Source: an uncultured Christensenella sp. (lineage in GTDB: Bacteria; Bacillota; Clostridia; Christensenellales; UBA1750). Taken from it: a stretch of DNA of 64,000 bases. The position numbers and the translations under genes are program-made. The notes beneath the pieces were generated by a model. It worked only from the letters and a program-made list of their open reading frames with translations, made no database searches and had not been told where the DNA came from. The stretch covers positions 3,628 through 67,627 of the forward strand of contig CAJJNQ010000004.1 of assembly GCA_905193155.1 (NCBI GenBank), in the 5' to 3' direction. Positions 1 through 64,000 of this stretch are shown here, piece after piece; positions within the stretch are counted from its first letter, which is position 1; every line of letters starts with the position of its first letter.

Positions 1-35
1 CGGCAGAAAAACCATTTCCCATACGGCGGGAAATG

Positions 36-44
36 TGTTATAAT
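36..44 (+). promoter_or_regulatory. extended -10 element (TGtTATAAT) upstream of the XRE regulator gene
   Basis: tgttataat at 36-44, about 55 nt upstream of the ATG at 100. No convincing -35. Confidence 0.35.
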
Positions 45-99
45 AAAGCCCGTAATCGACTCCGCAGAGCGGAGGAATACACAGTTTAGAGGTGGAAGT

Positions 100-483
100 A
101 TGGCGGGCAGTACGTTCGGGGATCGGCTGCGTGAGCTGCGCCGGGAGCGCGGGATGCAGCAAAGGGAGCTGGGGGAGCTGTATAACCTTTCCTCAAGCGC
201 CATCGGGTCCTATGAGCGCAACCTGCGCGAACCCACGCTGGAACTGCTGCTGCAGCTGTCGGAATACTTCGGCGTGTCGGTGGACTATCTGCTCTGCCGC
301 ACGGAAGAGCGCCTGACGGCGAAGGAATACAAGGAAAAGGATTCCTACGAGCTGGCCGAGTTCATGAGCGGCCACACCATCACCGTCGGTGGTGTCGTCG
401 TCAGCCCCGCAGACAAGCGCCGCATCTGTGACATGGCCACCGGCCTTTTCTGGACCCGTATCACCGGCGAAGAGAAAAAATAA
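100..483 (+). CDS. XRE-family helix-turn-helix transcriptional regulator
   Basis: N-terminus FGDRLRELRRERGMQQRELGELYNLSSSAIGSYERNLREPTLELLLQLSEYFGVSVDYLL is a typical Cro/C1 HTH. RBS gaggtgg lies upstream of the ATG. Confidence 0.85.
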   Translation: MAGSTFGDRLRELRRERGMQQRELGELYNLSSSAIGSYERNLREPTLELLLQLSEYFGVSVDYLLCRTEERLTAKEYKEKDSYELAEFMSGHTITVGGVVVSPADKRRICDMATGLFWTRITGEEKK

Positions 484-496
484 CGCCAAACGAATG

Positions 497-536
497 AAAG
501 GGACCTGCCCAAAGCCTTGGGCAGGTCCCTTTTTGT
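497..536. terminator. bidirectional rho-independent terminator between convergent genes
   Basis: 11-bp perfect stem gggacctgccc/gggcaggtccc (500-510 / 519-529), A-run before and T-run after. Confidence 0.7.
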
Positions 537-570
537 TACATCATTGTGGGGAGCGGTCATTGTAGAGAGT

Positions 571-690
571 TCTTTGGCTCCCCTGTGTAAGGGGAGCTGG
601 CGCGCAGCGCCTGAGGGGTTGCCCGTCTCCGACGCCCACCCTTCCGTCTCGGCTGCGCCGAGCCACCTCCCCTCGAAGGGGAGGCTTGGG
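571..690. repeat. GC-rich structured intergenic element with three short hairpins (possible REP-like element)
   Basis: Hairpins: gctcccct-gtgta-aggggagc (577-597), ctcggc-tgc-gccgag (648-662), cctcccct-cga-aggggagg (666-684). No credible coding frame. Copy number cannot be assessed from one window. Confidence 0.4.
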
Positions 691-700
691 ATGCTTGTTT

Positions 701-1528
701 TCACTGCGCCATCGGGATTTCCCAGCGCGCGGTCTGCATTGCCCCGTCCGGTTCCGGAACGAAGCCCTGCGCGGAAAACAGCGCCAGCGCAGCGGAGGAA
801 TCCGCATCAAGCACGGCGATCAGGCCATGCGAGCGACTGATCTGCACCGCCTGAGCGAGCAGTTTTTTGCCATAGCCTCGGCGGCGGTGAGTTTCCGCAA
901 CGAACAGATCATAGATTTCATGCTCCGTTTCGCCGCAGTGCAGGTCGAGATAGCCGACTGCCTCGCCGCCGTCGAGCGCCAGCAGCACGTGGAACCGTTC
1001 CGGCGCGGCCAGCACGCGCTCCGCCGTCCAGTAAACGCCGCGGCTGTGCAGCGCGCAGTAGCGGGCGCGATGCGGCTCTTCTAACGGAAAAATGCCGGAA
1101 AGATCGCTCACAGGTACTTCACGTGTCCAACGCAGGCGGAGCTGCTCCGGGTCCATGATGCAGCCCCGCTCTTTCAGCAAGGCGCGCAGCACGGCGTTGC
1201 GCGGGTTGAACACGAAGTCCGCGCCATAGCCCGCGCAGCGCGAGGTGAGGAAATCCAGCGCTTCGGCGCAGGCTTTGCGGCTGCGGGTAAGTCCGGCCAG
1301 CATCTGTACATACCGGTCCTTTTCCAGAATCAAAAAGACGAACAATCCGGTCAGCGTTTCGCCCGCAAAGCTGCCCAGCAGGCAGGCGCAGGGATCTGCG
1401 GGCACTTCATAAAGATGTTTTTGCCGCTGTGCTTCGGTTACCAGCATGGGGTCGGAAAATACCGGATCATTTGAAAAACTGCGGATGAAATCGCGGTAAG
1501 GCTCGACGGAGGAAAGCGTGCAGATCAA
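701..1528 (-). CDS. GNAT-family N-acetyltransferase (C-terminal GNAT core)
   Basis: C-terminal FVAETHRRRGYGKKLLAQAV...ALALFSAQGF matches the acetyl-CoA-binding motif A (R/Q-x-x-G-x-G/A). TTG start at 1528 with AGGTGA RBS; start uncertain. Confidence 0.6.
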   Translation of the reverse strand: MICTLSSVEPYRDFIRSFSNDPVFSDPMLVTEAQRQKHLYEVPADPCACLLGSFAGETLTGLFVFLILEKDRYVQMLAGLTRSRKACAEALDFLTSRCAGYGADFVFNPRNAVLRALLKERGCIMDPEQLRLRWTREVPVSDLSGIFPLEEPHRARYCALHSRGVYWTAERVLAAPERFHVLLALDGGEAVGYLDLHCGETEHEIYDLFVAETHRRRGYGKKLLAQAVQISRSHGLIAVLDADSSAALALFSAQGFVPEPDGAMQTARWEIPMAQ

Positions 1529-1545
1529 AGCAAATCACCTGCCTG

Positions 1546-1590
1546 CATAAAAAGGAGCGAACCCGCATCAAAGGGGTTTCGCTCCCGATC
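1546..1590 (-). terminator. rho-independent terminator after metY
   Basis: Stem ggagcgaa/ttcgctcc (1554-1561 / 1578-1585). T-run on the minus strand (plus-strand ataaaaa at 1546-1553). Confidence 0.6.
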
Positions 1591-1601
1591 GTTTTTGGAG
1601 A

Positions 1602-2864
1602 TCAGACCTTTTCCATCGCCTGAGCGATGTCGGCCAGGATGTCGTCGATGTTTTCCAGACCCACGGAGAAGCGGATCAGGCCGGGCGTGATGCCGCCGGC
1701 GCGCAGCTGCTCGTCGGTGAGCTGGCGGTGCGTGGTGTTGGCGGGCTGGAGCGCCAGGGTGCGGATGTCTGCGACGTGGGTGACGGTGGAGGCGATCTTC
1801 AGCGCATCCATGAAGCGCGCGGCGTTCTCGCGCGGGCCGCGGATGGAGAAGGCGATGACGCCGGAGCAGCCGCCGGGCAGGTACTTTTTCGCCTTTTCAT
1901 GCTGGCTGTCGCCGGGCAGGCCGGGGTAGTTGACGAACTCCACCTTGTCCAGACCCTTGAGGTATTCCGCAACGCGCTGGGCGTTTTTGCAGTGCTGCGC
2001 CATGCGCACCGGCAGGGTCTGCAAACCGAGATCGAGCAGGAAAGCGTCCTGCGCGCTGGGCAGCACGCCGAAATCGCGCATCAGCTGCATGCGGCACTTG
2101 ATGATGTAGGCCGCCGCGCCGTAGTTGGCGTAAACCGTGCCGTGATAGGTGGGGTCGGGCTCGGTGAACTCCGGGAAGTTGCCGTTTGTCCAGTCGAACT
2201 TGCCGCCGTCCACGATCACGCCGCCGACCACCACCGCGTGGCCGTCCATGTATTTGGTGGTGGAGTGCGTCACGATGTCCGCGCCGAACTCAAACGGGCG
2301 GCAGAGCATCGGGGTGGCAAAGGTATTGTCCACGATGAGCGGGATGTTGTGCTTGTGGGCGAAGTTTGCGTATTTTTCGATGTCGCAGACCACCAGCGTC
2401 GGGTTGGTCAGCGTTTCGGAAAACACCAGGCGCGTGTTGGGACGGACGGCAGCTTCCAGCTCTTCCGCCGTTGCGTCGGGCGAGACGAAGGTGCAGTCGA
2501 TGCCGAAGCGCTTCAGCGTCACGCCGAACAGGTTCACCGTGCCGCCGTAAACGCCCGCGGTGCAGAGAATGTGATCGCCGGCTTTGGCGATGTTCAGCAC
2601 GGAAAGGAGCGAGGCCGCCTGGCCGGAGGTGGTCATCAACGCGCCCACGCCGCCTTCCATCGCCGCGATCTTTTCTTCTACAAAGCCGACCGTCGGGTTG
2701 GAAATGCGGGAATAGATGTGCCCTTCGGTAGGCTGGTCGAACAGGTGCGCCATGTGGTCGGCGCTGGTGTATTCGTAGGTCGTGGATTGATAGATGGGCA
2801 TGGTGTGGGTGTCGCCGTTGCCGGGCTTGTAGCCGCCGCGCAGGGCAAGGGTTTCCAGCTTCAT
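1602..2864 (-). CDS. metY: O-acetylhomoserine sulfhydrylase (PLP-dependent Cys/Met metabolism family)
   Basis: 420 aa. MKLETLALRGGY...PIYQSTTYEY, HSTTKYMDGH (PLP lysine context), IRFSVGLENIDDILADI. Typical MetY/CysD length and motifs. Confidence 0.9.
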   Translation of the reverse strand: MKLETLALRGGYKPGNGDTHTMPIYQSTTYEYTSADHMAHLFDQPTEGHIYSRISNPTVGFVEEKIAAMEGGVGALMTTSGQAASLLSVLNIAKAGDHILCTAGVYGGTVNLFGVTLKRFGIDCTFVSPDATAEELEAAVRPNTRLVFSETLTNPTLVVCDIEKYANFAHKHNIPLIVDNTFATPMLCRPFEFGADIVTHSTTKYMDGHAVVVGGVIVDGGKFDWTNGNFPEFTEPDPTYHGTVYANYGAAAYIIKCRMQLMRDFGVLPSAQDAFLLDLGLQTLPVRMAQHCKNAQRVAEYLKGLDKVEFVNYPGLPGDSQHEKAKKYLPGGCSGVIAFSIRGPRENAARFMDALKIASTVTHVADIRTLALQPANTTHRQLTDEQLRAGGITPGLIRFSVGLENIDDILADIAQAMEKV

Positions 2865-2918
2865 AAACTTACCTCCCGATGGATTCGCTGATTGGAAAAA
2901 AGTTGATAGAAAAGCGGT

Positions 2919-3920
2919 TTATTCCGCGCCCTTCGGCGCGGTTTCCCGCAGAATGGCTTCGTAAAACGACGCGGGCGCAAGCTCTTTGTAGACGCCGGGC
3001 TCCCGGCAATAGAGGAAGAGCCGCATGTCCTGGCAGAGGTGGCAGCGGTTGTAATAGCTGCCCTTGGGCATAAAGCCGCGCGCCTTGCAGTATTCCAGCA
3101 GCGCGCGCGGATCCTGCGAAAGCCGCGTGTAGATGGGAAATTCCTCCGGATCCAGCTCTTTGCCCAGCGCTTCGAGCGGAAGCGCCAGACCGGGGCATCC
3201 CGGCGGAATATAATTGCCGTAGCAATCAATGTGGTAGTGGGAGCGCCCGCCCAGTTCCGCGCAGGAGCGGCTCATGTGCGGAATGCGCGTCACCGGCACA
3301 ACCGGCATATCCTTTTCATGCGTGATCAGCGCGCGGCCGACCATGTTCAGCGCATAGCGCGGCCGCAGCTGCCCCCAGTAGTTCTTGCCGAAGAGCGCTT
3401 CGTATTCTTTGCGGCTGTGCGTCCGGTCGGTGGGCAGCGCCGTCATGTCGGGCAGAAATTCGTCGATCCAAAGCAGCGGCGTGAGGTCCGCTTCATGGCA
3501 AAGCTCCGCCAGAAGAAGAGATTTGTCCAGCGGAACATATTCGTTGATGTACGGCGCGATGGACAGGCCCAGCGTGTCTACACCCAGATCTTTGACGGAT
3601 TGCAGCATCAGCCGCGCCTGCTGTTCTTCTTCCACCCAGGAGGCGCTGGTTTCAATATAATCAATGGGCATGTTGGCGCGGCGCGCGCTTTCCAACACGC
3701 GCAGCAGCGCATCGGGGTCGATGAACGGCTCGCCGCCGCTGATGTGCATCGAGGGCGTTCCCAACGCCCGGACGCGGGAAAAGACCTCCTCGGCGCGTTC
3801 GGGGGAGATGGTATCCGGCTCCCGGTCGGGGGAGCAGTGGTAAAGGCAGTGGCCGCACCGGGCCTGACAGCGATAATTGACCATCAGGCCGCCCGACGTC
3901 AGCTTGAAAATACCTGCCAT
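2919..3920 (-). CDS. radical SAM protein with Cys-rich C-terminal region
   Basis: CQARCGHC (CX3CX2C) near the N-terminus, then GGEP. C-terminal cysteines: CAELGG..HIDCYGNYIPPGCPG and RCHLCQD. Confidence 0.8.
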   Translation of the reverse strand: MAGIFKLTSGGLMVNYRCQARCGHCLYHCSPDREPDTISPERAEEVFSRVRALGTPSMHISGGEPFIDPDALLRVLESARRANMPIDYIETSASWVEEEQQARLMLQSVKDLGVDTLGLSIAPYINEYVPLDKSLLLAELCHEADLTPLLWIDEFLPDMTALPTDRTHSRKEYEALFGKNYWGQLRPRYALNMVGRALITHEKDMPVVPVTRIPHMSRSCAELGGRSHYHIDCYGNYIPPGCPGLALPLEALGKELDPEEFPIYTRLSQDPRALLEYCKARGFMPKGSYYNRCHLCQDMRLFLYCREPGVYKELAPASFYEAILRETAPKGAE

Positions 3921-3957
3921 GGGTCACGCTCCGTTCCTGTGAAATAAGACTTGCGCG

Positions 3958-4506
3958 TCAGGGGCGCATTTTGGCGTAAAGAAGGGCATGAAATTTGCCC
4001 GCGGGCGTGGAAACTTCTCCGTTCCGCAGATAGGTAAAGCCGCATTTTTCAATCACGCGGCGGGATTGCGTATTGAAGTCAAAGTGCGCAATGGTCAGAT
4101 AATCGCAGCCCGCGCCGTAAAAGCAGTAGGCCATCGCGGCCTTCATCGCCTCCGGCATCAGCCCCCGCCCCCAATGGTCGCGGCTGAGCACATAGCCGAT
4201 CTCCCGGCCGCGCAGCGCGGCGCAGGATGCGTCCGGCTCGAAGGAAAGCTCCTCGATCCCCAGCGACCCGACGACCTTGTGCGCATCGGCAAGCTCCAGC
4301 GCAAAGGTCTTTTTTTCTGCGATAAACATCGAAAGAATGGCTGCGCTTTCCTCCATGGATTGGTGCGGCAGCCAGCCCGCCATTTGTCCTACGCCGTCCA
4401 CGCGGGCGTATTCGTTAAAATCGGTGAGATCCTTTTGCTCGAACGGGCGCAGGATCAGCCGTGCTGTGGTCAGGCGCACAGAGCTTATGTCGATGGCAGC
4501 GTTCAT
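3958..4506 (-). CDS. GNAT N-acetyltransferase, RimJ/RimL-like
   Basis: 182 aa. RLILRPFEQKDLTDFNEY, then GYVLSRDHWGRGLMPEA and SRRVIEKCGF, typical of the RimJ/RimL subgroup. Confidence 0.8.
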   Translation of the reverse strand: MNAAIDISSVRLTTARLILRPFEQKDLTDFNEYARVDGVGQMAGWLPHQSMEESAAILSMFIAEKKTFALELADAHKVVGSLGIEELSFEPDASCAALRGREIGYVLSRDHWGRGLMPEAMKAAMAYCFYGAGCDYLTIAHFDFNTQSRRVIEKCGFTYLRNGEVSTPAGKFHALLYAKMRP

Positions 4507-4740
4507 GCGGCCGTCCCCTTTCCGGCTTGTGCGGGTTTGTCAATCATACCCGGAATTTTTCCCAAGATTAACAATACGCCAAATCGCGTGCGATGTCAAT
4601 ATGCGAAAAAGCGCCGTGCATTCTGCCGAAAAGCGGCGTTTGTTTCTGCCGCCGAACGACAAGGAACGCAATTTGCATCCGTTAACATGAAAATACATAT
4701 TTTCCATTTCATTTGCAGAGCAAAAAAGGAGGGCGGGCGC

Positions 4741-6816
4741 ATGGCGGAGGTTGCGAAAAAGCGCGCGATGCGGGTGTGGAGCATGAACACGGGGAAGCGG
4801 GAGCCGCTGTTTGACGGCGTCAAAATAGAAGAAAATTGGCAAAGCGCGCTGGAAAGCCCGACAGGGATCAGCCTGCGGCGGGGAATCCCGGTGCTGGCGG
4901 TCTGTCTCTTTGCCGGACAGGGGAAACTTTCGGACGGGGCGATGCCCTTCGCGCCGGCGCTGCTAGCGGGCGCGATGATGTGCGGCCGCTCCGTGGGCTA
5001 CGCCGCGGCGGGCTGCGCGGTGGGGGCGCTGTTGGCGGGTTCCCCCGGCACGGCGCTGGCGTGCGCGCTGCTGCTGCTTTTGTGGGTGATTCTGCGGTGC
5101 TTGAACCTCACGCCCAACGATCTGACCTGCGTCGCTGCGGCGGGGATTACGTCCTATGCGCTGCCTGCGCTTTATGCCGTGACGATGCAGGATCAACTCA
5201 CCGCCGCGGTGGGCGCGGTGACGGCGGCGGTGCTGGCGCGGCTCTATGCCGCGGCGCTGCGGGTGAAGCTGAACGGGCGCGAGCTGCTCAGCCCGGAGGA
5301 GATCATCAGCCTGTCGCTGCTGGCCGCGGGCGTGCTGACGGGCTTCCGAAGCATGGAAATCTGCGGCGTATCGCCGGTGATTTCGGCGCTGCTGCTGCTC
5401 AACCTCGGCGCGGGGTATCTGGGCGGCGTGGGGATCGGTGCGGCGGTGGGTGCGCTGACGGGGCTGATGCTCGGCGTGACCCAGCCCGTGCAGCCGTATC
5501 TATGCGTGGGGCTGGCGCTGTCCGGCCTGCTGCCGGGGCTGTTTTCGCCACTTGGGCGCTGGGGTGCGGCTGCGGCGCTGCCGGTGGCGCTTGTGCTGGC
5601 GGGTGCGATGGACGCGCGGTTCCTGACGGTGCAGCGGGCGATCGAGGGCGCGGCGGCAGGGCTTGCCTTCCTGCTGATTCGGCCGCAGGTTTGGGAGCGG
5701 ATGCGCCGTTTCGTGCGGCGGGAGGAGCAGGTGCGGGCCGGGGCGGTGCTCTCGCGCGAGGATCTGCGCGTGGAGGTGCGCGGCAAGGTGCAGGAATACG
5801 CCGCGCTCTACGGCCGCATGGCGCGGACGCTGGCAGGCGCGGGCGGACAATATGCCGCCGTCAGCTCCGCGCTGCACGCCGTGGCCAACGATCTGTCCGT
5901 CACGGTGAGCGAACAGGAGCAAAAGACCCGCGAGATTGCGCAGGCGCTGGATCTGGCGCACATCCGCGTTGAGAGCGTGCAGGCGCAGCGCGTGGGGGAG
6001 AAGCAGCGGGTGCAGATCTGCTGGCAGTGCAGGCAACGCGACGGATTGTGCGATAAAAGGCTGGTGCGCGTTGTGTCGTGTGCGGCGGGTGTGCCGCTGC
6101 GCATCCGGCCGACGGGCGTCTGTCCCCGCGAGGGAAGCTGCCGACTGACGCTGGAGGAGGCCTGCAACTTTGAGGTCAGCGCGGGCTTTGCCTCCCGAAC
6201 GCCGGACGGGCAGCCCTGCGGCGATACGCTGACCACCGTGCAGCTGCCGGAGGGGCAGTACATGATGGCGCTGGCGGACGGCATGGGGCACGGCGAGCGC
6301 GCGCAGGCCGAAAGCCGTGCCGCGGTGGATCTGATGGAGGATTTCCTGCTGGCGCGGTTTGAGCCGGAGGCGGCGCTGACGGGGGTCAACGACCTGCTGC
6401 TGCACAAAAACCCGGAGGAGAGCTTCACGACCATGGATTTGTCGCTGATCGACTTGACGCACGGCACGCTGCGCGCGATGAAGATCGGCGCGGCCGATTC
6501 CTATATCCGGCGCGGGCGGCGGGTGCTGTCCGTCACGGGCGACGCGCTGCCCATGGGCATTTTGGAAAAGGTGCGCCCGAGCGTGACGCAGATGCAGCTG
6601 CAGGACGGCGACGTGCTGGTGATGCTGTCCGACGGCGTGGCCGACGCGATGGGCGGGGACGAAATGTGGCTTACCCGCGAAATCCTGATGATGGATGTGC
6701 GCTCGCCCGAAAGCGCCGCGCGCAGGCTGCTGGCCGACGCTGCCGCAGCAGGGCATCCGCAGGACGACATGACCGTGGGCGTGCTGCGCATCGTCCAACG
6801 CGGGGCGCACGGCTGA
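4741..6816 (+). CDS. spoIIE: stage II sporulation protein E (polytopic membrane domain plus PP2C phosphatase)
   Basis: ATG at 4741 follows aaggagg. About 300 aa of hydrophobic segments, then a PP2C domain (MMALADGMGHGERAQ..., MLSDGV, DDMTVGVLRI). The 942-aa track ORF starting at 3988 overlaps the GNAT gene and is not used. Confidence 0.85.
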   Translation: MAEVAKKRAMRVWSMNTGKREPLFDGVKIEENWQSALESPTGISLRRGIPVLAVCLFAGQGKLSDGAMPFAPALLAGAMMCGRSVGYAAAGCAVGALLAGSPGTALACALLLLLWVILRCLNLTPNDLTCVAAAGITSYALPALYAVTMQDQLTAAVGAVTAAVLARLYAAALRVKLNGRELLSPEEIISLSLLAAGVLTGFRSMEICGVSPVISALLLLNLGAGYLGGVGIGAAVGALTGLMLGVTQPVQPYLCVGLALSGLLPGLFSPLGRWGAAAALPVALVLAGAMDARFLTVQRAIEGAAAGLAFLLIRPQVWERMRRFVRREEQVRAGAVLSREDLRVEVRGKVQEYAALYGRMARTLAGAGGQYAAVSSALHAVANDLSVTVSEQEQKTREIAQALDLAHIRVESVQAQRVGEKQRVQICWQCRQRDGLCDKRLVRVVSCAAGVPLRIRPTGVCPREGSCRLTLEEACNFEVSAGFASRTPDGQPCGDTLTTVQLPEGQYMMALADGMGHGERAQAESRAAVDLMEDFLLARFEPEAALTGVNDLLLHKNPEESFTTMDLSLIDLTHGTLRAMKIGAADSYIRRGRRVLSVTGDALPMGILEKVRPSVTQMQLQDGDVLVMLSDGVADAMGGDEMWLTREILMMDVRSPESAARRLLADAAAAGHPQDDMTVGVLRIVQRGAHG

Positions 6817-6932
6817 TCCATCATAATTGCATTTTTTATCCGTCATTTTTACATGGCGCGGCGGATCGGTTTCTGCTATCCTGAAATCAGCAACACGACA
6901 ACAAAATACCTTTTCACAGGAGGAACAGAAAA

Positions 6933-8240
6933 ATGCCGAAGATTACCTTTATGGGGGCGGGCAGCACGGTGTTTGCCAAGAACGTGCTGGGCGATTCCAT
7001 GATGACCCCCGCGCTGGCCGAGAGCACCATTGCGCTTTACGACATCGACGCGCAGCGCCTGAAGGATTCCCAGATGATGCTGGAAAACATCAACCGCAAC
7101 AACGGAAACAAGGCGCGCGTCGAAGCGTACCTGGGCGTGGAGAATCGCAAGGACGCGCTGCGCGGCGCGAATTACGTCGTCAACGCCATTCAGGTGGGGC
7201 TCTACGATCCCTGCACCATCATCGACTTTGAGGTGCCGAAAAAATACGGCCTGCGCCAGACCATCGCCGATACCCTGGGCATCGGCGGCATCTTCCGCGC
7301 GCTGCGCACCATCCCCGTGATGTTCGACTTTGCGCGCGACATGGAAGAGGTCTGCCCCGACGCGCTGTTTTTGAACTACACCAACCCCATGGCGATGCTC
7401 ACCGGCGCGATGCTGCGCGGCACCGGCGTCAAGACCGTCGGCCTGTGCCACAGCGTGCAGACCTGCGCCAAGGGTCTGCTCGAAGGCTTGGGCATGCCCT
7501 ATGACGAGCAGGTGCAGTGGAAGATCGCCGGCATCAACCATCAGGCCTGGCTGCTGGAGATCAGCCGCGACGGCAAGGATCTCTATCCCGAAATCAAGGC
7601 GCGCGCCGCCGCCCGCACCGAAAAGCACAACGACATGGTGCGCTATGAGATCATGAAGCGCTTTGGCTATTACGTCACCGAATCTTCCGAGCACAACGCG
7701 GAATACATGCCCTATTTCATTAAGGACAAGTATCCGGAGCTGATCGAGCGGTTCAACATCCCGCTGGACGAATATCCCCGCCGCTGCGTCAATCAGATCG
7801 AAAAATGGACGCAGATGCGCAAGGATCTGGTCGAAAAGCACGACCTGACCCACGAGCGCTCCAAGGAATACGCCTCTCACATCATGGAGGCGATGGAAAC
7901 CAACCAGCCCTATAAGTTCGGCGGCAACGTGCTCAACACCGGGCTGATCCCCAACCTGCCCGCCGAGGCCGCGGTCGAAGTGCCCTGCCTGGTCGATAAG
8001 TCCGGCGTGCAGCCCGTCTACGTCGGCAACCTGCCCCCGCAGTGCGCCGCGATGAACCGCACCAACATCAACGTACAGCTCCTCACCATTGAGGCTGCGC
8101 TGACCGGCAAGAAGGACTACATCTATCAGGCCGCGATGATGGATCCGCACACCGCCTCCGAGCTGTCCATCGACGACATCGTGGCCATGTGCGACGACCT
8201 GATCGAAACCCACGGCTCCTGGCTGCCGAAGTATCACTGA
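6933..8240 (+). CDS. melA: glycoside hydrolase family 4 alpha-galactosidase
   Basis: MPKITFMGAGSTVFAKNVLGD (NAD-binding N-terminus as in MelA), GLCHSVQ and NHQAW motifs. 435 aa. Confidence 0.85.
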   Translation: MPKITFMGAGSTVFAKNVLGDSMMTPALAESTIALYDIDAQRLKDSQMMLENINRNNGNKARVEAYLGVENRKDALRGANYVVNAIQVGLYDPCTIIDFEVPKKYGLRQTIADTLGIGGIFRALRTIPVMFDFARDMEEVCPDALFLNYTNPMAMLTGAMLRGTGVKTVGLCHSVQTCAKGLLEGLGMPYDEQVQWKIAGINHQAWLLEISRDGKDLYPEIKARAAARTEKHNDMVRYEIMKRFGYYVTESSEHNAEYMPYFIKDKYPELIERFNIPLDEYPRRCVNQIEKWTQMRKDLVEKHDLTHERSKEYASHIMEAMETNQPYKFGGNVLNTGLIPNLPAEAAVEVPCLVDKSGVQPVYVGNLPPQCAAMNRTNINVQLLTIEAALTGKKDYIYQAAMMDPHTASELSIDDIVAMCDDLIETHGSWLPKYH

Positions 8241-8366
8241 TCCGCCGCACGGTCAGAACGGAAAACGCGCCTTCCGTAAGGGCACAGCCGCAGAAGCGCA
8301 TGAGGTTTCCTTTTTGCGGGGAATCTGCTATAATGGGCGCAGTACCTGAAAAGGGAGGAAATCGAC

Positions 8367-8879
8367 ATGAATCCTATTGTGACCATTAAGATGAAAAACG
8401 GCGATGTGATGAAGATCGAGCTGTATCCCGAAACGGCGCCCAACACCGTGGCGTCCTTTGTCAAGCTCGTGCAGGACGGCTTTTACAACGGCCTGGGCTT
8501 CCATCGCGTCATTCCCGGCTTTATGATTCAGGGCGGCGACCCGGATGCGACCGGCATGGGCGGCCCCGGCTTCACCATCAAGGGCGAGTTCCGCGCCAAC
8601 GGCGTGATCAACCCCCTCAAGCACACCCGCGGCGTGATCTCCATGGCGCGCACGCAGATGCCCAACTCCGCAGGCTCCCAGTTCTTCATCATGCACGCGG
8701 ACGCGCCGTATCTGGACGGCCAGTACGCCGCCTTCGGCAAGGTGATTGAGGGCATCGAGGCGGTGGATCACATTGCGGATCTGGAAACCGACTATATGGA
8801 TCGCCCCACCAAGTACCCCGTGATGGAAGAAGTCACCGTCGAAACCTTCGGCGAGGAATACAAGCCGGAGCGCAAGTAA
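8367..8879 (+). CDS. ppiB: cyclophilin-type peptidyl-prolyl cis-trans isomerase
   Basis: FHRVIPGFMIQGGDP, SMARTQMPNSAGSQFFI, FGKVIEG. 170 aa. Confidence 0.9.
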   Translation: MNPIVTIKMKNGDVMKIELYPETAPNTVASFVKLVQDGFYNGLGFHRVIPGFMIQGGDPDATGMGGPGFTIKGEFRANGVINPLKHTRGVISMARTQMPNSAGSQFFIMHADAPYLDGQYAAFGKVIEGIEAVDHIADLETDYMDRPTKYPVMEEVTVETFGEEYKPERK

Positions 8880-8900
8880 TTCCCGGAAAAAGTGAATTCA

Positions 8901-8934
8901 AAAAAGAGCGCATCGCCAAGACGTGCTCTTTTTG
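8901..8934. terminator. hairpin terminator between convergent ppiB and aminotransferase genes
   Basis: agagcgc...gtgctct stem with one mismatch, flanked by an A-run and a T-run. Confidence 0.5.
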
Positions 8935-8959
8935 CTTTAGATAGGGCGCGGGAAGGGGC

Positions 8960-10129
8960 TCACTTTCGCGCGGGGATCTTTTTGCGCAGATCGGCCAGGC
9001 GGTTGAGCGCCTCGGTGAGGGTGTCGTCCTTCTTGGCAAAGTGCAGGCGGATCAGGTGGTTGACCGGTTCGCGGAAGAAGCTGGAGCCGGGCACCGCGCC
9101 CACGCCAACATCGCGCGCCAGCACCTCGCAGAACTCCAGGTCGGAATCAAAGCCGAATTCCGAAATGTCGAGCATGACATAATACGCGCCCTGCGGCTCG
9201 GTGTGGGGGATTTTGAGGTCGCGCAGACCTTGCAGGAACAGATCGCGCTTGCCGGTGTATTTGTCCTGAAGCCATTTGTAATACTCCGGGCCGAAGCGCA
9301 GGCCGGTGACGGCGGCTTCCTGCAGCGGCGCAGCCGCGCCAACGGTCAGAAAATCGTGCACCTTTTTGGCCACGTCGATGATTTCCGGCGGGGCGATGAT
9401 GTAGCCCAAACGCCAGCCGGTGATGGAATAGGTCTTGGAAAGCGAACTGCACGAGATGGTGCGCTCCCACATGCCGGGCAGCGTGGCAAAATAGGTGTGC
9501 ACGTTGGGCGCGTAGACGATGTGCTCGTAAACTTCGTCCGTGATGACATAGGTATCGTATTTGACGGCCAGCTGCGCGATGGTTTCCAGCTCCTGACGGG
9601 TAAAGACCTTGCCGCAGGGGTTGGACGGGTTGCACAGGATCAGCGCCTTGGGGTTCTGGCGGAAGGCGTCCTCCAATTCGTTGGGATCAAAGTTGAATTC
9701 CGGCGGGTGCAGCGGGACGTAGATCGGCTCCGCGCCGGAGAGGATGGTATCCGCGCCGTAGTTTTCATAGAAGGGCGAGAACACGATCACCTTGTCGCCG
9801 GGGTCGGCCACCGTCATCATCGCGGCCATCATCGCCTCGGTGCTGCCGCAGGTGACGACGATTTCTCCGTTGGGGTCGATGGTGCGGCCCATCAGGCGGC
9901 TCTGCTTTTCGGCCAGCGCCTGGCGGAAGTTCTGCGCGCCCCAGGTGATGGCGTACTGATGGAAATCCTCGTGCGCCACCTCGGCCAGGCGGTCGAGAAT
10001 CTCCTTGGGCGGCTCGAAATCCGGGAAGCCCTGGGAGAGGTTCACCGCGCCGTATTGCAGCGAAACGCGCGTCATGCGGCGGATGACGGAATCGGTAAAG
10101 CCCTTGGTGCGATCAGAAAGTTTCTTCAT
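8960..10129 (-). CDS. class I/II PLP aminotransferase, YbdL / KAT-like (methionine aminotransferase-like)
   Basis: NLSQGFPDFEPP, TDEVYEHIVY, SLSKTYSITGWRLGY, KVHDFLTVGAAAPLQ, LIRLHFAKKDDTL. These blocks match my recollection of E. coli YbdL. The start overlaps the upstream gene by 17 nt. Confidence 0.85.
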   Translation of the reverse strand: MKKLSDRTKGFTDSVIRRMTRVSLQYGAVNLSQGFPDFEPPKEILDRLAEVAHEDFHQYAITWGAQNFRQALAEKQSRLMGRTIDPNGEIVVTCGSTEAMMAAMMTVADPGDKVIVFSPFYENYGADTILSGAEPIYVPLHPPEFNFDPNELEDAFRQNPKALILCNPSNPCGKVFTRQELETIAQLAVKYDTYVITDEVYEHIVYAPNVHTYFATLPGMWERTISCSSLSKTYSITGWRLGYIIAPPEIIDVAKKVHDFLTVGAAAPLQEAAVTGLRFGPEYYKWLQDKYTGKRDLFLQGLRDLKIPHTEPQGAYYVMLDISEFGFDSDLEFCEVLARDVGVGAVPGSSFFREPVNHLIRLHFAKKDDTLTEALNRLADLRKKIPARK

Positions 10130-11510
10130 GTTCTTCTCCCCATAGATAAGACTTTTTGTCGTTGAGTATGTGCCTGGGATCGAGCGCGGTCTTGATGGCG
10201 TTCATCGCGGCAAGGTTTTCCTTCGGCGTTTCCCGCAGGTAATAGCGCCGTTTGGTCAGCCCGATGCCGTGTTCGCCGGAGGTCACGCCGCCCAGCTCAT
10301 AGGCCTTGCGGTAGGCAAGATCCATGTTTGCGTGCATCTCGCGCTGCCAGGTTTCCTCGTCGCGGCCGTCCCGCACCACGCACAGGTGCACGTTGCCGTC
10401 GCCCGCGTGGCCGAAGCTGACCATGCGCATGCCGGTCTTGAACTGCAAATCGTTTATGAAAGTGATGAAATCCGCGGTTTTGTCGATCGGCACCACGATA
10501 TCCACCGGTTCCTGCTCGGAGATCGCTTCCACCGCCTTGACCAGCGCGCCGCGCACTTTCCAGATGTCCGCGGCCTGCTGCGCGTCGGCCAGCACCATGC
10601 AGTCCATGGCGCCGCTCTGCTCCGCCAGCGCTTCGATGCGCCTGAGGTTTTCCTGCACTTCGCCCTCGTGCCCGTCCAGCGTCACCAGGATGTAGGAACC
10701 GGCTCCCTTGCAGGGATAGGTCACGCCGGAATAGCGCTCGCCCCATTCGACCACGCTGCGCTCCATGAATTACAGCGCGGTGGGGTTAAGTCCTGCGCGC
10801 AGAATCGTCAGCACGCTGCGGATGCCGCTTTTGAGGTCGCGGTAGGGGAGCAGGAGGCTCAGGCTGGTTTCGGGCTTGGGGATCAGGCGCAGGATGCAGC
10901 GGGTGATGACGCAGAGCGTGCCCTCCGAGCCGATGAACAGGTTCTTGAGCGACAGGCCGCTGGCGTCCTTGACGTTCTTGCCGCCGACGGTGAGCACCGT
11001 GCCGTCCGCCTGCACCGCGGTAAGTCCCCGGACGTAGTCCCGCGTCACGCCGTATTTGACGGCGCGCATGCCGCCCGCGTTGGTGCTGATGTTGCCGCCG
11101 ATGGAGGCGGTCTTCTCGCCCGGATCGGGCGGATAGAACAGCCCGCGCGCTTCGACATATGCTTGCAGATCCTGGAGCAGCAGCCCCGGCTCCACGGTCA
11201 CGGTCATGGTGTCCGCATCCAGCTCCAGCACGCGGTTCATCTGCGAAAGGTCGAGGATGATGCCGCCGTCCAGCGGCACGGTGGAGCCGACGAGGTTCGT
11301 ACCCGCCCCGCGCGGCGTGACGGGGATGTTGCGGGCATAGGCGTATTTCATCACGGCGCTGACCTCTTCGGTGCTGCGCACGAAAACCAACGCCGATGCC
11401 TTGCCGCGCAGGCGGCCGAGCGTATCGCTCAGGTATTCCGGCGCGATGTCCTCGTCGAAGCGCAGCCGGGTCTCATCCGGGATGAGGGCGCGCAGTGCGT
11501 TTCTATCCAT
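10113..11510 (-). pseudogene. GlcD-like FAD-linked D-2-hydroxyacid dehydrogenase/oxidase interrupted by an in-frame TAA
   Basis: The N-terminal FAD-binding part (MDRNALRAL..PRGAGTNLVGS..GSEGTLCVITR) ends LNPTAL-TAA at 10770-10772. The same frame continues FMERSVVEW... to 10113. The stop replaces the Glu of the conserved ALEFMD block. Confidence 0.75.
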
Positions 11511-11545
11511 GGGGAGCGGCCTCCTTTTTGTCGTTCTGAATGTAG

Positions 11546-11575
11546 GAAAAATCCCCGCCGGAGGCTCCGGCGGGG
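11546..11575 (-). terminator. rho-independent terminator after metQ
   Basis: 10-bp stem ccccgccgga/tccggcgggg (11553-11562 / 11566-11575) with a T-run on the minus strand. Confidence 0.7.
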
Positions 11576-11590
11576 CAGAGGAGGGGGGCC

Positions 11591-12445
11591 TTACTTGCCG
11601 GCCAGCAGGTCCTGATCCCAGCCGACCTTGATGAAGTAGCCGCCGAAGGTTTCGTTGAACACCTTCTCGGTCGCGTCGCTCTGGAAGGCTTCGATGACCT
11701 TCTTGTATACCGCAGCCTTGGCGGGATCGTTCACGTCCGCGGTGCGGGCGGCGATCAGGTTCCAATACTTGGCTTCATCCAGCACATCGTCCTTATAGAT
11801 CGCTTCATCGGTCTTAAGGCCGAAGTCCAGCGCGTAGTTGCCGTTGACGATGCCCGCGGTCACGTCGTCGAGCACGGAGGGGATGGTGTTGGCCTTGAGC
11901 TCCTTGATGGTGATCTGCTTGTTGTAGGTTTCGATATCGTCCAGCGTGGGATTGAAGCCCGCGTCGGCCTTCAGGGCGATCAGGCCGGAAGCCGCCAGCA
12001 CCTTCAGCGCACGGCCGCCGTTGGTCACATCGTCGGGGATGGCGACGGTATCGCCGTCCTGAATCTCGTCCACGGAGGAAACCTTGTGGGAATAGAGGTT
12101 CAGCGGGATGATGAAGGTGTAGCCGACGGTTTCGATTTCGTAGTTGTACTGCGCGATTTCGTTGTCCAGGTAGATCTGATGCTGGAAGGCGTTCAGGTCA
12201 ATATCGCCGCTGTTGAGCGCGTTGTTCGGGGTCACATAGTCGGAGAACTGCACGATCTGAAGGTCGATGCCTTCGGCCTTCAGCGCTTCCTGCGCGGGCT
12301 TCCAGAGGTCCTCGTAGATGCCGCCGACCACGCCGAGCTTGACGCTGGCGGTACCGGCTTCGGTCTTGGCGGGAGAGCAGGCGGTCAGCGACAGGGCTAG
12401 GGCGGCAAAGGCCAGTAGCAGGGCGAAAATTCTCTTGAGCTTCAT
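11591..12445 (-). CDS. metQ: methionine ABC transporter substrate-binding lipoprotein (NlpA/MetQ family)
   Basis: Signal peptide with lipobox LSLTAC. Body typical of MetQ (KLGVVGG..., NAFQH). Confidence 0.9.
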   Translation of the reverse strand: MKLKRIFALLLAFAALALSLTACSPAKTEAGTASVKLGVVGGIYEDLWKPAQEALKAEGIDLQIVQFSDYVTPNNALNSGDIDLNAFQHQIYLDNEIAQYNYEIETVGYTFIIPLNLYSHKVSSVDEIQDGDTVAIPDDVTNGGRALKVLAASGLIALKADAGFNPTLDDIETYNKQITIKELKANTIPSVLDDVTAGIVNGNYALDFGLKTDEAIYKDDVLDEAKYWNLIAARTADVNDPAKAAVYKKVIEAFQSDATEKVFNETFGGYFIKVGWDQDLLAGK

Positions 12446-12495
12446 GGGGGGATTTCCTCCTATTTCACATTAGATAAGTTGTTGTCGGGATGTTT

Positions 12496-13464
12496 TTACA
12501 GCGTCAGCGCGAGGTCGAAGTTTTCCTGCATCGTCTTGCAGGAGGCGTCGAACTGCGCCTGTTCTTCGGGCGTGAGGTTGAGCTCGATGATCTGTTCCAC
12601 ACCGTCCGCGCCCAGCACGGCGGGCACGCTGGCATAGACGTTGTGCTGGCCGTACTGTCCGTCCAGCAGCACCGACACCGGCAGGATGCGGTGCTCATCG
12701 CCGAACAGCGCGCGGGTCACTTCCGCAATCGCCGCGCCGATGCCGAACTCCGTGGAGCCCTTGCCGCCCAGTATGATCCAGCCGCCTGCCTTGCCGGCCG
12801 CCGCGATGGCGGGGAGGTCGAGCTTGCCGTAGGTATCGGGATATTCCTCCCGCAGCTGGGAGAGCGGCTTGCCTGCGATGGTGACGGCGGACCAGGGAAC
12901 CATCTGGCTTTCGCCGTGTTCGCCCAGCGCGTAGGCCTGAATCGACTTCTGGTCGATGCCGATCTCTTCCGCAATGGCGCGGCGGAGTCTGGCGGAGTCC
13001 AGCGTGGTGCTGGTGGAGAGGATGCGCTTGGGGTCCCAGGAGAGCGCGTGCTGCAAATAGTGCGTCACCACGTCCGCGGGGTTGGAGATGTTGAGGATGA
13101 TGCCGTCAAAGCCGGAGGATTTGATGTTCTTGGCGATTTCCTTGACGATTTCGATGGTCTGGCGCAGCGTGTCCATGCGGGTCTGGCCCTTGCTTATGTC
13201 GGGCAGGGGACCGGCGGCGACGATGAGCAGCAGCGCGTCCTTGGCGTCGGAATAATCTCCGGCGCGAACGATGGCGCGCCGGGGGAGATAAACCGTGGAG
13301 TCATATAGATCGAGCGCCTGCGCGACGGCCTTCTTTTCGTCCACGTCGATGTAGACGATCTCCTCCGCAAGACCCTGCGAGATCAGCGCGTAGCCCGCGT
13401 GGGAACCGACGTGTCCTGCGCCGATGATGACGATTTTTCGCTTCTGAATATTCATAAAAATCAT
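12496..13464 (-). CDS. NAD-dependent L-2-hydroxyacid dehydrogenase (L-lactate/L-hydroxyisocaproate dehydrogenase family)
   Basis: IVIIGAGHVGS Rossmann motif, DSARLR substrate Arg, LGEHGES catalytic His. The substrate-specificity loop is atypical (AAGPLPDISKGQTRMDTL). Confidence 0.85.
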   Translation of the reverse strand: MIFMNIQKRKIVIIGAGHVGSHAGYALISQGLAEEIVYIDVDEKKAVAQALDLYDSTVYLPRRAIVRAGDYSDAKDALLLIVAAGPLPDISKGQTRMDTLRQTIEIVKEIAKNIKSSGFDGIILNISNPADVVTHYLQHALSWDPKRILSTSTTLDSARLRRAIAEEIGIDQKSIQAYALGEHGESQMVPWSAVTIAGKPLSQLREEYPDTYGKLDLPAIAAAGKAGGWIILGGKGSTEFGIGAAIAEVTRALFGDEHRILPVSVLLDGQYGQHNVYASVPAVLGADGVEQIIELNLTPEEQAQFDASCKTMQENFDLALTL

Positions 13465-13489
13465 GCTCCTTATCGTAAAGCGGAAAGCC

Positions 13490-14170
13490 TTAGTGCCTGT
13501 TCTTCTTGACCACGAGGTTGCCGAAGAGCTGCAGGATGCTCACCAGGATGAACACCACGATCACCGTCACCCACGTCACATCCGTCATGCCGCGGTCGTG
13601 GCCGTAGCGGATGGCGAAATCACCCAGGCCGCCGGAGCCGACCGCGCCCGCCATGGCGGTCAGGCCGACCAGGGAGATGGCGGTGATGGTGGTGGCTCGC
13701 GCGATGGCGGCAACGCCTTCGCGAAGATACACGCGGAAGATGATCTCCATCGGGCTGGAACCCATCGAAAGCGCTGCTTCGACCAGACCCTTATCGGTCT
13801 CCGCCAGCGCGCTTTCCACCTGGCGGGAGAAGAAGGGCACCGTGCCCAGCACCAGCGGCACGATTGCGCCGGGAACATCAATCGCGGTTCCCATGATCGC
13901 GCGGGAGAGCGGGATCACCCACGTCAGCAGGATGATGAAAGGGATCGAGCGGAAGAAGTTGATTACCTTGTCCAGCACCTGATAGAGCACTTTGTTTTCC
14001 AATATGCCGCCCGGACGGGTCACAATCAGCACCACGCCCAGCACCAGCCCCAGCACGAACGCGATGGATCCGGACCAGGCCACCATGATCAGCGTATCGC
14101 CGATCGCCTTGCCGAACGCCGGCAGGCGCTCCATGACGTTAGGCAGATACCGATTCAGAATCTCCTGCAT
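13490..14170 (-). CDS. metI: methionine ABC transporter permease
   Basis: 226 aa polytopic protein with a MetI-type EAA loop (VEAALSMGSSPMEIIFRVYLREG). Overlaps metN by 32 nt. Confidence 0.9.
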   Translation of the reverse strand: MQEILNRYLPNVMERLPAFGKAIGDTLIMVAWSGSIAFVLGLVLGVVLIVTRPGGILENKVLYQVLDKVINFFRSIPFIILLTWVIPLSRAIMGTAIDVPGAIVPLVLGTVPFFSRQVESALAETDKGLVEAALSMGSSPMEIIFRVYLREGVAAIARATTITAISLVGLTAMAGAVGSGGLGDFAIRYGHDRGMTDVTWVTVIVVFILVSILQLFGNLVVKKNRH

Positions 14171-15197
14171 CCAGGATCACCTCCACTCCGACGTTCTTGC
14201 TTCTCAGATCCTCCAGCGCCTCGTCCATCTTGTCCTGCGGGCCGGAGAGAATGCCCACCGTACCGCCGATGGGCGCGTTCTGCACGATTTCAATATCGGC
14301 AAAGATGATGTTGAGGATCACACCGTATTTTTTCGTCATGGTCGAGATCAGCGGCTCGGAGGCGTTGCGCTCCACATAGGAGAGCCGCACGATCCGCTCG
14401 CCGGGCTTGAGCGCCACCACGGGGGATTTCGCTGCAATGAGGTCCTCGATCTTCTGCAAATTCGAGGTGGTCTTGATGAAGCTGCGCGTCAGTTCCTCCT
14501 TCGGGGAGGCGAACACGCTGAAGACCTCGCCCTCTTCCACCACGCGGCCGTGATCCATCACCGCCACGCGGTTGCAGATCTCCTTGACCACCGCCATCTC
14601 GTGCGTGATGACCACCAGCGTAATGCCCAGTTCGCGGTTGAGCCTTTCCAGCAGTTTTAAGATCGACTTGGTGGTCTGCGGGTCGAGCGCGCTCGTCGCC
14701 TCGTCGCACAGCAGAATGTCGGGGTCGTTCGCCAGCGCTCGGGCGATGGCGGCGCGCTGCTTCTGTCCGCCGGAAAGCTGGGAGGGATAGGCGTTTTCCT
14801 TATCCGCAATGCCCACCAGATCGAGCAGCTTTCTCACTTTTTCCGCGATCTGGTCTTTGCGAAGGCCGCTGCCCTTCAAGGGATAGGCCACGTTGCCGAA
14901 AATCGTTCGGGAGGGCATCAGGTTGAAGTGCTGGAAGATCATGCCGATCTTCCTGCGCGCCTGACGCAGCTCCTTGGCCGGCATTCGCGTCAGCTCCTTC
15001 CCGTCGATGCGGACCGAACCCTCTGTCGGCCGCTCGAGCAGGTTGATACATCGCACCAGCGTGGATTTTCCCGCGCCGGAGAAACCGATGATGCCGAATA
15101 CATCGCCGTTGCGAATCGTCAGGCTCACGTTATTGACCGCGTGAACCTCTCGCCCGGCGTCTGCAAAGGTCTTGCTGATCTGTTCAAGCTCGATCAC
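14139..15197 (-). CDS. metN: methionine ABC transporter ATP-binding protein with C-terminal NIL domain
   Basis: GFSGAGKST, LSGGQKQR, LLCDEATSALD, then a C-terminal NIL/ACT-like domain (ILNIIFADIE..GGTVGIL). GTG start with agaggaggg RBS. Confidence 0.9.
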   Translation of the reverse strand: MIELEQISKTFADAGREVHAVNNVSLTIRNGDVFGIIGFSGAGKSTLVRCINLLERPTEGSVRIDGKELTRMPAKELRQARRKIGMIFQHFNLMPSRTIFGNVAYPLKGSGLRKDQIAEKVRKLLDLVGIADKENAYPSQLSGGQKQRAAIARALANDPDILLCDEATSALDPQTTKSILKLLERLNRELGITLVVITHEMAVVKEICNRVAVMDHGRVVEEGEVFSVFASPKEELTRSFIKTTSNLQKIEDLIAAKSPVVALKPGERIVRLSYVERNASEPLISTMTKKYGVILNIIFADIEIVQNAPIGGTVGILSGPQDKMDEALEDLRSKNVGVEVILDAGDSESVSA

Positions 15198-15279
15198 CCT
15201 TGCACCCTCCTCTCTTTAACGTGAGCATAGTCTAGCACCACGGTAGGTTTTCGTCCAATACGCAAACAATATACTGAAA

Positions 15280-15296
15280 TATAGATTGAATCTATA
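15280..15296. promoter_or_regulatory. 17-bp perfect palindrome TATAGATTGAATCTATA (MET-box-like operator) upstream of metN
   Basis: Perfect 8-1-8 inverted repeat about 85 nt upstream of the metN start. Resembles the streptococcal MtaR/MetR MET box (TATAGTTtnaAACTATA, recalled from memory). Confidence 0.5.
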
Positions 15297-15311
15297 ACTG
15301 ATGCGCAGACA

Positions 15312-15346
15312 TAAAAAATCCCATCCGGAAGGATTTTCCGGATGGG
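15312..15346 (-). terminator. rho-independent terminator after the LysR gene
   Basis: Stem cccatccgga/tccggatggg with a T6 run on the minus strand. Confidence 0.7.
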
Positions 15347-15365
15347 TCAATCGCTCTTTTTGGAC

Positions 15366-16301
15366 TTATTTCCCGCTGCGCGCGGCGTGACGGAGATAGG
15401 TTTGCAGTTCGCAGATATATTGTTTGCCAATGTCAGAAATCAGCATATCCTGCCGGACGATGTAGCCGATGTCCATGCTGCTCGCGCCGTCCACGGAATC
15501 AGCGCAGAAGGGTACCGCCACATAGTCGTCGCCGTTGAGCTCTTCGCAGATGATGCCGGAACAGAGGGTGTAGCCGTTCAGGCCGATCATCAGGTTCAGC
15601 ATCGTGGCGCGGTCGTTGGCCTTGATGGTGCGGGTGTATTCGTTGGTGCTGAGGATTTCCTCCGCAAAATAGAAGGAGCTTGCATCGCCCTGCTCAAAGG
15701 AAAGGCAGGGATATTCGCGCAATTCGTCAAACGTGACGGAGGCCTTGCCCGCCAGCGGATGCCCCGTCCAGAGGTAGACGTAGGCGCGGCAGTCGATCAG
15801 GTGATGAAATTCCAGCCGGTTGGCGCGCAGCAGCTTCATCAGCACCGCGCGGTTGAAATCTGAAAGGTAAAGAATGCCGATCTCGCTTTTGAGCGTCGCC
15901 ACGTCGGAGATCACGTCGCGCGTCTTGGTCTCGCGGATCGCAAATTCGTACTGCGAGGTATCAAAGCGCTTCACCAGCTCCACAAACGCCTTGACGGCGA
16001 AGGAATAGTGCTGCGTGGACACGCCGAACTTGCGCTTGATGTTTTTTCCGCCGCTGTATTTATCCATCAGGCTTTCGTATTGATGGTAGAGCTGACGGGC
16101 ATAGAGCAGGAATTCCGCGCCGTCCTGCGTTGGGGTCACGCCGCGGCCGGAGCGGTTGAACAGCACGATGCCCAGCTCCTTTTCCAGCTCCCGCACCGCG
16201 CTGGTGAGCGAGGGCTGCGAAAGATACAGCTGCTCGGCGGCGCGGTTGAGCGAGCCCGCCTCCGCGATGACGAGGACATAATGGAGCTGCTGCAGCGTCA
16301 T
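15366..16301 (-). CDS. LysR-family transcriptional regulator, MtaR/CpsY-like
   Basis: N-terminus MTLQQLHYVLVIAEAGSLNRAAEQLYLSQPSLTSAVRELEKELGIVLFNR closely parallels the IQQLHYI..QPSLS..LE.E.GI.IF.R pattern of streptococcal MtaR/CpsY (from memory). 311 aa. Confidence 0.85.
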   Translation of the reverse strand: MTLQQLHYVLVIAEAGSLNRAAEQLYLSQPSLTSAVRELEKELGIVLFNRSGRGVTPTQDGAEFLLYARQLYHQYESLMDKYSGGKNIKRKFGVSTQHYSFAVKAFVELVKRFDTSQYEFAIRETKTRDVISDVATLKSEIGILYLSDFNRAVLMKLLRANRLEFHHLIDCRAYVYLWTGHPLAGKASVTFDELREYPCLSFEQGDASSFYFAEEILSTNEYTRTIKANDRATMLNLMIGLNGYTLCSGIICEELNGDDYVAVPFCADSVDGASSMDIGYIVRQDMLISDIGKQYICELQTYLRHAARSGK

Positions 16302-16370
16302 GGTCTTTCTCCTCCTTGCGGTTGGATCTCATCCAAAAGTTTAGCATACCGCGCGCGCCGCCGTCAACGC

Positions 16371-16399
16371 TTGACATCCGCTGTGCGCGTTTGTATAAT
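16371..16399 (+). promoter_or_regulatory. sigma-A type promoter for the M20 peptidase gene
   Basis: TTGACA (16371-16376), 17-nt spacer, TATAAT (16394-16399). Confidence 0.6.
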
Positions 16400-16434
16400 G
16401 CTCCCGAATGAATCCGAAAGGGGCGAAAGGCCAT

Positions 16435-17547
16435 ATGATTCAGCAAAAACGTCTGATGGATCTCTTTGCCGGACTGGTTTCGATTGATAATCCTTCCCTG
16501 CACGAGGCGGAGATGTGCGCCCGGCTGAAGGAAGAGCTGCGTGCCCTCGGCGCGGAGCCGCGCGAGGACGATACCGCCGCGAAGATCGGCGGCAACGCGG
16601 GCAATCTCTATGCCTATTTTGAGGGCGAGGAGGGGATGGAGCCGCTGCTGCTCTCCGCGCACATGGATTCCGTGGAGCCCGCCTGCGGCAAGCGCGCCGT
16701 GTTCCGCGAGGACGGAACCATCACCTCCGACGGCACGACCGTGCTCGGCGCGGACTGCCTATCCGGCGTGGCCGCCATTTTGGAGGCGCTGCGCTCGGTG
16801 AAGGAATCCGGCGCAAAGCACCGCCCCATCGAGGTGCTGTTCGACGCGGCGGAGGAGACCTACTGCGCGGGCATTCAGCGCTATGATTTTGCATCCCTGC
16901 GCTCGAAAGAAGCCTATATTTTCGACCTGACCGGGCGCATTGGCGGCGCGGCGGTGCAGGCCCCCACCATTCTTTCCTATAAAGCGACCTTCCATGGCCG
17001 CGCGGCACACGCCGCCTTCTCGCCGGAAAACGGCATCCACGCCATTCAGGCCGCAGCCTGCGCGGTGAGCAAAATCCGGTGCGGCCGGGTGGGCGATACC
17101 ACCGTCAACGTCGGCACGATCTCCGGCGGCAGCGCCGATAACGTCGTGCCCGAAACCTGCGTCGTCACCGGCGAGGTGCGCTCCTTTGACGATGCAAGCG
17201 CCCGCGCACAGCTGGCCGTCGTGCGCAAGGCCATCGAGCGGGGCGCGGAGCAGCTCGGTGCGGCGGTGGACTTTGAAGACAAAGCGCTCTGCCGCGCGTA
17301 TCTGGTGGATAAAAACGAGCCCGTCGTGCGACGGTTTGAAGCCGCCTGCAAGACCCTCGGCGTGGAGCCGGAGCTGGTCAGCACCTACGGCGGCAGCGAC
17401 AACAACCACTTCTTCCATCACGGCGTGCGCGGCGTCGTGGTGGCCTGTGGCATGAACAACTGCCATTCCTGCGGGGAATACAGCTCGGCGGCCGACCTCA
17501 CCGCCGCGGCCAAGCTCGTTGAAACCCTGATCCTGTCCCGCGATTGA
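16435..17547 (+). CDS. M20-family metallopeptidase (peptidase T-like)
   Basis: LLLSAHMDSVEP, DCLSGVAA, FDAAEE metal-ligand context. ATG 16435 is preferred over 16408 because the consensus promoter predicts a transcription start near 16406. Confidence 0.8.
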   Translation: MIQQKRLMDLFAGLVSIDNPSLHEAEMCARLKEELRALGAEPREDDTAAKIGGNAGNLYAYFEGEEGMEPLLLSAHMDSVEPACGKRAVFREDGTITSDGTTVLGADCLSGVAAILEALRSVKESGAKHRPIEVLFDAAEETYCAGIQRYDFASLRSKEAYIFDLTGRIGGAAVQAPTILSYKATFHGRAAHAAFSPENGIHAIQAAACAVSKIRCGRVGDTTVNVGTISGGSADNVVPETCVVTGEVRSFDDASARAQLAVVRKAIERGAEQLGAAVDFEDKALCRAYLVDKNEPVVRRFEAACKTLGVEPELVSTYGGSDNNHFFHHGVRGVVVACGMNNCHSCGEYSSAADLTAAAKLVETLILSRD

Positions 17548-17569
17548 CGCCTGCAAATACCATGTCAGA

Positions 17570-17611
17570 AACAGCGCATTTTCCGTCTTTTATGGAAATT
17601 GCGCTGTTTTT
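17570..17611 (+). terminator. rho-independent terminator after the peptidase gene
   Basis: aacagcgcattttcc / ggaaattgcgctgtt stem with one mismatch, followed by ttttt. Confidence 0.6.
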
Positions 17612-17703
17612 CGTGCAGCGGGCGGAGCTGGGGTTGCTTTGCGGCGGCCTTTCCGGAATTTTCGCCGAGATAAAAAGATGTTCTTGATCCTGGCAAAAGG
17701 GGA

Positions 17704-17732
17704 TTGACTTTTGTTTGGGGACTTGTTATACT
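17704..17732 (+). promoter_or_regulatory. sigma-A type promoter for the tRNA-Ser pair
   Basis: TTGACT (17704-17709), 17-nt spacer, TATACT (17727-17732). Confidence 0.65.
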
Positions 17733-17779
17733 TACTAAGTCGCAGGTTGCGGCGAGGGACAGACCAATTTCCTACACGC

Positions 17780-17869
<90 letters not shown>

Positions 17870-17893
17870 TTTTTTTCTGATGGTAGGGCTCAT

Positions 17894-17984
17894 GGAGAAG
17901 TACCCAAGAGGCCGAAGGGGCTCCCCTGCTAAGGGAGTAGGTCGGGTTACCGGCGCCCGGGTTCAAATCCCGGCTTCTCCGCCA
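17894..17984 (+). tRNA. tRNA-Ser (anticodon GCU), CCA encoded
   Basis: Acceptor stem GGAGAAG/CTTCTCC, anticodon stem-loop CTCCC-CTGCTAA-GGGAG, long variable arm, TTCAAAT T-loop, 3' CCA. Confidence 0.9.
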
Positions 17985-17986
17985 TA

Positions 17987-18025
17987 AGTCCATCGCAATG
18001 TTTCAGCGTTGCGATGGACTTTTCT
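17987..18025 (+). terminator. rho-independent terminator after the tRNA genes
   Basis: 12-bp stem agtccatcgcaa/ttgcgatggact followed by tttc. Confidence 0.7.
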
Positions 18026-18047
18026 ATTGCTCAAAAGGAGTGGAAAA

Positions 18048-18419
18048 ATGCCGACAAACCAAAGGCTCGAATTTGCCCGGCGCGTGCTGAACAAAGCGCA
18101 GTTTGACAAGCTGTACCGCGCTTACCGCAGGCTCTTCCGGTTTCAGATTGCGCCGGTGATTCTGCTGGCTGCGGTGGTGCTGCTCGAGCTGATTTTGATT
18201 CCGTCCGAGGCCGTGCCCAACGGATATGCTTCCGCCAAGGAGACGGTCATTCTGTTTGAGACGGCGTTTTTCATCGTGCCGTTCTATCCGGTCTGGCTGA
18301 TTGTGTCGCAGTTTGCGGTGGGGCGGCTGTGGCATAAATATTGCCGCTGGTATGATAAAAGCGAGGACCGCAACGGGGTTTACGCCCTGTTTGACGAGAA
18401 AAATAAGCATGAAAAATAG
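18048..18419 (+). CDS. hypothetical membrane protein
   Basis: ATG 18048 follows aaaggag. Two hydrophobic segments (IAPVILLAAVVLLELILI, FFIVPFYPVWLIVSQFAV). No recognisable family. Confidence 0.5.
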   Translation: MPTNQRLEFARRVLNKAQFDKLYRAYRRLFRFQIAPVILLAAVVLLELILIPSEAVPNGYASAKETVILFETAFFIVPFYPVWLIVSQFAVGRLWHKYCRWYDKSEDRNGVYALFDEKNKHEK

Positions 18420-18483
18420 AAAGAAAAGGGATCGGCAAGCGCCGGTCCCTTTTTGCGTAAGAAACGGAAATGTTATCTTTTGC

Positions 18484-18542
18484 AATTCCTATTGACTTAG
18501 TAGGAATTGACGAGTATAATCTCTACCGAAAAGGTAGGAATT
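18484..18542 (+). promoter_or_regulatory. suf operon promoter with overlapping inverted repeat AATTCCTA-N9-TAGGAATT and a third TAGGAATT copy
   Basis: TTGACT (18492-18497), 17-nt spacer, TATAAT (18515-18520). Inverted-repeat arms at 18484-18491 and 18501-18508. A third TAGGAATT at 18535-18542. Confidence 0.6.
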
Positions 18543-18579
18543 CTTCCGCAAGGATGCGAGGAAAAGAGGAAGGCACAAC

Positions 18580-19326
18580 ATGAAAAAAGAGCTTTTGCAG
18601 GTCAAGGATCTTCACGTTCGCGTGGAGGAGAAGGAAATTCTCCACGGCGTGAATTTGAGTATTGGTAAAGATGAAACCCATGTGCTGATGGGGCCGAACG
18701 GCACCGGCAAGTCTACGCTGGGCTATGCCGTGACCGGCAACCCCGCCTATGAGGTGACGGAGGGCAGCATCGTCTTCGACGGCGAGGACATCACGAACCT
18801 GCCCGTCAACGAGCGCGCCAGGAAGGGGATTTTCCTTTCCTTTCAGAACCCGCTGGAGGTGCCGGGCGTGACGCTGAGCGCCTTCATCCGCTCCGCACTG
18901 GAGCAGAAAACCGGCAGCCGCCTGCGCCTTTGGGACTTCAAAAAGAAGCTGGCGGAAACCATGAGGCTGTTGAACATGGATGAATCCTATGCCGAGCGTG
19001 ACCTCAACGTCGGTTTCTCCGGCGGCGAAAAGAAAAAGGCCGAAATTCTCCAGATGCTGATGCTGGAACCGAAGCTGGCCATACTGGACGAGACCGATTC
19101 CGGCCTGGATGTGGACGCGGTGCGCACGGTTTCTCAGGGCGTGCAGCTCTACCGCGAGCGCGTGCATGGCTCACTTCTCATCATCACCCACAGCACGCGC
19201 ATTCTGGAGGCGCTGCATGTGGACAAGACCCACGTCATGGAAAACGGCGTGATCGTCCGCGAGGGCGGCGCGGAGCTGGTCGACGAGATCAACGCGCACG
19301 GCTTCGGCGGCATCAAGGCACAGTGA
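18580..19326 (+). CDS. sufC: Fe-S cluster assembly ATPase SufC
   Basis: GPNGTGKST, FSGGEKKK, ILDETDSGLD. 248 aa; first gene of the suf cluster. Confidence 0.95.
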   Translation: MKKELLQVKDLHVRVEEKEILHGVNLSIGKDETHVLMGPNGTGKSTLGYAVTGNPAYEVTEGSIVFDGEDITNLPVNERARKGIFLSFQNPLEVPGVTLSAFIRSALEQKTGSRLRLWDFKKKLAETMRLLNMDESYAERDLNVGFSGGEKKKAEILQMLMLEPKLAILDETDSGLDVDAVRTVSQGVQLYRERVHGSLLIITHSTRILEALHVDKTHVMENGVIVREGGAELVDEINAHGFGGIKAQ

Positions 19327-19344
19327 GAAGGCGGGTGAAGCAGC

Positions 19345-20751
19345 ATGAATGAAAAGACGAGAGTGGAGGACATCGACCGCAGCGTCTACGACATCCGCGA
19401 CGAGGAGCACGACGCCTACCGCATGGAGGCGGGCCTGACGCCGGAGATCATCGACAAGCTCTCCAAGGAGAAGAACGATCCCGTCTGGATGCAGCAGTTC
19501 CGCCTGCAATCCCTGCAAATCTATAACGAGATGAAAACGCCGGATTGGGGTCCCTCGCTGGAAGGGCTGGATATGGAGCACATCGCGACCTACGTCCGTC
19601 CCAACTCCAAGATGCAGAACGACTGGAAAAACGTGCCGCAGGACATCAAGGATACCTTTGAGCGCCTGGGCATCCCGCAGGCCGAGCGCAAATCGTTGGC
19701 GGGCGTGGGCGCGCAGTACGATTCCGAGCTGGTCTATCACAACGTCCGCCGGGAGGTGGCGGAGCAGGGCGTGGTCTATACCGACATGGAGAGCGCCATG
19801 AAGGGTGAATATGCCGACATGGTCCGTAAGTATTTCATGAAGCTGGTCACGCCCCGCGATCACAAGTTTGCGGCGCTGCACGGCGCGGTGTGGTCGGGCG
19901 GCTCGTTCGTCTATGTGCCCAAGGGCGTGCAGGTGTCCATCCCGCTGCAGTCCTATTTCCGCCTCAACGCCAAGGGCGCGGGGCAGTTTGAGCACACGCT
20001 CATCATTGTGGACGAGGGCGCGAGCCTGCACTTTATCGAGGGCTGTTCCGCACCAAAATACAACGTCGCCAACCTGCACGCGGGGTGCGTCGAGCTGTAT
20101 GTCAAAAAGGGCGCCAAGCTCCGCTATTCCACCATTGAAAACTGGTCGAAAAATATGTATAATCTCAACACCAAGCGCGCCCTGGTGGAGGAGGACGGCG
20201 TGATCGAGTGGGTGTCCGGTTCCTTCGGCTCCCATGTCGGCTGCCTGTACCCGATGAGCGTGCTCAAGGGCGACCGTTCCCGCATGGAGTTCACCGGCGT
20301 GACCTTTGCCGGCGCGGGGCAGAACCTTGATACCGGCGCAAAGGTCGTCCACATCGGCAAGGATACCAGCTCCTTTATGAACACCCGCTCCATCAGCAAA
20401 AGCGGCGGCATCAGCACCTTCCGCAGCTCCATCGTCGTGGAAAAGGGCGCCGGGGGCGCAAAGTCCTCGGTCTCCTGCCAGTCGCTGATGCTCGATTCCG
20501 AATCCCGTTCCGACACCATCCCCGCCATGGACATCCGCACGCGCGACGCTTCGATCGGCCATGAGGCCAAGATCGGCAGCATCAGCAACGACGCGATCTT
20601 CTACCTGATGAGCCGCGGCATGAACGAGGAGGACGCCCGTGCGCTGATCGTCAGCGGCTTTGCGGACAACGTCTCCAAGGAGCTGCCCGTCGAATACGCG
20701 GTGGAGATGAACAACCTGATCCGGCTGGAGATGAAGGGCAGCATCGGCTGA
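19345..20751 (+). CDS. sufB: Fe-S cluster assembly scaffold SufB
   Basis: 468 aa. FIEGCSAP, ENWSKNMYNLNTKRA, HEAKIGSIS. Typical SufB. Confidence 0.95.
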   Translation: MNEKTRVEDIDRSVYDIRDEEHDAYRMEAGLTPEIIDKLSKEKNDPVWMQQFRLQSLQIYNEMKTPDWGPSLEGLDMEHIATYVRPNSKMQNDWKNVPQDIKDTFERLGIPQAERKSLAGVGAQYDSELVYHNVRREVAEQGVVYTDMESAMKGEYADMVRKYFMKLVTPRDHKFAALHGAVWSGGSFVYVPKGVQVSIPLQSYFRLNAKGAGQFEHTLIIVDEGASLHFIEGCSAPKYNVANLHAGCVELYVKKGAKLRYSTIENWSKNMYNLNTKRALVEEDGVIEWVSGSFGSHVGCLYPMSVLKGDRSRMEFTGVTFAGAGQNLDTGAKVVHIGKDTSSFMNTRSISKSGGISTFRSSIVVEKGAGGAKSSVSCQSLMLDSESRSDTIPAMDIRTRDASIGHEAKIGSISNDAIFYLMSRGMNEEDARALIVSGFADNVSKELPVEYAVEMNNLIRLEMKGSIG

Positions 20752-20776
20752 CCCGAACGGGAAAGGAGAAAAACAC

Positions 20777-21709
20777 ATGGCAGAGAAAAAACAGATGATC
20801 CTGAACCGTTTGCCCGCGCCCACCTGGAACTGGCTCCGGGTCAACCGCACGGTGCTGGATTGGGAGAATGAAAACGAACTCGACCTGGGCGCGGTGGTCC
20901 GCAGCGTGCAGGGCAAGGAAAACGAGCCGCTGCGGCTTGAAATCCGCGGCGAGGGCGAATACAGCCGCAAGGACGTGGACGTGACGGCCGAGCCCGACAG
21001 CGCGGTCACGATCATCGAAACCTTCGGCGCGGAGCAGAACCTGCTCGTGCGCACGCACCTGACCGCGCGCCGCAACGCGACGATCCGTCTGGTGCAGATC
21101 CAGAACACGCAGGAAGGCTCTCGTCTCGTCAGCACCGTGGAGGGGGAATGCGAGGAAGGCGGCCGCATCGAGCTGTATCAGGTACTGGCGGGCAAGGGCG
21201 ACGTCTACGGCGACAGCAAGATCGAATTGAACGGCGACGGCGCAAGCTTTGAGGCCGAAACCGGTTATCTCGCCCGCAAGCAGCAGAAGGTGGATATCAA
21301 CCTCGTGGTCAACCACCGCGGCAAGCGCACCGAATGCGAGATCAACGCCGCAGGCGCGCTGATGGACGCGGCAAGCAAAATCTTTCGCGGCACGATCGAC
21401 TTTAAGCGCGGCGCGAGCGATTCCGTCGGTAACGAAAAGGAAACCGTGCTGATGCTGGGCGACGACGTGACCAACCGCACCGTGCCGCTCATCCTTTGCG
21501 CGGAGGAAAACGTGGTCGGCAACCACGGCGCGAGCATCGGCCAGTTGGACGACGAAACGCTGTTTTACTTTGAAAGCCGCGGCATCGGTCGGGATGTGGC
21601 GGAAAAGCTGCTGGCCAGGGCCTCGATCGAGCGCGTGGCGCGCCTGATCGGCGATGAAGAGGCGGAAGGGGCCGTCATGAATCTATTGGACGAGGAGCTG
21701 GGAAGATGA
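20777..21709 (+). CDS. sufD: Fe-S cluster assembly protein SufD (short form)
   Basis: SufB/D beta-helix C-terminus (HGASIGQLDDETLFYFESRGI) and its position after sufB. Confidence 0.85.
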   Translation: MAEKKQMILNRLPAPTWNWLRVNRTVLDWENENELDLGAVVRSVQGKENEPLRLEIRGEGEYSRKDVDVTAEPDSAVTIIETFGAEQNLLVRTHLTARRNATIRLVQIQNTQEGSRLVSTVEGECEEGGRIELYQVLAGKGDVYGDSKIELNGDGASFEAETGYLARKQQKVDINLVVNHRGKRTECEINAAGALMDAASKIFRGTIDFKRGASDSVGNEKETVLMLGDDVTNRTVPLILCAEENVVGNHGASIGQLDDETLFYFESRGIGRDVAEKLLARASIERVARLIGDEEAEGAVMNLLDEELGR

Positions 21710-22920
21710 CGAACATTTTGAGAAAGGATTTTCCGCTGCTGGGCAACGTCAGCATCGCCTATCTCGATAACGCGGCCACGGCGCAGCGTCCGCAGTGCGT
21801 CATCGACGCGGAAGCAGAGTTTTACCGCAAGCACAATGCCAATCCCCTGCGCGGCCTGTACCCGCTGAGCGTGGAGGCCACGGGGGTCTATGAGGACGCG
21901 CGCGAGGCGGTGCGGGCGTTCATCGGCGCCAAGAGCACCGATGAGATCATCTTCACCCGCAACACCACCGAGAGCCTGAACCTTGTGGCGTACAGCTACG
22001 GCCTGAGCCGCGTCAAGGCGGGGGACGAGGTGCTGGTGTCCATCATGGAGCACCACAGCGATCTGCTGCCGTGGCAGATGGTCTGTAAGCAGACCGGCGC
22101 GCAGCTCAAGTTCATGGAGTGCGAGCCGGACGGGCGGCTGGACCTGAAAAAGGTGGAGCAGCTCCTCACCGACAAGACGAAGATCGTCGCCATTGCGCAG
22201 GTTTCCAACGTCCTGGGCCGCAAATACCCCGTGCGGGAAATCGCGGAGATGGCGCATAAAAAGGGCGCGGTGATCGTCGTGGACGGCGCGCAGAGCACCC
22301 CGCATATGGCGGTGGATGTGCAGGCGCTGGACGCGGATTTCTTCGCCTTCTCCGGCCACAAGGTCTACGGCCCCATGGGCATCGGCGTGCTCTACGGCAA
22401 AAAGGCGCTGCTGGAGACCATGCCGCCTTTCCTCACCGGCGGCGAGATGATCGAATCCGTTACGCGCGAGGGCGCGACCTACGCGGAGCTGCCGCATAAG
22501 TTCGAGGCAGGCACTGTCAACGCGGCGGGCGCGGCGGGGCTGCACGCGGCGCTGGAATGCGTGCAGCGCATCGGCTTTGACAAGATCCACGAGCGGGAGC
22601 TGGCTTTGACCACCCGCGCGATGGAGGCCATGCGCCGGATGGAGCACATCCATATTCTGGGTTCTGACGATCCTGCGGAGCACACGGGCATCGTCACCTT
22701 CACCGTGGACGGCGTGCACCCGCACGACATCAGCGAGATCCTCGCCTCCGACGGCGTGGCCATCCGCGCGGGGCATCACTGCGCGCAGCCGCTGCTCAAG
22801 CACCTGGGCTTTTCGTCTGCGGCGCGGGCGAGCTTCGCCTTCTACAACACCGAGGAGGAGGCCGACCGCCTCATCGACAGCCTGAAAACACTGAGGGAGC
22901 GTATGGGATATGGAAAATAG
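21706..22920 (+). CDS. sufS: cysteine desulfurase SufS (class V aminotransferase, group II)
   Basis: LDNAATAQRP, FSGHKVYGPMGIGVLYG (PLP Lys), RAGHHCAQPL (catalytic Cys loop). Confidence 0.9.
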   Translation: MTNILRKDFPLLGNVSIAYLDNAATAQRPQCVIDAEAEFYRKHNANPLRGLYPLSVEATGVYEDAREAVRAFIGAKSTDEIIFTRNTTESLNLVAYSYGLSRVKAGDEVLVSIMEHHSDLLPWQMVCKQTGAQLKFMECEPDGRLDLKKVEQLLTDKTKIVAIAQVSNVLGRKYPVREIAEMAHKKGAVIVVDGAQSTPHMAVDVQALDADFFAFSGHKVYGPMGIGVLYGKKALLETMPPFLTGGEMIESVTREGATYAELPHKFEAGTVNAAGAAGLHAALECVQRIGFDKIHERELALTTRAMEAMRRMEHIHILGSDDPAEHTGIVTFTVDGVHPHDISEILASDGVAIRAGHHCAQPLLKHLGFSSAARASFAFYNTEEEADRLIDSLKTLRERMGYGK

Positions 22921-23350
22921 GAGCTTTTATAACGAGATTCTGACCGAGCACAATATCCATCCCGAATTCAAGCACGACCTTGCGGATGCGGACATCGTGC
23001 TCGAGGGCGTGAACCCGAGCTGCGGCGACGACATCTTCCTCAAGCTCAAGCTCGACGGCGATGTGATTGCGGACGGCGCATTTGTGGGTGACGGCTGCGC
23101 CGTTTCGCAGGCCTCGGCGGACATCATGCTCGGCATGATTCTCGGCAAAAAGAAGGAGGAAGCCCTGAAGATGGGCGAAACCTTCTTAAAGATGATCAAG
23201 GGCGAGGCCACGGAGGAGGAGATCGACAGCCTGGAGGAGGCCTCCGCGCTGCGCGATATCGCTCACATGCCCGCGCGCGTCAAGTGCGCCGTGCTCGGCT
23301 GGCGCACCCTCAAGGAAGCCCTCTGCCCCGAAGAAAAGGCGCAAAGCTGA
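22910..23350 (+). CDS. sufU: SufU / NifU-like Fe-S assembly sulfur-transfer protein
   Basis: NPSCGDD, GCAVSQAS, RVKCAVL three-Cys pattern. 146 aa. Confidence 0.9.
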   Translation: MENRSFYNEILTEHNIHPEFKHDLADADIVLEGVNPSCGDDIFLKLKLDGDVIADGAFVGDGCAVSQASADIMLGMILGKKKEEALKMGETFLKMIKGEATEEEIDSLEEASALRDIAHMPARVKCAVLGWRTLKEALCPEEKAQS

Positions 23351-23400
23351 ACCGGGCAGGGCGCTGGCGGAACGCCTTCATGACACCGCCTAAAGTAAAA

Positions 23401-23442
23401 CATCCCCCGCAGATTTTCGTCTGCGGGGGATGCGTCATTTTT
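23401..23442. terminator. bidirectional terminator between the suf operon and the minus-strand lipoprotein operon
   Basis: 12-bp perfect stem catcccccgcag/ctgcgggggatg, with an A-rich tract upstream and a T-run downstream. Confidence 0.75.
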
Positions 23443-23464
23443 GGGGGAAAAGAAAAAACATGGT

Positions 23465-23644
23465 TTACCGCACGGCGCTGACCAGCAGCAGGGTCAGCAG
23501 GATGTAGAGCAGGAAGAGCGCGGCAAGCACGGCGCAAAGTATGACCAGCGTCAGCCGCAGCGCGCGGCGGTGAACCAGGCGCAGCGAGAGAAACAGCCCG
23601 ATGGCCGATGCGCCGAACAGCGTGCAGGCAACCCCGAACGTCAT
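23465..23644 (-). CDS. 59-aa hydrophobic two-TM mini-protein (below the ORF-track cutoff)
   Basis: My manual translation: MTFGVACTLFGASAIGLFLSLRLVHRRALRLTLVILCAVLAALFLLYILLTLLLVSAVR. Strong RBS gaggagaaag 7 nt upstream. 27 nt after the lipoprotein gene stop and just before the terminator. Confidence 0.45.
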   Translation of the reverse strand: MTFGVACTLFGASAIGLFLSLRLVHRRALRLTLVILCAVLAALFLLYILLTLLLVSAVR

Positions 23645-23671
23645 GGTGATCTTTCTCCTCTTTTCTGTTGA

Positions 23672-24964
23672 TCAGCTCAGGCGGAAATACAGGCTGGTGT
23701 AGGGATCGATGCTGTCCATCTGCGAAACGGCGCAGTAGGGCGAGGTTTCAAACAGTTGGTTGCGGACGTGGAGCTCGTCGGTATCGAGCGGCGCTGCCGC
23801 CGCGCCCACCACCAGGCCGTCGTAGTCCTCCGGCACATAGGCGATGTAGCTTCGATAGAGCACGCGCCCCCAATCGCCTTCGTCGCCCCATTCGTTGGAA
23901 AAGAAGAACTCGATGGTTTCCTCGCTGCCGTTCCAATCGATGGTGTGCAGAAAGTGATTTTCATCCCGGCCGCTGTCGCCGGTTGCGGAAACCGAGGTCA
24001 GCCACATGCCGGAATCATAGTCATACAACTCGCAGAACAGCGTGTTGTAATAGCCCTTGCCGCCGTCGTCGGGCAGGGATTCCTGCGGAATGTAGCAGAT
24101 GGCGGTGAATTCCAGCTCGCGGATGCCGTCGTGCACGAAATCGTTGTGCAGCGCGACCTCCCAGTAAACGTCGCCGGTCTCATACCACGATTCGTCTTCC
24201 GGGAAACAGGCAAGGCCGTCGCGCAGCAGGTAGCTGCCGCCGTCCACCGGGCAGAAATCCGTCAGCCCCGCCGCTTCAAAGGCGGGTTCGCCGTCGGTCG
24301 TCTTCACGCCGGGGAGGGCAATTTCGTCCACCGCAAAGAGCGATTCGCCGGAGGAATCCTCGCTGATTTCCGTCGCGCTGATTCGCGTAAAGGTCCAGTA
24401 AGCCTCCTCGGAAGGGAGATACAGGCTCAGACCGTTCGCGTTGGCTTCCTCCACCGTGCCGGTTTCGGCTATTTCGCCGTTGCCGTCCACGGTCATCCAG
24501 TTGCCGTCGCCGTCGATGGCCAGCCAGGCATAGGCCGTGTCGTATTCCCAGACGCCGACGTAATCCGCCAGCGTGACGTCCTCTTCGTCTAAAGGAGATT
24601 CCGCCGCCGAAGGCGCCTGCGTGGGGCGGAGCGTGTCGCCGTCGTCGTCCGTGAGCAGCGTACCCGTCTCGTCCAGCAGGAAATAGTGCGCGGTTTCGCC
24701 CTGCTCGTCCAGTGCGCGGATGCCGCTGCCGTCGAATTCAAACAGCCCTGTGTAGGAAAGGCTGCCGTCGCCCGCGTAGATCGACCAGGCGTTTCCGTCC
24801 GCAAAGGCGATGACGGAGGTATAGTCGTCGTATTGCCACCAGCCGTAGTATTCGTCCAGTTCATGTCCGCCCGGCTGGGCTTCTTCCTCCTGCTTGCCGC
24901 CGCAGGCCGAAAGGCTTGCGCACAGCGTCAGCGCCAGCAGCAGGGCGAGGATGCGCTTGCACAT
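23672..24964 (-). CDS. acidic lipoprotein of unknown function (paralogue A)
   Basis: Lipobox LSAC after a signal peptide. C-terminal about 200 aa are paralogous to the upstream gene (FEAAGL, EFTAICYIP, YDGL, PY..L.F). The N-terminus has two internal repeats (YYGWWQYDD.. / YVGVWEYDT..). Confidence 0.75.
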   Translation of the reverse strand: MCKRILALLLALTLCASLSACGGKQEEEAQPGGHELDEYYGWWQYDDYTSVIAFADGNAWSIYAGDGSLSYTGLFEFDGSGIRALDEQGETAHYFLLDETGTLLTDDDGDTLRPTQAPSAAESPLDEEDVTLADYVGVWEYDTAYAWLAIDGDGNWMTVDGNGEIAETGTVEEANANGLSLYLPSEEAYWTFTRISATEISEDSSGESLFAVDEIALPGVKTTDGEPAFEAAGLTDFCPVDGGSYLLRDGLACFPEDESWYETGDVYWEVALHNDFVHDGIRELEFTAICYIPQESLPDDGGKGYYNTLFCELYDYDSGMWLTSVSATGDSGRDENHFLHTIDWNGSEETIEFFFSNEWGDEGDWGRVLYRSYIAYVPEDYDGLVVGAAAAPLDTDELHVRNQLFETSPYCAVSQMDSIDPYTSLYFRLS

Positions 24965-24982
24965 GGTTTTTCCTCCGCAAAA

Positions 24983-26128
24983 TCAGTCGATGTTGAAGAA
25001 CAGCGCGTTGTAGGGCTCAAAATCCGGCGCTTCCAATATGTTCTGGAGCGCGTAGTGATCCACGGCGTAGCCGCGCTCGTCACGAGCCTCGCCGTCCACC
25101 GCTGTGGGCACGCCGGCAAAAATCAGTCCGTCGTAGCCGTTGGGGATCACCACCTGATAGTTCACCATCAGAATGGCGGAATAATCGCCCACCTGCTGCA
25201 TCCAGTCCGTGGAATAGCTGTACAGAACGTCGTAGGGCGTGCCGTTGTATTCGATTGAATAATAGTAGGTGTTGTCGCCGTGCGTCGTGTCGCCGTAAAC
25301 CTGCGCATCCGCCAGCCAAAGACCCGTGTAGTAATCGAACATCTCCATCGAGCAGCTGGGGTAGTATTCGCCGGAATAGTTCGGGATGTCCGCATCGGGA
25401 ATATAGCAGATGGCGGTGAATTCGATCTGCCGGGTGCCGTCGCCCAGGTCGGTTTCGGAATCCTTGCGCACTTCCCACTGCGCGTCGGAGCGGTAATAGC
25501 GGGTGTAGCCGTCGGTAAAGCTCGCCGCGCCGTTTTGCAGGTAATAGGTTCCGTCGTCCATCAGGGCGTTGACGGAAAGCCCTGCCGCCTCAAAGAAGGG
25601 CTGATCGAGCTGCACGGCATACATCGCGTCGGATTCGACCGCGGGTTCGGGCGTGACCTCCGCCTCGTCGTCCTCGCTCTGGCCGGGCAGCTTGGAATAG
25701 TCGTAGTCAAAGACATAGTCCTCGCCGTCCCAGAAGTAGGTCAGCAGGATCGCGCCGTCGGTCTCAGAGTCGAACAGCAGGCGAATATCGTCATAACCAT
25801 CCTCGTCCAGATCGACAAATTCGATGGAGGAATAGCAGTCCGCCGCCTCGTCGATCGCCACGGGATAGCGCAGTTCGGCGAAGGTCACCATGTCGGGTTG
25901 ATCGAGATAGAGTACCGCTTGATCCGCTTCGACGGTGAGGGCGAGATCCATGCTCGCGCCGTCCTGCGTGATGGTGCCGTAATCGGCAATCAGACCCCAG
26001 GTGCGCCAGTCCGCACCGGCCAGGTCTTCCTCTTCTTCGTCCTGGGCAGGGGCTTTCGTGCAGGCGCAAAGGCTCAGGCAAAGGCAGAGCGCGAGCAGCA
26101 GGCTCAGAAGTTTTTTTACGGTGTTCAT
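24983..26128 (-). CDS. acidic lipoprotein of unknown function (paralogue B)
   Basis: Lipobox LCAC. Shares the C-terminal domain with 23672..24964. RBS aaaggaga. Starts 6 nt after the upstream gene stop. Confidence 0.75.
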   Translation of the reverse strand: MNTVKKLLSLLLALCLCLSLCACTKAPAQDEEEEDLAGADWRTWGLIADYGTITQDGASMDLALTVEADQAVLYLDQPDMVTFAELRYPVAIDEAADCYSSIEFVDLDEDGYDDIRLLFDSETDGAILLTYFWDGEDYVFDYDYSKLPGQSEDDEAEVTPEPAVESDAMYAVQLDQPFFEAAGLSVNALMDDGTYYLQNGAASFTDGYTRYYRSDAQWEVRKDSETDLGDGTRQIEFTAICYIPDADIPNYSGEYYPSCSMEMFDYYTGLWLADAQVYGDTTHGDNTYYYSIEYNGTPYDVLYSYSTDWMQQVGDYSAILMVNYQVVIPNGYDGLIFAGVPTAVDGEARDERGYAVDHYALQNILEAPDFEPYNALFFNID

Positions 26129-26134
26129 GGAAGT

Positions 26135-26386
26135 TTAGTCTCCTTTCGCATTCGGGCGTTCAAGCAGTTCCAGTATTTCGTCGTGAGCCAGCTCGACCTG
26201 GCGGAAGCGCACAAAAATGCCGTTGGTCGTGGCGGAAGCCCAGATCTCCGGCCGTTTCAGCGGGCGGAAGCGGATGCTTTCCAGCAGCGGCGTCATGTCC
26301 AGCATCACGCGGCTGCCCGAAACGTAATCAATCTGCAAAACATGGCCGTCCAGCGGTGTTACCGAGGAGATGTATCGTCTTTGCAT
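26135..26386 (-). CDS. small DUF2442-like protein
   Basis: 83 aa. The pattern I..V.P.....L.I.....S......M.PL......F.PL...E.W resembles DUF2442 as I remember it. Tightly coupled to the lipoprotein genes. Confidence 0.5.
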   Translation of the reverse strand: MQRRYISSVTPLDGHVLQIDYVSGSRVMLDMTPLLESIRFRPLKRPEIWASATTNGIFVRFRQVELAHDEILELLERPNAKGD

Positions 26387-26411
26387 GCCGCAGTCCCTCG
26401 CTTTTTATGAA

Positions 26412-26450
26412 TAAAAAACTCTCATCGCACCTTCATTGTACGATGAGAGT
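26412..26450 (-). terminator. rho-independent terminator or attenuator after the LuxR/MalT-like gene
   Basis: Stem actctcatcg/cgatgagagt (26418-26427 / 26441-26450) with a T6 run on the minus strand. Only about 25 nt upstream of the next start codon. Confidence 0.6.
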
Positions 26451-26474
26451 TTGCTTTTGACCATTGACCAATGG

Positions 26475-28982
26475 TTAGTTTTTTTCCTTTTCGGGCAGGA
26501 ACAGCGCCGCCAGGTGCTGCCGCTTGGTGCGCGTGTCGCCCTCGATCTGCAATTTGGCGTAGATTTTATTGATGTATTGCTTGACCGTGCCCTCGGTCAG
26601 ATACAGCTGCGCGGCGATTTCGCGGTTGGTGGCGCGGTTTGCCGCCAGGCGCGCGATGACCAGCTCGCGGTCGGTCAGATCCGACGCGGCCTTCGGACGG
26701 GAAAGACGCGCCAGCAGCGCCCGGCGGCGGGCTTCCGCTTCTGCGCCCAGCTCCCGAATGCGCGCCAGCAGCGCTGGATCGCCCTGCGCGCCGTCCAGCA
26801 AATCGCGGATCCAGCGATAATTTTCCGCAAAGGGGAGCACAATCCCGTCCGGCGCGGCGAGCTTCAGCGCCGCATTCAGCTCGGTCATCGCCTGCGCACG
26901 GCTGCGCAGCGCCGCATAGGCGGCCGCCGCCTGAATGTGCAGATGCAGCGCCACCAGCGCATAGTGCATTTTGCCGCAAATTTCCAGCAGCGAATCGCTC
27001 CGCTCCGCGACCTTTTCCCATTCCCCTTGAGAGAGATAAACCTGGTTTTCAATCATCCGCATCATGGGCTTGGCGGGGTTCAGGATGTTGACGCCATTCA
27101 GCTCATGGGTGAGGAAGGGCGCGGGGACGCGCTCGGGCAGCCCCAGCAGCGCGCAGGCATAGGCGGTCGCGCTGTCGAAGGTGAGCAGCAGCATCGCATC
27201 GCGGCGGTGAAGCAGCGCGCTGCGTGCGTCGGCGGATTCGGGCAGCGGCTGTGCATCTTCCTGCAACAGGGCGCAGCGCAGAAAAAGGTGCCGCACACAT
27301 TGGGCGATGTAGGCCTGATTTTTCTCCTCCGCAACATACCGCGCGCGGGAACCGAGCAGCCGCGCCTTTTGCAAATCGCCGCGCAGATAGGCGGCCTCGG
27401 CTTCCATCACGAGCTCCGCACCCGCCCCGTGCTCCTGCGTTACGCGGTAATAATAGGGCATGGATTCGTTCATCTGCCGCACTTCCTCATCCAGCGCGCC
27501 CGCTTCTCGGTGGAACATCTCCAGCACGGAGGGGGAGCCGAAGGTGAAGGAACCGTAGGTGCGGATGGAGACGGCGGGCCGCGTCATCTGGCGGCAGGCG
27601 CTGCGGTGCAGGGCGCTCATACCCGCGATGTCGTTATAGGCAAGAAAGCTCAGGATGAGGTCGCATTCGCCGCGCAGATTGCCGCGATCCTCGTCCGAAA
27701 GGCCGTTGTTTCCCGCTGCGGCGCATAGCAGCAGCTCCTTCAGCGCCAGCATCTGCCCGTATTTGCCCCACGAAAACAGGCGGCGCATCAGCACCAGCAG
27801 CGCGCGGGGGTGAGCTTTGAGCGCCTCGTCCGGGCAGTGCGCAAGGCCGCGCAGCACATCCTCCGGGTCGGCCGAGGCCAGCTGCACGCCCACGTCCTCC
27901 GCCACCACGCACAGCCAACCGGCGGGGTTGCCGCTCTGCTCATAGGCTGCAAGCGCTTGCAGGTATTGCCCGCTCTGCTCGTACCACGCGCCGTAGCGGT
28001 CGTAGGTTCTGCGCTGCGTTTCCGAACTCAGACGGGAAAACACGCGCCCGGCGCAGGTTTTCATCATGTGGTGGAAGCGATAGGCGCCGCTGTCCGGCAG
28101 GCGGGTGACAAAGGCGTTCTGCTCGGTCAGGCCCGTGAGCATTGTTTCCACGTCGTCCCGCCCCGTGATGCGGCGCGCCATTTCGGCGGTGAACTCGTCC
28201 GCAAGGCTCATCATGGCGAGGAATTCCTGCTCGTCTTCTGCAAGCGGATCGATCAGCGCGGAGGTAAACATCTGATAGATGTCGGAATTTTCATCCGAGA
28301 GCACGCCGCGCTCCGCAAAGGAGCAAAGGCTCAGATAGATGGCGGAAAACCAGCCCTCGCTCGAGCGCAGCAGCGCATCCATCTGCCGGTCGGTCAGCGC
28401 CACGCCGCATTTGCGCGCGTAGATGGAAAGCTCCGTGTGGTTCAGCCGCAGCTGATCCGCGCCGATGCGGTGCAGCCGCCCGCCCAGCCGCACGATCTGC
28501 GCGCCGTCTAAAAAGCGGTCGCGGCTGGCCACAACCAGATGAACGTTGTCCGGCAGCGCCATGGCCAGCGTACACAGGAAGGCGGCGGCGCGTCCATCCC
28601 GCAGGAGATGAAAATCGTCTAAAAAGATGTAGGTCGGCTTTTCACCGGCCAGTTCCCGGCAGAGCTCGTCCACCACCAGCGCCGCCGTGCCCTTATCCGT
28701 TGGGCAGTCGTATTCCGCAAGAAGCGGCAGCCCCGCAAACGAGAAGGCGTTCTGCACGCGCTTCCAGAATACCGCCAGGCTGTCGGAATAGATGCTGATG
28801 CGCAGCACAGCGGCGTTTTCTGTGCGCACACGCCCTTCCAGATACCAGTTTACCGCCGTGGTTTTGCCGTAGCCCATCGGCGCGACCACCGCCGTGATCG
28901 GGCAGGAAGAGATGTACCGAAGCTTTTCCTGAACGCGCTCCGAAATGTATCGTACATTTAGGCGCTGCTTGCTTTTCTGCAT
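26475..28982 (-). CDS. MalT-like large ATP-binding LuxR-family regulator (STAND NTPase + TPR-like region + LuxR HTH)
   Basis: Walker A APMGYGKTT near the N-terminus, Walker B-like IFLDDFH, long helical repeat region, C-terminal LTDRELVIARLAANRATNREIAAQLYLTEGTVKQYINKIYAKLQI. Confidence 0.85.
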   Translation of the reverse strand: MQKSKQRLNVRYISERVQEKLRYISSCPITAVVAPMGYGKTTAVNWYLEGRVRTENAAVLRISIYSDSLAVFWKRVQNAFSFAGLPLLAEYDCPTDKGTAALVVDELCRELAGEKPTYIFLDDFHLLRDGRAAAFLCTLAMALPDNVHLVVASRDRFLDGAQIVRLGGRLHRIGADQLRLNHTELSIYARKCGVALTDRQMDALLRSSEGWFSAIYLSLCSFAERGVLSDENSDIYQMFTSALIDPLAEDEQEFLAMMSLADEFTAEMARRITGRDDVETMLTGLTEQNAFVTRLPDSGAYRFHHMMKTCAGRVFSRLSSETQRRTYDRYGAWYEQSGQYLQALAAYEQSGNPAGWLCVVAEDVGVQLASADPEDVLRGLAHCPDEALKAHPRALLVLMRRLFSWGKYGQMLALKELLLCAAAGNNGLSDEDRGNLRGECDLILSFLAYNDIAGMSALHRSACRQMTRPAVSIRTYGSFTFGSPSVLEMFHREAGALDEEVRQMNESMPYYYRVTQEHGAGAELVMEAEAAYLRGDLQKARLLGSRARYVAEEKNQAYIAQCVRHLFLRCALLQEDAQPLPESADARSALLHRRDAMLLLTFDSATAYACALLGLPERVPAPFLTHELNGVNILNPAKPMMRMIENQVYLSQGEWEKVAERSDSLLEICGKMHYALVALHLHIQAAAAYAALRSRAQAMTELNAALKLAAPDGIVLPFAENYRWIRDLLDGAQGDPALLARIRELGAEAEARRRALLARLSRPKAASDLTDRELVIARLAANRATNREIAAQLYLTEGTVKQYINKIYAKLQIEGDTRTKRQHLAALFLPEKEKN

Positions 28983-29043
28983 GAAACGGAAACTCCTTCC
29001 GCAGAATTTTGTCGGAACAAGAATATCTCAATACGCTGAAAAG

Positions 29044-29052
29044 ATTATATCA
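29044..29052 (-). promoter_or_regulatory. extended -10 (TGaTATAAT) for the LuxR/MalT-like gene
   Basis: The minus strand reads tgatataat about 60 nt upstream of the ATG at 28982. The -35 is weak. Confidence 0.35.
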
Positions 29053-29329
29053 TAAGCGGGATTTCGAGGCTACAGTGAATTAGAAGAGAAATGCTATATT
29101 GATTGAAAAGGCAGGGGGGAGAAAAGCAGCCGATGTTTGAATGAAAATGAAAGAGAAAGCAGGCCGCTTGACGGAATTCCTTCCGCAGGCGGCCTGCCTG
29201 TTTATGAACTTGTTGATGGGCAGTTTTTTTATGAGCAGATGCTGCATGAGGAGCGATGCGGAAAAACGGAACCGGCGCTTTCCTTATTGCATATCAGATA
29301 TTATATAAGGAAGAAAGTCCGCTTATCGG

Positions 29330-29941
29330 TCAGGCGCGGCGCTTCTTTTTGGAGGCGCTGGGCGGGGTCTTGGGTGCTTTGGGCTTCGGCGGTGCGTAGC
29401 GTTCGCTGCGCTTTTCGGCGGTGAAAACGAAGTAGCCGCCGATCTCCTGCATCCGCACCCCGCCGAAGATGGCGGTGAGTTTGTTGCGGTACCAAAGCTC
29501 ACGCTTGACCACCATCACCAGTTTACCGCCGATCTTCAGCCGATTGAAGCCCTTTTCAATGAACTTCTTCGCAACCGAAAAATCCGCGTGGTAAGGCGGG
29601 TTGGAGAGGATCCAGTCAAAGCCGGAGGCATCCACCGCGTCCAGCGCGTCGCCGCAGCAGAGATGCACGTTTTCAACGCCGTTGCGCTTGGCGTTTTCAG
29701 CTGCGCAGCGAACCGCCGCCGGATCGACGTCCGTCATCCAGACATTTTCTTCGCCCAGCACTTTCGCCGCCGCAATGCCCACCAGCCCCGCGCCGCAGCC
29801 GAGATCGAGCAGCTTCTGCCCGGATTCGAGTTCCACGGCGGAAACCATGGAAAGCGTTCCCGTGTCTGCGCCGCGCGGAGAGAAGAGCCCTTCCGTCGTT
29901 TCGATTTCCAGCGGCTGTTTCCAAAGCAAAGCCTGATACAT
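29330..29941 (-). CDS. class I SAM-dependent methyltransferase, RsmC/RsmD-like (methyltransferase small domain)
   Basis: LLDLGCGAGLVG (SAM motif I), ILSNPPYH (NPPY N-methylation motif). Lys/Pro-rich basic C-terminal tail. Confidence 0.8.
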   Translation of the reverse strand: MYQALLWKQPLEIETTEGLFSPRGADTGTLSMVSAVELESGQKLLDLGCGAGLVGIAAAKVLGEENVWMTDVDPAAVRCAAENAKRNGVENVHLCCGDALDAVDASGFDWILSNPPYHADFSVAKKFIEKGFNRLKIGGKLVMVVKRELWYRNKLTAIFGGVRMQEIGGYFVFTAEKRSERYAPPKPKAPKTPPSASKKKRRA

Positions 29942-29971
29942 TCTGCACCTCTTCCGTTCGTTTCTGAATAA

Positions 29972-30007
29972 ATATAAAAAATGCGGTCAATCATAGCAAT
30001 TGACCGC
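29972..30007 (-). terminator. orphan rho-independent terminator upstream of the methyltransferase gene (sRNA end or leader attenuator)
   Basis: 9-bp perfect stem gcggtcaat/attgaccgc (29983-29991 / 29999-30007), then atttttt on the minus strand. It lies 31 nt upstream of the ATG at 29941. Confidence 0.55.
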
Positions 30008-30128
30008 GGCATCCAGTACAGGTATCTTTGGATAGGCGTAGGGAAATGCGCTGATGATACAGCTGAAATAGGCCTGAAATGTGTCAGTTTTCAGATATGA
30101 ATCTAAAGAAGATAACCTGTCTATACAT

Positions 30129-30157
30129 AATATAGCACGAGGGGGGGATGTCGTCAA
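30129..30157 (-). promoter_or_regulatory. sigma-A type promoter on the minus strand inside the non-coding island
   Basis: The minus strand reads TTGACG-acatccccccctcgtgc-TATATT (17-nt spacer containing a C7 run). The predicted start is about 150 nt upstream of the orphan terminator. Confidence 0.45.
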
Positions 30158-30460
30158 TTATTTCTTTGTTAATTCCAGAAGACAAATTGTATAATCGAAT
30201 TGAATCACAGGGGAGAAAAGCGGAAGGGCCTTCAGAATTGCCCGGGAGGGGAATGTTAAGAATGCAAATATTCCTAAAAACGGCGTACTTTGCCTTGCAT
30301 ATGGCAGCGGATCGTTATATAATGTTCTCCGAAAAACGGGCATGGACCGGCGAAGCATTCAAAATTGGCCGGGAAAACGGCTTTTTCAGCGCTCAAAATC
30401 ATAGAACGCTGCCGCAATTTATGCCTGAATGAATGGAAAAAAGGATCTGGAGGAATCGAA

Positions 30461-30883
30461 ATGGGTTACATCAAGTGCCCGCGCTGCGAACTGAACTATA
30501 TGCCTGACACGGAGCGCTACTGCTCCGTCTGCAAGCGCGAGATGCGCGGAGAGGATGAGCACGACGAAATTGAGCTCTGCTCCGCGTGCGGCGAAAACCC
30601 CGTTGTGCCCGGCGAAGAGCTGTGCGCGGCCTGCCTGAAGGAGCTCACCCGTCAGGAGGGCGAAAAAGCCAATGAGGGAGAGGAGAACGTCGTCTCCGAA
30701 GAGGGCGATGTGACCGCGCTGGACGCCACGAGCGATCTGGAAGAGATCGATATCGACGTGGATGAAGACATTCCTTCCACTGAATACAGCGAAATCCACA
30801 AGGAACTCGGCATGGACGACGATGTCGAGGAAGGGGAAGAAGAGGACGGGGAGGAAGACCCGGACGGCGAAAAGAAAGATTAA
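30461..30883 (+). CDS. zinc-ribbon protein with four CxxC motifs and an acidic C-terminal tail
   Basis: ATG 30461 follows ggagga. CPRC, CSVC, CSAC, CAAC within the first 70 aa, then an Asp/Glu-rich tail. The upstream part of the track ORF lies in low-GC non-coding DNA. Confidence 0.65.
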   Translation: MGYIKCPRCELNYMPDTERYCSVCKREMRGEDEHDEIELCSACGENPVVPGEELCAACLKELTRQEGEKANEGEENVVSEEGDVTALDATSDLEEIDIDVDEDIPSTEYSEIHKELGMDDDVEEGEEEDGEEDPDGEKKD

Positions 30884-30903
30884 TCGTAAAGGAGTTCTGA
30901 CGC

Positions 30904-31602
30904 ATGCGCATCTTTGCAATCGGCGATCTGCACCTGCCCGGCGGGCAGCTCAAGCCGATGGATATTTTCGGTGCGCATTGGGAAGGACACTTCGATAAAA
31001 TCTGCGCCGATTGGCGCGCGCGCGTGACCGAAGAGGATGTGGTGCTGCTGCCCGGCGACCTTTCCTGGGCGATGACGCTGGAGGAGGCCGCGCCCGATCT
31101 TGCAGCCATCTGCACTTTGCCGGGGCGGAAGATCCTGCTGCGCGGCAACCACGATTACTGGTGGTCGTCCATCACCAGGGTGCGCGGACTGCTGCCGGCG
31201 GGCAATTACGCGCTGCAAAACGACGCGCTGGCGATCGATGGCGCCGTCTTTGCCGGGTCGCGCGGCTGGACGGTCGTGCCGGAAAATTCGACCAATGCGC
31301 AGGAGCTGAAGATCTACCGCCGCGAACTGATGCGGCTGGAGTTCTCCCTTCAGAGCGCACAGAAGCTCTCGCAGGGGCGGCCCATCGTGGCGATGCTCCA
31401 CTTTCCTCCCTTTGGGGACAGAAAAGAGGGCAGCGGCTTTACCGAACTGCTCGAAAAATACGGCGTGAATACCTGTGTTTACGGCCATCTGCACGGCGAA
31501 GGGCTGCGCACCGCCTTCAACGGCGAGAAAAACGGTGTAAAATACGCCTGCACCTCCTGCGACGGGCTGGGTTTCCGCCTGCTGGAGCTGACAGAGGTGT
31601 AA
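30904..31602 (+). CDS. metallophosphoesterase (calcineurin-like)
   Basis: IGDLH, PGDLS, RGNHD, LHFPP, YGHLH. The canonical metallophosphoesterase motif series. Confidence 0.85.
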   Translation: MRIFAIGDLHLPGGQLKPMDIFGAHWEGHFDKICADWRARVTEEDVVLLPGDLSWAMTLEEAAPDLAAICTLPGRKILLRGNHDYWWSSITRVRGLLPAGNYALQNDALAIDGAVFAGSRGWTVVPENSTNAQELKIYRRELMRLEFSLQSAQKLSQGRPIVAMLHFPPFGDRKEGSGFTELLEKYGVNTCVYGHLHGEGLRTAFNGEKNGVKYACTSCDGLGFRLLELTEV

Positions 31603-31623
31603 AAGCTTCATCAAAAAGCCTTG

Positions 31624-31664
31624 ACCGGTCTGCAATTTCGTAGGAAATTGCAGACCGGTTTTTC
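31624..31664 (+). terminator. rho-independent terminator before the dcw cluster
   Basis: 15-bp perfect stem accggtctgcaattt/aaattgcagaccggt followed by ttttt. Confidence 0.8.
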
Positions 31665-31725
31665 TGTTTATTTTTCACAAAAAAATTTTGGACGATTGAA
31701 AAATCACGCAGGAAAAACGGTCGAA

Positions 31726-31770
31726 GTGGAGAATATATACCTTCAAGTGGTGCGATGTGGCAGATCGTGG
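31726..31770 (+). promoter_or_regulatory. array of GTGG direct repeats (candidate MraZ operator) upstream of mraZ
   Basis: GTGG at 31726, 31747, 31757 and 31767. The last three have an exact 10-bp period, just downstream of an AT-rich -10-like tatata (31734-31739). Confidence 0.55.
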
Positions 31771-31819
31771 CAAGCGCACCCTCAATTTAAGCGGCGCTTT
31801 GCCGCTCTGTGGAAGGAGG

Positions 31820-32224
31820 ATGAACCCTGTGGCCGATCGCTATTCCGGTTATTATGAACACAGTCTCGACCCCAAGGGCCGCATCACCATCCCTTCCAAA
31901 TTCCGCGACCAGCTGGGCAAGACCATCGCCATGATGCGCGGCAAGGGCGGCTGCATCGAGCTGTATTCCCTCACCGAGTGGAACGCCGTTTACGAAAAAT
32001 TCGAAAAAATAGATGAAAACGATGAGGAAGCCTACAACCGCATGAGAAAGCTGTTGGCGACCTCGGTGGACGATAACGAGATGGACCGCCAGGGGCGATT
32101 GCTTGTCCCCACCACGCTGCGGGCCTACGCCAAACTGGAAAAGGACGTGGTCATCTCCGGCGCAGGCCGCCACGTCGAGGTTTGGAATCGCGACGATTTC
32201 TTCCGCTTTATTGAGGAGACATAA
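31820..32224 (+). CDS. mraZ: transcriptional regulator MraZ
   Basis: Two DxxxR-type SpoVT/AbrB repeats (LDPKGRITIPSKFR, MDRQGRLLVPTTLR). The start is ambiguous: ATG 31820 abuts the RBS, and GTG 31829 has better spacing. Confidence 0.9.
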   Translation: MNPVADRYSGYYEHSLDPKGRITIPSKFRDQLGKTIAMMRGKGGCIELYSLTEWNAVYEKFEKIDENDEEAYNRMRKLLATSVDDNEMDRQGRLLVPTTLRAYAKLEKDVVISGAGRHVEVWNRDDFFRFIEET

Positions 32225-33163
32225 ATGGAATTCAAACATATTCCCGTCATGCTGGAGCCCTGCATGGAGCTGCTGGGGCTGGAACGGCATCCCGACGGCG
32301 TGTTCGTGGACGGCACGCTGGGCGGCGGCGGGCACACGCAGGAGATCCTGTCGCGCACGCGCGGAAAGGTTCTGGGCATCGACCGGGACTGGGAGGCGCT
32401 GAGGGCGGCGGGGGAGCGCCTTGCGTCTTTTGGCGACCGCTTTGTTCCGCTTCACGGAAATTATGCGAACATCGCTTCGCTTTTGCACGAAGCGGGCTAT
32501 GATTCGATGGACGGCATGCTGATGGATCTGGGCGTTTCGTCCTATCAGCTGGACAACCCCGAGCGCGGGTTTTCGTTTCACACCGATGCGCCGCTGGACA
32601 TGCGCATGGATCAGACCGCGCCGCTGACCGCTGAAATCGTGCTCAACACCTATTCCGAAAAGGAACTGGCGCGCATCATCTCGCTCTACGGAGAAGAAAA
32701 GTGGGCTGTGCGCATCGCAAAGTTCATCGTTGCGGCGCGCCCCTTGCATACAACGATGGATCTGGTGCGCGTCATTGACGCCGCTGTGCCGGCCGCCGAG
32801 CGGCGCAAGGTGTCCCATCCGGCGCGGCGCACCTTCCAGGCCATTCGCATTGAGGTCAATTCCGAGCTTTCCCTGCTGGAACCCGCTCTGCGCGACGCGG
32901 TTTCGTGCTTAAAACCCGGCGGGCGGCTGGTGGTGATCACCTTCCATTCGCTGGAGGATCGCATCGTCAAGCAGACCTTCCACAATCTGCAATATCCCTG
33001 CACCTGCCCGCCCAAAGCGCCGGTGTGCATCTGCGGCAAGAAGCCGCAGGGCTTCGTGGTGACGCGCAAGCCCGTGCTGCCGACCGAAGAGGAGTGCGAA
33101 ATCAATCCCCGCTCCCACAGCGCCAAGGTGCGCGCCTTTGAAAAGATTTCCCCGGAAGCCTGA
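32225..33163 (+). CDS. rsmH: 16S rRNA (cytosine1402-N4)-methyltransferase
   Basis: HIPVML, DGTLGGGGH, DLGVSSYQLD, ITFHSLEDRIVK. Confidence 0.95.
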   Translation: MEFKHIPVMLEPCMELLGLERHPDGVFVDGTLGGGGHTQEILSRTRGKVLGIDRDWEALRAAGERLASFGDRFVPLHGNYANIASLLHEAGYDSMDGMLMDLGVSSYQLDNPERGFSFHTDAPLDMRMDQTAPLTAEIVLNTYSEKELARIISLYGEEKWAVRIAKFIVAARPLHTTMDLVRVIDAAVPAAERRKVSHPARRTFQAIRIEVNSELSLLEPALRDAVSCLKPGGRLVVITFHSLEDRIVKQTFHNLQYPCTCPPKAPVCICGKKPQGFVVTRKPVLPTEEECEINPRSHSAKVRAFEKISPEA

Positions 33164-33221
33164 AAACCCGCTTTGCAACAAAGCGGCTGCATCAAACGTT
33201 TAAAAAAAGGAGGACGACGCC

Positions 33222-33938
33222 ATGCCGGTCTACAAGCGCAATCCCGGATTGGACGCGGACGACTACTACGTCAGCGGTGCGACGGTTCGCCGCAGCGCGC
33301 GTTCCTCCGTGCAGGAGCCGTCCACCCGCCGTGTGCCGGACAACCGCGCCGAGCTGTTTCCCTCGCGGCAAAGCCCCGCAACACAGCGCCGTTCCGCGCA
33401 AAATGCGAACATCCGTCCGCAGCGCCGCCCGGAGCCCCTGCGCGACACCCGGTCCTTTCAGGATCGCCGCCGCGCCGATCCGCCCAGAGCGTATTATTCC
33501 GCGGAACCCGCTAACCAGCGCCTCACCCGCGCCGAGGTCAACCACCGCACCGTGCAGCAGCACGCCTTCCGTCGTGCCGAGCAGGAGCGCCTGCGCCGCG
33601 AGCAGGAGGAGCGCCAGCAGCGCGAAAATGAGGAAGAAGCGCGCCGCCGCCGTCAGCACCGCATCCAGACGCTGTTCGCCTTTGTGAGCATCGTGCTGGT
33701 GGTCGCCGTGGCGGGAGGCATCTTTTCGCTCCTGGTGCGCTACACCAAGATCGAGCAGATGATTGTGGAGCAGCGCAAGCTCACCGCGGAGATCGACGAT
33801 CAGCAAAAGCGCCTGGAGGAGCTTCAGGTCGAAATCAATAGGCAGGGCAATATCGCCCAGATTCAGGACTATGCGCGGCAGAACCTGAATATGGATTATG
33901 CACAGAAGGAAAACACCCGCGTCATCGCTCTGCCGTAA
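33222..33938 (+). CDS. FtsL-like cell-division protein with a long Arg-rich N-terminal extension
   Basis: Position between rsmH and the PBP gene. Single TM (LFAFVSIVLVVAVAGGIFSLLV), then a coiled-coil and a septum-formation-initiator-like tail. About 150 aa of low-complexity R/Q/E/P sequence precede the TM. Confidence 0.6.
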   Translation: MPVYKRNPGLDADDYYVSGATVRRSARSSVQEPSTRRVPDNRAELFPSRQSPATQRRSAQNANIRPQRRPEPLRDTRSFQDRRRADPPRAYYSAEPANQRLTRAEVNHRTVQQHAFRRAEQERLRREQEERQQRENEEEARRRRQHRIQTLFAFVSIVLVVAVAGGIFSLLVRYTKIEQMIVEQRKLTAEIDDQQKRLEELQVEINRQGNIAQIQDYARQNLNMDYAQKENTRVIALP

Positions 33939-34062
33939 GGGTGCTTTTCCGCAAGGACAAAAGACACAGAACGAGAAGAGATCATTTTGCGGCGTAACCG
34001 ATAAAAACAGAAAGAGGTGCGTTCATTTTTCATCCAGTCCGCAGAAAGGAGCCTGCCGATCT

Positions 34063-36207
34063 ATGCCCAATATTCCCGCTTCCGACAAGACAAAGAACCG
34101 CATCGGGTGGCTCTTTTGTCTTGTTATTGTTTGTTTTCTGGTCATGGTAGGACGACTTTTCTACATCCAGATCATCGACGGCGCGAATTTGCAGAGCCGG
34201 GCGCTCTCCCAGTGGACGCGCTCGTTCACCGTCACGGCCAAGCGCGGCGAGATCACCGACCGCAACGGCAAGGTGCTGGCGCAGTCGGCCAGCGCCGTGA
34301 CCATCACCGCCGCCCCGGCGGACGTCGTCGGTGAGGAAACCGAGGATCCGGAAACCAAGCAGGAGCGCATCCGCACCACCGCCCAGAAGCTGGCCGAGGT
34401 GCTGGAGACAGACGAGCAGACGATATATGAGCGCATCACCGATACCTCCAAGAGCAGCGTGCGTCTGGCGCGACAGGTCAAGCTCGAAGTGGGCGACGCC
34501 ATCCGCGCGGCGAATCTGCGCGGCATCGCCGTGACCGAGGATACCGTCCGCGCCTACCCCATGGGGGATTTTCTGACGCAGGTGCTGGGCTTTTGCACGG
34601 CTTCGGGAGAGGGACAGGAAGGGCTGGAAAAGAGCCTGGATAAGGTCTTGAAGGGCACCGACGGCCGCATCGTTTCCGAAATTGATGCGCGTTCCCGCAA
34701 GATGGAAACCGGCGAGGAGGAATACATCGTCCCCAAAAACGGCTACACCGTGCAGCTGACCGTTGATTACATCATTCAGGCCATCATGGAAAAGGTCGCG
34801 GATCAGGCGCTGGAGGCCAACGGCGCGGTGAGCGTGCAGGCCGTGATGATGAACGTCAAGACCGGCGAGATCCTCGGCATGGTCAACCGCCCCGGCTTTG
34901 ACCTCAACAGCCCGCCGCGCGACGATCTTTCACAGCTATCCGCACTCATCCGCAATTCCTGCGTGCAGGACGCTTATGAGCCGGGCTCCACGTTCAAGAT
35001 CCTCACCACCGCCCTCGCGCTGGAAAACGGCGTGACGAATATGGACGATACCTTCTATTGCAAGGGCTACGAAATGGTGGACGGCGACAAGATCTCCTGC
35101 TGGCGCACCGGAAATCCGCACGGCTCCGAAACGCTGATGGAGGCCGTGGCCAATTCCTGCAACCCGGTGTTCATCAACCTCGCCCTGCGTATGGGGATCG
35201 ACACCTTTTACGACGGGCTGCATGCCTTCGGCATCGGCATGGACGTGCCCATCGACCTGCCCGGCGCAAGTTCAGGGCAGATGATCGCCTATAAATATGT
35301 GAAAAACGTCGATATTGCGCGCATGGCCTTCGGCCAGAGCGTGTCGGTATCGCCTGTGCAGCTGCTGACCGCAGCCGCTGCGGCCGTCAACGGCGGCGAA
35401 CTGCTCAAGCCCCACGTCATCAGTGCCTATCTGGACGATAACGGCGAAGTGGTGCAGAGCTTTGAAAAGGAAGTCGTCGGCGCGCCGATTTCGGAAGAGA
35501 CCTCCGCTGCTATGCGTCAGCTGCTCGAAAACGCCGTCGAAAACGGCGGCGGCCGCAACGCCTACATCGCGGGCTACCGCATCGGCGGCAAGACCGGCAC
35601 GGCGCAGAAGTATGTGGACGGCAAGGTTAGCCACGACAAGCACATCTGCTCGTTCCTGGGCTTTGCGCCGATGGACGACCCGGAGATCGGCCTGCTGCTG
35701 ATCGTGGACGAACCGTCCGTCCGCCCCGATTACGGCTCCACCGTCGCCGCGCCCTACGCGCGCATGATTATGGAAGAAACGTTAAAATATATGGGTGTGC
35801 AGCCCGAATATGAAGAGGGCGAGGCGGAAATCGCCGGCAAGACCGTCACCGTGCCGGACGTCACGGGCGTATCTCCCCAGCAGGCCAGCGACACGCTGAC
35901 CGCCGCGGGACTGCGCACCATGGTGGACGGCATCGGCCAGACCATCACCGATCAGCTGCCCGCCGCGGGCGCGGAGGTGCCGGATGGGTCGCTGGTGGTG
36001 GTCTACACCGAAGAGGTCGAGGTGCAGGACGACGGCCTGGTGGATGTGCCGGATTTGACCGGCAAATCCCTCGTGCCCGCCAACCGCGCGCTGCGCGCCG
36101 TGGGGCTGCAAATGAAGATCAGCGGCAGCGGCGTGTGCGTCAGCCAAAGCCCCGCCGCCGGCGAGCGCGTCGCCTCCGGCACCACCGTGACAGTGGAATT
36201 CAATTAG
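34063..36207 (+). CDS. class B penicillin-binding protein (FtsI/SpoVD type) with two C-terminal PASTA domains
   Basis: ATG 34063 follows aaaggag. N-terminal TM, SxxK (STFK), SxN (SCN), KTGT. Two PASTA repeats (VPDVTGVSPQQA.., VPDLTGKSLVPA..). Confidence 0.9.
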   Translation: MPNIPASDKTKNRIGWLFCLVIVCFLVMVGRLFYIQIIDGANLQSRALSQWTRSFTVTAKRGEITDRNGKVLAQSASAVTITAAPADVVGEETEDPETKQERIRTTAQKLAEVLETDEQTIYERITDTSKSSVRLARQVKLEVGDAIRAANLRGIAVTEDTVRAYPMGDFLTQVLGFCTASGEGQEGLEKSLDKVLKGTDGRIVSEIDARSRKMETGEEEYIVPKNGYTVQLTVDYIIQAIMEKVADQALEANGAVSVQAVMMNVKTGEILGMVNRPGFDLNSPPRDDLSQLSALIRNSCVQDAYEPGSTFKILTTALALENGVTNMDDTFYCKGYEMVDGDKISCWRTGNPHGSETLMEAVANSCNPVFINLALRMGIDTFYDGLHAFGIGMDVPIDLPGASSGQMIAYKYVKNVDIARMAFGQSVSVSPVQLLTAAAAAVNGGELLKPHVISAYLDDNGEVVQSFEKEVVGAPISEETSAAMRQLLENAVENGGGRNAYIAGYRIGGKTGTAQKYVDGKVSHDKHICSFLGFAPMDDPEIGLLLIVDEPSVRPDYGSTVAAPYARMIMEETLKYMGVQPEYEEGEAEIAGKTVTVPDVTGVSPQQASDTLTAAGLRTMVDGIGQTITDQLPAAGAEVPDGSLVVVYTEEVEVQDDGLVDVPDLTGKSLVPANRALRAVGLQMKISGSGVCVSQSPAAGERVASGTTVTVEFN

Positions 36208-36266
36208 CGCAATTATGAGAATCTCTCTTATGTGAATATGAATGCAACGAGAAGGAGTGGACTTCA

Positions 36267-37718
36267 TTGAAACTGACTGAGCTTGCAAGGAGCATTCCCG
36301 CGGGAGCGTCCGTTTCGGCGGAAGCCGAAGTGACGGGGCTTGTCTGCGATTCCCGAAAGGTGAAAAAGGGCGACCTTTACTTCTGCCTGCCCGGCCTGCG
36401 CGTGGACGGCCATAACTTTGCCAAGGCCGCAGCGGATGCCGGCGCGGCGGCGCTCGTGGTGGAGCGGAAGCTGCCGGTGGATCTGCCGCAGGTGCTGGTG
36501 GAGGATGCAAGAGCCGCCATGTCCTATATGGCGCAGTGCTTCTACGGCTATCCTGCCGAAAAGATGCACGGCGTGGGCATCACCGGCACCAAGGGAAAGA
36601 CCACGACTTCGTTCCTTGTGCGCGCCATCGCGCGCCATGCGGGGCACAAGGTCGGCCTGATGGGCACGGTCTGCACCTACATCGGCGAAGAGGAGGAGCC
36701 TGCAAGCCTGACCACACCCGATCCCATCGACGTGCAGTCGCTGCTGCGCCGCATGAAGGACGCCGGGTGCGATTTTTATGTCATGGAGGTCTCTGCGCAC
36801 GCGCTCGATCTGCGCAAGCTCGTCGGCATGAAGTTCGATCAGGGCATCTTTACGAACTTCTCGCAGGATCATCTGGATTATTTCGGCACGATGGAAACCT
36901 ATCGCAGGGCGAAGGAAAAGTTCTTCGATCCCTTCTATATCGGCCATGCCGTCGTCAATGCCGACGATGAGGCGGGCAAATACATGCTGGGCCGGGTTCC
37001 CGCCACGACCTACGGCGTTTCCGCCCCTGCGGATGCCTACGCCAACGAGATTGAAATCCTCGAAAGCGGCGTGAGTTACCGCCTGCACTGGAAGGATGTC
37101 GTGCTGCCGCTGCACCTGCACATCTCCGGCATTTTCAACGTCTACAACAGCATGGCCGCCGCGGTGGCCTGCCTGGAGATGGGCATTTCGCCCGAGGACG
37201 TCAAAGCGGGGCTGGAGAGCGTCACGGTGGTGCCCGGCCGCATCGAGCCGCTGCCCACCCACACGCCCTACCGCGTGATCCTCGACTATGCCCACAGCCC
37301 CGCCTCGCTGGAGAGCATCCTCAAGACCATTCGCCAGTTCACGCGCGGAAGGCTCATCTGCGTCTTCGGCTGCGGCGGCGGAAGGGACAAGGAAAAGCGT
37401 CCCATCATGGGCGAGATCAGCGGGCGGCTGGCGGATTTCTCCGTCCTGACGAGCGATAATCCACGCCTGGAGGATCCGATGGACATCCTGCGCGCCATTG
37501 AAGAGGGCATCAAGCGCACCACAGGCCCTTATGTCGTGATCGAGAACCGCCGCGAAGCCATCCGCTATGCGATGCAGATGGGGCAGCCCGGAGACGTGAT
37601 CGTGCTGGCGGGCAAGGGACACGAGACCTATCAGGACATCGGCGGGCAGAAGCATCCCTTCGATGAAAAGGTGGTCGTGCGCGAAATCCTTGCCGAAATG
37701 GACGAGGGCCGCGAATAA
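36267..37718 (+). CDS. murE: UDP-N-acetylmuramoyl-L-alanyl-D-glutamate--2,6-diaminopimelate ligase
   Basis: GITGTKGKTT, the DNPR motif (SDNPRLEDP) typical of DAP-adding MurE. TTG start with gaaggag RBS. Confidence 0.9.
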   Translation: MKLTELARSIPAGASVSAEAEVTGLVCDSRKVKKGDLYFCLPGLRVDGHNFAKAAADAGAAALVVERKLPVDLPQVLVEDARAAMSYMAQCFYGYPAEKMHGVGITGTKGKTTTSFLVRAIARHAGHKVGLMGTVCTYIGEEEEPASLTTPDPIDVQSLLRRMKDAGCDFYVMEVSAHALDLRKLVGMKFDQGIFTNFSQDHLDYFGTMETYRRAKEKFFDPFYIGHAVVNADDEAGKYMLGRVPATTYGVSAPADAYANEIEILESGVSYRLHWKDVVLPLHLHISGIFNVYNSMAAAVACLEMGISPEDVKAGLESVTVVPGRIEPLPTHTPYRVILDYAHSPASLESILKTIRQFTRGRLICVFGCGGGRDKEKRPIMGEISGRLADFSVLTSDNPRLEDPMDILRAIEEGIKRTTGPYVVIENRREAIRYAMQMGQPGDVIVLAGKGHETYQDIGGQKHPFDEKVVVREILAEMDEGRE

Positions 37719-37757
37719 GTCTATCCAAACTTTCAAATACAAAGGAAGAAAACAACC

Positions 37758-38750
37758 ATGCAAAGTATGCTCTTTGCCCTGCTGGTCGCCTTTGCCGCGG
37801 TGCTGGCCATGGGCCCGTTCGTCATCCCCATGCTGCGCAGGCTCAATTTCAGCGCCACCGAGCGCAGCTACGGCCTGGTTTCCCACAACAAAAAGTCCGG
37901 CACGCCCTTGATGGGTGGGGTGATGATCATGCTCGCGCTGGGTGTGGTCGCGCTGGTGTTCTCCCCGGCGGAGACCCGCTGGAGCCTGATGCTGCCCGCC
38001 GTGCTGTTCACGCTGGGCTTCAGCCTCACCGGCTTTGCGGACGACTTCATCAAGGTCGTGCTGCACCGCCCGGAGGGTCTTTCCTTCTGGCAGAAGATCC
38101 TGCTTCAGCTCGCACTGAGCATCGGCGCAGCGTTCTTCTGCTATAAGAGCCCGTATATCGGCTCGGCCATCTACGTGCCCTTTACGCACATCCAGTGGGA
38201 TCTGGGCGTGTGGTATATCCCCTTTGCCGCGTTTGTGATCCTGGCTACCACCAACTCCGTCAACCTCATCGACGGCGTGGACGGCCTGAGCTCTTCCGTC
38301 ACGACTGTGGTCATGGTCACGCTGGGGCTGATTGCGCTGTTTATGAACAATGCGGGGCTGGACCCGGAGGCCACATCGGTGGTGATGGTGCTGGCGCTGG
38401 CTACCGCGGGCGCGTGCATGGGTTTCCTGCGCTTCAACACGTATCCGGCGCGCGTGTTCATGGGCGATACCGGCTCTTTTGCGCTGGGCGGGGCGTATGT
38501 CATGGCCTCGCTGGTGCTGCGCCAGCCGCTGCTGATCGTGCTGATGGGCTTTATGTATGTGCTCACCAGCGTCTCGGACATCATTCAGGTGTTCTCGGTC
38601 ATGTTCCTGCACAAGCGCGTGTTCCGCATGGCGCCGCTGCATCATCACTTTGAGATGGGCGGCATGCCGGAGACCCGCATCGTGGCGATGTATACGCTGG
38701 TGACGGCGATCCTCTGCGTGGTCGCGCTGCTGTCGCTGACCATCGGCTAA
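37758..38750 (+). CDS. mraY: phospho-N-acetylmuramoyl-pentapeptide transferase
   Basis: NSVNLIDGVDGL, FMGDTGSFALGG, APLHHHFE. Confidence 0.95.
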   Translation: MQSMLFALLVAFAAVLAMGPFVIPMLRRLNFSATERSYGLVSHNKKSGTPLMGGVMIMLALGVVALVFSPAETRWSLMLPAVLFTLGFSLTGFADDFIKVVLHRPEGLSFWQKILLQLALSIGAAFFCYKSPYIGSAIYVPFTHIQWDLGVWYIPFAAFVILATTNSVNLIDGVDGLSSSVTTVVMVTLGLIALFMNNAGLDPEATSVVMVLALATAGACMGFLRFNTYPARVFMGDTGSFALGGAYVMASLVLRQPLLIVLMGFMYVLTSVSDIIQVFSVMFLHKRVFRMAPLHHHFEMGGMPETRIVAMYTLVTAILCVVALLSLTIG

Positions 38751-38790
38751 ACAAAAAACTCTATCCGAAAGAATTGGGCGGTGAATCATC

Positions 38791-40149
38791 ATGGATTTTG
38801 AAGGGAAAAAGATATTGGTCTGCGGCATGGCGCGCTCGGGCGTGGCCGCGGCGCAATGCCTGTATGAGCAGGGCGCGCGCGTGAGCATTTCGGACAGCAA
38901 AACGGAGGAAAAGCTTCAGGACGTGCTGGCTCCGCTGGACAAGCTGGACATCCGCAGGTGCCTGGGCGATACGGCCATCCCGCAGGATCTGAAAAGCTAC
39001 GATCTGGTCGTGACCAGCCCCGGCATTCCGCTGACCGCGCCGATTCTCAAGGCGGCCAAGGAAGCGGGCGTGCCCATTATCGGCGAACTGGAGGCGGGGG
39101 CGCAGGTTTCCCGCGCGCCGCTTTACGCCATCACCGGCACCAACGGCAAGACCACCACCACGACCCTGATCGGCGAAATCTTCAAGAATTTCGGCAAGAC
39201 CGCCTATGTCGTGGGCAACATCGGCTATCCCTTCACCGCGTGCGCCGCCAAGGCCACGGCGGAGGATGTGGCGGTGGCGGAGGTCTCCTCCTTCCAGCTG
39301 GAAACCATTGATACCTTCCATCCCCATGTCGCCGTCATGTGCAACATCACCGAGGATCACCTGAACCGCCACGGCACCATGGAAGAATACATCCGCATCA
39401 AGGAGCGTATTTTTGAAAACATGGGCAAGGACGATTGGGCCGTGCTGAACTACGACGATGAAATCGTCCGCGGCATGGCGCAGCGCGTGCACTGCAATGT
39501 CGCCTATTTCTCCCGCAAGCAGATGGTGGAAAACGGCGCGTGCGTTGAAAACGGCGAGGTAATCTTCGTGCTGGACGGCAAAAAGAAGCGCGTGATTCCT
39601 ACGGAGGAAATCTATATCCCCGGCAATCACAACTTAGAAAACGCATTGGCTGCCACGGCGCTGACCATGCTGGCGGGCGTGCCCGCGAACATCGTCCGCC
39701 ACACGCTCAAGACCTTCAAGGGCGTGGAGCACCGCATCGAGACCGTCCGCACCGTGGACGGCGTGACCTACATCAACGACTCCAAGGGCACCAATGTGGA
39801 CGCCTCCGTGCAGGCCGTGCGCGCCATGAAGGCGGGCACCGTGCTGCTGGCGGGCGGATATGATAAGCACTGCGATTTCCTGCCCTTCGCAAAGGAGATC
39901 AAGGACAGCAAAATCCATACCGTCGTGGTGCTGGGCGATACCGCCGACCAGATCGAAAAGGCGCTGCGGGAAGTCGGCTTTGAAAGCATCCTGCGCGCGG
40001 GCAGCTTTGAGGAGGCCGTGATGCTGGCGCGCTCCTGCGCCAAGCCCGGCGAAAACGTGCTGCTCTCGCCCGCGTGCGCCAGCTTCGATATGTTCAGCGA
40101 TTATGAGCAGCGCGGCCGCGTCTTTAAGGAGATCGTGGGCCGCCTGTAA
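38791..40149 (+). CDS. murD: UDP-N-acetylmuramoylalanine--D-glutamate ligase
   Basis: ITGTNGKTTTT, GVEHRIE, NDSKGTN. Confidence 0.95.
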   Translation: MDFEGKKILVCGMARSGVAAAQCLYEQGARVSISDSKTEEKLQDVLAPLDKLDIRRCLGDTAIPQDLKSYDLVVTSPGIPLTAPILKAAKEAGVPIIGELEAGAQVSRAPLYAITGTNGKTTTTTLIGEIFKNFGKTAYVVGNIGYPFTACAAKATAEDVAVAEVSSFQLETIDTFHPHVAVMCNITEDHLNRHGTMEEYIRIKERIFENMGKDDWAVLNYDDEIVRGMAQRVHCNVAYFSRKQMVENGACVENGEVIFVLDGKKKRVIPTEEIYIPGNHNLENALAATALTMLAGVPANIVRHTLKTFKGVEHRIETVRTVDGVTYINDSKGTNVDASVQAVRAMKAGTVLLAGGYDKHCDFLPFAKEIKDSKIHTVVVLGDTADQIEKALREVGFESILRAGSFEEAVMLARSCAKPGENVLLSPACASFDMFSDYEQRGRVFKEIVGRL

Positions 40150-40182
40150 GCATGGATTCGGAAGAGAAGGGAAGTGGGAACG

Positions 40183-41538
40183 ATGAGCCGCTATGACGAA
40201 CCCATGGACAGAGAGACGCGCAAGCGACGCCGTCAGGCAGAGGATCGACGTTCCCACATCAACGACCCCGCGCCCAAGCGTTGGACGTTGGCGAACATGT
40301 GGGTCTGGCACAAGCACCTGCCCGTTGACTGGGGCGTGGTGGTCTGCACCATCATCCTGACGCTGGTCGGGTCGCTGATGGTGCTTTCCGCTTCGTCCTA
40401 TGCCATGGGCGTTTCGGGCGACGGCGATGCGATGAGCGAATTCAACACCCAGGTGCAGGGCATGATTCTGGGCGGCATTGGCTTCTTTTTCGCCGCGAAT
40501 CTGGATTACCGCTGGCTCAACCAGCGCTGGATCGTCAAAACGCTCTGCTTTGCGTCCTTCATCATGCTGGCGCTGGTCGTGCTGCTGCCCAGAGCGGCGA
40601 AGATCATTCCGGCTGTCAACAGCGGCGCACTGTTCATCCGCTCGCCGTATCTGAACGACGCCTACCGCTGGCTGCGCATCGGCACAAAAAGTGCGTATAT
40701 TTCCATCCAGCCCTCGGAGATCCTGAAGGTCGCCGTGGTGTTGTATCTGGCCTACTACATGAACATGCGGCAAAACAGCATGCACCTGTTCTGGAAGAAC
40801 AATTTCGGCTGTCTGCTGGTCGTGGGCGTGCTGGATGTGCTGCTGCTGGCGCAGCCCAACCTTTCCACCGCGTCGCTGATCGCCATTGTGACGCTGGTGA
40901 TGATGATGGCCGGCGGCATGAAGCCCTCGACGATTGCGATTCTGCTGGTGATCGCGGTGGCGGGATTCTATGTTCTGGCGCGCTATGTCATCGAGGATCG
41001 CTGGATCCGCATCACATCGTTTCTGAACCCCTGGGCGGAAGGGGTGAGCGATAAGGCGGGCTATCAGCTGGTGCAGAGCTATTACGCGCTGGGCAACGGT
41101 GGCTGGTTCGGCACGGGGCTGGGACTTTCCAAGCAGAAACATCTGTTTTTGCCCTATGCCTATTCCGACTTCATCTTCGCGGTCGTGGGCGAGGAACTGG
41201 GCTTTGTCGGCGGCGTGACGATCCTGAGCGTGTTTTTGACGCTGATCTATTTCGGTCTGCGCATCGCCGTCAACGCAGTGGACCGCTTTGGGACCTATCT
41301 TGCGCTGGGCACGACCTCGCTGATCGCCGTGCAGGTGATCTTTAACGTGCTGGTCGTGACGGGCTTTGCCCCGACCACCGGCATCCCGCTGCCGTTTTTT
41401 ACCTCCGGCGGCACCACGATGGCCATTTTCCTGACCACCATGGGGCTGTTGGTTTCGGTCTCGCGGCGCTCTGCGGCGCTGCGCGAACAGCTCCTGCCGC
41501 CTGCGCTGCACCGCCTGCGGGAAAAAAACGCGGCCTGA
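40183..41538 (+). CDS. ftsW: SEDS-family peptidoglycan glycosyltransferase FtsW/SpoVE
   Basis: Ten-TM SEDS architecture, QPSEILKV, SDFIFAVVGEELGF, PTTGIPLPFFTSGGT. Start ATG 40183 (alternative GTG 40174). Confidence 0.9.
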   Translation: MSRYDEPMDRETRKRRRQAEDRRSHINDPAPKRWTLANMWVWHKHLPVDWGVVVCTIILTLVGSLMVLSASSYAMGVSGDGDAMSEFNTQVQGMILGGIGFFFAANLDYRWLNQRWIVKTLCFASFIMLALVVLLPRAAKIIPAVNSGALFIRSPYLNDAYRWLRIGTKSAYISIQPSEILKVAVVLYLAYYMNMRQNSMHLFWKNNFGCLLVVGVLDVLLLAQPNLSTASLIAIVTLVMMMAGGMKPSTIAILLVIAVAGFYVLARYVIEDRWIRITSFLNPWAEGVSDKAGYQLVQSYYALGNGGWFGTGLGLSKQKHLFLPYAYSDFIFAVVGEELGFVGGVTILSVFLTLIYFGLRIAVNAVDRFGTYLALGTTSLIAVQVIFNVLVVTGFAPTTGIPLPFFTSGGTTMAIFLTTMGLLVSVSRRSAALREQLLPPALHRLREKNAA

Positions 41539-41613
41539 GCGCCGCTTTTCCCGGAAATGTGAACCTTTCCGTCTGCTTTGGCATATCCTGCCAGCGTTGA
41601 AGGAGGGGTTGCC

Positions 41614-42879
41614 ATGGAAGCGTATTCCATCGTGGGCGGGGCGCCGCTTTGCGGAGAGGCAGCGGTCTATGGCGCGAAGAACGCCGTGCTGCCGCTGATG
41701 GCGGCGTGTATGCTCGTGCGCGGGCAGATCAAGCTTTCGGGATGTCCGGATCTATCGGATGTGCGCAGTATGAGCCGGGTGCTGGAAAGCTTCGGCTGCA
41801 AGGCGGCGCGCGAAGGACGGGAGCTGATCGTGGATTCCGCCGGCGCGGCCGCGGGCGCCATGCCCGAGACGCTCTCCAAGAAAATGCGCTCCTCGATTTT
41901 TCTGCTGGGACCGGTGCTCGCGCGCTTCGGACAGGCGGATTTCACCTATCCCGGCGGGTGCGAGATCGGGCTTCGGCCCATCGATCTGCATTTGCAGGGC
42001 CTGCGGGCGCTCGGCGCGCAGATTGAGGAAAAGCATGGGCACATCCTGTGCAGCGGCGCGCTGCACGGGGGCGAGGTGCATTTGGATTACCCCTCCGTGG
42101 GCGCAACCGAGAATGTGATGATGGCGGCCTGCGGCGCGGCGGGCGATACTGTAATCCATAACGCCGCAAGGGAGCCGGAGATCGTCGATCTCGGGCGCTT
42201 CCTCAATGCCTGCGGGGCGCGCGTGCGCGGCATGGGCACCGACAGCATCCGCATTTCCGGCCGGGACGCACCGCTGCACGGCTGTACATATGCGCCGCTG
42301 CCCGACCGCATCTGCGCGGGCACGCTGTTGTGCGGCGCGGCAATCACCGGCGGCGACGTCTATGTGCGCGATGCGCGGGAACAGGATTTGTCCGCTCTGC
42401 TGCACAAGCTGCGCGAAACCGGGTGCGAAATACACCTGCCGCAGGGCGGCGGCGTGCGCGCGATTGCACCCAAACGGCTGCGTGCGGTGCGCAGAATCGA
42501 AACCGCGCCGTTTCCCGGCTTTCCCACCGATATGCAGGCGCAGATGAGCGCGGTGCTGACGCGGGCGCGCGGCACGTCGGTCGTGGTGGAAAACGTGTTT
42601 GAAAACCGCATGGGGTATGCTGCGGAACTGTGCCGCATGGGCGCGGACATCCAGATCAGCGGCCGCACGGCGGTGATCCGGGGCGTGAAGGCGCTGGACG
42701 GCGCAAGGGTGTGCGCGCGGGATCTGCGCGGCGGCGCGGCGCTGTGTTTGGCGGCGCTGGCTGCGCAGGGCGAAAGCCTGGTCGAGGGTGTGGAGCTGAT
42801 CGACCGCGGACATGACAAATTGGAGGATACGCTGTTGGCGTTGGGCGGGAGCATCCGCCGCATAACGGAAGAACAATAA
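41614..42879 (+). CDS. murA: UDP-N-acetylglucosamine 1-carboxyvinyltransferase
   Basis: GAKNAVLPL, the catalytic Cys context GGCEIGLRPIDLH, FPGFPTDMQAQ. ATG 41614 follows aggagg. Confidence 0.9.
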   Translation: MEAYSIVGGAPLCGEAAVYGAKNAVLPLMAACMLVRGQIKLSGCPDLSDVRSMSRVLESFGCKAAREGRELIVDSAGAAAGAMPETLSKKMRSSIFLLGPVLARFGQADFTYPGGCEIGLRPIDLHLQGLRALGAQIEEKHGHILCSGALHGGEVHLDYPSVGATENVMMAACGAAGDTVIHNAAREPEIVDLGRFLNACGARVRGMGTDSIRISGRDAPLHGCTYAPLPDRICAGTLLCGAAITGGDVYVRDAREQDLSALLHKLRETGCEIHLPQGGGVRAIAPKRLRAVRRIETAPFPGFPTDMQAQMSAVLTRARGTSVVVENVFENRMGYAAELCRMGADIQISGRTAVIRGVKALDGARVCARDLRGGAALCLAALAAQGESLVEGVELIDRGHDKLEDTLLALGGSIRRITEEQ

Positions 42880-42907
42880 AAAAGCGGACAAAAGGAAGGG
42901 ACAAAGC

Positions 42908-43762
42908 GTGCGCGCAAGAATCTATCTGGTGCTGTTTTTGCTGCTGGTGGTGATCGCGGGCAGCGGATATGCGTGCAGCGAGGCCATGCGCGTGCGCGAG
43001 GTCGTGGTGCTCGGCTGCGAGGTGCACGACCCCGCCGAGGTCGTGGATCTGGCCAGCATCGCCAACGAGGAGAGCGTCTTTGCACTGCGCTTTGACCAAA
43101 TTAAGGAGCGCATCAACGCAAATCCTTATTACGAAGTGGAATCCGTGCGCTATGTCTTTCCGGATAAGCTGCGCATCTCGGTGCACGAGCGCCGCGCCAG
43201 CGCGCTGATTTCCACGCTGGACGGCGTGCTCGTCGTGGATGAGACCGGATTTGTGCTCGAAAAACAGCCGACCATGGGAGACCTTTCGCTGCCTGTGGTC
43301 AGCGGCCTGCGCCTGACGGAGGGAACGAAGGTGGGGGAGACCGTCGTTTCCTCTCAGGAAAGTCAGATCGACGCGATGCACGCCATTTTGACGCAGCTCT
43401 ACGAGCAGAACGCCTCTCAGCTCATTTCCGAAATCAATCTGGACGCGGTGTCCGACCTTTGGATGACCACGGTCAGCGGTTTCGAGGTGCGTCTGGGCAA
43501 CTTTGAGAACATGGATCAAAAGATCCGTTGGCTGCGCGGCGTAGAGCCGGTGTTGGTTTCCGAGGGGTATCAGGGCGGCGTGATCACGGTTTCGACCGGT
43601 AAAAACGCTTCTTATCTGCCCGTCAGCGGCGAAGGCGAGCTCATCGAGCCAAACGCGCAGCCCGATACGGCGGGGGATCCCGATGCGGCAGCCGACCCCG
43701 ACACAACGTCCGATCCCGGTGCGTCGCAGGAGCCGGACGCGACGCCGCAGCCCGAAGAGTGA
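42908..43762 (+). CDS. ftsQ: FtsQ/DivIB-type cell-division protein (POTRA domain)
   Basis: N-terminal TM, then POTRA-like VREVVVLGCEVHDPAEVV. Position before ftsA. Acidic Pro-rich tail. GTG start. Confidence 0.75.
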   Translation: MRARIYLVLFLLLVVIAGSGYACSEAMRVREVVVLGCEVHDPAEVVDLASIANEESVFALRFDQIKERINANPYYEVESVRYVFPDKLRISVHERRASALISTLDGVLVVDETGFVLEKQPTMGDLSLPVVSGLRLTEGTKVGETVVSSQESQIDAMHAILTQLYEQNASQLISEINLDAVSDLWMTTVSGFEVRLGNFENMDQKIRWLRGVEPVLVSEGYQGGVITVSTGKNASYLPVSGEGELIEPNAQPDTAGDPDAAADPDTTSDPGASQEPDATPQPEE

Positions 43763-43940
43763 CTTACGCGGCACGGAAGATGTTTCCAATTCGTAAAGAC
43801 TTGAAAAAACCGCTGCCTTTTTGCGCTCTTTGCGCAGCGCAGACCTTTTCAATGCGGCAAAATTGAAGTATAATAGAAAAATAGAATGGGCAAGTTGTGC
43901 AGACAATATGCCCGTAACCGGTTGGGAGGTAGTACGTAAC

Positions 43941-45122
43941 GTGAAGAGCATGGCAGCAGCCATTGAATTTGGAACCTCCAAGATCGTCACCGTGGTCGGG
44001 GAGGGGAACGGCGAAGGCCCGGCGCAGCTGCTGGGGTTCGGCGTGGTACCCTACGACGGCTACAGCGACGCGCACTGGAACGCCTCGGATGAGGACGTGG
44101 ATCAGGCAATTCTGAAATCCGTGCGGGAAGCAGAGCTTTCCTCCGGCAGGGAGATCAAGGAGATCTACGTCGGCGTGCCCGGCGATTTCATTCATCTGGA
44201 GCAGAACGAAGTCACCCTCGAATTGGACGGCGAGCGCCGCATCACGCCCGAAGATGTGGACGATGTGATGAATCTGGCGCTGGACTATAAAAATAAGCAG
44301 GACGGCGTGATCATCCACCGCAGCCCCGCGTGGTTCACGGTGGACGACCGCAGGACCATGGAGCCCACGGGGCTCAAGGGCAGCGTGGTCAAGTGCATGG
44401 CCTCCTTTGTCATCGCGGACGCGACTTTCCTGGAGGATATGCAGGCCCGCATGGAGGAGCAGGATATCCACATCAACGGCTATCTTTCGCCCGCGCTGGG
44501 CGAGGCGCTGCTGCTCATCCCGCCGGAGGAGCGCGATAAGGTCGCGGTGCTGGTGGACGTTGGCTATCTTTCCACCGAGGTCATGTTCGTGCAGGGCGAT
44601 GCGCTGATTCGCCACGAGGTGCTGCCCATGGGCGGCGGCCATCTGGCGGCGGATCTTGCGATGGAGCTTTCCATCACCATGGATATGGCGGAGGAGCTCA
44701 AGCGCAAATATACCTTCGGCATCGGTCAGGATCAGCTCTCCGTCACCGACCCGGACGGCCAGAACGTCTCTTTCCCCAGGGAAACCGTGCTGGCGGTCAT
44801 CGAGCCGCGCGTGGCCGAGCTTTCCGACATGGTGCGCGATACCATTGAAAAGTACGCGAGCGAGCTTTCGCAGCGCTCGACGTTCTATATCACCGGCGGC
44901 GGCCTGATCCTGATGCGCGGCGGCAGGGAGACCATCTCCTCCGTCGTCGAGCGCACCTTCAAGGCGCCCACGCCGCCCGCCATCAAGCTCAATTCGCCGG
45001 TTTATTCCTCGGCGATCGGGCTGCTGGAGCTGGTCTATGAATCGGTTAGCCAGATGGAGGTCAAGCCCTCCGAAAGCACCAGCAAGATCGGTTCTTTCTT
45101 CAAGGCATTCTTTACCAAGTAA
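43941..45122 (+). CDS. ftsA: cell-division protein FtsA
   Basis: Actin-like fold motifs (IEFGTSKIV, VDVGYLSTEV, ITGGG). Start GTG 43941 (RBS gggagg) or ATG 43950. Confidence 0.9.
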   Translation: MKSMAAAIEFGTSKIVTVVGEGNGEGPAQLLGFGVVPYDGYSDAHWNASDEDVDQAILKSVREAELSSGREIKEIYVGVPGDFIHLEQNEVTLELDGERRITPEDVDDVMNLALDYKNKQDGVIIHRSPAWFTVDDRRTMEPTGLKGSVVKCMASFVIADATFLEDMQARMEEQDIHINGYLSPALGEALLLIPPEERDKVAVLVDVGYLSTEVMFVQGDALIRHEVLPMGGGHLAADLAMELSITMDMAEELKRKYTFGIGQDQLSVTDPDGQNVSFPRETVLAVIEPRVAELSDMVRDTIEKYASELSQRSTFYITGGGLILMRGGRETISSVVERTFKAPTPPAIKLNSPVYSSAIGLLELVYESVSQMEVKPSESTSKIGSFFKAFFTK

Positions 45123-45162
45123 GCAATCACCATTTTAACGTGAACGGATAGGGGGATTTTCA

Positions 45163-46503
45163 GTGCTGGAATTTGAACAGGAAGTTGCGGCCGGCGCGTG
45201 CATTAAGGTTGTAGGCTGCGGCGGCGCGGGCAACAACGCCGTCAACCGCATGGTGGAATATGGCCTGCGCGGCGTGGAGTTCGTGTCCATCAATACCGAC
45301 CGCCAGGCGCTTTCTCAGTCCAAGGCGGAAAATAAGATCCAGATCGGCGAAAAGCTGACCAAGGGCCTGGGCGCGGGCGCGAAGCCCGAAATCGGCAAGG
45401 CTGCCGCCGACGAGAGCAAGGATGAAATTTCCAAGATGCTCAAGGGCAGCGACCTGGTGTTCATCACCGCCGGCATGGGCGGCGGCACCGGCACGGGCGC
45501 GGCGCCCGTTGTGGCGCAGCTGGCGCGCGAGATGGGCATTCTGACCATCGGCGTGGTGACCAAGCCCTTCCTGTTTGAGGGCCGCCAGAGAATGCTCAAT
45601 GCCGAAAAGGGCATCATGGAGCTCAAGGCGCAGGTGGATACCCTCGTGGTCATCCCCAACGACAAGCTCCTTCAGATCGTGGGCAAGAACACCTCCCTGC
45701 CCGACGCCTTCCGCATGGCGGACGACGTGCTGCGCCAGGGCATTCAGGGCATCTCCGACCTGATCGCGGTGCCCGCGCTGATCAACCTGGACTTTGCGGA
45801 CGTCAAGACCATCATGCAGTCCCGCGGCATGGCGCACATGGGCATCGGCATCGGCAAGGGTGAAAACCGCATGGTCGAGGCCGCCAAGCAGGCGATTTCC
45901 AGCCCGCTGCTGGAGACCAGCATCGACGGCGCGAAGGCCGTGCTGATTAACATCACCGGCGGCAACGCCATCGGCATCCTCGAAGTCAACGAGGCCGCGT
46001 CCCTCATCGCTCAGGCCGCCGACCCCGAGGCCAACATCATCTTCGGCGCCGGCATCGACGAGACCTTTGACGACGAGGTGCGCATCACCGTCATCGCCAC
46101 CGGTTTCGAGGGCGCGGATTACAACCTGCCCAAGTCCACCGCCGCTGCGCAGCAGCCCGCCCGTCCGGCCGCGCCCGCGCAGAACGACGGCGTGACCGAG
46201 CGCATCCCCGTCTGGGTTCGTGACGAGCGCTCCGCGCAGCAGCCCCGCCAGAGCCGCTTGCGCGACCTCGGCCAGGAAGCGGAGCCCCAGCAGGAAGCCC
46301 CCGCGGCGCCCGCCGAACAGGAGCAGCCCGTCTCCGCGTTTGATGCGTATCAGGCGCAGCAGACCGCTCAGCCCGTCCGCCCGATGCGCGGCCAGCGCGT
46401 GTTCGGCGAGGAGGAAGACATCCCCGATGCGCCCGCACAGCCCGCGCGCCGTTCCTACAACAACGACGTGCCCGCGTTCCTGCGCCGCAATCCCAAGAAG
46501 TAA
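45163..46503 (+). CDS. ftsZ: cell-division GTPase FtsZ
   Basis: [27 protein letters not shown]. Long Q/P/A linker and C-terminal DVPAFLRR peptide. Confidence 0.97.
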
Positions 46504-46516
46504 AAGCAGATTCACC

Positions 46517-46556
46517 ATCCCGTCACGCAGTATTCCTGCGAGGCGGGATTTTTTTG
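46517..46556 (+). terminator. rho-independent terminator after ftsZ
   Basis: Stem atcccgtcacgcag/ctgcgaggcgggat with one mismatch and one GU pair, followed by T7. Confidence 0.6.
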
Positions 46557-46566
46557 CGCCCATGCG

Positions 46567-46612
46567 TTGACAATCTTATTAACGTGTGCTATCCTATCGG
46601 TAGACAAGTTGT
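46567..46612 (+). promoter_or_regulatory. promoter of the blaI-like operon with a downstream ACAAGTTGT palindrome
   Basis: TTGACA (46567-46572), 17-nt spacer, TATCCT (46590-46595). 4-1-4 palindrome at 46604-46612 between the -10 and the RBS. Confidence 0.5.
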
Positions 46613-46628
46613 TAACGGAGGAAAGCCC

Positions 46629-47003
46629 ATGGATGAACATCGGAATGTGACCGACAGCGAGTGGAAAATCATGGATCAGCTCTGGAAAAACGGTGAGATG
46701 ACCATGGCGCAGATCACCAGGGCGCTGGAGGAGGAGACGGGTTGGAGCAAGCATACCGTGATCTCGCTCCTCAAGCGCATGTGTCAGAAGGGCAGCGCCG
46801 AAATCGTGCCCGAAACCAGCCCCATGCGCTACCGCGCGCTGATCTCCCGCAAAGACGCTGTGCGGCAGGAGACCAGCAGCGTGGTCAACCGCATCTTCGG
46901 CGGGCGCAGCGCCCTGCTCATCAGCGAGCTGGTGCAGCAGGATGATTTGACCGACGAGGAAATCGACGACCTGATGCGCATCCTCGAAGCGCACAGAAAG
47001 TGA
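46629..47003 (+). CDS. BlaI/MecI/CopY-family winged-helix transcriptional repressor
   Basis: VTDSEWKIMDQLWKNGEMTMAQI...WSKHTVISLLKRMCQKG is the typical Penicillinase_R fold signature. ATG 46629 follows ggagga. Confidence 0.85.
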   Translation: MDEHRNVTDSEWKIMDQLWKNGEMTMAQITRALEEETGWSKHTVISLLKRMCQKGSAEIVPETSPMRYRALISRKDAVRQETSSVVNRIFGGRSALLISELVQQDDLTDEEIDDLMRILEAHRK

Positions 47004-47010
47004 GGACGAT

Positions 47011-49614
47011 ATGAAAACCCTGCTCGTGATGAGCGTCACCGGCGGACTGCTGGCGCTGACCGTGATGGCGGTGCGCGCAGCCTGCGGCAAACGGCTCGAT
47101 CCGCGCGTGACGGCGGCGCTGTGGCTGCCCGTGGCGCTGTGTTTGCTTGTACCGCTGCGCGTGCCCAGCACCGTCAGTGTGCTCAACCTGCCCGCCGCGG
47201 CGCGCGTGGAGCAAACTGTGCAGACGGTGCAGCAGCAATCGGAAAACACATTGGGCGCGGTTGCATTTATGACCACAGCCCCGGCGGCGCAGCCTTCCGC
47301 ACCGGCACGGGATAACGCGAACCCGCCGTCCTCCGCCGGAGATCCCGCGCCGGAGAAAGCGCTGAACACCCATAGCTTCCGTATGCCCACCCTTTCACAG
47401 ATTTTGACGGGCGTCTGGCTGCTCGGAGCGGCCGTTGCCACGGCGTATATCGCGCTGGTCAATGCGAAGTTCGCCGGGCGCGTCCGCCGCTCGCAGCGGC
47501 CGGTGGAGCTGCTGCCGCAGGAAAAGCGGCTGCTCGGCAAAACGCAGGTCTTTGTCTCCCGCGCAGTGCCCTCGCCCTGCCTGATGAACCCGCTGCGCCC
47601 CAAGATCATCGTCACGCCCGCCGTGCTGAACGACCCGGACCGCATGCGGCACGTCCTGGCGCATGAGCTTTCCCACAAAAAGCGGGGTGACCTCTGGTGG
47701 GCGGTGCTGCGCAGCATCGTGCTGATCGTGCATTGGTTCAATCCCGTGGTGTGGATCGCCGCGTCCGTCAGCCGTGCGGACAGCGAGAACGCCTGCGACG
47801 TGCGCGCCATTGCGCTGTTGGGCGAGGATCAGCGGCTGGAATACGGCAAAACGCTGCTCTCCTTCCTGCGCGGCAAGCCCCGCGCGGGCAGCCTGGTCAA
47901 CGCCGCCACCACCATGGCGCAGAGCAAGCAGCAGCTGAGGAGGCGCATTTCCCTGATTGCAAAAAAGAAGAAGTTTACGCTCGTGGCCGCCGTGCTGGCG
48001 ATTGTGCTGGTGCTGACGGGCTGCGCTGTGACCATGACCGGCCCTGCGCAGCATGATTCCGCTGCGCCTTCGGCTTCTCCCGCCGAAACGCCGCAGTCCG
48101 CCGATGCGGACGTTCCCGAAAGCATCCGCGCGCAGATGCGGCGCATCGAAGAGAACACGAACCTGACCTTTCAGGATATGCTCCCCGACGCGCTGCCCGA
48201 AGCGGAAGGCGTAACGTTCTACGGCCGGCAGACCGCCGGTGCGGAGACGATTTATCTGCTGGGTGAAGCGCAGGACGGCGCGAGTCTGCCGGAGCTTGTG
48301 GGCAGCGCGCAGATTGCCGTAAACTTTTCGGAGAGCCTGCGGCTGTATGTGGTGCAGGACGCGGACGGCGCGCTGCAAACGGCGATTTCTCTGCTGGTAG
48401 ACGATCGCCCCGATTGGGTGATCGCGCAGATGAATGCGCTGGAAGCTGCCGTAGAGCCGGAGGTTTCGGGCTTTACCAGCCTCTCTTCGGAGGAGGCGCA
48501 GACGCTTGTGCCCGCGCTGGAGGGGGATTTCACCTGCTTTGCGCGGCGCAGCGCCGAGGGCGATACCTACCTCATCGCGGTGGGCAAGCCGGGGCTGGAC
48601 GTTGCCAACGCCGAGGGCGAGATGCTGTGGAACGTCTATTACACCTCCGGCGCGGAGGATATGACTGATGAGGCGATCCTGACGCAGACGGTCGTCAACT
48701 CGGAGGGGGTAAACGATCTGTGCAGCTATCACCTCGACGGCGCGCAGGCGGCGGTGTGGCTCGACACCGACGATGCCCCCAACAAGAACACCTTTCTGAT
48801 CCTCGTTTCCTCCGACAATCCCGTGATGCATTACGCCCTGAACGGCCGACTTTCCGCCTACCGCTACGCGAAAACCATGGGCATGAGCATCGAGCAGCCC
48901 CGGAGCACGCCCTATGCCTCCGTCCATTATCTGACGCAGGAATCCCTGGAGAAAACCGGACTTTATGATCCGTATACTTACTTCTTTGAGCTGGACGGCG
49001 AAGGCAGGGAGCTGGCGGATGCGCTCGATGCCGCGGAGGTCAAGCTGTTTGCCGACGGCATCTCGGTGGATTGGGAGCACAATCTCGATACCTTTGATTA
49101 CATCTACACCGATAAGGCGACGTATTCGCTGGGCAGCCGGTATATCCGCGTGTCGAAGGATTACAGTGTCCTCGGCGTGATCGAGGATGAGGCGCTCATC
49201 GAGCGGATGCGGGCGCTGTTTGAGCAGCGCGTCGGGTTTGACCCGCTGCTCGACATCGCGCAGTGGGCGAGCGAAGGCAGCTTCACCTCGGCCACACTGA
49301 ATGACGGCGCGATTCGGTCTAATCAGGCGAACAATCAGAATGATTTCCAGATGGAGGGCCAGACCGTGACGGATGCGGAAAGCCTTGCCGCCCTGCAAAA
49401 ACTGCTCAGCCGCGCGACCTATCTCGGCGGCGGCGCGGGCTGCCCCTTCGGGGACTTCCTGACCGTGACCCGCGACGACGGGCAGACGCTGACGATCTCC
49501 GTCGCCACCGATAGCTGCGGTGCGCTCTGCTATAACGGCAACAGTTACTACAACTACGGCAAACAGGAGAAACTCAAGGCAATTTTCCCTGAATGGGACC
49601 TCGGCTGGGAGTAA
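47011..49614 (+). CDS. M56-family (BlaR1/MecR1-like) membrane metalloprotease sensor with a large non-PBP extracellular domain
   Basis: N-terminal TMs, HELSHKKRGD zinc motif, SENACD. A further TM (FTLVAAVLAIVLVLTG), then about 520 aa with no SxxK/KTG penicillin-binding motifs. Confidence 0.8.
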   Translation: MKTLLVMSVTGGLLALTVMAVRAACGKRLDPRVTAALWLPVALCLLVPLRVPSTVSVLNLPAAARVEQTVQTVQQQSENTLGAVAFMTTAPAAQPSAPARDNANPPSSAGDPAPEKALNTHSFRMPTLSQILTGVWLLGAAVATAYIALVNAKFAGRVRRSQRPVELLPQEKRLLGKTQVFVSRAVPSPCLMNPLRPKIIVTPAVLNDPDRMRHVLAHELSHKKRGDLWWAVLRSIVLIVHWFNPVVWIAASVSRADSENACDVRAIALLGEDQRLEYGKTLLSFLRGKPRAGSLVNAATTMAQSKQQLRRRISLIAKKKKFTLVAAVLAIVLVLTGCAVTMTGPAQHDSAAPSASPAETPQSADADVPESIRAQMRRIEENTNLTFQDMLPDALPEAEGVTFYGRQTAGAETIYLLGEAQDGASLPELVGSAQIAVNFSESLRLYVVQDADGALQTAISLLVDDRPDWVIAQMNALEAAVEPEVSGFTSLSSEEAQTLVPALEGDFTCFARRSAEGDTYLIAVGKPGLDVANAEGEMLWNVYYTSGAEDMTDEAILTQTVVNSEGVNDLCSYHLDGAQAAVWLDTDDAPNKNTFLILVSSDNPVMHYALNGRLSAYRYAKTMGMSIEQPRSTPYASVHYLTQESLEKTGLYDPYTYFFELDGEGRELADALDAAEVKLFADGISVDWEHNLDTFDYIYTDKATYSLGSRYIRVSKDYSVLGVIEDEALIERMRALFEQRVGFDPLLDIAQWASEGSFTSATLNDGAIRSNQANNQNDFQMEGQTVTDAESLAALQKLLSRATYLGGGAGCPFGDFLTVTRDDGQTLTISVATDSCGALCYNGNSYYNYGKQEKLKAIFPEWDLGWE

Positions 49615-49633
49615 ATCCTCATAAAAACTTAAA

Positions 49634-49678
49634 AAGACCGCTCGGACTGCGAAAAATGCAGCCGGGGCGGTCTTTTTG
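49634..49678 (+). terminator. rho-independent terminator after the M56 sensor gene
   Basis: aagaccgc...gcggtctt outer stem with an inner ctgc/gcag helix, followed by ttttt. Confidence 0.65.
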
Positions 49679-49774
49679 TATGCCATAGAACATAAATTGC
49701 AAAACGGATCAACAGAAAATTCGCTGCAATGCGGGTATATTGATAGGCACAACCAAACAAAAGGGGGCGGCGGC

Positions 49775-50530
49775 ATGACGGTGAGCATCGAGGGCTTTGT
49801 GTTGCAGAACCTTTTGATGAATGCGCTGATCCTGATCCTGGCAGCGCGGTTGGCGGGCGTGCGCGCGGGAAAGCTGCGCATCGGGCTTGCGTCAGCGCTC
49901 GGCTGCGGATATGCGGTGTGCGCGTATCTGCCGTGGGGCAGACCGCTGCTGGGACTGCTGCCGCGCACGGCGGCCTGCGCCGGCATGACGCTGCTGTTGT
50001 GCGGCGGGCGGCTTGGGCGGGAATGGAGACGCACGGTGCGCGCCTTTGCCTTCATCTGGATCTCCACGGCACTGCTCGGCGGCACAGGCGCGGGGCTGAT
50101 GTATCTGCTGGGCGCGCGCGGTTACGGCCCGTTGGCCGCGCTGGGCACAGCGGCGTTGGGCGGAGGAGCGCTGATTGCGCTGACGGCGGCGCGCAACCGA
50201 AAAATGAGCAGCCGCACGGCGCTGCTGACGGTGCAGCGGGCGGGACGGCGCGTGAGCCTTGTCGCCATTGTGGACACGGGCAACGCGCTGGTGGAGCCGC
50301 TGAGCAACCTGCCGGTGATCGTGGTGGAAAAGGACGCGCTTTCCGGCGTTGCGGGCGGCAGGATGCGCGCGGTGCCATTCACCTCGGTGGGCGGCGGCGG
50401 CGTGCTTTCTGCTTTCGCACCGGACAGCGTGCGCGTGGACGGGCGGGAGGTGGAGGCCTTTGTGGCGGTATACGACGGCGTGCTCAACACCGAAGGGCGC
50501 GCGCTGATTCCGGGGAGGTGCATGGGATGA
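49775..50530 (+). CDS. spoIIGA: sigma-E processing aspartic peptidase SpoIIGA
   Basis: Five N-terminal TMs, then [10 protein letters not shown] (DTG active site). ATG 49775 follows aaaggggg. Stop overlaps the sigE start (ATGA). Confidence 0.85.
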
Positions 50531-51234
50531 AAAAGGGATTTTTTCGGGAGATATGGCGAAAAATATTGCGGTTCTTGTGCGGCGGAAGGTTGGATTACAT
50601 CGGCGGCGGACAGAGCCTGCCCGCGCCGTTTACGCGCGAGGAGGAGGAAGCGGTCATGCAGGCGCTGCGCAGCGGGGACGAGAGTGTGCGGGAGGGGCTG
50701 ATCGAGCACAACCTGCGGCTGGTGGTCTATATCGCCAGAAAGTTTGAAAACACCGGCGTGGGCGTGGACGACCTGATCTCCATCGGCTCAATCGGGCTGA
50801 TCAAGGCAGTGAGCACTTTTGATGCGCACAAAAAGATCAAATTGGCAACCTACGCTTCGCGCTGCATCGAAAACGAGATTCTGATGTATCTGCGCCGATA
50901 CAGCCGCACGAAGCAGGAGGTCAGCTTTGACGAGCCGCTCAACGTCGATTGGGACGGCAACGAGCTGCTGCTCTCGGACGTGATGGGCACCGATCCTGAT
51001 CTGGTGGGGAGAGAGCTGGAAATGGAGAACGACCGCCGCGAGCTGCACGAGGCCATCGGGCGGCTCAGTCCGCGCGAAAAGCGCATCATGCAGATGCGCT
51101 TCGGCCTGAATGGCCAGCAGGAAAGAACCCAGCGCGAGGTCGCGGAAACCCTCGGCATTTCACAATCCTACATTTCTCGACTGGAAAAGCGCATCTTGAA
51201 ACGATTGCGCGGTGAGATGAGCGCAAAAATGTAG
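50527..51234 (+). CDS. sigE: RNA polymerase sporulation sigma factor E (pro-sigma-E)
   Basis: Pro-sequence [29 protein letters not shown], then regions 2-4 ([39 protein letters not shown]). Confidence 0.92.
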
Positions 51235-51378
51235 ACAAATCAATGAATTGTTTGCGAGGCAGCGTATAAAATTAGAAAGGAAGTACAAAAATAACAGTGC
51301 TGGCGGTGAGATGAAGCTTGCAGAAAACGCATTCCTTCGTCCTCCGGGCAAAAACAAGAAGAGGCGGAGGGAAACCTG

Positions 51379-52152
51379 ATGGCACTGAACAAAGTGGATC
51401 TTTGCGGCGTGGATACCTCCAAGCTGCCCGTGCTGACGAACGCGGAGATGAAAAAGCTGTTTGAGCGCATCGCGGCGGGCGACGAAACGGCGCGCGAGGA
51501 GTTTGTCGGCGGCAACCTACGACTGGTGCTGTCGGTGGTGCAGCGCTTTGCGGGCCGCGGCGAGATGATGGACGATCTGTTCCAGGTGGGCTGCATCGGC
51601 CTGATGAAATCCATCGACAATTTCGACACGACTTTGGGCGTGCGATTTTCGACCTACGCCGTGCCCATGATCATCGGGGAGATTCGCCGCTATCTGCGCG
51701 ACAACAACGCCATCCGTGTCAGCCGGTCGCTGCGGGACGTCGCCTATAAGGCCATGCAGGCGCGCGAAAAGCTCGGCGCGCAGCTGGGGCAGGAGCCCAC
51801 CGTCCGGCAGATCGCCGAGAGCCTTGATTTGAAGGAAGAGGACGTGGTGATGGCGCTGGACGCCATTCAGGAGCCGATGTCCCTCAACGAGCCGATCAAC
51901 CGCGATAACGGCGATGCGCTCTACGTCATGGATCAGATTCGGGACGAAAGCGGCGGCGAAGAGGAATGGGCGCGCAGCCTCGCTTTGCGCAACGCGATGG
52001 ATCGCCTGAGCGAACGCGAGCGGAAGATCGTGCGGATGCGCTTTTTCGGCGGCTGCACGCAGATGGAGGTCGCAGAGGAAATCGGCATCTCACAGGCGCA
52101 GGTTTCCCGGCTGGAAAAGACTGCGCTGCAACACATGCGCAAATACGTTTGA
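51379..52152 (+). CDS. sigG: RNA polymerase sporulation sigma factor G
   Basis: SigF/G-type regions (NLRLVLSVVQRF, DDLFQVGCIGLMKSIDNFD, FSTYAVPMIIGEIRRYLRD). Position immediately after sigE. Confidence 0.88.
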   Translation: MALNKVDLCGVDTSKLPVLTNAEMKKLFERIAAGDETAREEFVGGNLRLVLSVVQRFAGRGEMMDDLFQVGCIGLMKSIDNFDTTLGVRFSTYAVPMIIGEIRRYLRDNNAIRVSRSLRDVAYKAMQAREKLGAQLGQEPTVRQIAESLDLKEEDVVMALDAIQEPMSLNEPINRDNGDALYVMDQIRDESGGEEEWARSLALRNAMDRLSERERKIVRMRFFGGCTQMEVAEEIGISQAQVSRLEKTALQHMRKYV

Positions 52153-52245
52153 GCCAAGCGACAGAAAATCGAATGAATTTAGGCGCTGCGGGCATAGAAA
52201 TGCTGTGCGGGCGCTGTTTTTTTGAGCGAAAAGGGGGAGAGCACC

Positions 52246-52503
52246 ATGACCTATACGCAGCTGAAGCAGAAAGAAGTCGTCAATACCTGCGACGGGGCAA
52301 AGCTGGGAAACGTCTGCGACCTCGATCTTTCGCCGGACGGGCGGATTCTGGCGCTGATCGTGCCGGGGCTTTTTTCGCTCTCCGGCATGTTCAAGGGCGG
52401 GGGCGAAACCATTCCCTGGGATGCGGTGGCGATGATGGGCGAGGATGTGATACTGGTCAATCTCCCCGCGCAGGCAGGGCGGAGAGGCCGAAAGGAAGGC
52501 TGA
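52246..52503 (+). CDS. YlmC/YmxH-family sporulation protein (PRC-barrel)
   Basis: KEVVNTCDGAKLGNVCDLDL...IPWDAVAMMGEDVILV parallels B. subtilis YlmC. ATG 52246 follows aaaggggga. Confidence 0.8.
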   Translation: MTYTQLKQKEVVNTCDGAKLGNVCDLDLSPDGRILALIVPGLFSLSGMFKGGGETIPWDAVAMMGEDVILVNLPAQAGRRGRKEG

Positions 52504-52690
52504 AGCAGGAGAGGAGGACGGGCGGCGAAACGCCCGCTCTTCTTTTATATTTATAGAATAGATGGATTGCAAAGCGACGGCGCGGCCGTTCTTCCTGCGG
52601 CGGAGCGAGGAGTTTCTGTCCGCTGTGCGGAAAAAAACGGGCGAAAACCATCCGCGGGGTAGAAAAGTTAACAAAGTTTCCGCAAAAGGG

Positions 52691-52719
52691 TTTACGGTGG
52701 AAGAAAAAGACGCTATAAT
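52691..52719 (+). promoter_or_regulatory. sigma-A type promoter for nrdR
   Basis: TTTACG (52691-52696), 17-nt spacer, TATAAT (52714-52719). Confidence 0.55.
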
Positions 52720-52797
52720 AGTATGAGGCGAGACTAGTCCCCGAGCTGTACGGCGGGGAGGGTACACCCTCATAATTCAAGGAGACTGAAAGCGGAT

Positions 52798-53307
52798 ATG
52801 AAGTGTATGTACTGCGGCGCGACCGACAGCCGCGTGATTGACTCCCGCCCCACCGACGAGGGTCTGGCCATCCGCCGCCGCGAATGCGTCAAGTGCGGAA
52901 GGCGTTTTACGACCTATGAAAAGATCGAAAACGTACAGGTCATGGTCGTCAAGAAGGACGGCTCGCGGGAGGCGTTCGACGCGGATAAGATTCGCCGCGG
53001 CCTGATTAAGGCGTGCGAAAAGCGCCCCGTCGCCATGCACGATGTGGATCAGCTCGTGCGCGACGTTGAAACGCAGATCTATAATTCCCTCGATCAGGAG
53101 GTTTCCTCCGCGCGTATCGGGGAGATGGTCATGGAAAGGCTGCGGGGTCTGGACGAGGTCGCCTATGTGCGCTTTGCGTCGGTTTACCGCTCCTTCTGCG
53201 ACATCAACACATTCATGGAAGAACTCAAAAAGCTGCTGGGAAAGCCCGGCGCGGAAGAAAACGAAAAAGCGGAGACGAATCCTGAATCCGGCTCCCACAA
53301 CATATAA
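52798..53307 (+). CDS. nrdR: transcriptional repressor NrdR (zinc ribbon + ATP-cone)
   Basis: [18 protein letters not shown]...[16 protein letters not shown] zinc ribbon, followed by an ATP-cone. Confidence 0.95.
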
Positions 53308-53321
53308 GGAGGTTATCCAGC

Positions 53322-54020
53322 ATGCCCAGTGATACCATCTTAGCAGTGGATGATGAAGTCCATATTCTTGAATTGATTTCCTTCAACCTGAAAGCCGCAG
53401 GGTATCACGTCGTAACAGCGCTCACGGGCGAAGAAGCGCTCAAGCGCTGCGAGGTGGAAAAGCCCTCCCTGGTGCTGCTTGACATCATGCTCCCCGGCAT
53501 CGACGGACTGGAAGTCTGCCGCCGCTTAAAGGGCGACCGCACCACCAGCAACATCCCGATCATCATGCTCACCGCAAGGGGCGACGAGGTCGATAAGATC
53601 CTCGGCCTGGAATTGGGCGCGGACGATTACATCACCAAGCCTTTTTCCGTGCGCGAGCTGGCCGCCCGCGTAAAATCCCTGCTGCGCCGCGTCGCGCCTC
53701 AGCAGGAGAGCGAGCCGCAGACCCTGCGTGCCGGCGATATCATGATCGATATTACCAATTATGAAGCCTTTAAGGGCGGCGAAAAGCTCTCGCTGACCCT
53801 CAAGGAATTTGAACTGCTCAAAGTGCTCGTTCTCAGCCGCGGCAAGGTTTTGACCCGCGATTTCCTGCTGGATCGCATTTGGGGCTATGAGTATTACGGT
53901 GAAACCCGCACCGTGGACGTGCATATCCGTCACCTCCGCCAGAAGCTGGGCGAGGAGCCTTATATTGAAACGGTCAGAGGCGTAGGGTATCGTTTCGTTG
54001 ATCGGGAGCAGGAAGCGTGA
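53322..54020 (+). CDS. OmpR/PhoB-family response regulator (PhoP-like)
   Basis: Receiver domain (ILAVDDE, LVLLDIMLPGIDG, MLTARG) and winged-helix output (TRTVDVHIRHLRQKL, RGVGYRF). Confidence 0.9.
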   Translation: MPSDTILAVDDEVHILELISFNLKAAGYHVVTALTGEEALKRCEVEKPSLVLLDIMLPGIDGLEVCRRLKGDRTTSNIPIIMLTARGDEVDKILGLELGADDYITKPFSVRELAARVKSLLRRVAPQQESEPQTLRAGDIMIDITNYEAFKGGEKLSLTLKEFELLKVLVLSRGKVLTRDFLLDRIWGYEYYGETRTVDVHIRHLRQKLGEEPYIETVRGVGYRFVDREQEA

Positions 54021-55729
54021 AATCCATGTACCGGCGCATCATTGTTGTTGCGTCGGTTTTTGTACTGGTGATCGTGACGGTTGCTTCCTTCTTCTCCATT
54101 CGCATCACGATGCAGGAGGAGCAGGGCGCGCTGTGCGAACAGCTGATGCAGGCCGCGCGCTACGCCGCAAGGTCTGCCCAGAAGGAAGAGGATCTGGATC
54201 ACATCGCCGCGCTGATGGGCGCCCGCGTCACGCGGATATCCCTCGACGGCGAGGTGCTCTATGATTCCGGCGGACAGTCGGGGTATTATCTCGATCAGCC
54301 CGACGTCATCCGCGCCATTTCCACCGGGGCGGGGGAGGAGATTTCCTTCACCGGCCGCCTGGCACAGATGCAGGTCGCAGTGTCCGTTCGGCAGGGGGAC
54401 AGCATTCTCCGCCTGACCAAGTCCCAGACGGTGTTCCGCAATGGAGATTGGGGATTGTTCGCCGCGCTGATGTGCATCCTGCTGGTCGTGGCGATCTATA
54501 TTTCCTTCGTCATGGCGCGGCGCATCGTCACCCCCATCAGCCAGCTCTCCAACGCGGCACAGTCCATCATTGACGGGCATGCCGGCGTCAATCTCCGTCT
54601 GGAGAATTATTCGGAACTCAACCAGCTGCTGCGCACGCTGCAATCGATGAATACCCGTTTGCAGGATATTGTCGAAAAACTGCAGCACAAAAGCGCCGAG
54701 CTGGAATCCATCATTGCGCATATGCTCAACGGCCTGATCGCCGTGGACGGCCAGCTGCACGTCGTGCAGATGAACGGCGCCGCCAAGCATATGCTGGGCG
54801 TGACCGGCAACGTCGAGGGCAAGCACGTGCTCGAAGCCACCGGCAACTCCCGCCTGGAAGCGGGTCTGCAGGAGGCCATGGAGCACGAAGAGCTCTTTAC
54901 GCTCGAGCTGCCCGTGCGCGCCGCACCGCGGCACCGGCTCATCCGCCTGTACATCTCTCCGCTGGAGCATGAGGACGAATCCATCGGCGCGGTTGCGCTG
55001 CTGGAGGACATCACCGAGCTGCGCAATCTGGAGCAGATGCGCACGGACTTTGCCGCCAACGTCACCCATGAGCTGAAAACGCCGCTGACCTCGATCCGTG
55101 GCTTCGTCGAAACCCTTCAAGCCGGCGCGATTGAAGACCCGGAGATGGCCAAGCGCTTCCTGGGCATTATTTCCATGGAAACCGATCGTCTCTCCCGCCT
55201 GATTAACGACGTTTTGTCCCTGTCCTCGATGGAAAACGGCCGCGTCCGCGTACCCACCGAGCGTCTGAGCCTGGGCAAGCGCGCGGGCGATGTCTGCCTG
55301 ATGCTCGACAAGAGCGCCAAGAACAAGAACATCGAGTTGAACGTGGACGAGGGCGAGGATACCTTCATCATCGCCAACGACGACCACGTCAAGCAGCTGC
55401 TCATCAACCTGATCGACAACGCCATCAAGTACACGCTGGAAGGCGGCAAGGTGTTTGTCAAGGTGGAGCATGTGGAGGATAAGGTGCTGCTCCACGTCAA
55501 GGATACCGGCATCGGCATCGCGCAGGAGCATATCCCGCGCCTGTTCGAGCGCTTTTACCGCGTGGACAAGGGACGCAGCCGCAACATGGGCGGAACGGGA
55601 CTGGGTCTTGCCATCGTCAAGCATATCGTCATGGATATGGGCGGGCAGATCGATGTACAGTCCGAGCTGAACGTCGGCACTGAATTTACCGTGACGCTGC
55701 CGTACGGCCCAAAACAGGAAGAAAAATAG
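54017..55729 (+). CDS. sensor histidine kinase (PhoR-like: 2 TM, HAMP, PAS, HisKA, HATPase)
   Basis: H-box FAANVTHELKTPLTSIRGF, N-box LINLIDNAIKYT, DTGIGI, GGTGLGLAIVKH. 4-nt overlap with the regulator gene. Confidence 0.9.
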   Translation: MKSMYRRIIVVASVFVLVIVTVASFFSIRITMQEEQGALCEQLMQAARYAARSAQKEEDLDHIAALMGARVTRISLDGEVLYDSGGQSGYYLDQPDVIRAISTGAGEEISFTGRLAQMQVAVSVRQGDSILRLTKSQTVFRNGDWGLFAALMCILLVVAIYISFVMARRIVTPISQLSNAAQSIIDGHAGVNLRLENYSELNQLLRTLQSMNTRLQDIVEKLQHKSAELESIIAHMLNGLIAVDGQLHVVQMNGAAKHMLGVTGNVEGKHVLEATGNSRLEAGLQEAMEHEELFTLELPVRAAPRHRLIRLYISPLEHEDESIGAVALLEDITELRNLEQMRTDFAANVTHELKTPLTSIRGFVETLQAGAIEDPEMAKRFLGIISMETDRLSRLINDVLSLSSMENGRVRVPTERLSLGKRAGDVCLMLDKSAKNKNIELNVDEGEDTFIIANDDHVKQLLINLIDNAIKYTLEGGKVFVKVEHVEDKVLLHVKDTGIGIAQEHIPRLFERFYRVDKGRSRNMGGTGLGLAIVKHIVMDMGGQIDVQSELNVGTEFTVTLPYGPKQEEK

Positions 55730-55739
55730 ACATCATTGA

Positions 55740-55783
55740 GTACAAAAAGAACGGTTTCGCTATGCGAACCGTTCTTTTTGTAC
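55740..55783. terminator. strong bidirectional terminator between the two-component genes and the pst-like genes
   Basis: 17-bp stem gtacaaaaagaacggtt/aaccgttctttttgtac. Confidence 0.8.
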
Positions 55784-55830
55784 TGAATTCGCATCCCAGA
55801 ACGATTTTGCCCATAATTAACGTTGGGCGC

Positions 55831-55861
55831 ATTGTCCTATATCCACAATTCATATACAATT
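55831..55861 (+). promoter_or_regulatory. ATTGT / ACAATT repeat set upstream of the pstC-like gene (candidate response-regulator site)
   Basis: ACAATT-catat-ACAATT direct repeat with an 11-bp period (55845-55861), plus an inverted ATTGT at 55831-55835. Confidence 0.3.
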
Positions 55862-55914
55862 AGAAAAGAATCGTCATGCAGGCTTTTGCCGCAGCGAAAT
55901 TGCGTGGAGGGTGC

Positions 55915-56727
55915 ATGAAGAAAAATTTGGATCGCATAATGCGCCTGTGCGCAGGGGCGGGCGGCGTGCTGGCCGTGCTGATCATCGGCTGTGCGGCGGT
56001 GTTTGCATTGAGCACGCTGCTGTTTGAAAATGTGCAGGCCGCGGAAACGTTTTCAGGAACGTCGGCGCTGCTGCCCAAGGCGCTGGAAATGACGGGCTTT
56101 ACGCTGACCACGTCGCTGGCGGCGGTGCTGCTGGCGTTCCCGATCGCCTGGTCGATCTCGGTGATGGTGGTCTTTGTGATGCACGCGAAGCACCTGATGC
56201 CGATGACCCGGGCAATATCGGGCTTTTCGGCGATCCCGGCGGTCGTGTTCGGCTATATGGGGCTGACTTTCTTAGCACCCAAAGCGCCCAGCGCGTGGTT
56301 GGGCGTGACGGCGACGCTGGTGCTGATGAGCCTGATGGATTTGACGCTGCTGCTGATCCGCGTGCACGTCAAGCACCTGCCGGCGTTGGAATCCTCGCAG
56401 GCGCTGGGCGCGTTTCTTTCGGAAACCGTGCTGGGCGTGGTGGTGCCGCGCGCGGCGCGCAGCTATCTCTATGCCGCGTTGCGGATGCTGGCGCGCAGCA
56501 TGGGCGAGGGCGTGGCGATCCTGCTGGTGCTCTCCGCCTATAGCGGGGAAAACGATACGCTGGTCACGGCGCTGATGAAGGCGGTCGGGGTCACGGGCGG
56601 GGTTGTGAACACGGGCTATGCGCTGCTGCTGGTGGCGCTGCTGCTGATCCTGGTGCTGGCAACCAATGCCCTGATCTCCTATTGCCAGGAAGGAGGACGG
56701 CGTGGAAAGAAGAAAGGCGTGGAATAA
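55915..56727 (+). CDS. PstC-like phosphate ABC transporter permease (divergent)
   Basis: ISGFSAIPAVVFGYMG and SSQALGAF..ETVLGVVVPRA..ARSMGEGVAILLV align with the PstC LAGIPSVVYG / EAA-loop blocks. The start 55915 vs 55876 is uncertain. Confidence 0.7.
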   Translation: MKKNLDRIMRLCAGAGGVLAVLIIGCAAVFALSTLLFENVQAAETFSGTSALLPKALEMTGFTLTTSLAAVLLAFPIAWSISVMVVFVMHAKHLMPMTRAISGFSAIPAVVFGYMGLTFLAPKAPSAWLGVTATLVLMSLMDLTLLLIRVHVKHLPALESSQALGAFLSETVLGVVVPRAARSYLYAALRMLARSMGEGVAILLVLSAYSGENDTLVTALMKAVGVTGGVVNTGYALLLVALLLILVLATNALISYCQEGGRRGKKKGVE

Positions 56728-57496
56728 ATGTTTTCTGGCGGCGCTGATCCTGCTTTCGGCCTGCGGCGTGATTCTGCTCTTTTATCCGCTGATCCGGCTG
56801 CTGAGCGAAGCGGTCACGGCGCTGCTGCGCTCCTGGGGCGTGCTGCCCGGCATCGGGCAGGTGTTTCTGCGCACCATGGAGCTGCTGCTGCTGACGGTGT
56901 TGCTGACGTTGCCCGCCGCCTGCCTGATCACGATTTTTATGTACCGCTCGGTGCGCGGCGCATGGCTGACGCGCATCCAGCGCTTTATGCGCGGATTCTC
57001 CCGTGTGCCCGCCGTGCTGTTCGGCCTGGTCGGCTATGCATTGACCGGGCGAAAAGCCGCCGTTCACGAGAGCCTGACCGTGATGGCGGTGCTGCTGGCG
57101 GTGATGTTTCTGCCCTATACCGTGGCGCGGCTCGACGCGGCGCTGCGCGAGGTGCCGGAGAAATACCGGCAGGCGGGCGAGGCGCTGGGCGGCTCGTTCG
57201 GGCAGGTGTTTTTCAAGATTATCATTCCCCAGGCCATGCCGGATCTGTCGCGTGTGGTTCTGAGCCTGATTGAAAGAATATTGAGCGAGGCGACGGCGCT
57301 GCTGGTGCTGATGGGCGCGGTGATGCCCAATCAGGTGCTGGCCACCGAGCTTTTCCGCCTGACCTGGTTGGGCAGGCAGGACGCCGCCGTGCTGGCAATG
57401 GGGCTGGTGCTGGTGATGATCCTGCTGCGCGTGCTCACAGCGCTGAAGTGGCGCGGTGAAAGGGAGGAAGAAAATTGCCGATACAACTGGTGGTAG
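56702..57496 (+). CDS. PstA-like phosphate ABC transporter permease (divergent)
   Basis: YRQAGEALGGSFGQVFFKIIIPQAMPDL..ILSEATALLVL matches the PstA EAA-loop pattern. GTG start overlapping the upstream gene. Confidence 0.7.
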   Translation: MERRKAWNKCFLAALILLSACGVILLFYPLIRLLSEAVTALLRSWGVLPGIGQVFLRTMELLLLTVLLTLPAACLITIFMYRSVRGAWLTRIQRFMRGFSRVPAVLFGLVGYALTGRKAAVHESLTVMAVLLAVMFLPYTVARLDAALREVPEKYRQAGEALGGSFGQVFFKIIIPQAMPDLSRVVLSLIERILSEATALLVLMGAVMPNQVLATELFRLTWLGRQDAAVLAMGLVLVMILLRVLTALKWRGEREEENCRYNWW

Positions 57497-58221
57497 AAAA
57501 CCTCAATGCGTCCATTGACGACAAAGTTGTGCTGCACGATTTGGCCGTCACGGCGCAGGCGGGGCATATCCTGGCCCTGATGGGCAAGGGCGGCTGCGGC
57601 AAATCCACTTTCCTGCGCGTGATCAACCGCATGGCGGAGGAGGGCGGGGCAGTGGTCAGCGGCCACATCATGCTGGACAACAGCTCGATCTTCATGCAGG
57701 ATATAAGCCTTCTGCGGCAGAAAGTGGGCATGGTCTTTACCGAGCCTGTGCTCTTTGCCGGAAATATATTGGGCAACATCACCGCGGGGCTTCGCTTGCA
57801 GGGCATTAAGAAAAAGCAGAAATTGGAAGAGTGCGCGGAGGAAACGCTGGGATATATGGGCATATTGGAGGAATTCCGTGATTTGCTCTACACCGACGCT
57901 TCTTATCTAAACCGTTCGCAGGCGCAGCTGGTGTGCATTGCGCGCGCGCTTGCGCTGCGGCCGGGCCTGCTGCTGATGGACGAACCCACCCGCCTGCTCG
58001 ACAGCATGACGAGCATGAAGGTGGAAGATATGATGTTCAACCTCAAAAAGGACTGCACCATCGTCGTGGCGGTGCATTCGCCGCAGATGGCGGGGCGCAT
58101 TGCCGAGGAGACCGCCATGATGGAGGACGGCACGGTGCTCGAATGGGGCCGCACCAGCGACCTGTTCTATCATCCGCAGCACCTGCACACCGAGCAGTTC
58201 GTCAGCTCCAAATTCGCCTAA
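57475..58221 (+). CDS. PstB-like ABC ATPase with degenerate Q-loop and signature motifs
   Basis: Overall PstB layout (GKGGCGKSTFLRVINRM, VGMVF, CIARALA, LLLMDEP, TEQFVSSKF), but VFQ is VFT and LSGGQ is LNRSQ (57907-57921). TTG start. Confidence 0.8.
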   Translation: MPIQLVVENLNASIDDKVVLHDLAVTAQAGHILALMGKGGCGKSTFLRVINRMAEEGGAVVSGHIMLDNSSIFMQDISLLRQKVGMVFTEPVLFAGNILGNITAGLRLQGIKKKQKLEECAEETLGYMGILEEFRDLLYTDASYLNRSQAQLVCIARALALRPGLLLMDEPTRLLDSMTSMKVEDMMFNLKKDCTIVVAVHSPQMAGRIAEETAMMEDGTVLEWGRTSDLFYHPQHLHTEQFVSSKFA

Positions 58222-58257
58222 ACCTTTCAAGAAACGCGGAGGAACAGAGGATACGAT

Positions 58258-58914
58258 ATGCGAAGCATTTACGATCAGGAAATGCGCGAGATCCAGCGCG
58301 ACAGCATCCATATGTGCAACCTGGCGGCCGAGACCCTTCAGGATGTGATGGATGCGGTGCGCCGCCGCGACTTCAACGTCGTGGACCGCGTGTTGGAGCA
58401 GGATTACACCCTGCGGCAAATGCGCATGGCCATCAATGAGCGCGTGATGCGCATGATCGCCACGCAGCACCCCGTCGCGGTGGACCTGCGCAAGCTGTTT
58501 TATCTGGTTCATACGGCGGATGAGATGGAGCGCATCGGCTATCAGGCGGCGGGCATCGGCCGCGCGATGATGCGGGAGCAATACGGCAAGGTGCCGCTGC
58601 TGGACGATATTTTCCGCATGAGTGAGCGCGTCGGAACTATGCTCGAGCGCGTGCTCACCTGTTCGCTGGGCGAGGATGCCGAGGGCATGAAGGCTGTGCT
58701 GCAAATGGACGACGAGGTGGACGTGATCTGCGAGCAGATTTACCGCGAGTGCATCGCCCGCCAGGGCGCGCATCAGGTGCAGGACAGTGAGACGATGACC
58801 GCCATCAGCATCGCGCAGTACCTCGAACACGTCGGCGACCATGCGGTCAACTGGGCGCGGTGGTGGCTCTATTTCAACGGGGGGCCGGGCGAAACCGGCG
58901 ACGTGATCGTTTAG
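58258..58914 (+). CDS. phoU: phosphate signalling complex protein PhoU
   Basis: Two PhoU repeats with E/DxxxD motifs (ADEMERIGYQA, LEHVGDHAVN). 218 aa. Confidence 0.9.
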   Translation: MRSIYDQEMREIQRDSIHMCNLAAETLQDVMDAVRRRDFNVVDRVLEQDYTLRQMRMAINERVMRMIATQHPVAVDLRKLFYLVHTADEMERIGYQAAGIGRAMMREQYGKVPLLDDIFRMSERVGTMLERVLTCSLGEDAEGMKAVLQMDDEVDVICEQIYRECIARQGAHQVQDSETMTAISIAQYLEHVGDHAVNWARWWLYFNGGPGETGDVIV

Positions 58915-58928
58915 ACGAGAAGAAACGG

Positions 58929-58957
58929 GAAGGACGCATTCATGCGTCCTTCTTTTG
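58929..58957 (+). terminator. rho-independent terminator after phoU
   Basis: gaaggacgca/tgcgtccttc stem followed by tttt. Confidence 0.65.
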
Positions 58958-59184
58958 CGCTTTGGGGAAGATGCGGGAGGAGAGGAGGGGGCGCGGCAAG
59001 GGTGTTGCGGTGCGAGTGGAGGCTGCACGTTTTGCCGCGCAGGGGGAAGGGAGTGCGCAGGAGGGAGAGCCCCCCCCCATCGGGTCCGTTTGCGACGAAA
59101 TGACTCTGCGGGTGCAGGGAAGCCAATAAAGTTCCCGCGGAATGCTGAGCGTTCTGAGGGGGGAGGAATGAAGGTTTTGTGACT

Positions 59185-59228
59185 TTTTGCCTCAAACGGT
59201 TGACAAAAGGCAAAACGAAGTTTAGATT
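59185..59228 (+). promoter_or_regulatory. marR promoter region with an inverted repeat flanking the -35
   Basis: TTGACA (59200-59205), 17-nt spacer, TAGATT (59223-59228). 8-bp inverted repeat TTTTGCCT / AGGCAAAA at 59185-59192 and 59208-59215. Confidence 0.4.
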
Positions 59229-59274
59229 ATAAATCATTAGATAATCAACAAGTTGCCGGAAAGGGAGCGATGGG

Positions 59275-59766
59275 ATGAGCATTCAGGAAAAGCAGGGCGA
59301 AGCCCACGTGAAGTTTGAAATGAGGTTTGGCCGTTTGATCCGGATGTATTACAGCCGCATCCAGAGCCAGTTGGCGGAGGTGGGCCTGTATCGCGGTCAG
59401 CCGCCGATTTTGATGCTGTTGTACAAAAACGACGGCATGAGCCAGAAGGAAATGGCGCGCGCGCTCAATCTTTCGCCCGCCACGATGACCGTGACCCTAA
59501 AGCGCATGGAAAAGGCTGGGCTGGTGCTGCGCGAGATGGACGAGCACGATCAGCGCATCCTGCGGGTTCATTTGTCCGAAAAGGGACGCGAGATGTGCGA
59601 GACAGGCGAAAGCCGCATCAGCGTGGTGACGGCGGAGCTGCTGGAGGGCTTTACGCTGGAGGAACAGCAGCAGCTCAACGAATATCTCGGCCGCATTGCG
59701 CGTAACATGGAGCGCGTGGTGGAAAAGGAGCCTGAACAGGATAAGACGGGGGTTAAAAACTTCTGA
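59275..59766 (+). CDS. MarR-family transcriptional regulator
   Basis: GLYRGQPPILMLLYKNDGMSQKEMARALNLSPATMTVTLKRMEKAGLVLREMDEHDQRILRVHLSEKG is a typical MarR winged HTH. Confidence 0.85.
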   Translation: MSIQEKQGEAHVKFEMRFGRLIRMYYSRIQSQLAEVGLYRGQPPILMLLYKNDGMSQKEMARALNLSPATMTVTLKRMEKAGLVLREMDEHDQRILRVHLSEKGREMCETGESRISVVTAELLEGFTLEEQQQLNEYLGRIARNMERVVEKEPEQDKTGVKNF

Positions 59767-59854
59767 ACATTCCGGCGCGGGGCTTGCAATCCGCAGCGCC
59801 CTCCTATAAAATAGTATACTGACTAAATCAGTTGCTGCGGGAGGAAACAAAAAA

Positions 59855-61177
59855 GTGCGGGAGCAGGTTGCGCGATGCGTGGGCGGACAAAGCGTGCTCT
59901 GCGCGCTGTCCGGCGGCGTGGATTCGGTGGTGCTGCTGCATTTGCTGCTGCAATGCGGCGTGCGCGTGGAGGCGGCACACGTCGAGCACGGTATCCGCGG
60001 GGAGAGTTCCCGGCGGGACTGCCGGTTTGTACAGGAGTTGTGCGGAAAGTGGGGCGTGCCGCTGCACGTCATCCATCTCGATGTTCCGGCGCAGGCGGCA
60101 AAAGAGGGCCGGGGCATCGAAGAAACCGCGCGCGCAATGCGCTATGATTTCCTTTGGAAAACGCGGGAAGCGCGCCGTCTTGAAACGCTGGCCACTGCGC
60201 ACCACCTGAACGATCAGGCCGAAACCGTGCTGATGCACCTGATCCGCGGTGCGTCGCCCGTCGGGCTGTCCGGCATGAGGGAGCGCGACGGTGCGCTGAT
60301 CCGCCCGCTGCTGCCCTTTTCCCGCGCACAGATCGAACAATATGCGCAGGAAAATCATCTTCCGCACGTCGAGGACGAAACCAACGCCGATATCGCCTAT
60401 ACGCGGAATTACATTCGGCACGAGCTGATTCCCTGCATGGAAAAGCTCAATCCGCGCGCGGTGGAGGCTATCGGCCGTGCGGCGGAGCTGGCGCGTCGGC
60501 AGAGCGATTTCGTCCGGCAGGAAGCGTTGCGGGCGCTGCGCAGCCGAATGTACGGCGCGGCGCTGGCAGATGTATCCGACCTGCATCCGGGTCTTCGAAG
60601 TGAAGTGATCGCGCAATACCTGCGCGCGCAAGGGACGCCGGAGTTTTCTGCCGCGGATATCGTCCGAATCGAGAGCCTGCTGGCTGGCGGTGTCGGTCGG
60701 AGGGTAAGTTTAGGTAAAGAATTGTTCGAGCGCGATACAAACGGAGTGCGAAGGGTTATAATGGAACCTGCCGGAAGCGGGCGCTGGGCGCTGCATTCCG
60801 GCGAAAACGAAACGCCGCTGGGCCGCTTTACGCTGCGGACGGGGAAGGTTCCGAAGAACCTCAACCTCGGAAAATACGCGCAGGTGTTCGATGCGGATAA
60901 AATACGCGCTCCGCTGTTTGTGCGCACCCGCAGGGACGGCGACCGCTTGGCGCTGCTGGGCGGCGGCAAGCGGAAGCTGAGCGATATCCTGATTGACAAA
61001 AAAGTGCCGCGCGCGCTGCGGGACAGCGTGCCGCTGATCGTGATGGGGGAGGAAATCCTCTGGGCGGTCGGGGCAGCGCCGGGCAAGACCTGTGCGGTCG
61101 TGCCGGAAAGCGTGCAGGCGCTGGTGATAGAATATCAACCGTTGAAGGAGAAGAATGATGCAGTATTCAAAGGATGA
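59855..61177 (+). CDS. tilS: tRNA(Ile)-lysidine synthetase
   Basis: PP-loop LCALSGGVDSVVLL, TAHHLNDQAET. C-terminal TilS substrate-binding domain. GTG start. Confidence 0.9.
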   Translation: MREQVARCVGGQSVLCALSGGVDSVVLLHLLLQCGVRVEAAHVEHGIRGESSRRDCRFVQELCGKWGVPLHVIHLDVPAQAAKEGRGIEETARAMRYDFLWKTREARRLETLATAHHLNDQAETVLMHLIRGASPVGLSGMRERDGALIRPLLPFSRAQIEQYAQENHLPHVEDETNADIAYTRNYIRHELIPCMEKLNPRAVEAIGRAAELARRQSDFVRQEALRALRSRMYGAALADVSDLHPGLRSEVIAQYLRAQGTPEFSAADIVRIESLLAGGVGRRVSLGKELFERDTNGVRRVIMEPAGSGRWALHSGENETPLGRFTLRTGKVPKNLNLGKYAQVFDADKIRAPLFVRTRRDGDRLALLGGGKRKLSDILIDKKVPRALRDSVPLIVMGEEILWAVGAAPGKTCAVVPESVQALVIEYQPLKEKNDAVFKG

Positions 61178-61703
61178 AATTGAACGTGTTTTGATCAGCA
61201 ACGAGGAGATTCAGAAGCGGCTGGACGAGCTGGCCGCGCAGGTCAACGCCGACTACGCCGGCAAGGATCTGCTGATGGTTTGCATCCTCAAGGGCGCGGT
61301 GACGGTCTTTGCCGATATGCTCCGCCGCATTGAAATTCCCTGCGCCATTGACTTTATGGCCATTTCCAGCTACGGCTCTTCCACCAAATCCTCCGGCGTG
61401 GTGCGCATCCTCAAGGATCTGGACCACGGTATCGAGGGCAAGGATGTGCTGATCGTGGAGGACATCGTGGACAGCGGTATGTCCATGAGCTACCTGCTCA
61501 ATTCCTTGAAGACCCGCAATCCCGCTTCCGTCAAGCTCCTGACGCTGCTGGATAAGCCCGACCGCCGCCGCGTGGAGCTGAACGCCGACTACATCGGCTT
61601 CACCATCCCGGACGAGTTCGTCATCGGCTACGGTCTGGATTACGCTGAGCATTACCGCAACCTGCCCGACGTCTGCATTCTCAGCCCGAAGATGTATATG
61701 TAA
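61155..61703 (+). CDS. hpt: hypoxanthine-guanine phosphoribosyltransferase
   Basis: VLIVEDIVDSGMSM PRPP-binding motif, GYGLDY. Overlaps the tilS 3' end by 23 nt. Confidence 0.92.
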   Translation: MMQYSKDEIERVLISNEEIQKRLDELAAQVNADYAGKDLLMVCILKGAVTVFADMLRRIEIPCAIDFMAISSYGSSTKSSGVVRILKDLDHGIEGKDVLIVEDIVDSGMSMSYLLNSLKTRNPASVKLLTLLDKPDRRRVELNADYIGFTIPDEFVIGYGLDYAEHYRNLPDVCILSPKMYM

Positions 61704-61752
61704 GTTTTTTTAGAATCTCATTTTCCCAAGGGAAGGGAGGCATTGAATTCCT

Positions 61753-63690
61753 TTGCAGAAAAAAGGTTTTATGCGCGGCGCAGGTTTCTGGCTGATCGCG
61801 CTGGTGTTGGTCGTGGTGATGGCGCAGATGGTGATGCTGCCCGCCAAGACCGAGAACAAGGAGATCAGCTACAGCGATTTCCTCGGCCTGGTTCGGGACG
61901 GGAAGATCTCTCAGCTGATGGTCTCCGAATACAACGCCTATGGTCTTTACAAGGACTCGAGCATTCCTGCTTCGAGCTTCCCGGCAAAATATGACTTTAC
62001 GCTGCAAATCCCTAACGACGTGGCCAGCTTCCATAATGACGTAAAGCAGGTCGTCGCCGCGCGCGACGGCGTGGACGCCAGCCAGGTCACAGCGCTGGAT
62101 TACGGCTTCACCCTCACCAACGAGCCCGTGCCCGAAACCGCATGGTGGGTCGAATGGATTCCCTTTGCGGTGCTGACGCTGGTGATCGTCGCGTTCTGGT
62201 TCTTCTTCATGCGTCAGCAGATGGGCGGCAACAACAAGGTGATGAACTTTGGCCGCGCCAGGGCGCGCGTGGTGACGGATGACAAGAATCGCGTCACCTT
62301 CGCGCAGGTTGCGGGCGCGGACGAAGAAAAGGAAGAGCTGCGCGAGATCGTGGAGTTCCTCAAGCATTCCGACCGCTTCCTGCAATTGGGCGCGCGCATC
62401 CCCAAGGGCGTGCTGCTCATCGGCCCGCCCGGCACCGGCAAAACGCTGCTGGCCAAGGCCGTGGCAGGTGAAGCGGGCGTGCCGTTTTTCTCGATTTCCG
62501 GTTCCGACTTTGTGGAGATGTTTGTCGGCGTGGGCGCGTCCCGCGTGCGCGACCTGTTTGAGCAGGCCAAGCACAACGCTCCGGCCATCATCTTTATCGA
62601 CGAAATCGACGCGGTGGGCCGCCAGCGCGGCGCAGGTCTGGGCGGCGGTCACGATGAGCGCGAGCAGACCCTGAACCAGCTGCTGGTGGAAATGGACGGC
62701 TTCACCGCCAACCAGGGCGTGATCGTTCTGGCAGCGACCAACCGCCCCGACATCCTCGACCGCGCGCTGCTGCGCCCCGGCCGCTTCGACCGCCAGGTGA
62801 CGGTGGGCTATCCGGACGTCAAAGGGCGCGAGGAGATCCTCAAGGTGCATTCCAAGGGCAAGCCGCTGGCAAGCGACGTGTCTCTTGCCGTGTTGGCGCG
62901 CCGCACGCCCTATATGACGGGCGCGGATCTGGAAAACGTGATGAACGAGGCGGCGATCCTTGCCGCCCGCAAAAACGCCAAGACCATCGGCATGACCGAG
63001 CTGGAGGAGGCCATTACCCGTGTGCAGGTCGGCCCCGAAAAGAAGTCCCGCGTCATCACCGAAAAGGACAAGGCGCTGGTCTCCTATCATGAGGCGGGTC
63101 ACGCCGTGCTGGCGTATGTGCTGCCCGGCTGCGATACCGTGCACGAGGTGTCCATCGTCCCGCGCGGCGGCGCAGGCGGCTATACCATGACCATGCCCGA
63201 CGAGGAGAAGCACTATATCTCCGGCGCGCGGCTGCACGATCAGATCGTGGAGCTGCTGGGCGGTCATGTGGCGGAAAAGATCGCCCTGGGCGATGTTTCC
63301 ACCGGAGCGACCTCCGATCTTTCCCGCGCCAACGATCTGGCGCGCAGGATGATCACCGAGTACGGTATGAACGATGAGATCGGTCCGCTGTACCTGGGCG
63401 GCGATCAAGAGGTATTTGTCGGCCGCGATTTCGGTCATACCCGCAATTACTCCGAAGAGCTGGCGGCCAAGGTGGATGAGCAGCTGGTGCGCTATCTCAA
63501 CGACGCGCTGGCGACCGCGACCAATCTGCTCAACCAGAACCGCGACAAGCTCGACCGCGTGGCGCAGGAGCTGATGAACCGCGAAAAGCTTGACAAGGAT
63601 GAGTTCGTCACCATCATGGAGGGCGGTTCGCTCTCTCCGCTGGACGGTATGCCTTCTGCGAACCCCATTGAGGATCTGCTCAAGGCATAA
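61753..63690 (+). CDS. ftsH: ATP-dependent zinc metalloprotease FtsH
   Basis: [43 protein letters not shown] zinc site. TTG 61753 or ATG 61771 start. Confidence 0.95.
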
Positions 63691-63704
63691 GCAAAAGACG
63701 CACA

Positions 63705-63747
63705 GGGACGTGCGAGCCGCAATCCGGTTCGCACGTCCCCTTTGTTT
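63705..63747 (+). terminator. rho-independent terminator after ftsH
   Basis: 11-bp stem gggacgtgcga/tcgcacgtccc followed by tttgttt. Confidence 0.75.
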
Positions 63748-63850
63748 AACCGAACATCCGGTAAACTTTAGGCGAGTTGGCAGGAAAAAAGGGAGATTGC
63801 GGCAAATATATACCAATTGACAAAATGTGACGAAGAGCGGAGGGAACACG

Positions 63851-64000
63851 ATGTTGGATCTGCACATCCATACTACCGCGTCGGACGGGTCGCTGACTCC
63901 GACGCAGGTGGTGCAGCTGGCAAGAAAAAAGGGATTCTCGCTGATTGCTGTGACCGACCATGACACCATGGGCGGTGTTGCCGAAGCGCTGGAAGCGGGA
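63851..64000 (+). CDS. PHP-domain phosphoesterase (5' partial, runs off the window)
   Basis: My manual translation MLDLHIHTTASDGSLTPTQVVQLARKKGFSLIAVTDHDT shows the PHP motif I (HxH) and DH motif. RBS gagcggaggg upstream. Confidence 0.7.
   Translation, partial: MLDLHIHTTASDGSLTPTQVVQLARKKGFSLIAVTDHDTMGGVAEALEAG

Follow-up and report, generated by a model that had tools for sequence, protein, structure and literature searches.

A metNIQ cluster with an embedded LDH-family dehydrogenase in an uncultured Christensenella sp.: a candidate route for the salvage of methionine hydroxy and keto analogues

Organization and conservation of the metNIQ locus

The window, i.e., the whole stretch of 64,000 nucleotides which was analyzed, contains a metNIQ transporter cluster on the minus strand. 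Its first gene metN (14139–15197) has a GTG start and codes for a protein with an ABC_tran domain (PF00005) and a C-terminal NIL domain (PF09383), for which the top NCBIfam model is TIGR02314 MetN (402 bits). It overlaps by 32 nt with metI (13490–14170), encoding the permease (PF00528; 199 bits against NF008049 MetI with a cut-off of 212). Between metI and metQ lies a gene for a non-canonical LDH-family L-2-hydroxyacid dehydrogenase (Ldh) with the domains Ldh_1_N and Ldh_1_C. The ORF spans positions 13464 to 12496, and translation almost certainly begins with the ATG at 13455, which yields a protein of 319 aa as in all homologues (12496–13455) and has AAGGAG 10 nt upstream. The gene metQ (11591–12445) encodes the lipoprotein substrate-binding protein of the NlpA family (PF03180; lipobox LTAC). 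It is followed by a gene for an LctD-type FAD D-2-hydroxyacid dehydrogenase (10113–11510; FAD_binding_4 PF01565 and FAD-oxidase_C PF02913), which is inactivated by a nonsense codon, and by a gene for a YbdL/MtnE-like class-I aminotransferase (8960–10129; PF00155), which overlaps with the former by 17 nt. Re-examination reproduced all genes and coordinates of the first-pass annotation, as well as the minus strand, a hairpin after metQ, the 17-nt overlap and the in-frame stop. Co-expression of the cluster genes is to be expected, since they overlap or lie close together.

The Ldh subfamily was searched in one genome per species, and the neighborhoods of the best 80 loci were examined. At least 553 species-level loci were found. 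Within these 80, ldh is immediately preceded by metN-metI in 68 of 73 loci and followed by metQ in 72 of 77; an aminotransferase gene is present in 59 of 70 loci and an FAD dehydrogenase gene in 38 of 70. The order metN-metI-ldh-metQ-(lctD)-aminotransferase on the same strand recurs in nearly all of these 80 species with varying flanks, which places the arrangement far beyond chance. The carriers are anaerobic gut, rumen and environmental species by the hundreds, and the loci range over Oscillospiraceae, Lachnospiraceae, Sedimentibacter, Treponema, and Brachyspira. Lacrimispora sinapis, Agathobaculum butyriciproducens, Lachnoclostridium phytofermentans, and Treponema ruminis are examples of carriers in culture. 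The possibility raised before, namely that no other genome shares this synteny, is thereby decisively refuted. Neighbors in other genomes include an Rrf2 regulator, a PALP-domain gene, a Cys/Met PLP enzyme and a second metNIQ; in the window analyzed here, a MetY-type gene is located 6 kb from the cluster.

The three enzymes of the cluster

The earlier assignments of all three enzymes hold and could be sharpened to a non-canonical L-2-hydroxyacid dehydrogenase, an LctD/LDHD-like enzyme and a YbdL/MtnE-like aminotransferase. Ldh passes the NCBIfam L-LDH equivalog TIGR01771 (324 bits, cut-off 304) and has a remodelled active site. Its active-site loop reads AAGPLPDISKGQTRMD, the canonical counterpart being AG(A/V)NQKPGETRLD. 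The position of Gln102, which specifies pyruvate in canonical LDHs (PMC4109310), is occupied by Ile here and by Met or Leu in relatives, the loop contains an insertion of two residues, and Ala-Ala-Tyr is changed to Gly-Gly-Trp. Arg109, Arg171, His195, and Thr246 are kept. The signature PLP...QTRMD / GGW is limited to representatives with at least 53% identity, and canonical LDHs share only 31–39% identity with the Ldh of the cluster. Judged by its sequence, Ldh is a discrete non-canonical subfamily and not an ordinary LDH; the clustering with ordinary lactate dehydrogenases that the first-pass annotation had considered was not observed, as Ldh is separate from the Gln102 enzymes. In 1990, Wilks et al. 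reportedly engineered a Bacillus LDH for large hydrophobic 2-oxo acids, with changes including Gln102-to-Met and Ala-Ala-to-Gly-Gly.

Similar features are known from L-2-hydroxyisocaproate dehydrogenase (L-HicDH, PDB 1HYH) and from a group within the LDH/MDH superfamily termed the "HicDH clade" (PMC4109310), in which residue 102 is also neither Gln nor Arg, the loop 102–109 is altered in length, and Arg109, Asp168, Arg171, and His195 are kept as in Ldh. However, Ldh scores higher against canonical LDH structures (242 bits) than against 1HYH (192 bits), and unlike L-HicDH it forms its own subfamily in the genomic context of a methionine transporter.

For the FAD dehydrogenase, the top PDB match is LctD of A. 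woodii (7QH2_C, 455 bits, end-to-end alignment). Mouse LDHD was matched with 218 bits, and the enzyme keeps the metal and substrate residues of LDHD and LctD. An assignment as glycolate oxidase (GlcD) was rejected in favor of an LctD/LDHD-like one. The LctD subunit of the electron-confurcating lactate dehydrogenase LctBCD of A. woodii is the closest solved relative and has the same catalytic motifs, but the cluster lacks adjoining EtfAB partner genes. All of 46 cluster-linked copies share the pocket signature LRVPHHCEH without variation, and their side-chain subsite consists of Leu, Val, Pro, and Cys, compared to Leu, Leu, Glu, and Tyr in LctD, so that three of four positions are changed.

The in-frame TAA at 10770–10772 replaces the conserved Glu of PTAL-E-FMER. 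It is a single GAA-to-TAA change in comparison to strain L088 (98.9% identical), in which the gene is intact and encodes 465 aa. As the D-branch is nonsense-mutated, the strain encodes at most the L-branch. About 45% of the examined clusters have no D-enzyme gene or a degraded one, with deletion remnants in three. Since other lineages keep mere remnants of this gene, the D-branch is dispensable across species and has been lost repeatedly, and the LctD-type enzyme is ancestral to the cluster.

These data bear on ordinary lactate metabolism. In this case, the dehydrogenases would be an L-LDH and a D-LDH acting on pyruvate and lactate, and it would be by chance that they lie next to a housekeeping aminotransferase in the locus of a methionine transporter. 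The equivalog score of Ldh, its database names, which are all L-lactate dehydrogenase, and the proximity of the flavoenzyme to the lactate dehydrogenase subunit LctD agree with this. Nevertheless, it is very improbable in view of a gene order strictly conserved in hundreds of species of two phyla, the loss of Gln102 and the Ala-Ala pair in Ldh, and a flavoenzyme pocket which is invariant yet unlike that of LctD. In addition, the surroundings of the cluster contain neither a lactate permease nor a racemase nor etf genes.

The aminotransferase has E. coli YbdL (PDB 1U08, 262 bits) as top PDB match, followed by Rv0858c and then by the KAT/glutamine transaminase K group. The four motifs quoted in the first-pass annotation, including NLSQGFPDF, DEVYEHI, and LIRLHFAKK, were all found, and each has its aligned counterpart in YbdL. 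The aminotransferase gene, with 70–88% identity across species, surpasses all others of the cluster in conservation. Its nearest structural relative YbdL is MtnE, a methionine aminotransferase repressed by MetJ. The score against the NCBIfam model "methionine aminotransferase" (337 bits) is below the cut-off of 420, which counts against the methionine-directed function preferred below.

Substrate binding and regulatory elements

The top PDB match of MetQ is E. coli MetQ (4YAH). In comparison to the methionine-contact residues of N. meningitidis MetQ (PMC6739813), all seven ligand residues (Y81, F98, H100, Y103, R156, N213, and N238) are conserved, and the main MetQ of the examined clusters keeps the thioether-packing residues. 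The pocket is of the methionine type. Adaptations to a hydroxy or keto ligand are not apparent in it, which counts against the import of analogues.

A G+C-rich hairpin with a T-run (11543–11575, minus strand; stem at 11575–11553) is located downstream of metQ. It has a 10-bp stem with nine G-C pairs followed by ATTTTT, and the next ribosome-binding site is about 35 nt away. It had been taken before as a terminator separating at least two transcription units. The hairpin is present, but it does not form a firm operon boundary, as in many related species metQ and the downstream gene are separated by 4–50 nt without a hairpin. It is probably a partial terminator or an mRNA stabilizer.

Directly upstream of the operon, a LysR-type transcriptional regulator (15366–16301, minus strand; HTH_1 and LysR_substrate domains) is encoded, whose transcript is closed by a terminator-like hairpin (15320–15346, minus strand) with an 11-bp stem and ATTTTTT. 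The regulator matched no specific NCBIfam equivalog; 24 of the 80 species have a homologue with 57–77% identity adjoining the cluster. A perfect 17-bp palindrome, TATAGATTCAATCTATA, of the form T-N11-A is located at 15280–15296, 83–99 nt upstream of the metN start. It is the sole match in the 64-kb window, where 0.11 would be expected by chance, and agrees with the streptococcal MET box consensus TATAGTTTnAAACTATA (PMC2627894) at 14 of its 16 specified positions, the two differing positions being symmetric. Ten related loci have MET-box-like sites at about -93 to -98, seven of them with a LysR homologue detected in the vicinity; in Treponema loci, such sites are located farther upstream. Since neither an S-box nor a T-box was detected in 24 related loci or in the window, methionine-dependent control is suggested solely through motif resemblance. 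The first-pass annotation had asked for signs of such control, and by this resemblance the LysR gene and the palindrome provide a methionine-type signal upstream of metN.

Divergently from the LysR gene, an M20 (PepT-like) peptidase is encoded (16408–17547, plus strand; PF01546 and PF07687), which reaches 262 bits against TIGR01883 with a cut-off of 274. Its gene is found beside the cluster in eight of the 80 species, and it is possibly an accessory member. In S. agalactiae, the metQ1NP genes, which are activated by MtaR, share their transcript with an M20 peptidase gene (PMC2627894). The streptococcal MtaR/MetR regulon (metQ1-pdsM-metN-metP) resembles the present locus in the associated peptidase, in a 17-bp TATAG...CTATA palindrome preceding a MetNIQ-type operon and in its regulator, likened by LysR type alone; unlike the cluster, its operon contains no dehydrogenase or aminotransferase (PMC2627894).

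Pocket and box are also relevant to a general route by which hydrophobic 2-hydroxy and 2-oxo acids would become amino acids. Leucine, phenylalanine, norleucine-type, and methionine analogues would be handled alike, and the link to metNIQ would only reflect that methionine is among the several products. YbdL/KAT-family enzymes take multiple substrates, and the pocket changes in both dehydrogenases fit a larger hydrophobic side chain and not methionine specifically. Relatives of both are broad: LDHD is a general dehydrogenase of hydrophobic D-2-hydroxyacids (PMC10589216), and L-HicDH is broad as well (PMC4109310). Furthermore, Brachyspira loci contain four to six divergent metQ paralogues whose pockets vary slightly. 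Such a broad function is improbable, however, as the transporter is always of the MetNIQ type with thioether-packing residues in the main binding protein, transporters for branched-chain or aromatic amino acids were never linked to the cluster among the 80 examined loci, and the regulatory box is MET-box-like.

Possible conversion of methionine analogues

In our estimate there is an even chance that the cluster is a methionine-scavenging operon which also forms L-methionine from the L-isomer (ancestrally from the D-isomer, too) of 2-hydroxy-4-methylthiobutyrate and from the keto acid. We infer its substrates, oxidative direction, analogue import, and regulatory logic as follows. MetNIQ would bring in L-methionine as well as close analogues at lower affinity. 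The embedded Ldh would use NAD+ to oxidize L-2-hydroxy-4-methylthiobutyrate to 2-oxo-4-methylthiobutyrate, the LctD-type flavoenzyme, where intact, would form the same oxo acid from the D-isomer, and the YbdL-like aminotransferase would convert it to L-methionine. The adjoining LysR regulator would probably activate expression via the MET-box-like site. NAD-linked 2-hydroxyacid oxidation is thermodynamically uphill and needs the pull of transamination, which counts against this reading, as do the lack of etf genes beside the cluster and the frequent loss of the D-enzyme.

In animals, DL-2-hydroxy-4-methylthiobutyrate is converted to L-methionine by an L-2-hydroxyacid oxidase and the mitochondrial D-2-hydroxyacid dehydrogenase/LDHD, followed by transamination. 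The three chemistries, L-specific and D-specific oxidation to the oxo acid and transamination, are the same, and LDHD is homologous to the D-enzyme of the cluster. In contrast, the L-step is assigned here to an NAD-dependent LDH-family protein and in animals to an FMN oxidase, the cluster genes and those of an ABC importer make up a single operon, and the D-step is optional. Of the salvage route read from the locus before, the enzyme identities and the synteny thus stand, whereas the D-enzyme is broken in this strain and the L-step is analogous, not homologous, to that of animals.

It is rather unlikely that the genes serve methionine catabolism and nitrogen harvest instead, with imported methionine being transaminated to gain glutamate or another amino acid and Ldh reducing the oxo acid. 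Formation of the hydroxy acid would then be an NADH sink, as in lactic acid bacteria with amino-acid-derived oxo acids. The unaltered MetQ pocket makes methionine the best-supported ligand, reduction of oxo acids by NAD-dependent LDH-family enzymes is thermodynamically favored, and the dispensable D-enzyme fits as well. On the other hand, spending the ATP of an ABC importer for one NAD+ or amino group would be a poor bargain, and no exporter is present. FAD enzymes of the LctD/LDHD family work in the oxidative direction, so that the ancestral LctD-type enzyme would be senseless in a reductive route, and context and operator look like those of methionine/cysteine acquisition regulons.

Returning to the conversion of analogues to methionine, the layout in hundreds of species suggests that the carriers probably turn hydroxy and keto analogues into methionine. 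The ybdH-ybdL pair of E. coli and its use of D-methionine via MetNIQ share the logic of importing a non-standard methionine source, forming the oxo acid and transaminating it. However, ybdH-ybdL is controlled by MetJ outside a transporter operon, and the analogue handled by E. coli MetNIQ is D-methionine instead of the hydroxy acid proposed here. A precedent from physiology is the growth of E. coli methionine auxotrophs on the alpha-hydroxy and alpha-keto analogues (PMC3274233).

Gene order of the metN-metI-ldh-metQ cluster

All elements of the cluster described in the first-pass annotation were recovered in place on the minus strand of the window. The cluster starts with metN (15197-14139), which has a GTG start codon after a GGAGG site, encodes an ABC_tran and a NIL domain and overlaps metI (14170-13490) by 32 nt. 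It is followed by the Ldh-family gene, the ORF of which opens at 13464. An ATG at 13455, located 10 nt behind an AAGGAG, leads to a protein of 319 aa, the same length as in all homologues. The gene metQ (12445-11591) encodes an NlpA-family lipoprotein with an LTAC lipobox. Downstream of it are a hairpin (11575-11543) with a 10-bp stem including 9 GC pairs and a following ATTTTT, the flavoenzyme gene (11510-10113) and the aminotransferase gene (10129-8960), the last two overlapping by 17 nt.

The hairpin had been regarded as the boundary between two transcription units. Its presence stands, whereas the boundary role is weakened by the spacers of related loci: in many Lachnospiraceae and Sedimentibacter loci, metQ is separated from the next gene by 4-50 nt without a hairpin. 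A GC-rich hairpin is common 3′ of metQ in Oscillospiraceae loci, where little promoter room is left behind it, as the ribosome-binding site follows so closely. The hairpin may set the expression ratios within one operon, either by partial termination or by stabilising the mRNA.

The layout is not unique to this genome. A synteny scan of one genome per species with the Ldh-subfamily alignment as query gave at least 553 loci. Counts were taken for the best 80 of these at least 553 loci, with those loci as denominators which have enough flanking DNA. Here, metN-metI is located directly upstream of ldh in 68 of 73 loci and metQ directly downstream in 72 of 77. The aminotransferase gene is part of the cluster in 59/70 loci, the flavoenzyme gene in 38/70, and both are present in 36/70. 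The most conserved gene among the best 80 loci is the aminotransferase (70-88 % identity), and a LysR homologue and an M20 peptidase were found near the cluster in 24 and 8 of all 80, respectively. The taxa include Oscillospiraceae, many Lachnospiraceae (Lacrimispora, Anaerocolumna, Roseburia, Oribacterium, and L. phytofermentans), Agathobaculum, Sedimentibacter, rumen Treponema, and Brachyspira. Exact-protein look-ups retrieved this six-gene set, its flavoenzyme gene intact, from Oscillibacter MAGs and Clostridium sp. W14A. The flanks there bear no relation to the window flanks and comprise a second metNIQ as well as genes for an Rrf2 regulator, a PALP-domain protein, an SDF transporter and a Cys/Met PLP enzyme. 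One record with identical synteny (locus L008) is titled Bacteroidaceae bacterium and encodes an Ldh 81 % identical to that of Oscillospiraceae; the title is implausible and probably reflects a mislabelled or mis-binned source MAG.

The three enzymes encoded in the cluster

The Ldh-family protein is named L-lactate dehydrogenase in public databases and reaches 323.8 bits against the NCBIfam L-LDH model TIGR01771 (cut-off 303.55), a model which is blind to the residue at position 102. The catalytic residues Arg109, Asp168, Arg171, and His195 are kept, with QTR, LDSARLR, and GEHGES aligning to LDH structures, and Thr246 is also retained. Position 102 is Gln in canonical LDHs and Arg in MDHs (PMC4109310). 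It is occupied by Ile in the window, by Met in most relatives and by Leu in some. The loop reads AAGPLPDISKGQTR (also given as AAGPLPDISKGQTRMD) vs. the canonical AG(A/V)NQKPGETRLD and carries an insertion of 0-2 residues in the window and its relatives, and in helix alpha2G Gly-Gly-Trp replaces Ala-Ala-Tyr. Gln occupies the His188 position, which suggests that the enzyme is not activated by fructose-bisphosphate.

In a search of 1.84 billion cluster representatives, this signature was confined to representatives of at least 53 % identity, whereas canonical NQKPGETR / (A/S)AY proteins are 31-39 % identical; many other non-canonical loops lie between the two in identity. The protein falls outside the ordinary lactate dehydrogenases with Gln102. 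In having neither Gln nor Arg at position 102, an altered loop length and all catalytic residues, it resembles the HicDH-like clade and fits the description of this "HicDH clade", which is regarded as poorly characterised (PMC4109310). In score, it is closer to canonical LDH structures (up to 242 bits) than to that of L-HicDH (1HYH, 192 bits). In 1990, Wilks et al. reportedly broadened the specificity of a Bacillus LDH to large hydrophobic 2-oxo acids; the changes are said to be Gln-Lys-Pro to Met-Val-Ser at positions 102-105, plus Ala-Ala to Gly-Gly. Two of these changes have an equivalent in the natural Ldh subfamily, an argument in favour of a bulky hydrophobic substrate. The database name would suit lactate genes placed in a methionine locus by coincidence; set against the remodelled active site and the recurring gene order, this is highly improbable.

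The best PDB match of the aminotransferase is E. coli YbdL (1U08, 262 bits), and the next solved relatives are Rv0858c and then the kynurenine / glutamine transaminase K group. All four motifs that had been likened to YbdL align with the matching blocks of the E. coli enzyme, and the SKTY lysine, the DEVY block and the C-terminal LIRLHFAKK block correspond in both proteins. YbdL is the MetJ-repressed methionine aminotransferase MtnE (PMC3228920). As the window protein scores below the cut-offs of the "methionine aminotransferase" models NF006569 (337 vs. 420 bits) and NF009079 (262 vs. 481 bits), it is predicted to represent a distinct subfamily related to YbdL/MtnE. The top NCBIfam model is the generic PRK08912 with 367 bits, below its cut-off of 498.

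The flavoenzyme had been called GlcD-like. An identity as glycolate oxidase (GlcD) was rejected, since it scores 367 bits against TIGR00387 (cut-off 568), glcE or glcF genes occur in none of the cluster neighbourhoods examined, and its best relative is LctD. The closest solved relative is A. woodii LctD, a subunit of an electron-confurcating lactate dehydrogenase, matched end to end with 455 bits and followed by mouse LDHD with 218 bits. Unlike A. woodii LctBCD, the cluster has no adjoining EtfAB genes, as no Etf domains were found in the annotated cluster neighbourhoods.

LDHD, a Mn-dependent enzyme, acts as a general dehydrogenase of hydrophobic D-2-hydroxyacids, and its metal and substrate residues and a hydrophobic subsite of four residues have been defined (PMC10589216). 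These positions were mapped by alignment onto 46 cluster-linked flavoenzyme copies of 55-77 % identity. The window protein comprises FAD_binding_4 and FAD-oxidase_C domains with the His-His-Glu metal site and the Arg/His substrate residues. In the 46 copies, Arg, His, His, Glu, His occur invariantly at the metal and substrate positions. The same is true for the subsite Leu, Val, Pro, Cys, which differs from Leu, Leu, Glu, Tyr in LctD and from Val, Trp, Ser, Ile in LDHD. According to this mapping the pocket is conserved, uncharged and less bulky than that of LctD, consistent with a predicted substrate larger than lactate.

The in-frame stop reported for this gene is indeed a TAA (10770-10772). 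It is located at the conserved Glu of PTAL-E-FMER, where A. woodii LctD has PTAIEFMER. The metagenome contig L088, which shares its flanks with the window and is 98.9 % identical over 7.3 kb, has GAA at this position and an intact flavoenzyme gene of 465 aa, and the reading frame is intact in 46 other loci as well. The copies of the window and L088 differ in 9 synonymous and 3 non-synonymous codons, the stop included. Due to the GAA in L088 and the few codon differences, the stop either arose very recently by nonsense mutation or reflects a sequencing error. Selenocysteine insertion or read-through was rejected, since the codon is TAA instead of TGA, replaces a conserved GAA and is absent from the 98.9 %-identical strain.

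Short N- and C-terminal remnants of the flavoenzyme gene are located between metQ and the aminotransferase gene in three loci without a full copy, belonging to a Lachnospiraceae MAG, Agathobaculum hominis, and L. phytofermentans (L039, 7015-7212; L042, 9951-10186; L064, 9978-10097, each counted within its locus record). Based on these remnants, the ancestral cluster probably contained the gene, which was later lost independently in several lineages, and the nonsense codon in the window fits this trend at its earliest stage. The flavoenzyme is dispensable across the carriers of the cluster, and unless the TAA is a sequencing error, the conversion of D-hydroxy acids is genetically dead in the window strain.

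Transporter and predicted route to methionine

MetN contains PF00005 and PF09383 (NIL/C2), and its best NCBIfam match is TIGR02314 with 402 bits, below the equivalog cut-off of 500. MetI clearly matches PF00528; its best model, NF008049, gives 199 bits, just under the cut-off of 212. For MetQ of N. meningitidis, seven methionine-contact residues have been defined (PMC6739813). All seven (Y81, F98, H100, Y103, R156, N213, N238) are kept in the window MetQ, with which N229 of E. coli MetQ also aligns. Among 117 related MetQ matches, 81 have the identical signature and 18 differ by Tyr-to-Phe only. An altered pocket suited to a hydroxy or keto ligand was sought in the contact residues and not found. 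Since the seven contacts are retained, methionine itself is the best-supported predicted ligand. A broad converter of hydrophobic 2-hydroxyacids would suit the general specificity of LDHD and the bulky substrate predicted for Ldh; next to this methionine-type pocket it seems quite unlikely.

In Brachyspira (L065, L067, L074, L075, L078, L080, L082, L085), ldh is followed by 4-6 tandem metQ paralogues of 30-45 % identity, some of which deviate in the pocket (Asn for His100, Cys or Lys for Asn238, Thr for Tyr81), which suggests the uptake of several related ligands. In two relatives of Clostridium sp. W14A, a second M20-metN-metI-metQ set lies directly upstream of the cluster (L006, 2401-6158; L007, 1-3344). 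Its binding protein is 27 % identical and may bind a different ligand, as its pocket reads LEHYRTV vs. the methionine-type YFHYRNN.

From these comparisons, the cluster is read as a methionine-acquisition operon, which would import methionine and rescue its alpha-substituted analogues, a reading for and against which we see about equal chances. Both dehydrogenases would yield the oxo acid, the LDH-derived one from the L-hydroxy acid, L-2-hydroxy-4-methylthiobutyrate, and the LctD-derived one, where its gene is present, from the D-hydroxy acid; the YbdL-like aminotransferase would then transaminate the oxo acid to L-methionine. The same three-step chemistry is known from animals, and the individual enzyme families are known. 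The oxidative, anabolic direction is favoured because the FAD enzyme of the ancestral cluster belongs to a family that acts oxidatively, and because an L- and D-specific pair is sensible only if both enzymes converge on one oxo acid. The genes could also serve a catabolic or nitrogen-harvesting route, but an ATP-driven importer would be a poor investment for a mere redox sink, and we consider this unlikely. For the predicted anabolic route, a physiological precedent is given by E. coli methionine auxotrophs, which grow on the alpha-hydroxy and alpha-keto analogues (PMC3274233).

With a little less confidence than in the operon reading, and slightly short of even, we propose a widespread unrecognised pathway that would operate in anaerobic Firmicutes and spirochaetes (at least 553 species) and lead from DL-2-hydroxy-4-methylthiobutyrate or the oxo acid to L-methionine. 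In this pathway, three enzymes would be hard-wired into the MetNIQ operon: a YbdL-type aminotransferase, an LctD-derived D-2-hydroxyacid dehydrogenase, and an LDH that would have arrived in nature at the "Gln102-to-Met/Ile plus Gly-Gly" design known from laboratory engineering.

A full-text literature search, with some key older papers outside its coverage, yielded neither a bacterial gene cluster for the hydroxy analogue nor an ldh inside metNIQ, and returned animal-nutrition and unrelated papers only. New here are the widely conserved operon wiring dehydrogenases and an aminotransferase into metNIQ, and the two remodelled dehydrogenase subfamilies. If the reading is true, a specific role would fall to genes that carry the names "L-lactate dehydrogenase", "FAD-binding oxidoreductase", and "aminotransferase" in the present annotation of hundreds of anaerobes from gut, rumen and environment, and the bacterial use of methionine hydroxy and keto analogues would obtain a genetic basis. 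Large-scale feeding of poultry and ruminants makes use of the hydroxy analogue, and the microbial genes consuming it in rumen and gut would thereby be identified. The reading would also suggest that gut anaerobes cross-feed on hydroxy analogues of amino acids and that LDH specificity evolved naturally along a route once taken by protein engineering, and "LDH" counts in metagenomes of carrier taxa would overstate lactate metabolism.

Regulation and further genes of the window

A LysR gene (15366-16301, minus strand) with its own terminator precedes metN; the NCBIfam matches of its product are generic only. Between both genes, 83-99 nt upstream of the metN start, the perfect palindrome TATAGATTCAATCTATA (15280-15296) was identified, the sole match in the window vs. 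0.11 expected. It agrees at 14 of 16 specified positions with the streptococcal MET box of the MtaR/MetR regulon, the palindrome TATAGTTTnAAACTATA (PMC2627894), and the combination of a LysR gene and such a palindrome upstream of the operon resembles this regulon. Among related loci, 10 have a similar box at about -95, and in 7 of these a LysR homologue was detected close by; MET-box-like sites were also found in Treponema loci. In S. agalactiae, MtaR activates the metQ1-pdsM(M20)-metNP operon (PMC2627894), to which the M20 peptidase gene of the window, divergent from the LysR gene, is a further likeness.

Control by a riboswitch or T-box was rejected, since Rfam gave no match upstream of metN, neither in the window (whole window at the gathering threshold, 8800-16500 at E<=1) nor in 24 related loci. 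Two c-di-GMP-I riboswitches near the cluster in other loci (L005, 12596-12687; L059, 1279-1365) are probably unrelated to the operon; that of L005 lies just downstream of the aminotransferase gene, ahead of a gene for a sigma-70 region-4 protein.

A gene for a MetY-type O-acetylhomoserine sulfhydrylase / cysteine synthase (1602-2864, minus strand; TIGR01326, 563 bits, cut-off 495) is located 6 kb downstream of the aminotransferase gene on the same strand, and so a simple homocysteine auxotrophy of the organism is improbable. In Clostridium sp. W14A (L005, L006), a Cys/Met PLP enzyme of a similar kind is encoded next to the cluster.

Furthermore, two tRNA genes (17780-17865 and 17894-17981, plus strand) are followed by a SUF iron-sulfur assembly cluster (18580-23350, plus strand) with sufC, two SufB/D-family genes, a SufS-like class-V aminotransferase gene and a NifU-like gene. 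Two ORFs of 430 and 381 aa (23672-24964 and 24983-26128, minus strand) show a gene-like codon bias and have no Pfam or NCBIfam match. Beside them, an 835-aa protein is encoded (26475-28982, minus strand), the recognisable part of which is a C-terminal LuxR/GerE helix-turn-helix only.

Finally, a dcw cell-division and cell-wall cluster (32225 to about 46500, plus strand) with mraW, ftsL, a PBP gene, murE, mraY, murD and an FtsW/SpoVE-family gene was found, as well as sigG and a gene for a SpoIIE-type phosphatase (51379-52152 and 3988-6816, both plus strand), consistent with a spore-forming member of the Clostridia. The nearest relatives carry the names Oscillibacter or Oscillospiraceae.

What the first reader, a model, noticed from the sequence alone, without database searches (positions are those of the whole stretch)
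55915..58914. pstS-less pstC-pstA-pstB-phoU module whose ATPase has degenerate Q-loop and ABC signature: possible sensing-only Pst complex
Seen in the sequence. After the PhoP/PhoR-like genes and a 17-bp-stem terminator come the pstC-like, pstA-like, pstB-like and phoU genes. No substrate-binding pstS gene is present, and there is no room for one between 55730 and 55914.

The PstB homologue keeps these motifs:
- Walker A (GKGGCGKST)
- Walker B (LLLMDEP)
- the H-loop His

It has lost these motifs:
- the Q-loop Gln is Thr (VGMVFT, codon at 57739)
- the LSGGQ signature is LNRSQ (57907-57921)
- SALD is RLLD

Established knowledge. The signature Ser/Gly contact the ATP gamma-phosphate across the dimer, and PstB is a homodimer, so both sites would be affected. 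In E. coli the PstSCAB-PhoU complex also signals phosphate status to PhoR independently of net transport.

Inference. This module may be a transport-impaired paralogue kept for signalling to the adjacent kinase, or it may use a different energising logic.
Basis: partly seen in the sequence, partly recalled or inferred. Interest (0 to 1): 0.65.

Follow-up and report, generated by a model that had tools for sequence, protein, structure and literature searches.

The report
Degenerate, pstS-less phosphate-transporter module beside PhoR
Next to a phosphate-sensing kinase, this gut bacterium keeps a stripped-down copy of the phosphate ABC importer with no binding protein, trimmed docking loops and a damaged ATP site, and conservation across species suggests it now signals rather than transports.

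Summary

**Layout.** The + strand carries phoP-like RR, phoR-like HK and a terminator, then its own promoter, pstC*, pstA*, pstB*, phoU and a second terminator. There is no pstS.

**PstB\* motifs.** It keeps Walker A, Walker B and the H-loop His. It has Q-loop Gln→Thr, signature LNRSQ and D-loop RLLD.

**Not errors or decay.**
- The variants recur in about 25 protein clusters from Candidatus Spyradocola-like Christensenellales.
- Synteny is identical across these genomes.
- Median dN/dS is 0.18 for PstB* and PhoU, and 0.45–0.49 for the permeases.

**Permeases.** They keep the EAA coupling loops. PstC* keeps its Pi-site Arg; the PstA* Arg is kept in most members. Both have lost 10–24 residues from the periplasmic loops that dock PstS in E. 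coli.

**Other lineages.** At least six unrelated lineages carry an independently degenerate PstB beside phoU, four of them beside a phoB/phoR-type regulator gene. One genome has such a module 2.5 kb from a complete canonical pstSCAB.

**Verdict.** The best reading is a transport-dead Pst remnant that controls PhoR through PhoU (confidence about 0.6). I could not test whether Spyradocola has a canonical pstSCAB elsewhere, and there is no biochemistry. I found no published description. I rate it a new variant of a known kind, moderately high interest.

The parts
53322..54020 (+). phoP/phoB-like OmpR-family response regulator
   Evidence: Pfam Response_reg plus Trans_reg_C. The best NCBIfam hit is PhoB TIGR02154 (250.8 bits, below the 296 cutoff). 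It is 98-99% identical across species, with dN/dS 0.03.
54017..55729 (+). phoR/pnpS-like sensor histidine kinase (two TM segments, about 120-aa extracytoplasmic region, HAMP, PAS, HisKA, HATPase)
   Evidence: NCBIfam PnpS NF046044 scores 410 bits against a cutoff of 400. Pfam finds HAMP, PAS_4, HisKA and HATPase_c.
55739..55784 (+). intrinsic-terminator-like hairpin after phoR
   Evidence: Folds at -31.7 kcal/mol, z = -8.67. A hairpin at the same place in 8 species is kept by compensatory changes.
55803..55824 (+). candidate response-regulator (Pho-box-like) site: direct repeat with 11-bp period, GATTTTGCCCA/TAATTAACGTT
   Evidence: The block is conserved in orthologous intergenic regions, with consensus GATTTAGCCCATATTTAACCTT. 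It is unique in the 64-kb window, with 0 matches in 100 shuffles. Its function is inferred.
55832..55860 (+). sigma-A-type promoter, TTGTCC-17 nt-TACAAT
   Evidence: Found by the promoter scan. Both the -10 TA(C/A)AAT and the -35 TTGnnn are conserved in orthologues.
55915..56727 (+). pstC* : strongly diverged PstC-like permease (270 aa)
   Evidence: - TIGR02138 gives E = 2e-9 over the full length, but only 36.7 bits against a cutoff of 196.
- PDB phmmer hits E. coli PstC 9k3x_B.
- The best fold matches of the AF2 model are the three E. coli PstC chains.
- The EAA loop and the R237/E241 equivalents are kept. The P1, TM3-4 and P3 loops are shortened by 12, 24 and 10 aa.
- dN/dS is 0.49.
56702..57496 (+). 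pstA* : diverged PstA-like permease (264 aa); its 3' end overlaps pstB* by 22 nt
   Evidence: - TIGR00974 scores 81 bits against a cutoff of 193; Pfam BPD_transp_1 also hits.
- PDB hit to E. coli PstA 9k3x_A.
- The EAA loop is kept. The R220 equivalent is kept in most members, but is K in L013 and D in L005. The P1 and P3 loops are shortened by 11 and 15 aa.
- dN/dS is 0.45.
57475..58221 (+). pstB* : PstB-like ABC NBD with degenerate Q-loop (T89), signature (LNRSQ, 57907-57921) and D-loop (RLLD); Walker A, Walker B and H-loop His kept
   Evidence: - TIGR00972 scores 232.7 bits against a cutoff of 343.
- Motif alignment.
- The AF2 model has pLDDT 93.4, an intact NBD fold.
- dN/dS is 0.18.
58258..58914 (+). 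phoU (218 aa)
   Evidence: TIGR02135 scores 132.5 bits against a cutoff of 130.25; Pfam PhoU hits twice. dN/dS is 0.18. The first ERIGD motif reads ERIGY throughout the clade.
58929..58952 (+). terminator-like hairpin after phoU
   Evidence: A 10-bp G+C-rich inverted repeat, GAAGGACGCATTCATGCGTCCTTC, followed by TTTTG on the + strand.

Best explanation
The four genes pstC*-pstA*-pstB*-phoU form their own transcription unit downstream of phoPR. I read them as a 'fossilised' Pst complex that no longer imports phosphate and instead works as an accessory signalling module for the PhoR kinase.

**Shown.**
- There is no binding protein in the locus.
- The periplasmic loops that dock PstS in E. coli are trimmed.
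- The single PstB* lacks the Q-loop Gln and the signature Ser/Gly. As a homodimer, both of its ATP sites would therefore be non-canonical.
- All four proteins are kept intact across species. PstB* and PhoU are the most constrained; the permeases are under relaxed constraint.

**Inferred.**
- PstC*A* anchors a PstB* dimer at the membrane through the retained EAA coupling loops.
- PstB* still binds nucleotide through Walker A and Walker B, but cannot complete an ATP-driven closure and hydrolysis cycle. The complex therefore sits mainly in the resting, inward-facing state.
- PhoU bridges PstB* to the PAS domain of PhoR and holds PhoR in its phosphatase mode, as the non-transporting PstB(Q160K) mutant does in E. 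coli.

**Two possible sources of modulation; I cannot choose between them.**
- A cytoplasmic ligand (Pi at the retained Arg/Glu site of the permeases, or nucleotide or Pi at the Arg-enriched PstB* interface).
- The amount of complex made. In that case the candidate PhoP box upstream would give a negative-feedback loop.
For: **Conservation and selection.**
- The motif pattern is conserved in a narrow clade of about 25 clusters at 50-100% identity. The next hits are canonical PstB at about 42%. The clade is a single 50%-identity representative among 1.84 billion proteins.
- All ORFs are intact in 8 species at dS of about 0.8. Median dN/dS: PstB* 0.18, PhoU 0.18, PstA* 0.45, PstC* 0.49, against SigG 0.11 and TilS 0.29.

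**Context.**
- Synteny is fixed as nrdR-phoP-phoR-pstC*-pstA*-pstB*-phoU-marR-tilS, with no pstS.
- The operon has its own conserved promoter and a repeat box between two terminators.

**Permeases.**
- The PstS-docking P1/P3 loops are shortened by 10-15 aa, and the PstC TM3-4 loop by 24 aa.
- The EAA loops and the PstC R237/E241 equivalents are kept in all members; the PstA R220 equivalent is kept in most.
- Docking and Pi-specificity roles are taken from PMC12976172.

**E. coli precedent.** PstB Q160K and E179Q abolish transport yet still signal Pi-replete and Pi-limited states respectively (PMC5775613).

**Independent recurrence.**
- L032: RR-HK-perm-perm-pstB*-phoU.
- L029: perm-perm-pstB*-phoU.
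- L026 and L033: pstB*-phoU-RR-HK, with no permeases.
- L034: perm-perm-pstB*-phoU-RR, 2.5 kb from a complete canonical pstS-C-A-B that lacks phoU.
- Each degenerate lineage is closer to canonical PstB (38-52%) than to the other degenerate lineages (32-44%).

**Control set.** In loci with at least 3.5 kb of upstream sequence, 14 of 24 single canonical pstB genes and 10 of 10 tandem pairs have pstS-C-A directly upstream. The window clade has 0 of 4.
Against: - There is no biochemical or genetic test. Loss of ATPase activity and of transport is inferred from motifs alone.
- Walker A Lys, Walker B Asp-Glu and the H-loop His are conserved, and the permease Pi-site Arg/Glu are mostly kept. A purely structural scaffold would not need these, so some nucleotide- or Pi-dependent activity probably remains.
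- A canonical pstSCAB or another Pi transporter elsewhere in Spyradocola genomes could not be looked for. If none exists, this module may have to transport.
- In lineage L030, a degenerate pstB*-phoU lies beside a canonical pstS-pstC-pstA that has no pstB of its own within 7 kb. A degenerate PstB might therefore still serve a transporter in some organisms.
- pstB-phoU-RR operons without permeases also occur with fully canonical PstB (L060, L099, L111). That arrangement alone does not prove a sensing-only role.
Confidence: 0.6

Rival explanations
1. The module is still a phosphate transporter with unusual energetics. One version is a binding-protein-independent, low-affinity importer. Another is an ATP-gated Pi channel or facilitator, in the way CFTR is a degenerate ABC protein turned channel. 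Nucleotide binding at the non-canonical sites would gate the PstC*A* pore.
For: The R237/E241 (PstC) equivalents are kept throughout the clade, and the R220 (PstA) equivalent is kept in most members. Walker A, Walker B and the H-loop are conserved. The NBD fold is predicted intact. No other Pi transporter is seen in the 64-kb window.
Against: - The permeases are the fastest-evolving genes in the region (dN/dS 0.45-0.49; 44-61% identity, where PstB* is 68-82%).
- PstA R220 is Asp in one member and Lys in another.
- Other lineages have lost the permeases altogether yet keep pstB*-phoU with phoBR.
- L034 has a canonical transporter next door.
Confidence: 0.15
2. The module is a normal importer that uses parts encoded elsewhere. 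These would be an orphan PstS, or a canonical PstB that heterodimerises with PstB* to give one working and one degenerate ATP site, as in many heterodimeric ABC transporters.
For: - Keeping Walker A, Walker B and the H-loop while losing the signature is the pattern of the 'signature-degenerate' partner in asymmetric ABC dimers.
- Tandem PstB pairs with complementary degeneracy (LTPEQ-type plus VTNNVKQ-type) exist in complete pstSCABB-phoU operons.
- L030 shows a degenerate pstB* beside a pstSCA without pstB.
Against: - PstB* has also lost its own Q-loop Gln, so the site built on its Walker motifs is impaired too.
- The operon has only one pstB*, together with two permeases that each carry an EAA loop.
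- The PstS-docking loops are trimmed.
- All natural complementary pairs seen are adjacent genes in pstS-containing operons (10 of 10). That is unlike the arrangement here.
Confidence: 0.12
3. The pst-like genes are decaying relics with no function, and only phoU matters.
For: The PstC* and PstA* scores lie far below the family cutoffs. Their dN/dS is raised.
Against: - The ORFs are intact and of constant length in at least 8 species at dS of about 0.8.
- dN/dS is well below 1 for all genes, and 0.18 for PstB*.
- Specific replacement residues are conserved: T89, R147 and R173 are nearly invariant.
- The ribosome-binding sites and the translationally coupled overlaps are conserved.
- A G-to-R change in the signature recurs in independent lineages.
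Confidence: 0.04

Closest known systems
E. coli PstSCAB-PhoU-PhoR/PhoB phosphate signalling complex
   Same: It shares homologous PstC, PstA, PstB and PhoU next to a PhoR/PhoB-type two-component system. In E. coli, signalling can be separated from transport: PstB Q160K and E179Q (PMC5775613), and the PstA R220 and PstC R237 mutants (my own knowledge of Cox et al. 1988-89). PhoU links PstB to the PhoR PAS domain (Gardner et al. 2014, cited in PMC12976172).
   Different: Here there is no PstS. The PstS-docking loops are shortened. The PstB Q-loop, signature and D-loop are naturally degenerate. The permeases are under relaxed constraint. The organism is a Gram-positive-type Clostridia whose PhoR has an extracytoplasmic domain.
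Streptococcus pneumoniae PnpRS with Pst1/Pst2 and PhoU1/PhoU2
   Same: Both are Firmicutes with a PnpS-type kinase (best NCBIfam model) encoded directly upstream of a pst operon that ends in phoU (PMC4913102 abstract).
   Different: In the pneumococcus both Pst systems are complete transporters with PstS.
Asymmetric ABC transporters with one degenerate nucleotide-binding site (TAP1/2, CFTR, TM287/288, LmrCD; tandem PstB pairs seen here)
   Same: They show non-canonical signature, Q-loop or H-loop residues that are conserved by selection.
   Different: Those are heterodimers that keep one consensus site and still transport. Here a single PstB* would form a homodimer, so both sites would lack the signature Ser/Gly and the Q-loop Gln. 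Apart from the PstB pairs, the named examples rest on my own knowledge.
Transporter-derived sensors (UhpC for UhpB/UhpA in E. coli; Snf3/Rgt2 and Ssy1 in yeast; BceAB-type sensing transporters)
   Same: The logic is the same: a transporter homologue retained as the input device of a signalling pathway.
   Different: They belong to different protein families. UhpC, Snf3 and Rgt2 are MFS proteins. BceAB still hydrolyses ATP and signals by flux. The comparison rests on my own knowledge and is an analogy only.

Membership tests
PstB (NCBIfam TIGR00972, phosphate ABC transporter ATP-binding protein) | Score above the curated equivalog cutoff (343.2 bits) | tested here: not met
   232.7 bits. PstB is still the best-scoring family over its full length.
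ABC ATPase, catalytically competent NBD | Walker A GxxGxGK[ST] and Walker B hhhhDE | tested here: met
   GKGGCGKST and LLLMDEP. Both are conserved in the clade.
ABC ATPase, catalytically competent NBD | LSGGQ signature (Ser and Gly contact the ATP gamma-phosphate across the dimer) | tested here: not met
   LNRSQ in the window. In the clade it is L[NTAS]R[SGA]Q, with LTLSQ and LSEPQ in the two most divergent members.
ABC ATPase, catalytically competent NBD | Q-loop glutamine | tested here: not met
   Thr89 (VGMVFTEP). It is conserved in the clade, apart from P0019 (VPASP) and P0026 (VMSEP).
ABC ATPase, catalytically competent NBD | H-loop histidine and D-loop SALD | tested here: inconclusive
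   The H-loop His is kept (VHSPQ), but lost in P0026. The D-loop reads TRLLD instead of SALD.
ABC ATPase, catalytically competent NBD | Measurable ATP hydrolysis | not testable with these tools
   This needs purified protein.
PstC (TIGR02138) / PstA (TIGR00974) permeases | Score above the curated cutoffs (196.45 and 193.45 bits) | tested here: not met
   36.7 and 81.3 bits. Homology itself is supported by full-length profile coverage, by PDB hits to E. coli PstC and PstA and by fold matches to 9k3x_B, 9k3y_B and 9k3s_B.
PstC/PstA permeases | EAA coupling loop and the Pi-site residues PstC R237/E241 and PstA R220 | tested here: met
   Present in the window protein. PstC R/E are invariant in the clade. 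PstA R220 is replaced by K in L013 and by D in L005.
PstSCAB importer (complete system) | Cognate substrate-binding protein PstS in the operon, and P1/P3 docking loops of normal length | tested here: not met
   No PstS homologue in the window or in any orthologous locus. The loops are shortened by 10-24 aa. A PstS elsewhere in the genome was not testable.
PhoU (TIGR02135) | Score above the cutoff (130.25 bits) and two PhoU repeats | tested here: met
   132.5 bits, with two PF01895 stretches. The first ERIGD motif reads ERIGY.
PhoR/PnpS-type histidine kinase | Score above the PnpS cutoff (400 bits) and a PAS-HisKA-HATPase architecture | tested here: met
   410.3 bits, with HAMP, PAS_4, HisKA and HATPase_c.

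The most novel reading that the evidence does not exclude
Degenerate Pst modules may be a widespread, repeatedly evolved class of dedicated phosphate-signalling devices.

- In this reading, a PstB* that has lost its catalytic cycle works with PhoU, with or without shrunken permeases, as the input or brake of PhoR. A separate canonical PstSCAB does the transport. L034 shows both side by side.
- PstB* often carries a convergent Gly-to-Arg change in the signature (LxRGQ).
- If the retained permease Arg/Glu site or the Arg-rich PstB* interface binds cytoplasmic Pi or nucleotide, these modules would be natural, transport-independent sensors of intracellular phosphate status.
Probability: 0.4. Interest if true: 0.8.

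Novelty: new variant of a known kind. Interest (0 to 1): 0.66.

Why it matters
How PhoR learns the phosphate status from the Pst transporter is a decades-old open question. The leading idea is that the conformational state of PstB, relayed by PhoU, carries the signal, rather than transport itself. That idea rests mainly on engineered E. coli mutants.

A naturally occurring Pst complex that has shed its binding protein, its docking loops and its catalytic motifs, yet stays under selection next to PhoR and PhoU, would be an evolutionary experiment making the same point.

It would also be a simpler system for working out the PstB-PhoU-PhoR interface, because transport would not be a confounding variable. 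The recurrence in unrelated lineages, and the coexistence with a canonical transporter in one genome, suggest a general and so far undescribed design.

There is a practical point as well. Annotation pipelines will probably label these genes as phosphate transporters, which could mislead metabolic reconstructions of gut Christensenellales.

Tried and rejected
- **Assembly error: rejected.** The sequence is identical on independent contigs, and the motifs are conserved in orthologues.
- **P0025 as a natural hybrid: rejected.** P0025 has a window-type N-terminus and a canonical C-terminus. On contig L021, bases 1-225 match the window at 98% and the rest is 47% GC against 60%. L038 is a similar chimera at the Walker B DNA. 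L043 ('55% identity') is the window species with many frameshifts, not a new lineage.
- **Pseudogenes: rejected** on dN/dS and intact ORFs.
- **pstS or another Pi transporter in the window: none found.** I used tblastn with PstS and Pfam scans of the transporter-like operons, which turned out to be metNIQ and suf.
- **Canonical pstSCAB elsewhere in Spyradocola genomes: not possible.** The single genome-contig scan went on identifying the organism. Look-ups return only ±10 kb, and the databases give no assembly-level listing.
- **More distant PstC* relatives: none found.** Only clade members came back.
- The alignment had no conserved stretch. The narrower scan returned mostly canonical PstB, which I used as a control set.
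- **Naming the organisms of the other degenerate lineages: failed.** Cluster look-up gave no organism names.
- **Literature.** Seven full-text searches found no description of degenerate, pstS-less Pst modules.


Full report
**What is there**

On the + strand the window encodes the following genes:
- An OmpR-family response regulator at 53322-54020. Its best NCBIfam model is PhoB.
- A PAS-containing histidine kinase at 54017-55729. It scores 410 bits on the PnpS model, above the 400-bit cutoff.
- After a 185-bp gap, four genes that overlap or sit close together: a PstC-like permease (55915-56727), a PstA-like permease (56702-57496), a PstB-like ATPase (57475-58221) and PhoU (58258-58914).

- Thr replaces the Q-loop Gln at codon 57739.
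- The signature is LNRSQ at 57907-57921.
- The D-loop is RLLD.
- Walker A (GKGGCGKST), Walker B (LLLMDEP) and the H-loop His are present.

The hairpin after phoR folds at -31.7 kcal/mol with z = -8.7. No PstS homologue is detectable in the window or in related loci.

The four pst-like proteins differ a great deal in how far they have drifted from their families:

| Protein | Family model | Score (bits) | Cutoff (bits) |
|---|---|---|---|
| PhoU | TIGR02135 | 132.5 | 130.25 |
| PstB* | TIGR00972 | 232.7 | 343 |
| PstA* | TIGR00974 | 81 | 193 |
| PstC* | TIGR02138 | 36.7 | 196 |

PstC* has no Pfam hit at all.

**The features are not artefacts or decay**

A search of 5.8 billion proteins finds a compact clade of about 25 clusters at 50-100% identity. 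There is then a gap down to canonical PstB at about 42%. In a library of 1.84 billion 50%-identity representatives, the whole clade collapses to one entry. That entry scores 490 bits, and the next scores 249.

Genome hits name the clade as Candidatus Spyradocola and related uncultured Christensenellales.

The variant motifs are shared across the clade:
- VFTEP in the Q-loop.
- L[NTAS]R[SGA]Q in the signature.
- TRLLD in the D-loop.
- T89, R147 and R173 are nearly invariant.

The same protein occurs at 100% identity on independent contigs.

Synteny is fixed in every locus recovered, and none has pstS. The order is spoIIGA-sigE-sigG-PRC-nrdR-phoP-phoR-pstC*-pstA*-pstB*-phoU-marR-tilS-hpt-ftsH.

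Across eight species at dS of about 0.8, all ORFs are intact. Median dN/dS values are:

| Gene | dN/dS |
|---|---|
| RR | 0.03 |
| SigG | 0.11 |
| PstB* | 0.18 |
| PhoU | 0.18 |
| HK | 0.21 |
| TilS | 0.29 |
| PstA* | 0.45 |
| PstC* | 0.49 |

So PstB* and PhoU are clearly under purifying selection. The permeases are retained but under relaxed constraint.

AlphaFold2 predicts an intact NBD fold for PstB* (pLDDT 93.4). The moderate-confidence PstC* model (pLDDT 63) best matches the three E. coli PstC chains in the PDB.

**Anatomy of the permeases**

I aligned PstC* and PstA* with E. coli and Roseburia PstC/PstA and read the result against the 2026 cryo-EM study of E. coli PstSCAB (PMC12976172).

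- **Kept.** Both proteins keep the EAA coupling loops. PstC* keeps the equivalents of Arg237 and Glu241 in all members. PstA* keeps the Arg220 equivalent in most, though it is Lys in L013 and Asp in L005.
- **Lost.** The P1 loops (TM1-TM2) are shorter by 11-12 residues. The P3 loops (TM5-TM6) are shorter by 10-15. The PstC TM3-TM4 loop is shorter by 24.

In E. coli, P1 and P3 are the loops that reach into PstS and stabilise its docking. Trimming the docking surface fits a complex that no longer works with a binding protein.

**Operon signals**

The phoR-pstC* spacer has three conserved features:
- The terminator hairpin, kept by compensatory changes in eight species.
- A direct repeat with 11-bp period, GATTTAGCCCA/TATTTAACCTT. 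In the window it reads GATTTTGCCCATAATTAACGTT at 55803-55824. It is unique in the window, with 0 matches in 100 shuffles.
- A sigma-A-type promoter, TTGTCC-17-TACAAT, at 55832-55860.

A second hairpin follows phoU at 58929-58952. The module is therefore its own transcription unit. The repeat has the form expected of an OmpR/PhoB-family site, but its function is inferred.

**Comparative evidence from other lineages**

The profile search unexpectedly returned many other PstB-like representatives with degenerate motifs. Each is closer to canonical PstB (38-52%) than to the other degenerate lineages (32-44%). This points to independent degenerations.

Their genomic contexts are:

| Locus | Arrangement |
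|---|---|
| L032 (65% GC) | RR-HK-permease(245 aa)-permease(217 aa)-pstB*-phoU, the same architecture as the window; NCBIfam assigns PhoB, PnpS/PhoR, weak PstC/PstA, sub-threshold PstB and PhoU |
| L029 | permease-permease-pstB*-phoU, no pstS upstream |
| L026, L033 | pstB*-phoU-RR-HK, no permeases |
| L034 | permease(202)-permease(229)-pstB*-phoU-RR, 2.5 kb from a complete canonical pstS-pstC-pstA-pstB without phoU |
| L030 | pstB*-phoU convergent with a canonical pstS-pstC-pstA that has no pstB of its own within 7 kb |

In L034 the degenerate PstB* has signature LHRGQ, Q-loop Gln→Arg and H-loop His→Phe. The neighbouring canonical PstB has LSGGQ, VFQKP and THN. L034 shows directly that a degenerate phoU-linked module and a working-type transporter can coexist in one genome. 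L030 is a caveat for the sensing-only reading.

A Gly-to-Arg change at the third signature position (LxRGQ or LxRSQ) recurs in the window clade and in P0127, P0150, P0208 and P0219. Related changes are LDREQ in P0178 and LSKSQ in P0206.

**Control set**

A metagenome scan gave 80 further loci, mostly with canonical PstB. I counted those with at least 3.5 kb of upstream sequence:
- Single canonical pstB: 14 of 24 have pstS-pstC-pstA directly upstream, and 4 more have pstS elsewhere in the locus.
- Tandem pstB pairs: 10 of 10 have pstS upstream.
- Window clade: 0 of 4.

The tandem pairs show complementary degeneracy. One copy keeps LSGGQ but lacks the Q-loop Gln and the H-loop His. The other keeps all the Walker-side motifs but has LTPEQ as its signature. 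That is the classical asymmetric-dimer solution, and it leaves one consensus site.

The window module is different. It has a single pstB* that has lost both the signature and its own Q-loop, so no consensus site can form in a homodimer.

**Mechanism**

In E. coli, PstB Q160K and E179Q both abolish transport. Q160K still signals Pi sufficiency and E179Q still signals Pi limitation (PMC5775613). Signalling therefore follows the state of PstB and not Pi flux.

By analogy, I propose the following:
- PstC*A* anchors a PstB* dimer that cannot complete ATP-driven closure and hydrolysis.
- PhoU couples this resting-state complex to the PhoR PAS domain and so restrains the kinase.

What modulates the module is not settled. 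There are two candidates:
- A cytoplasmic ligand acting at the retained permease Arg/Glu site or at the Arg-enriched PstB* interface.
- The expression level of the module, through the putative PhoP box. This would give negative feedback.

The steps that are shown are the gene content, the motif states, the conservation, the loop deletions and the recurrence. Loss of ATPase activity, loss of transport, the PhoU bridge and the ligand are all inferred.

**Rivals**

- **Residual transport or channel activity.** The kept Pi-site residues and Walker motifs allow it. The fast-evolving permeases, the R220D variant, the permease-less lineages and L034 argue against it.
- **Dependence on a distant PstS or a canonical PstB partner.** This cannot be excluded without whole genomes. 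The trimmed docking loops and the lost Q-loop argue against it.
- **Pure decay.** The selection data exclude it.

**Novelty**

Seven full-text searches found no description of naturally degenerate, pstS-less Pst modules. The components and the signalling concept are known. The natural transport-dead variant and its recurrence appear to be new. I rate it a new variant of a known kind, with interest 0.66.

**Limits**

I therefore could not test whether Spyradocola has a canonical pstSCAB, Pit or NptA.
- The organisms behind the other degenerate lineages are unnamed.
- Nothing here measures ATPase activity, transport or signalling.

Noticed in passing
L070, L080, L081, L087, L089, L090, L101-L103, L108, L112, L114 (metagenome loci): Tandem pstB genes sit inside complete pstS-pstC-pstA-pstB-pstB-phoU operons and show complementary degeneracy. 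The first copy keeps LSGGQ but has lost the Q-loop Gln and the H-loop His (VFSVP, VTNNVKQ). The second keeps Walker A, Walker B, the Q-loop and the H-loop but has signature LTPEQ, LAPEQ, LSPEQ or LTDEQ. Together they would form a heterodimer with one consensus and one degenerate ATP site.
   Followed up: partly
L034:5710-13926: One genome carries a degenerate permease-permease-pstB*-phoU-RR module next to a complete canonical pstS-pstC-pstA-pstB on the other strand. phoU is linked to the degenerate copy only. A Ppx/GppA gene lies nearby.
   Followed up: yes
L030:6429-12119 and L031: A degenerate pstB* (Walker A GPPRGGKSI, signature LTRGQ, LLLEES in place of LLLDEP, H-loop His→Asn) with phoU lies convergent to a canonical pstS-pstC-pstA-mscS that has no pstB of its own within 7 kb. 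The pstB* cluster has 12 member sequences; one of them occurs on 42 contigs. Whether another pstB exists in that genome is unknown.
   Followed up: partly
L045, L046, L053, L057, L061-L064 (27-32% GC): A low-GC lineage has the order RR-HK-pstB-phoU-(RR)-pstS-pstC-pstA, with a second pstB about 3 kb further on. The pstB next to the kinase has fully canonical motifs.
   Followed up: no
alignment: window 57907-57921; P0127, P0150, P0178, P0206, P0208, P0219: A convergent substitution occurs at the first Gly of the LSGGQ signature, to Arg (or Lys), giving LxRGQ or LxRSQ. It is seen in several independently degenerate PstB lineages. In the window clade the D-loop also gains a nearly invariant Arg (TRLLD).
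   Followed up: partly
L021:1-225, L038:5768-6511, L043: Public contigs include assembly chimeras that join the window-type pstB* to a canonical pstB from another organism. The joins are at the conserved Walker A DNA (L021) or Walker B DNA (L038). L043 (VOFG01002518.1) is a heavily frameshifted copy of the window locus.
   Followed up: yes
window 58258-58914 (PhoU residues about 98-103): The first of the two PhoU E/DxxxD metal-site motifs reads ERIGY instead of ERIGD in every member of the clade. The second (EHVGDH) is kept. PhoU proteins of the other degenerate lineages keep ERIGD.
   Followed up: partly
window 53322-54020: The response regulator is 98-99% identical in protein sequence across species whose synonymous divergence is about 0.8 (dN/dS 0.03). 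It is far more constrained than its partner kinase (dN/dS 0.21) or sigG (0.11).
   Followed up: partly
window 52798-53322: nrdR ends 14 bp before the phoP-like gene, and the order nrdR-phoP-phoR is conserved in all relatives. The two-component genes may therefore be co-transcribed with nrdR. No promoter or terminator was seen between them.
   Followed up: no
window 57475-57496: pstA* and pstB* overlap by 22 nt. The invariant C-terminal tail of PstA* (CRYNWW) is encoded in this overlap, in a different frame from the N-terminus of PstB* (MPIQLVVE). The overlap may explain why the tail is conserved.
   Followed up: partly
window 23672-28982 (- strand): Two large ORFs (430 aa and 381 aa) have coding-like GC3 but no Pfam hit at E ≤ 1e-6. 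Next to them is an 835-aa protein whose only hit is a C-terminal LuxR/GerE HTH.
   Followed up: no
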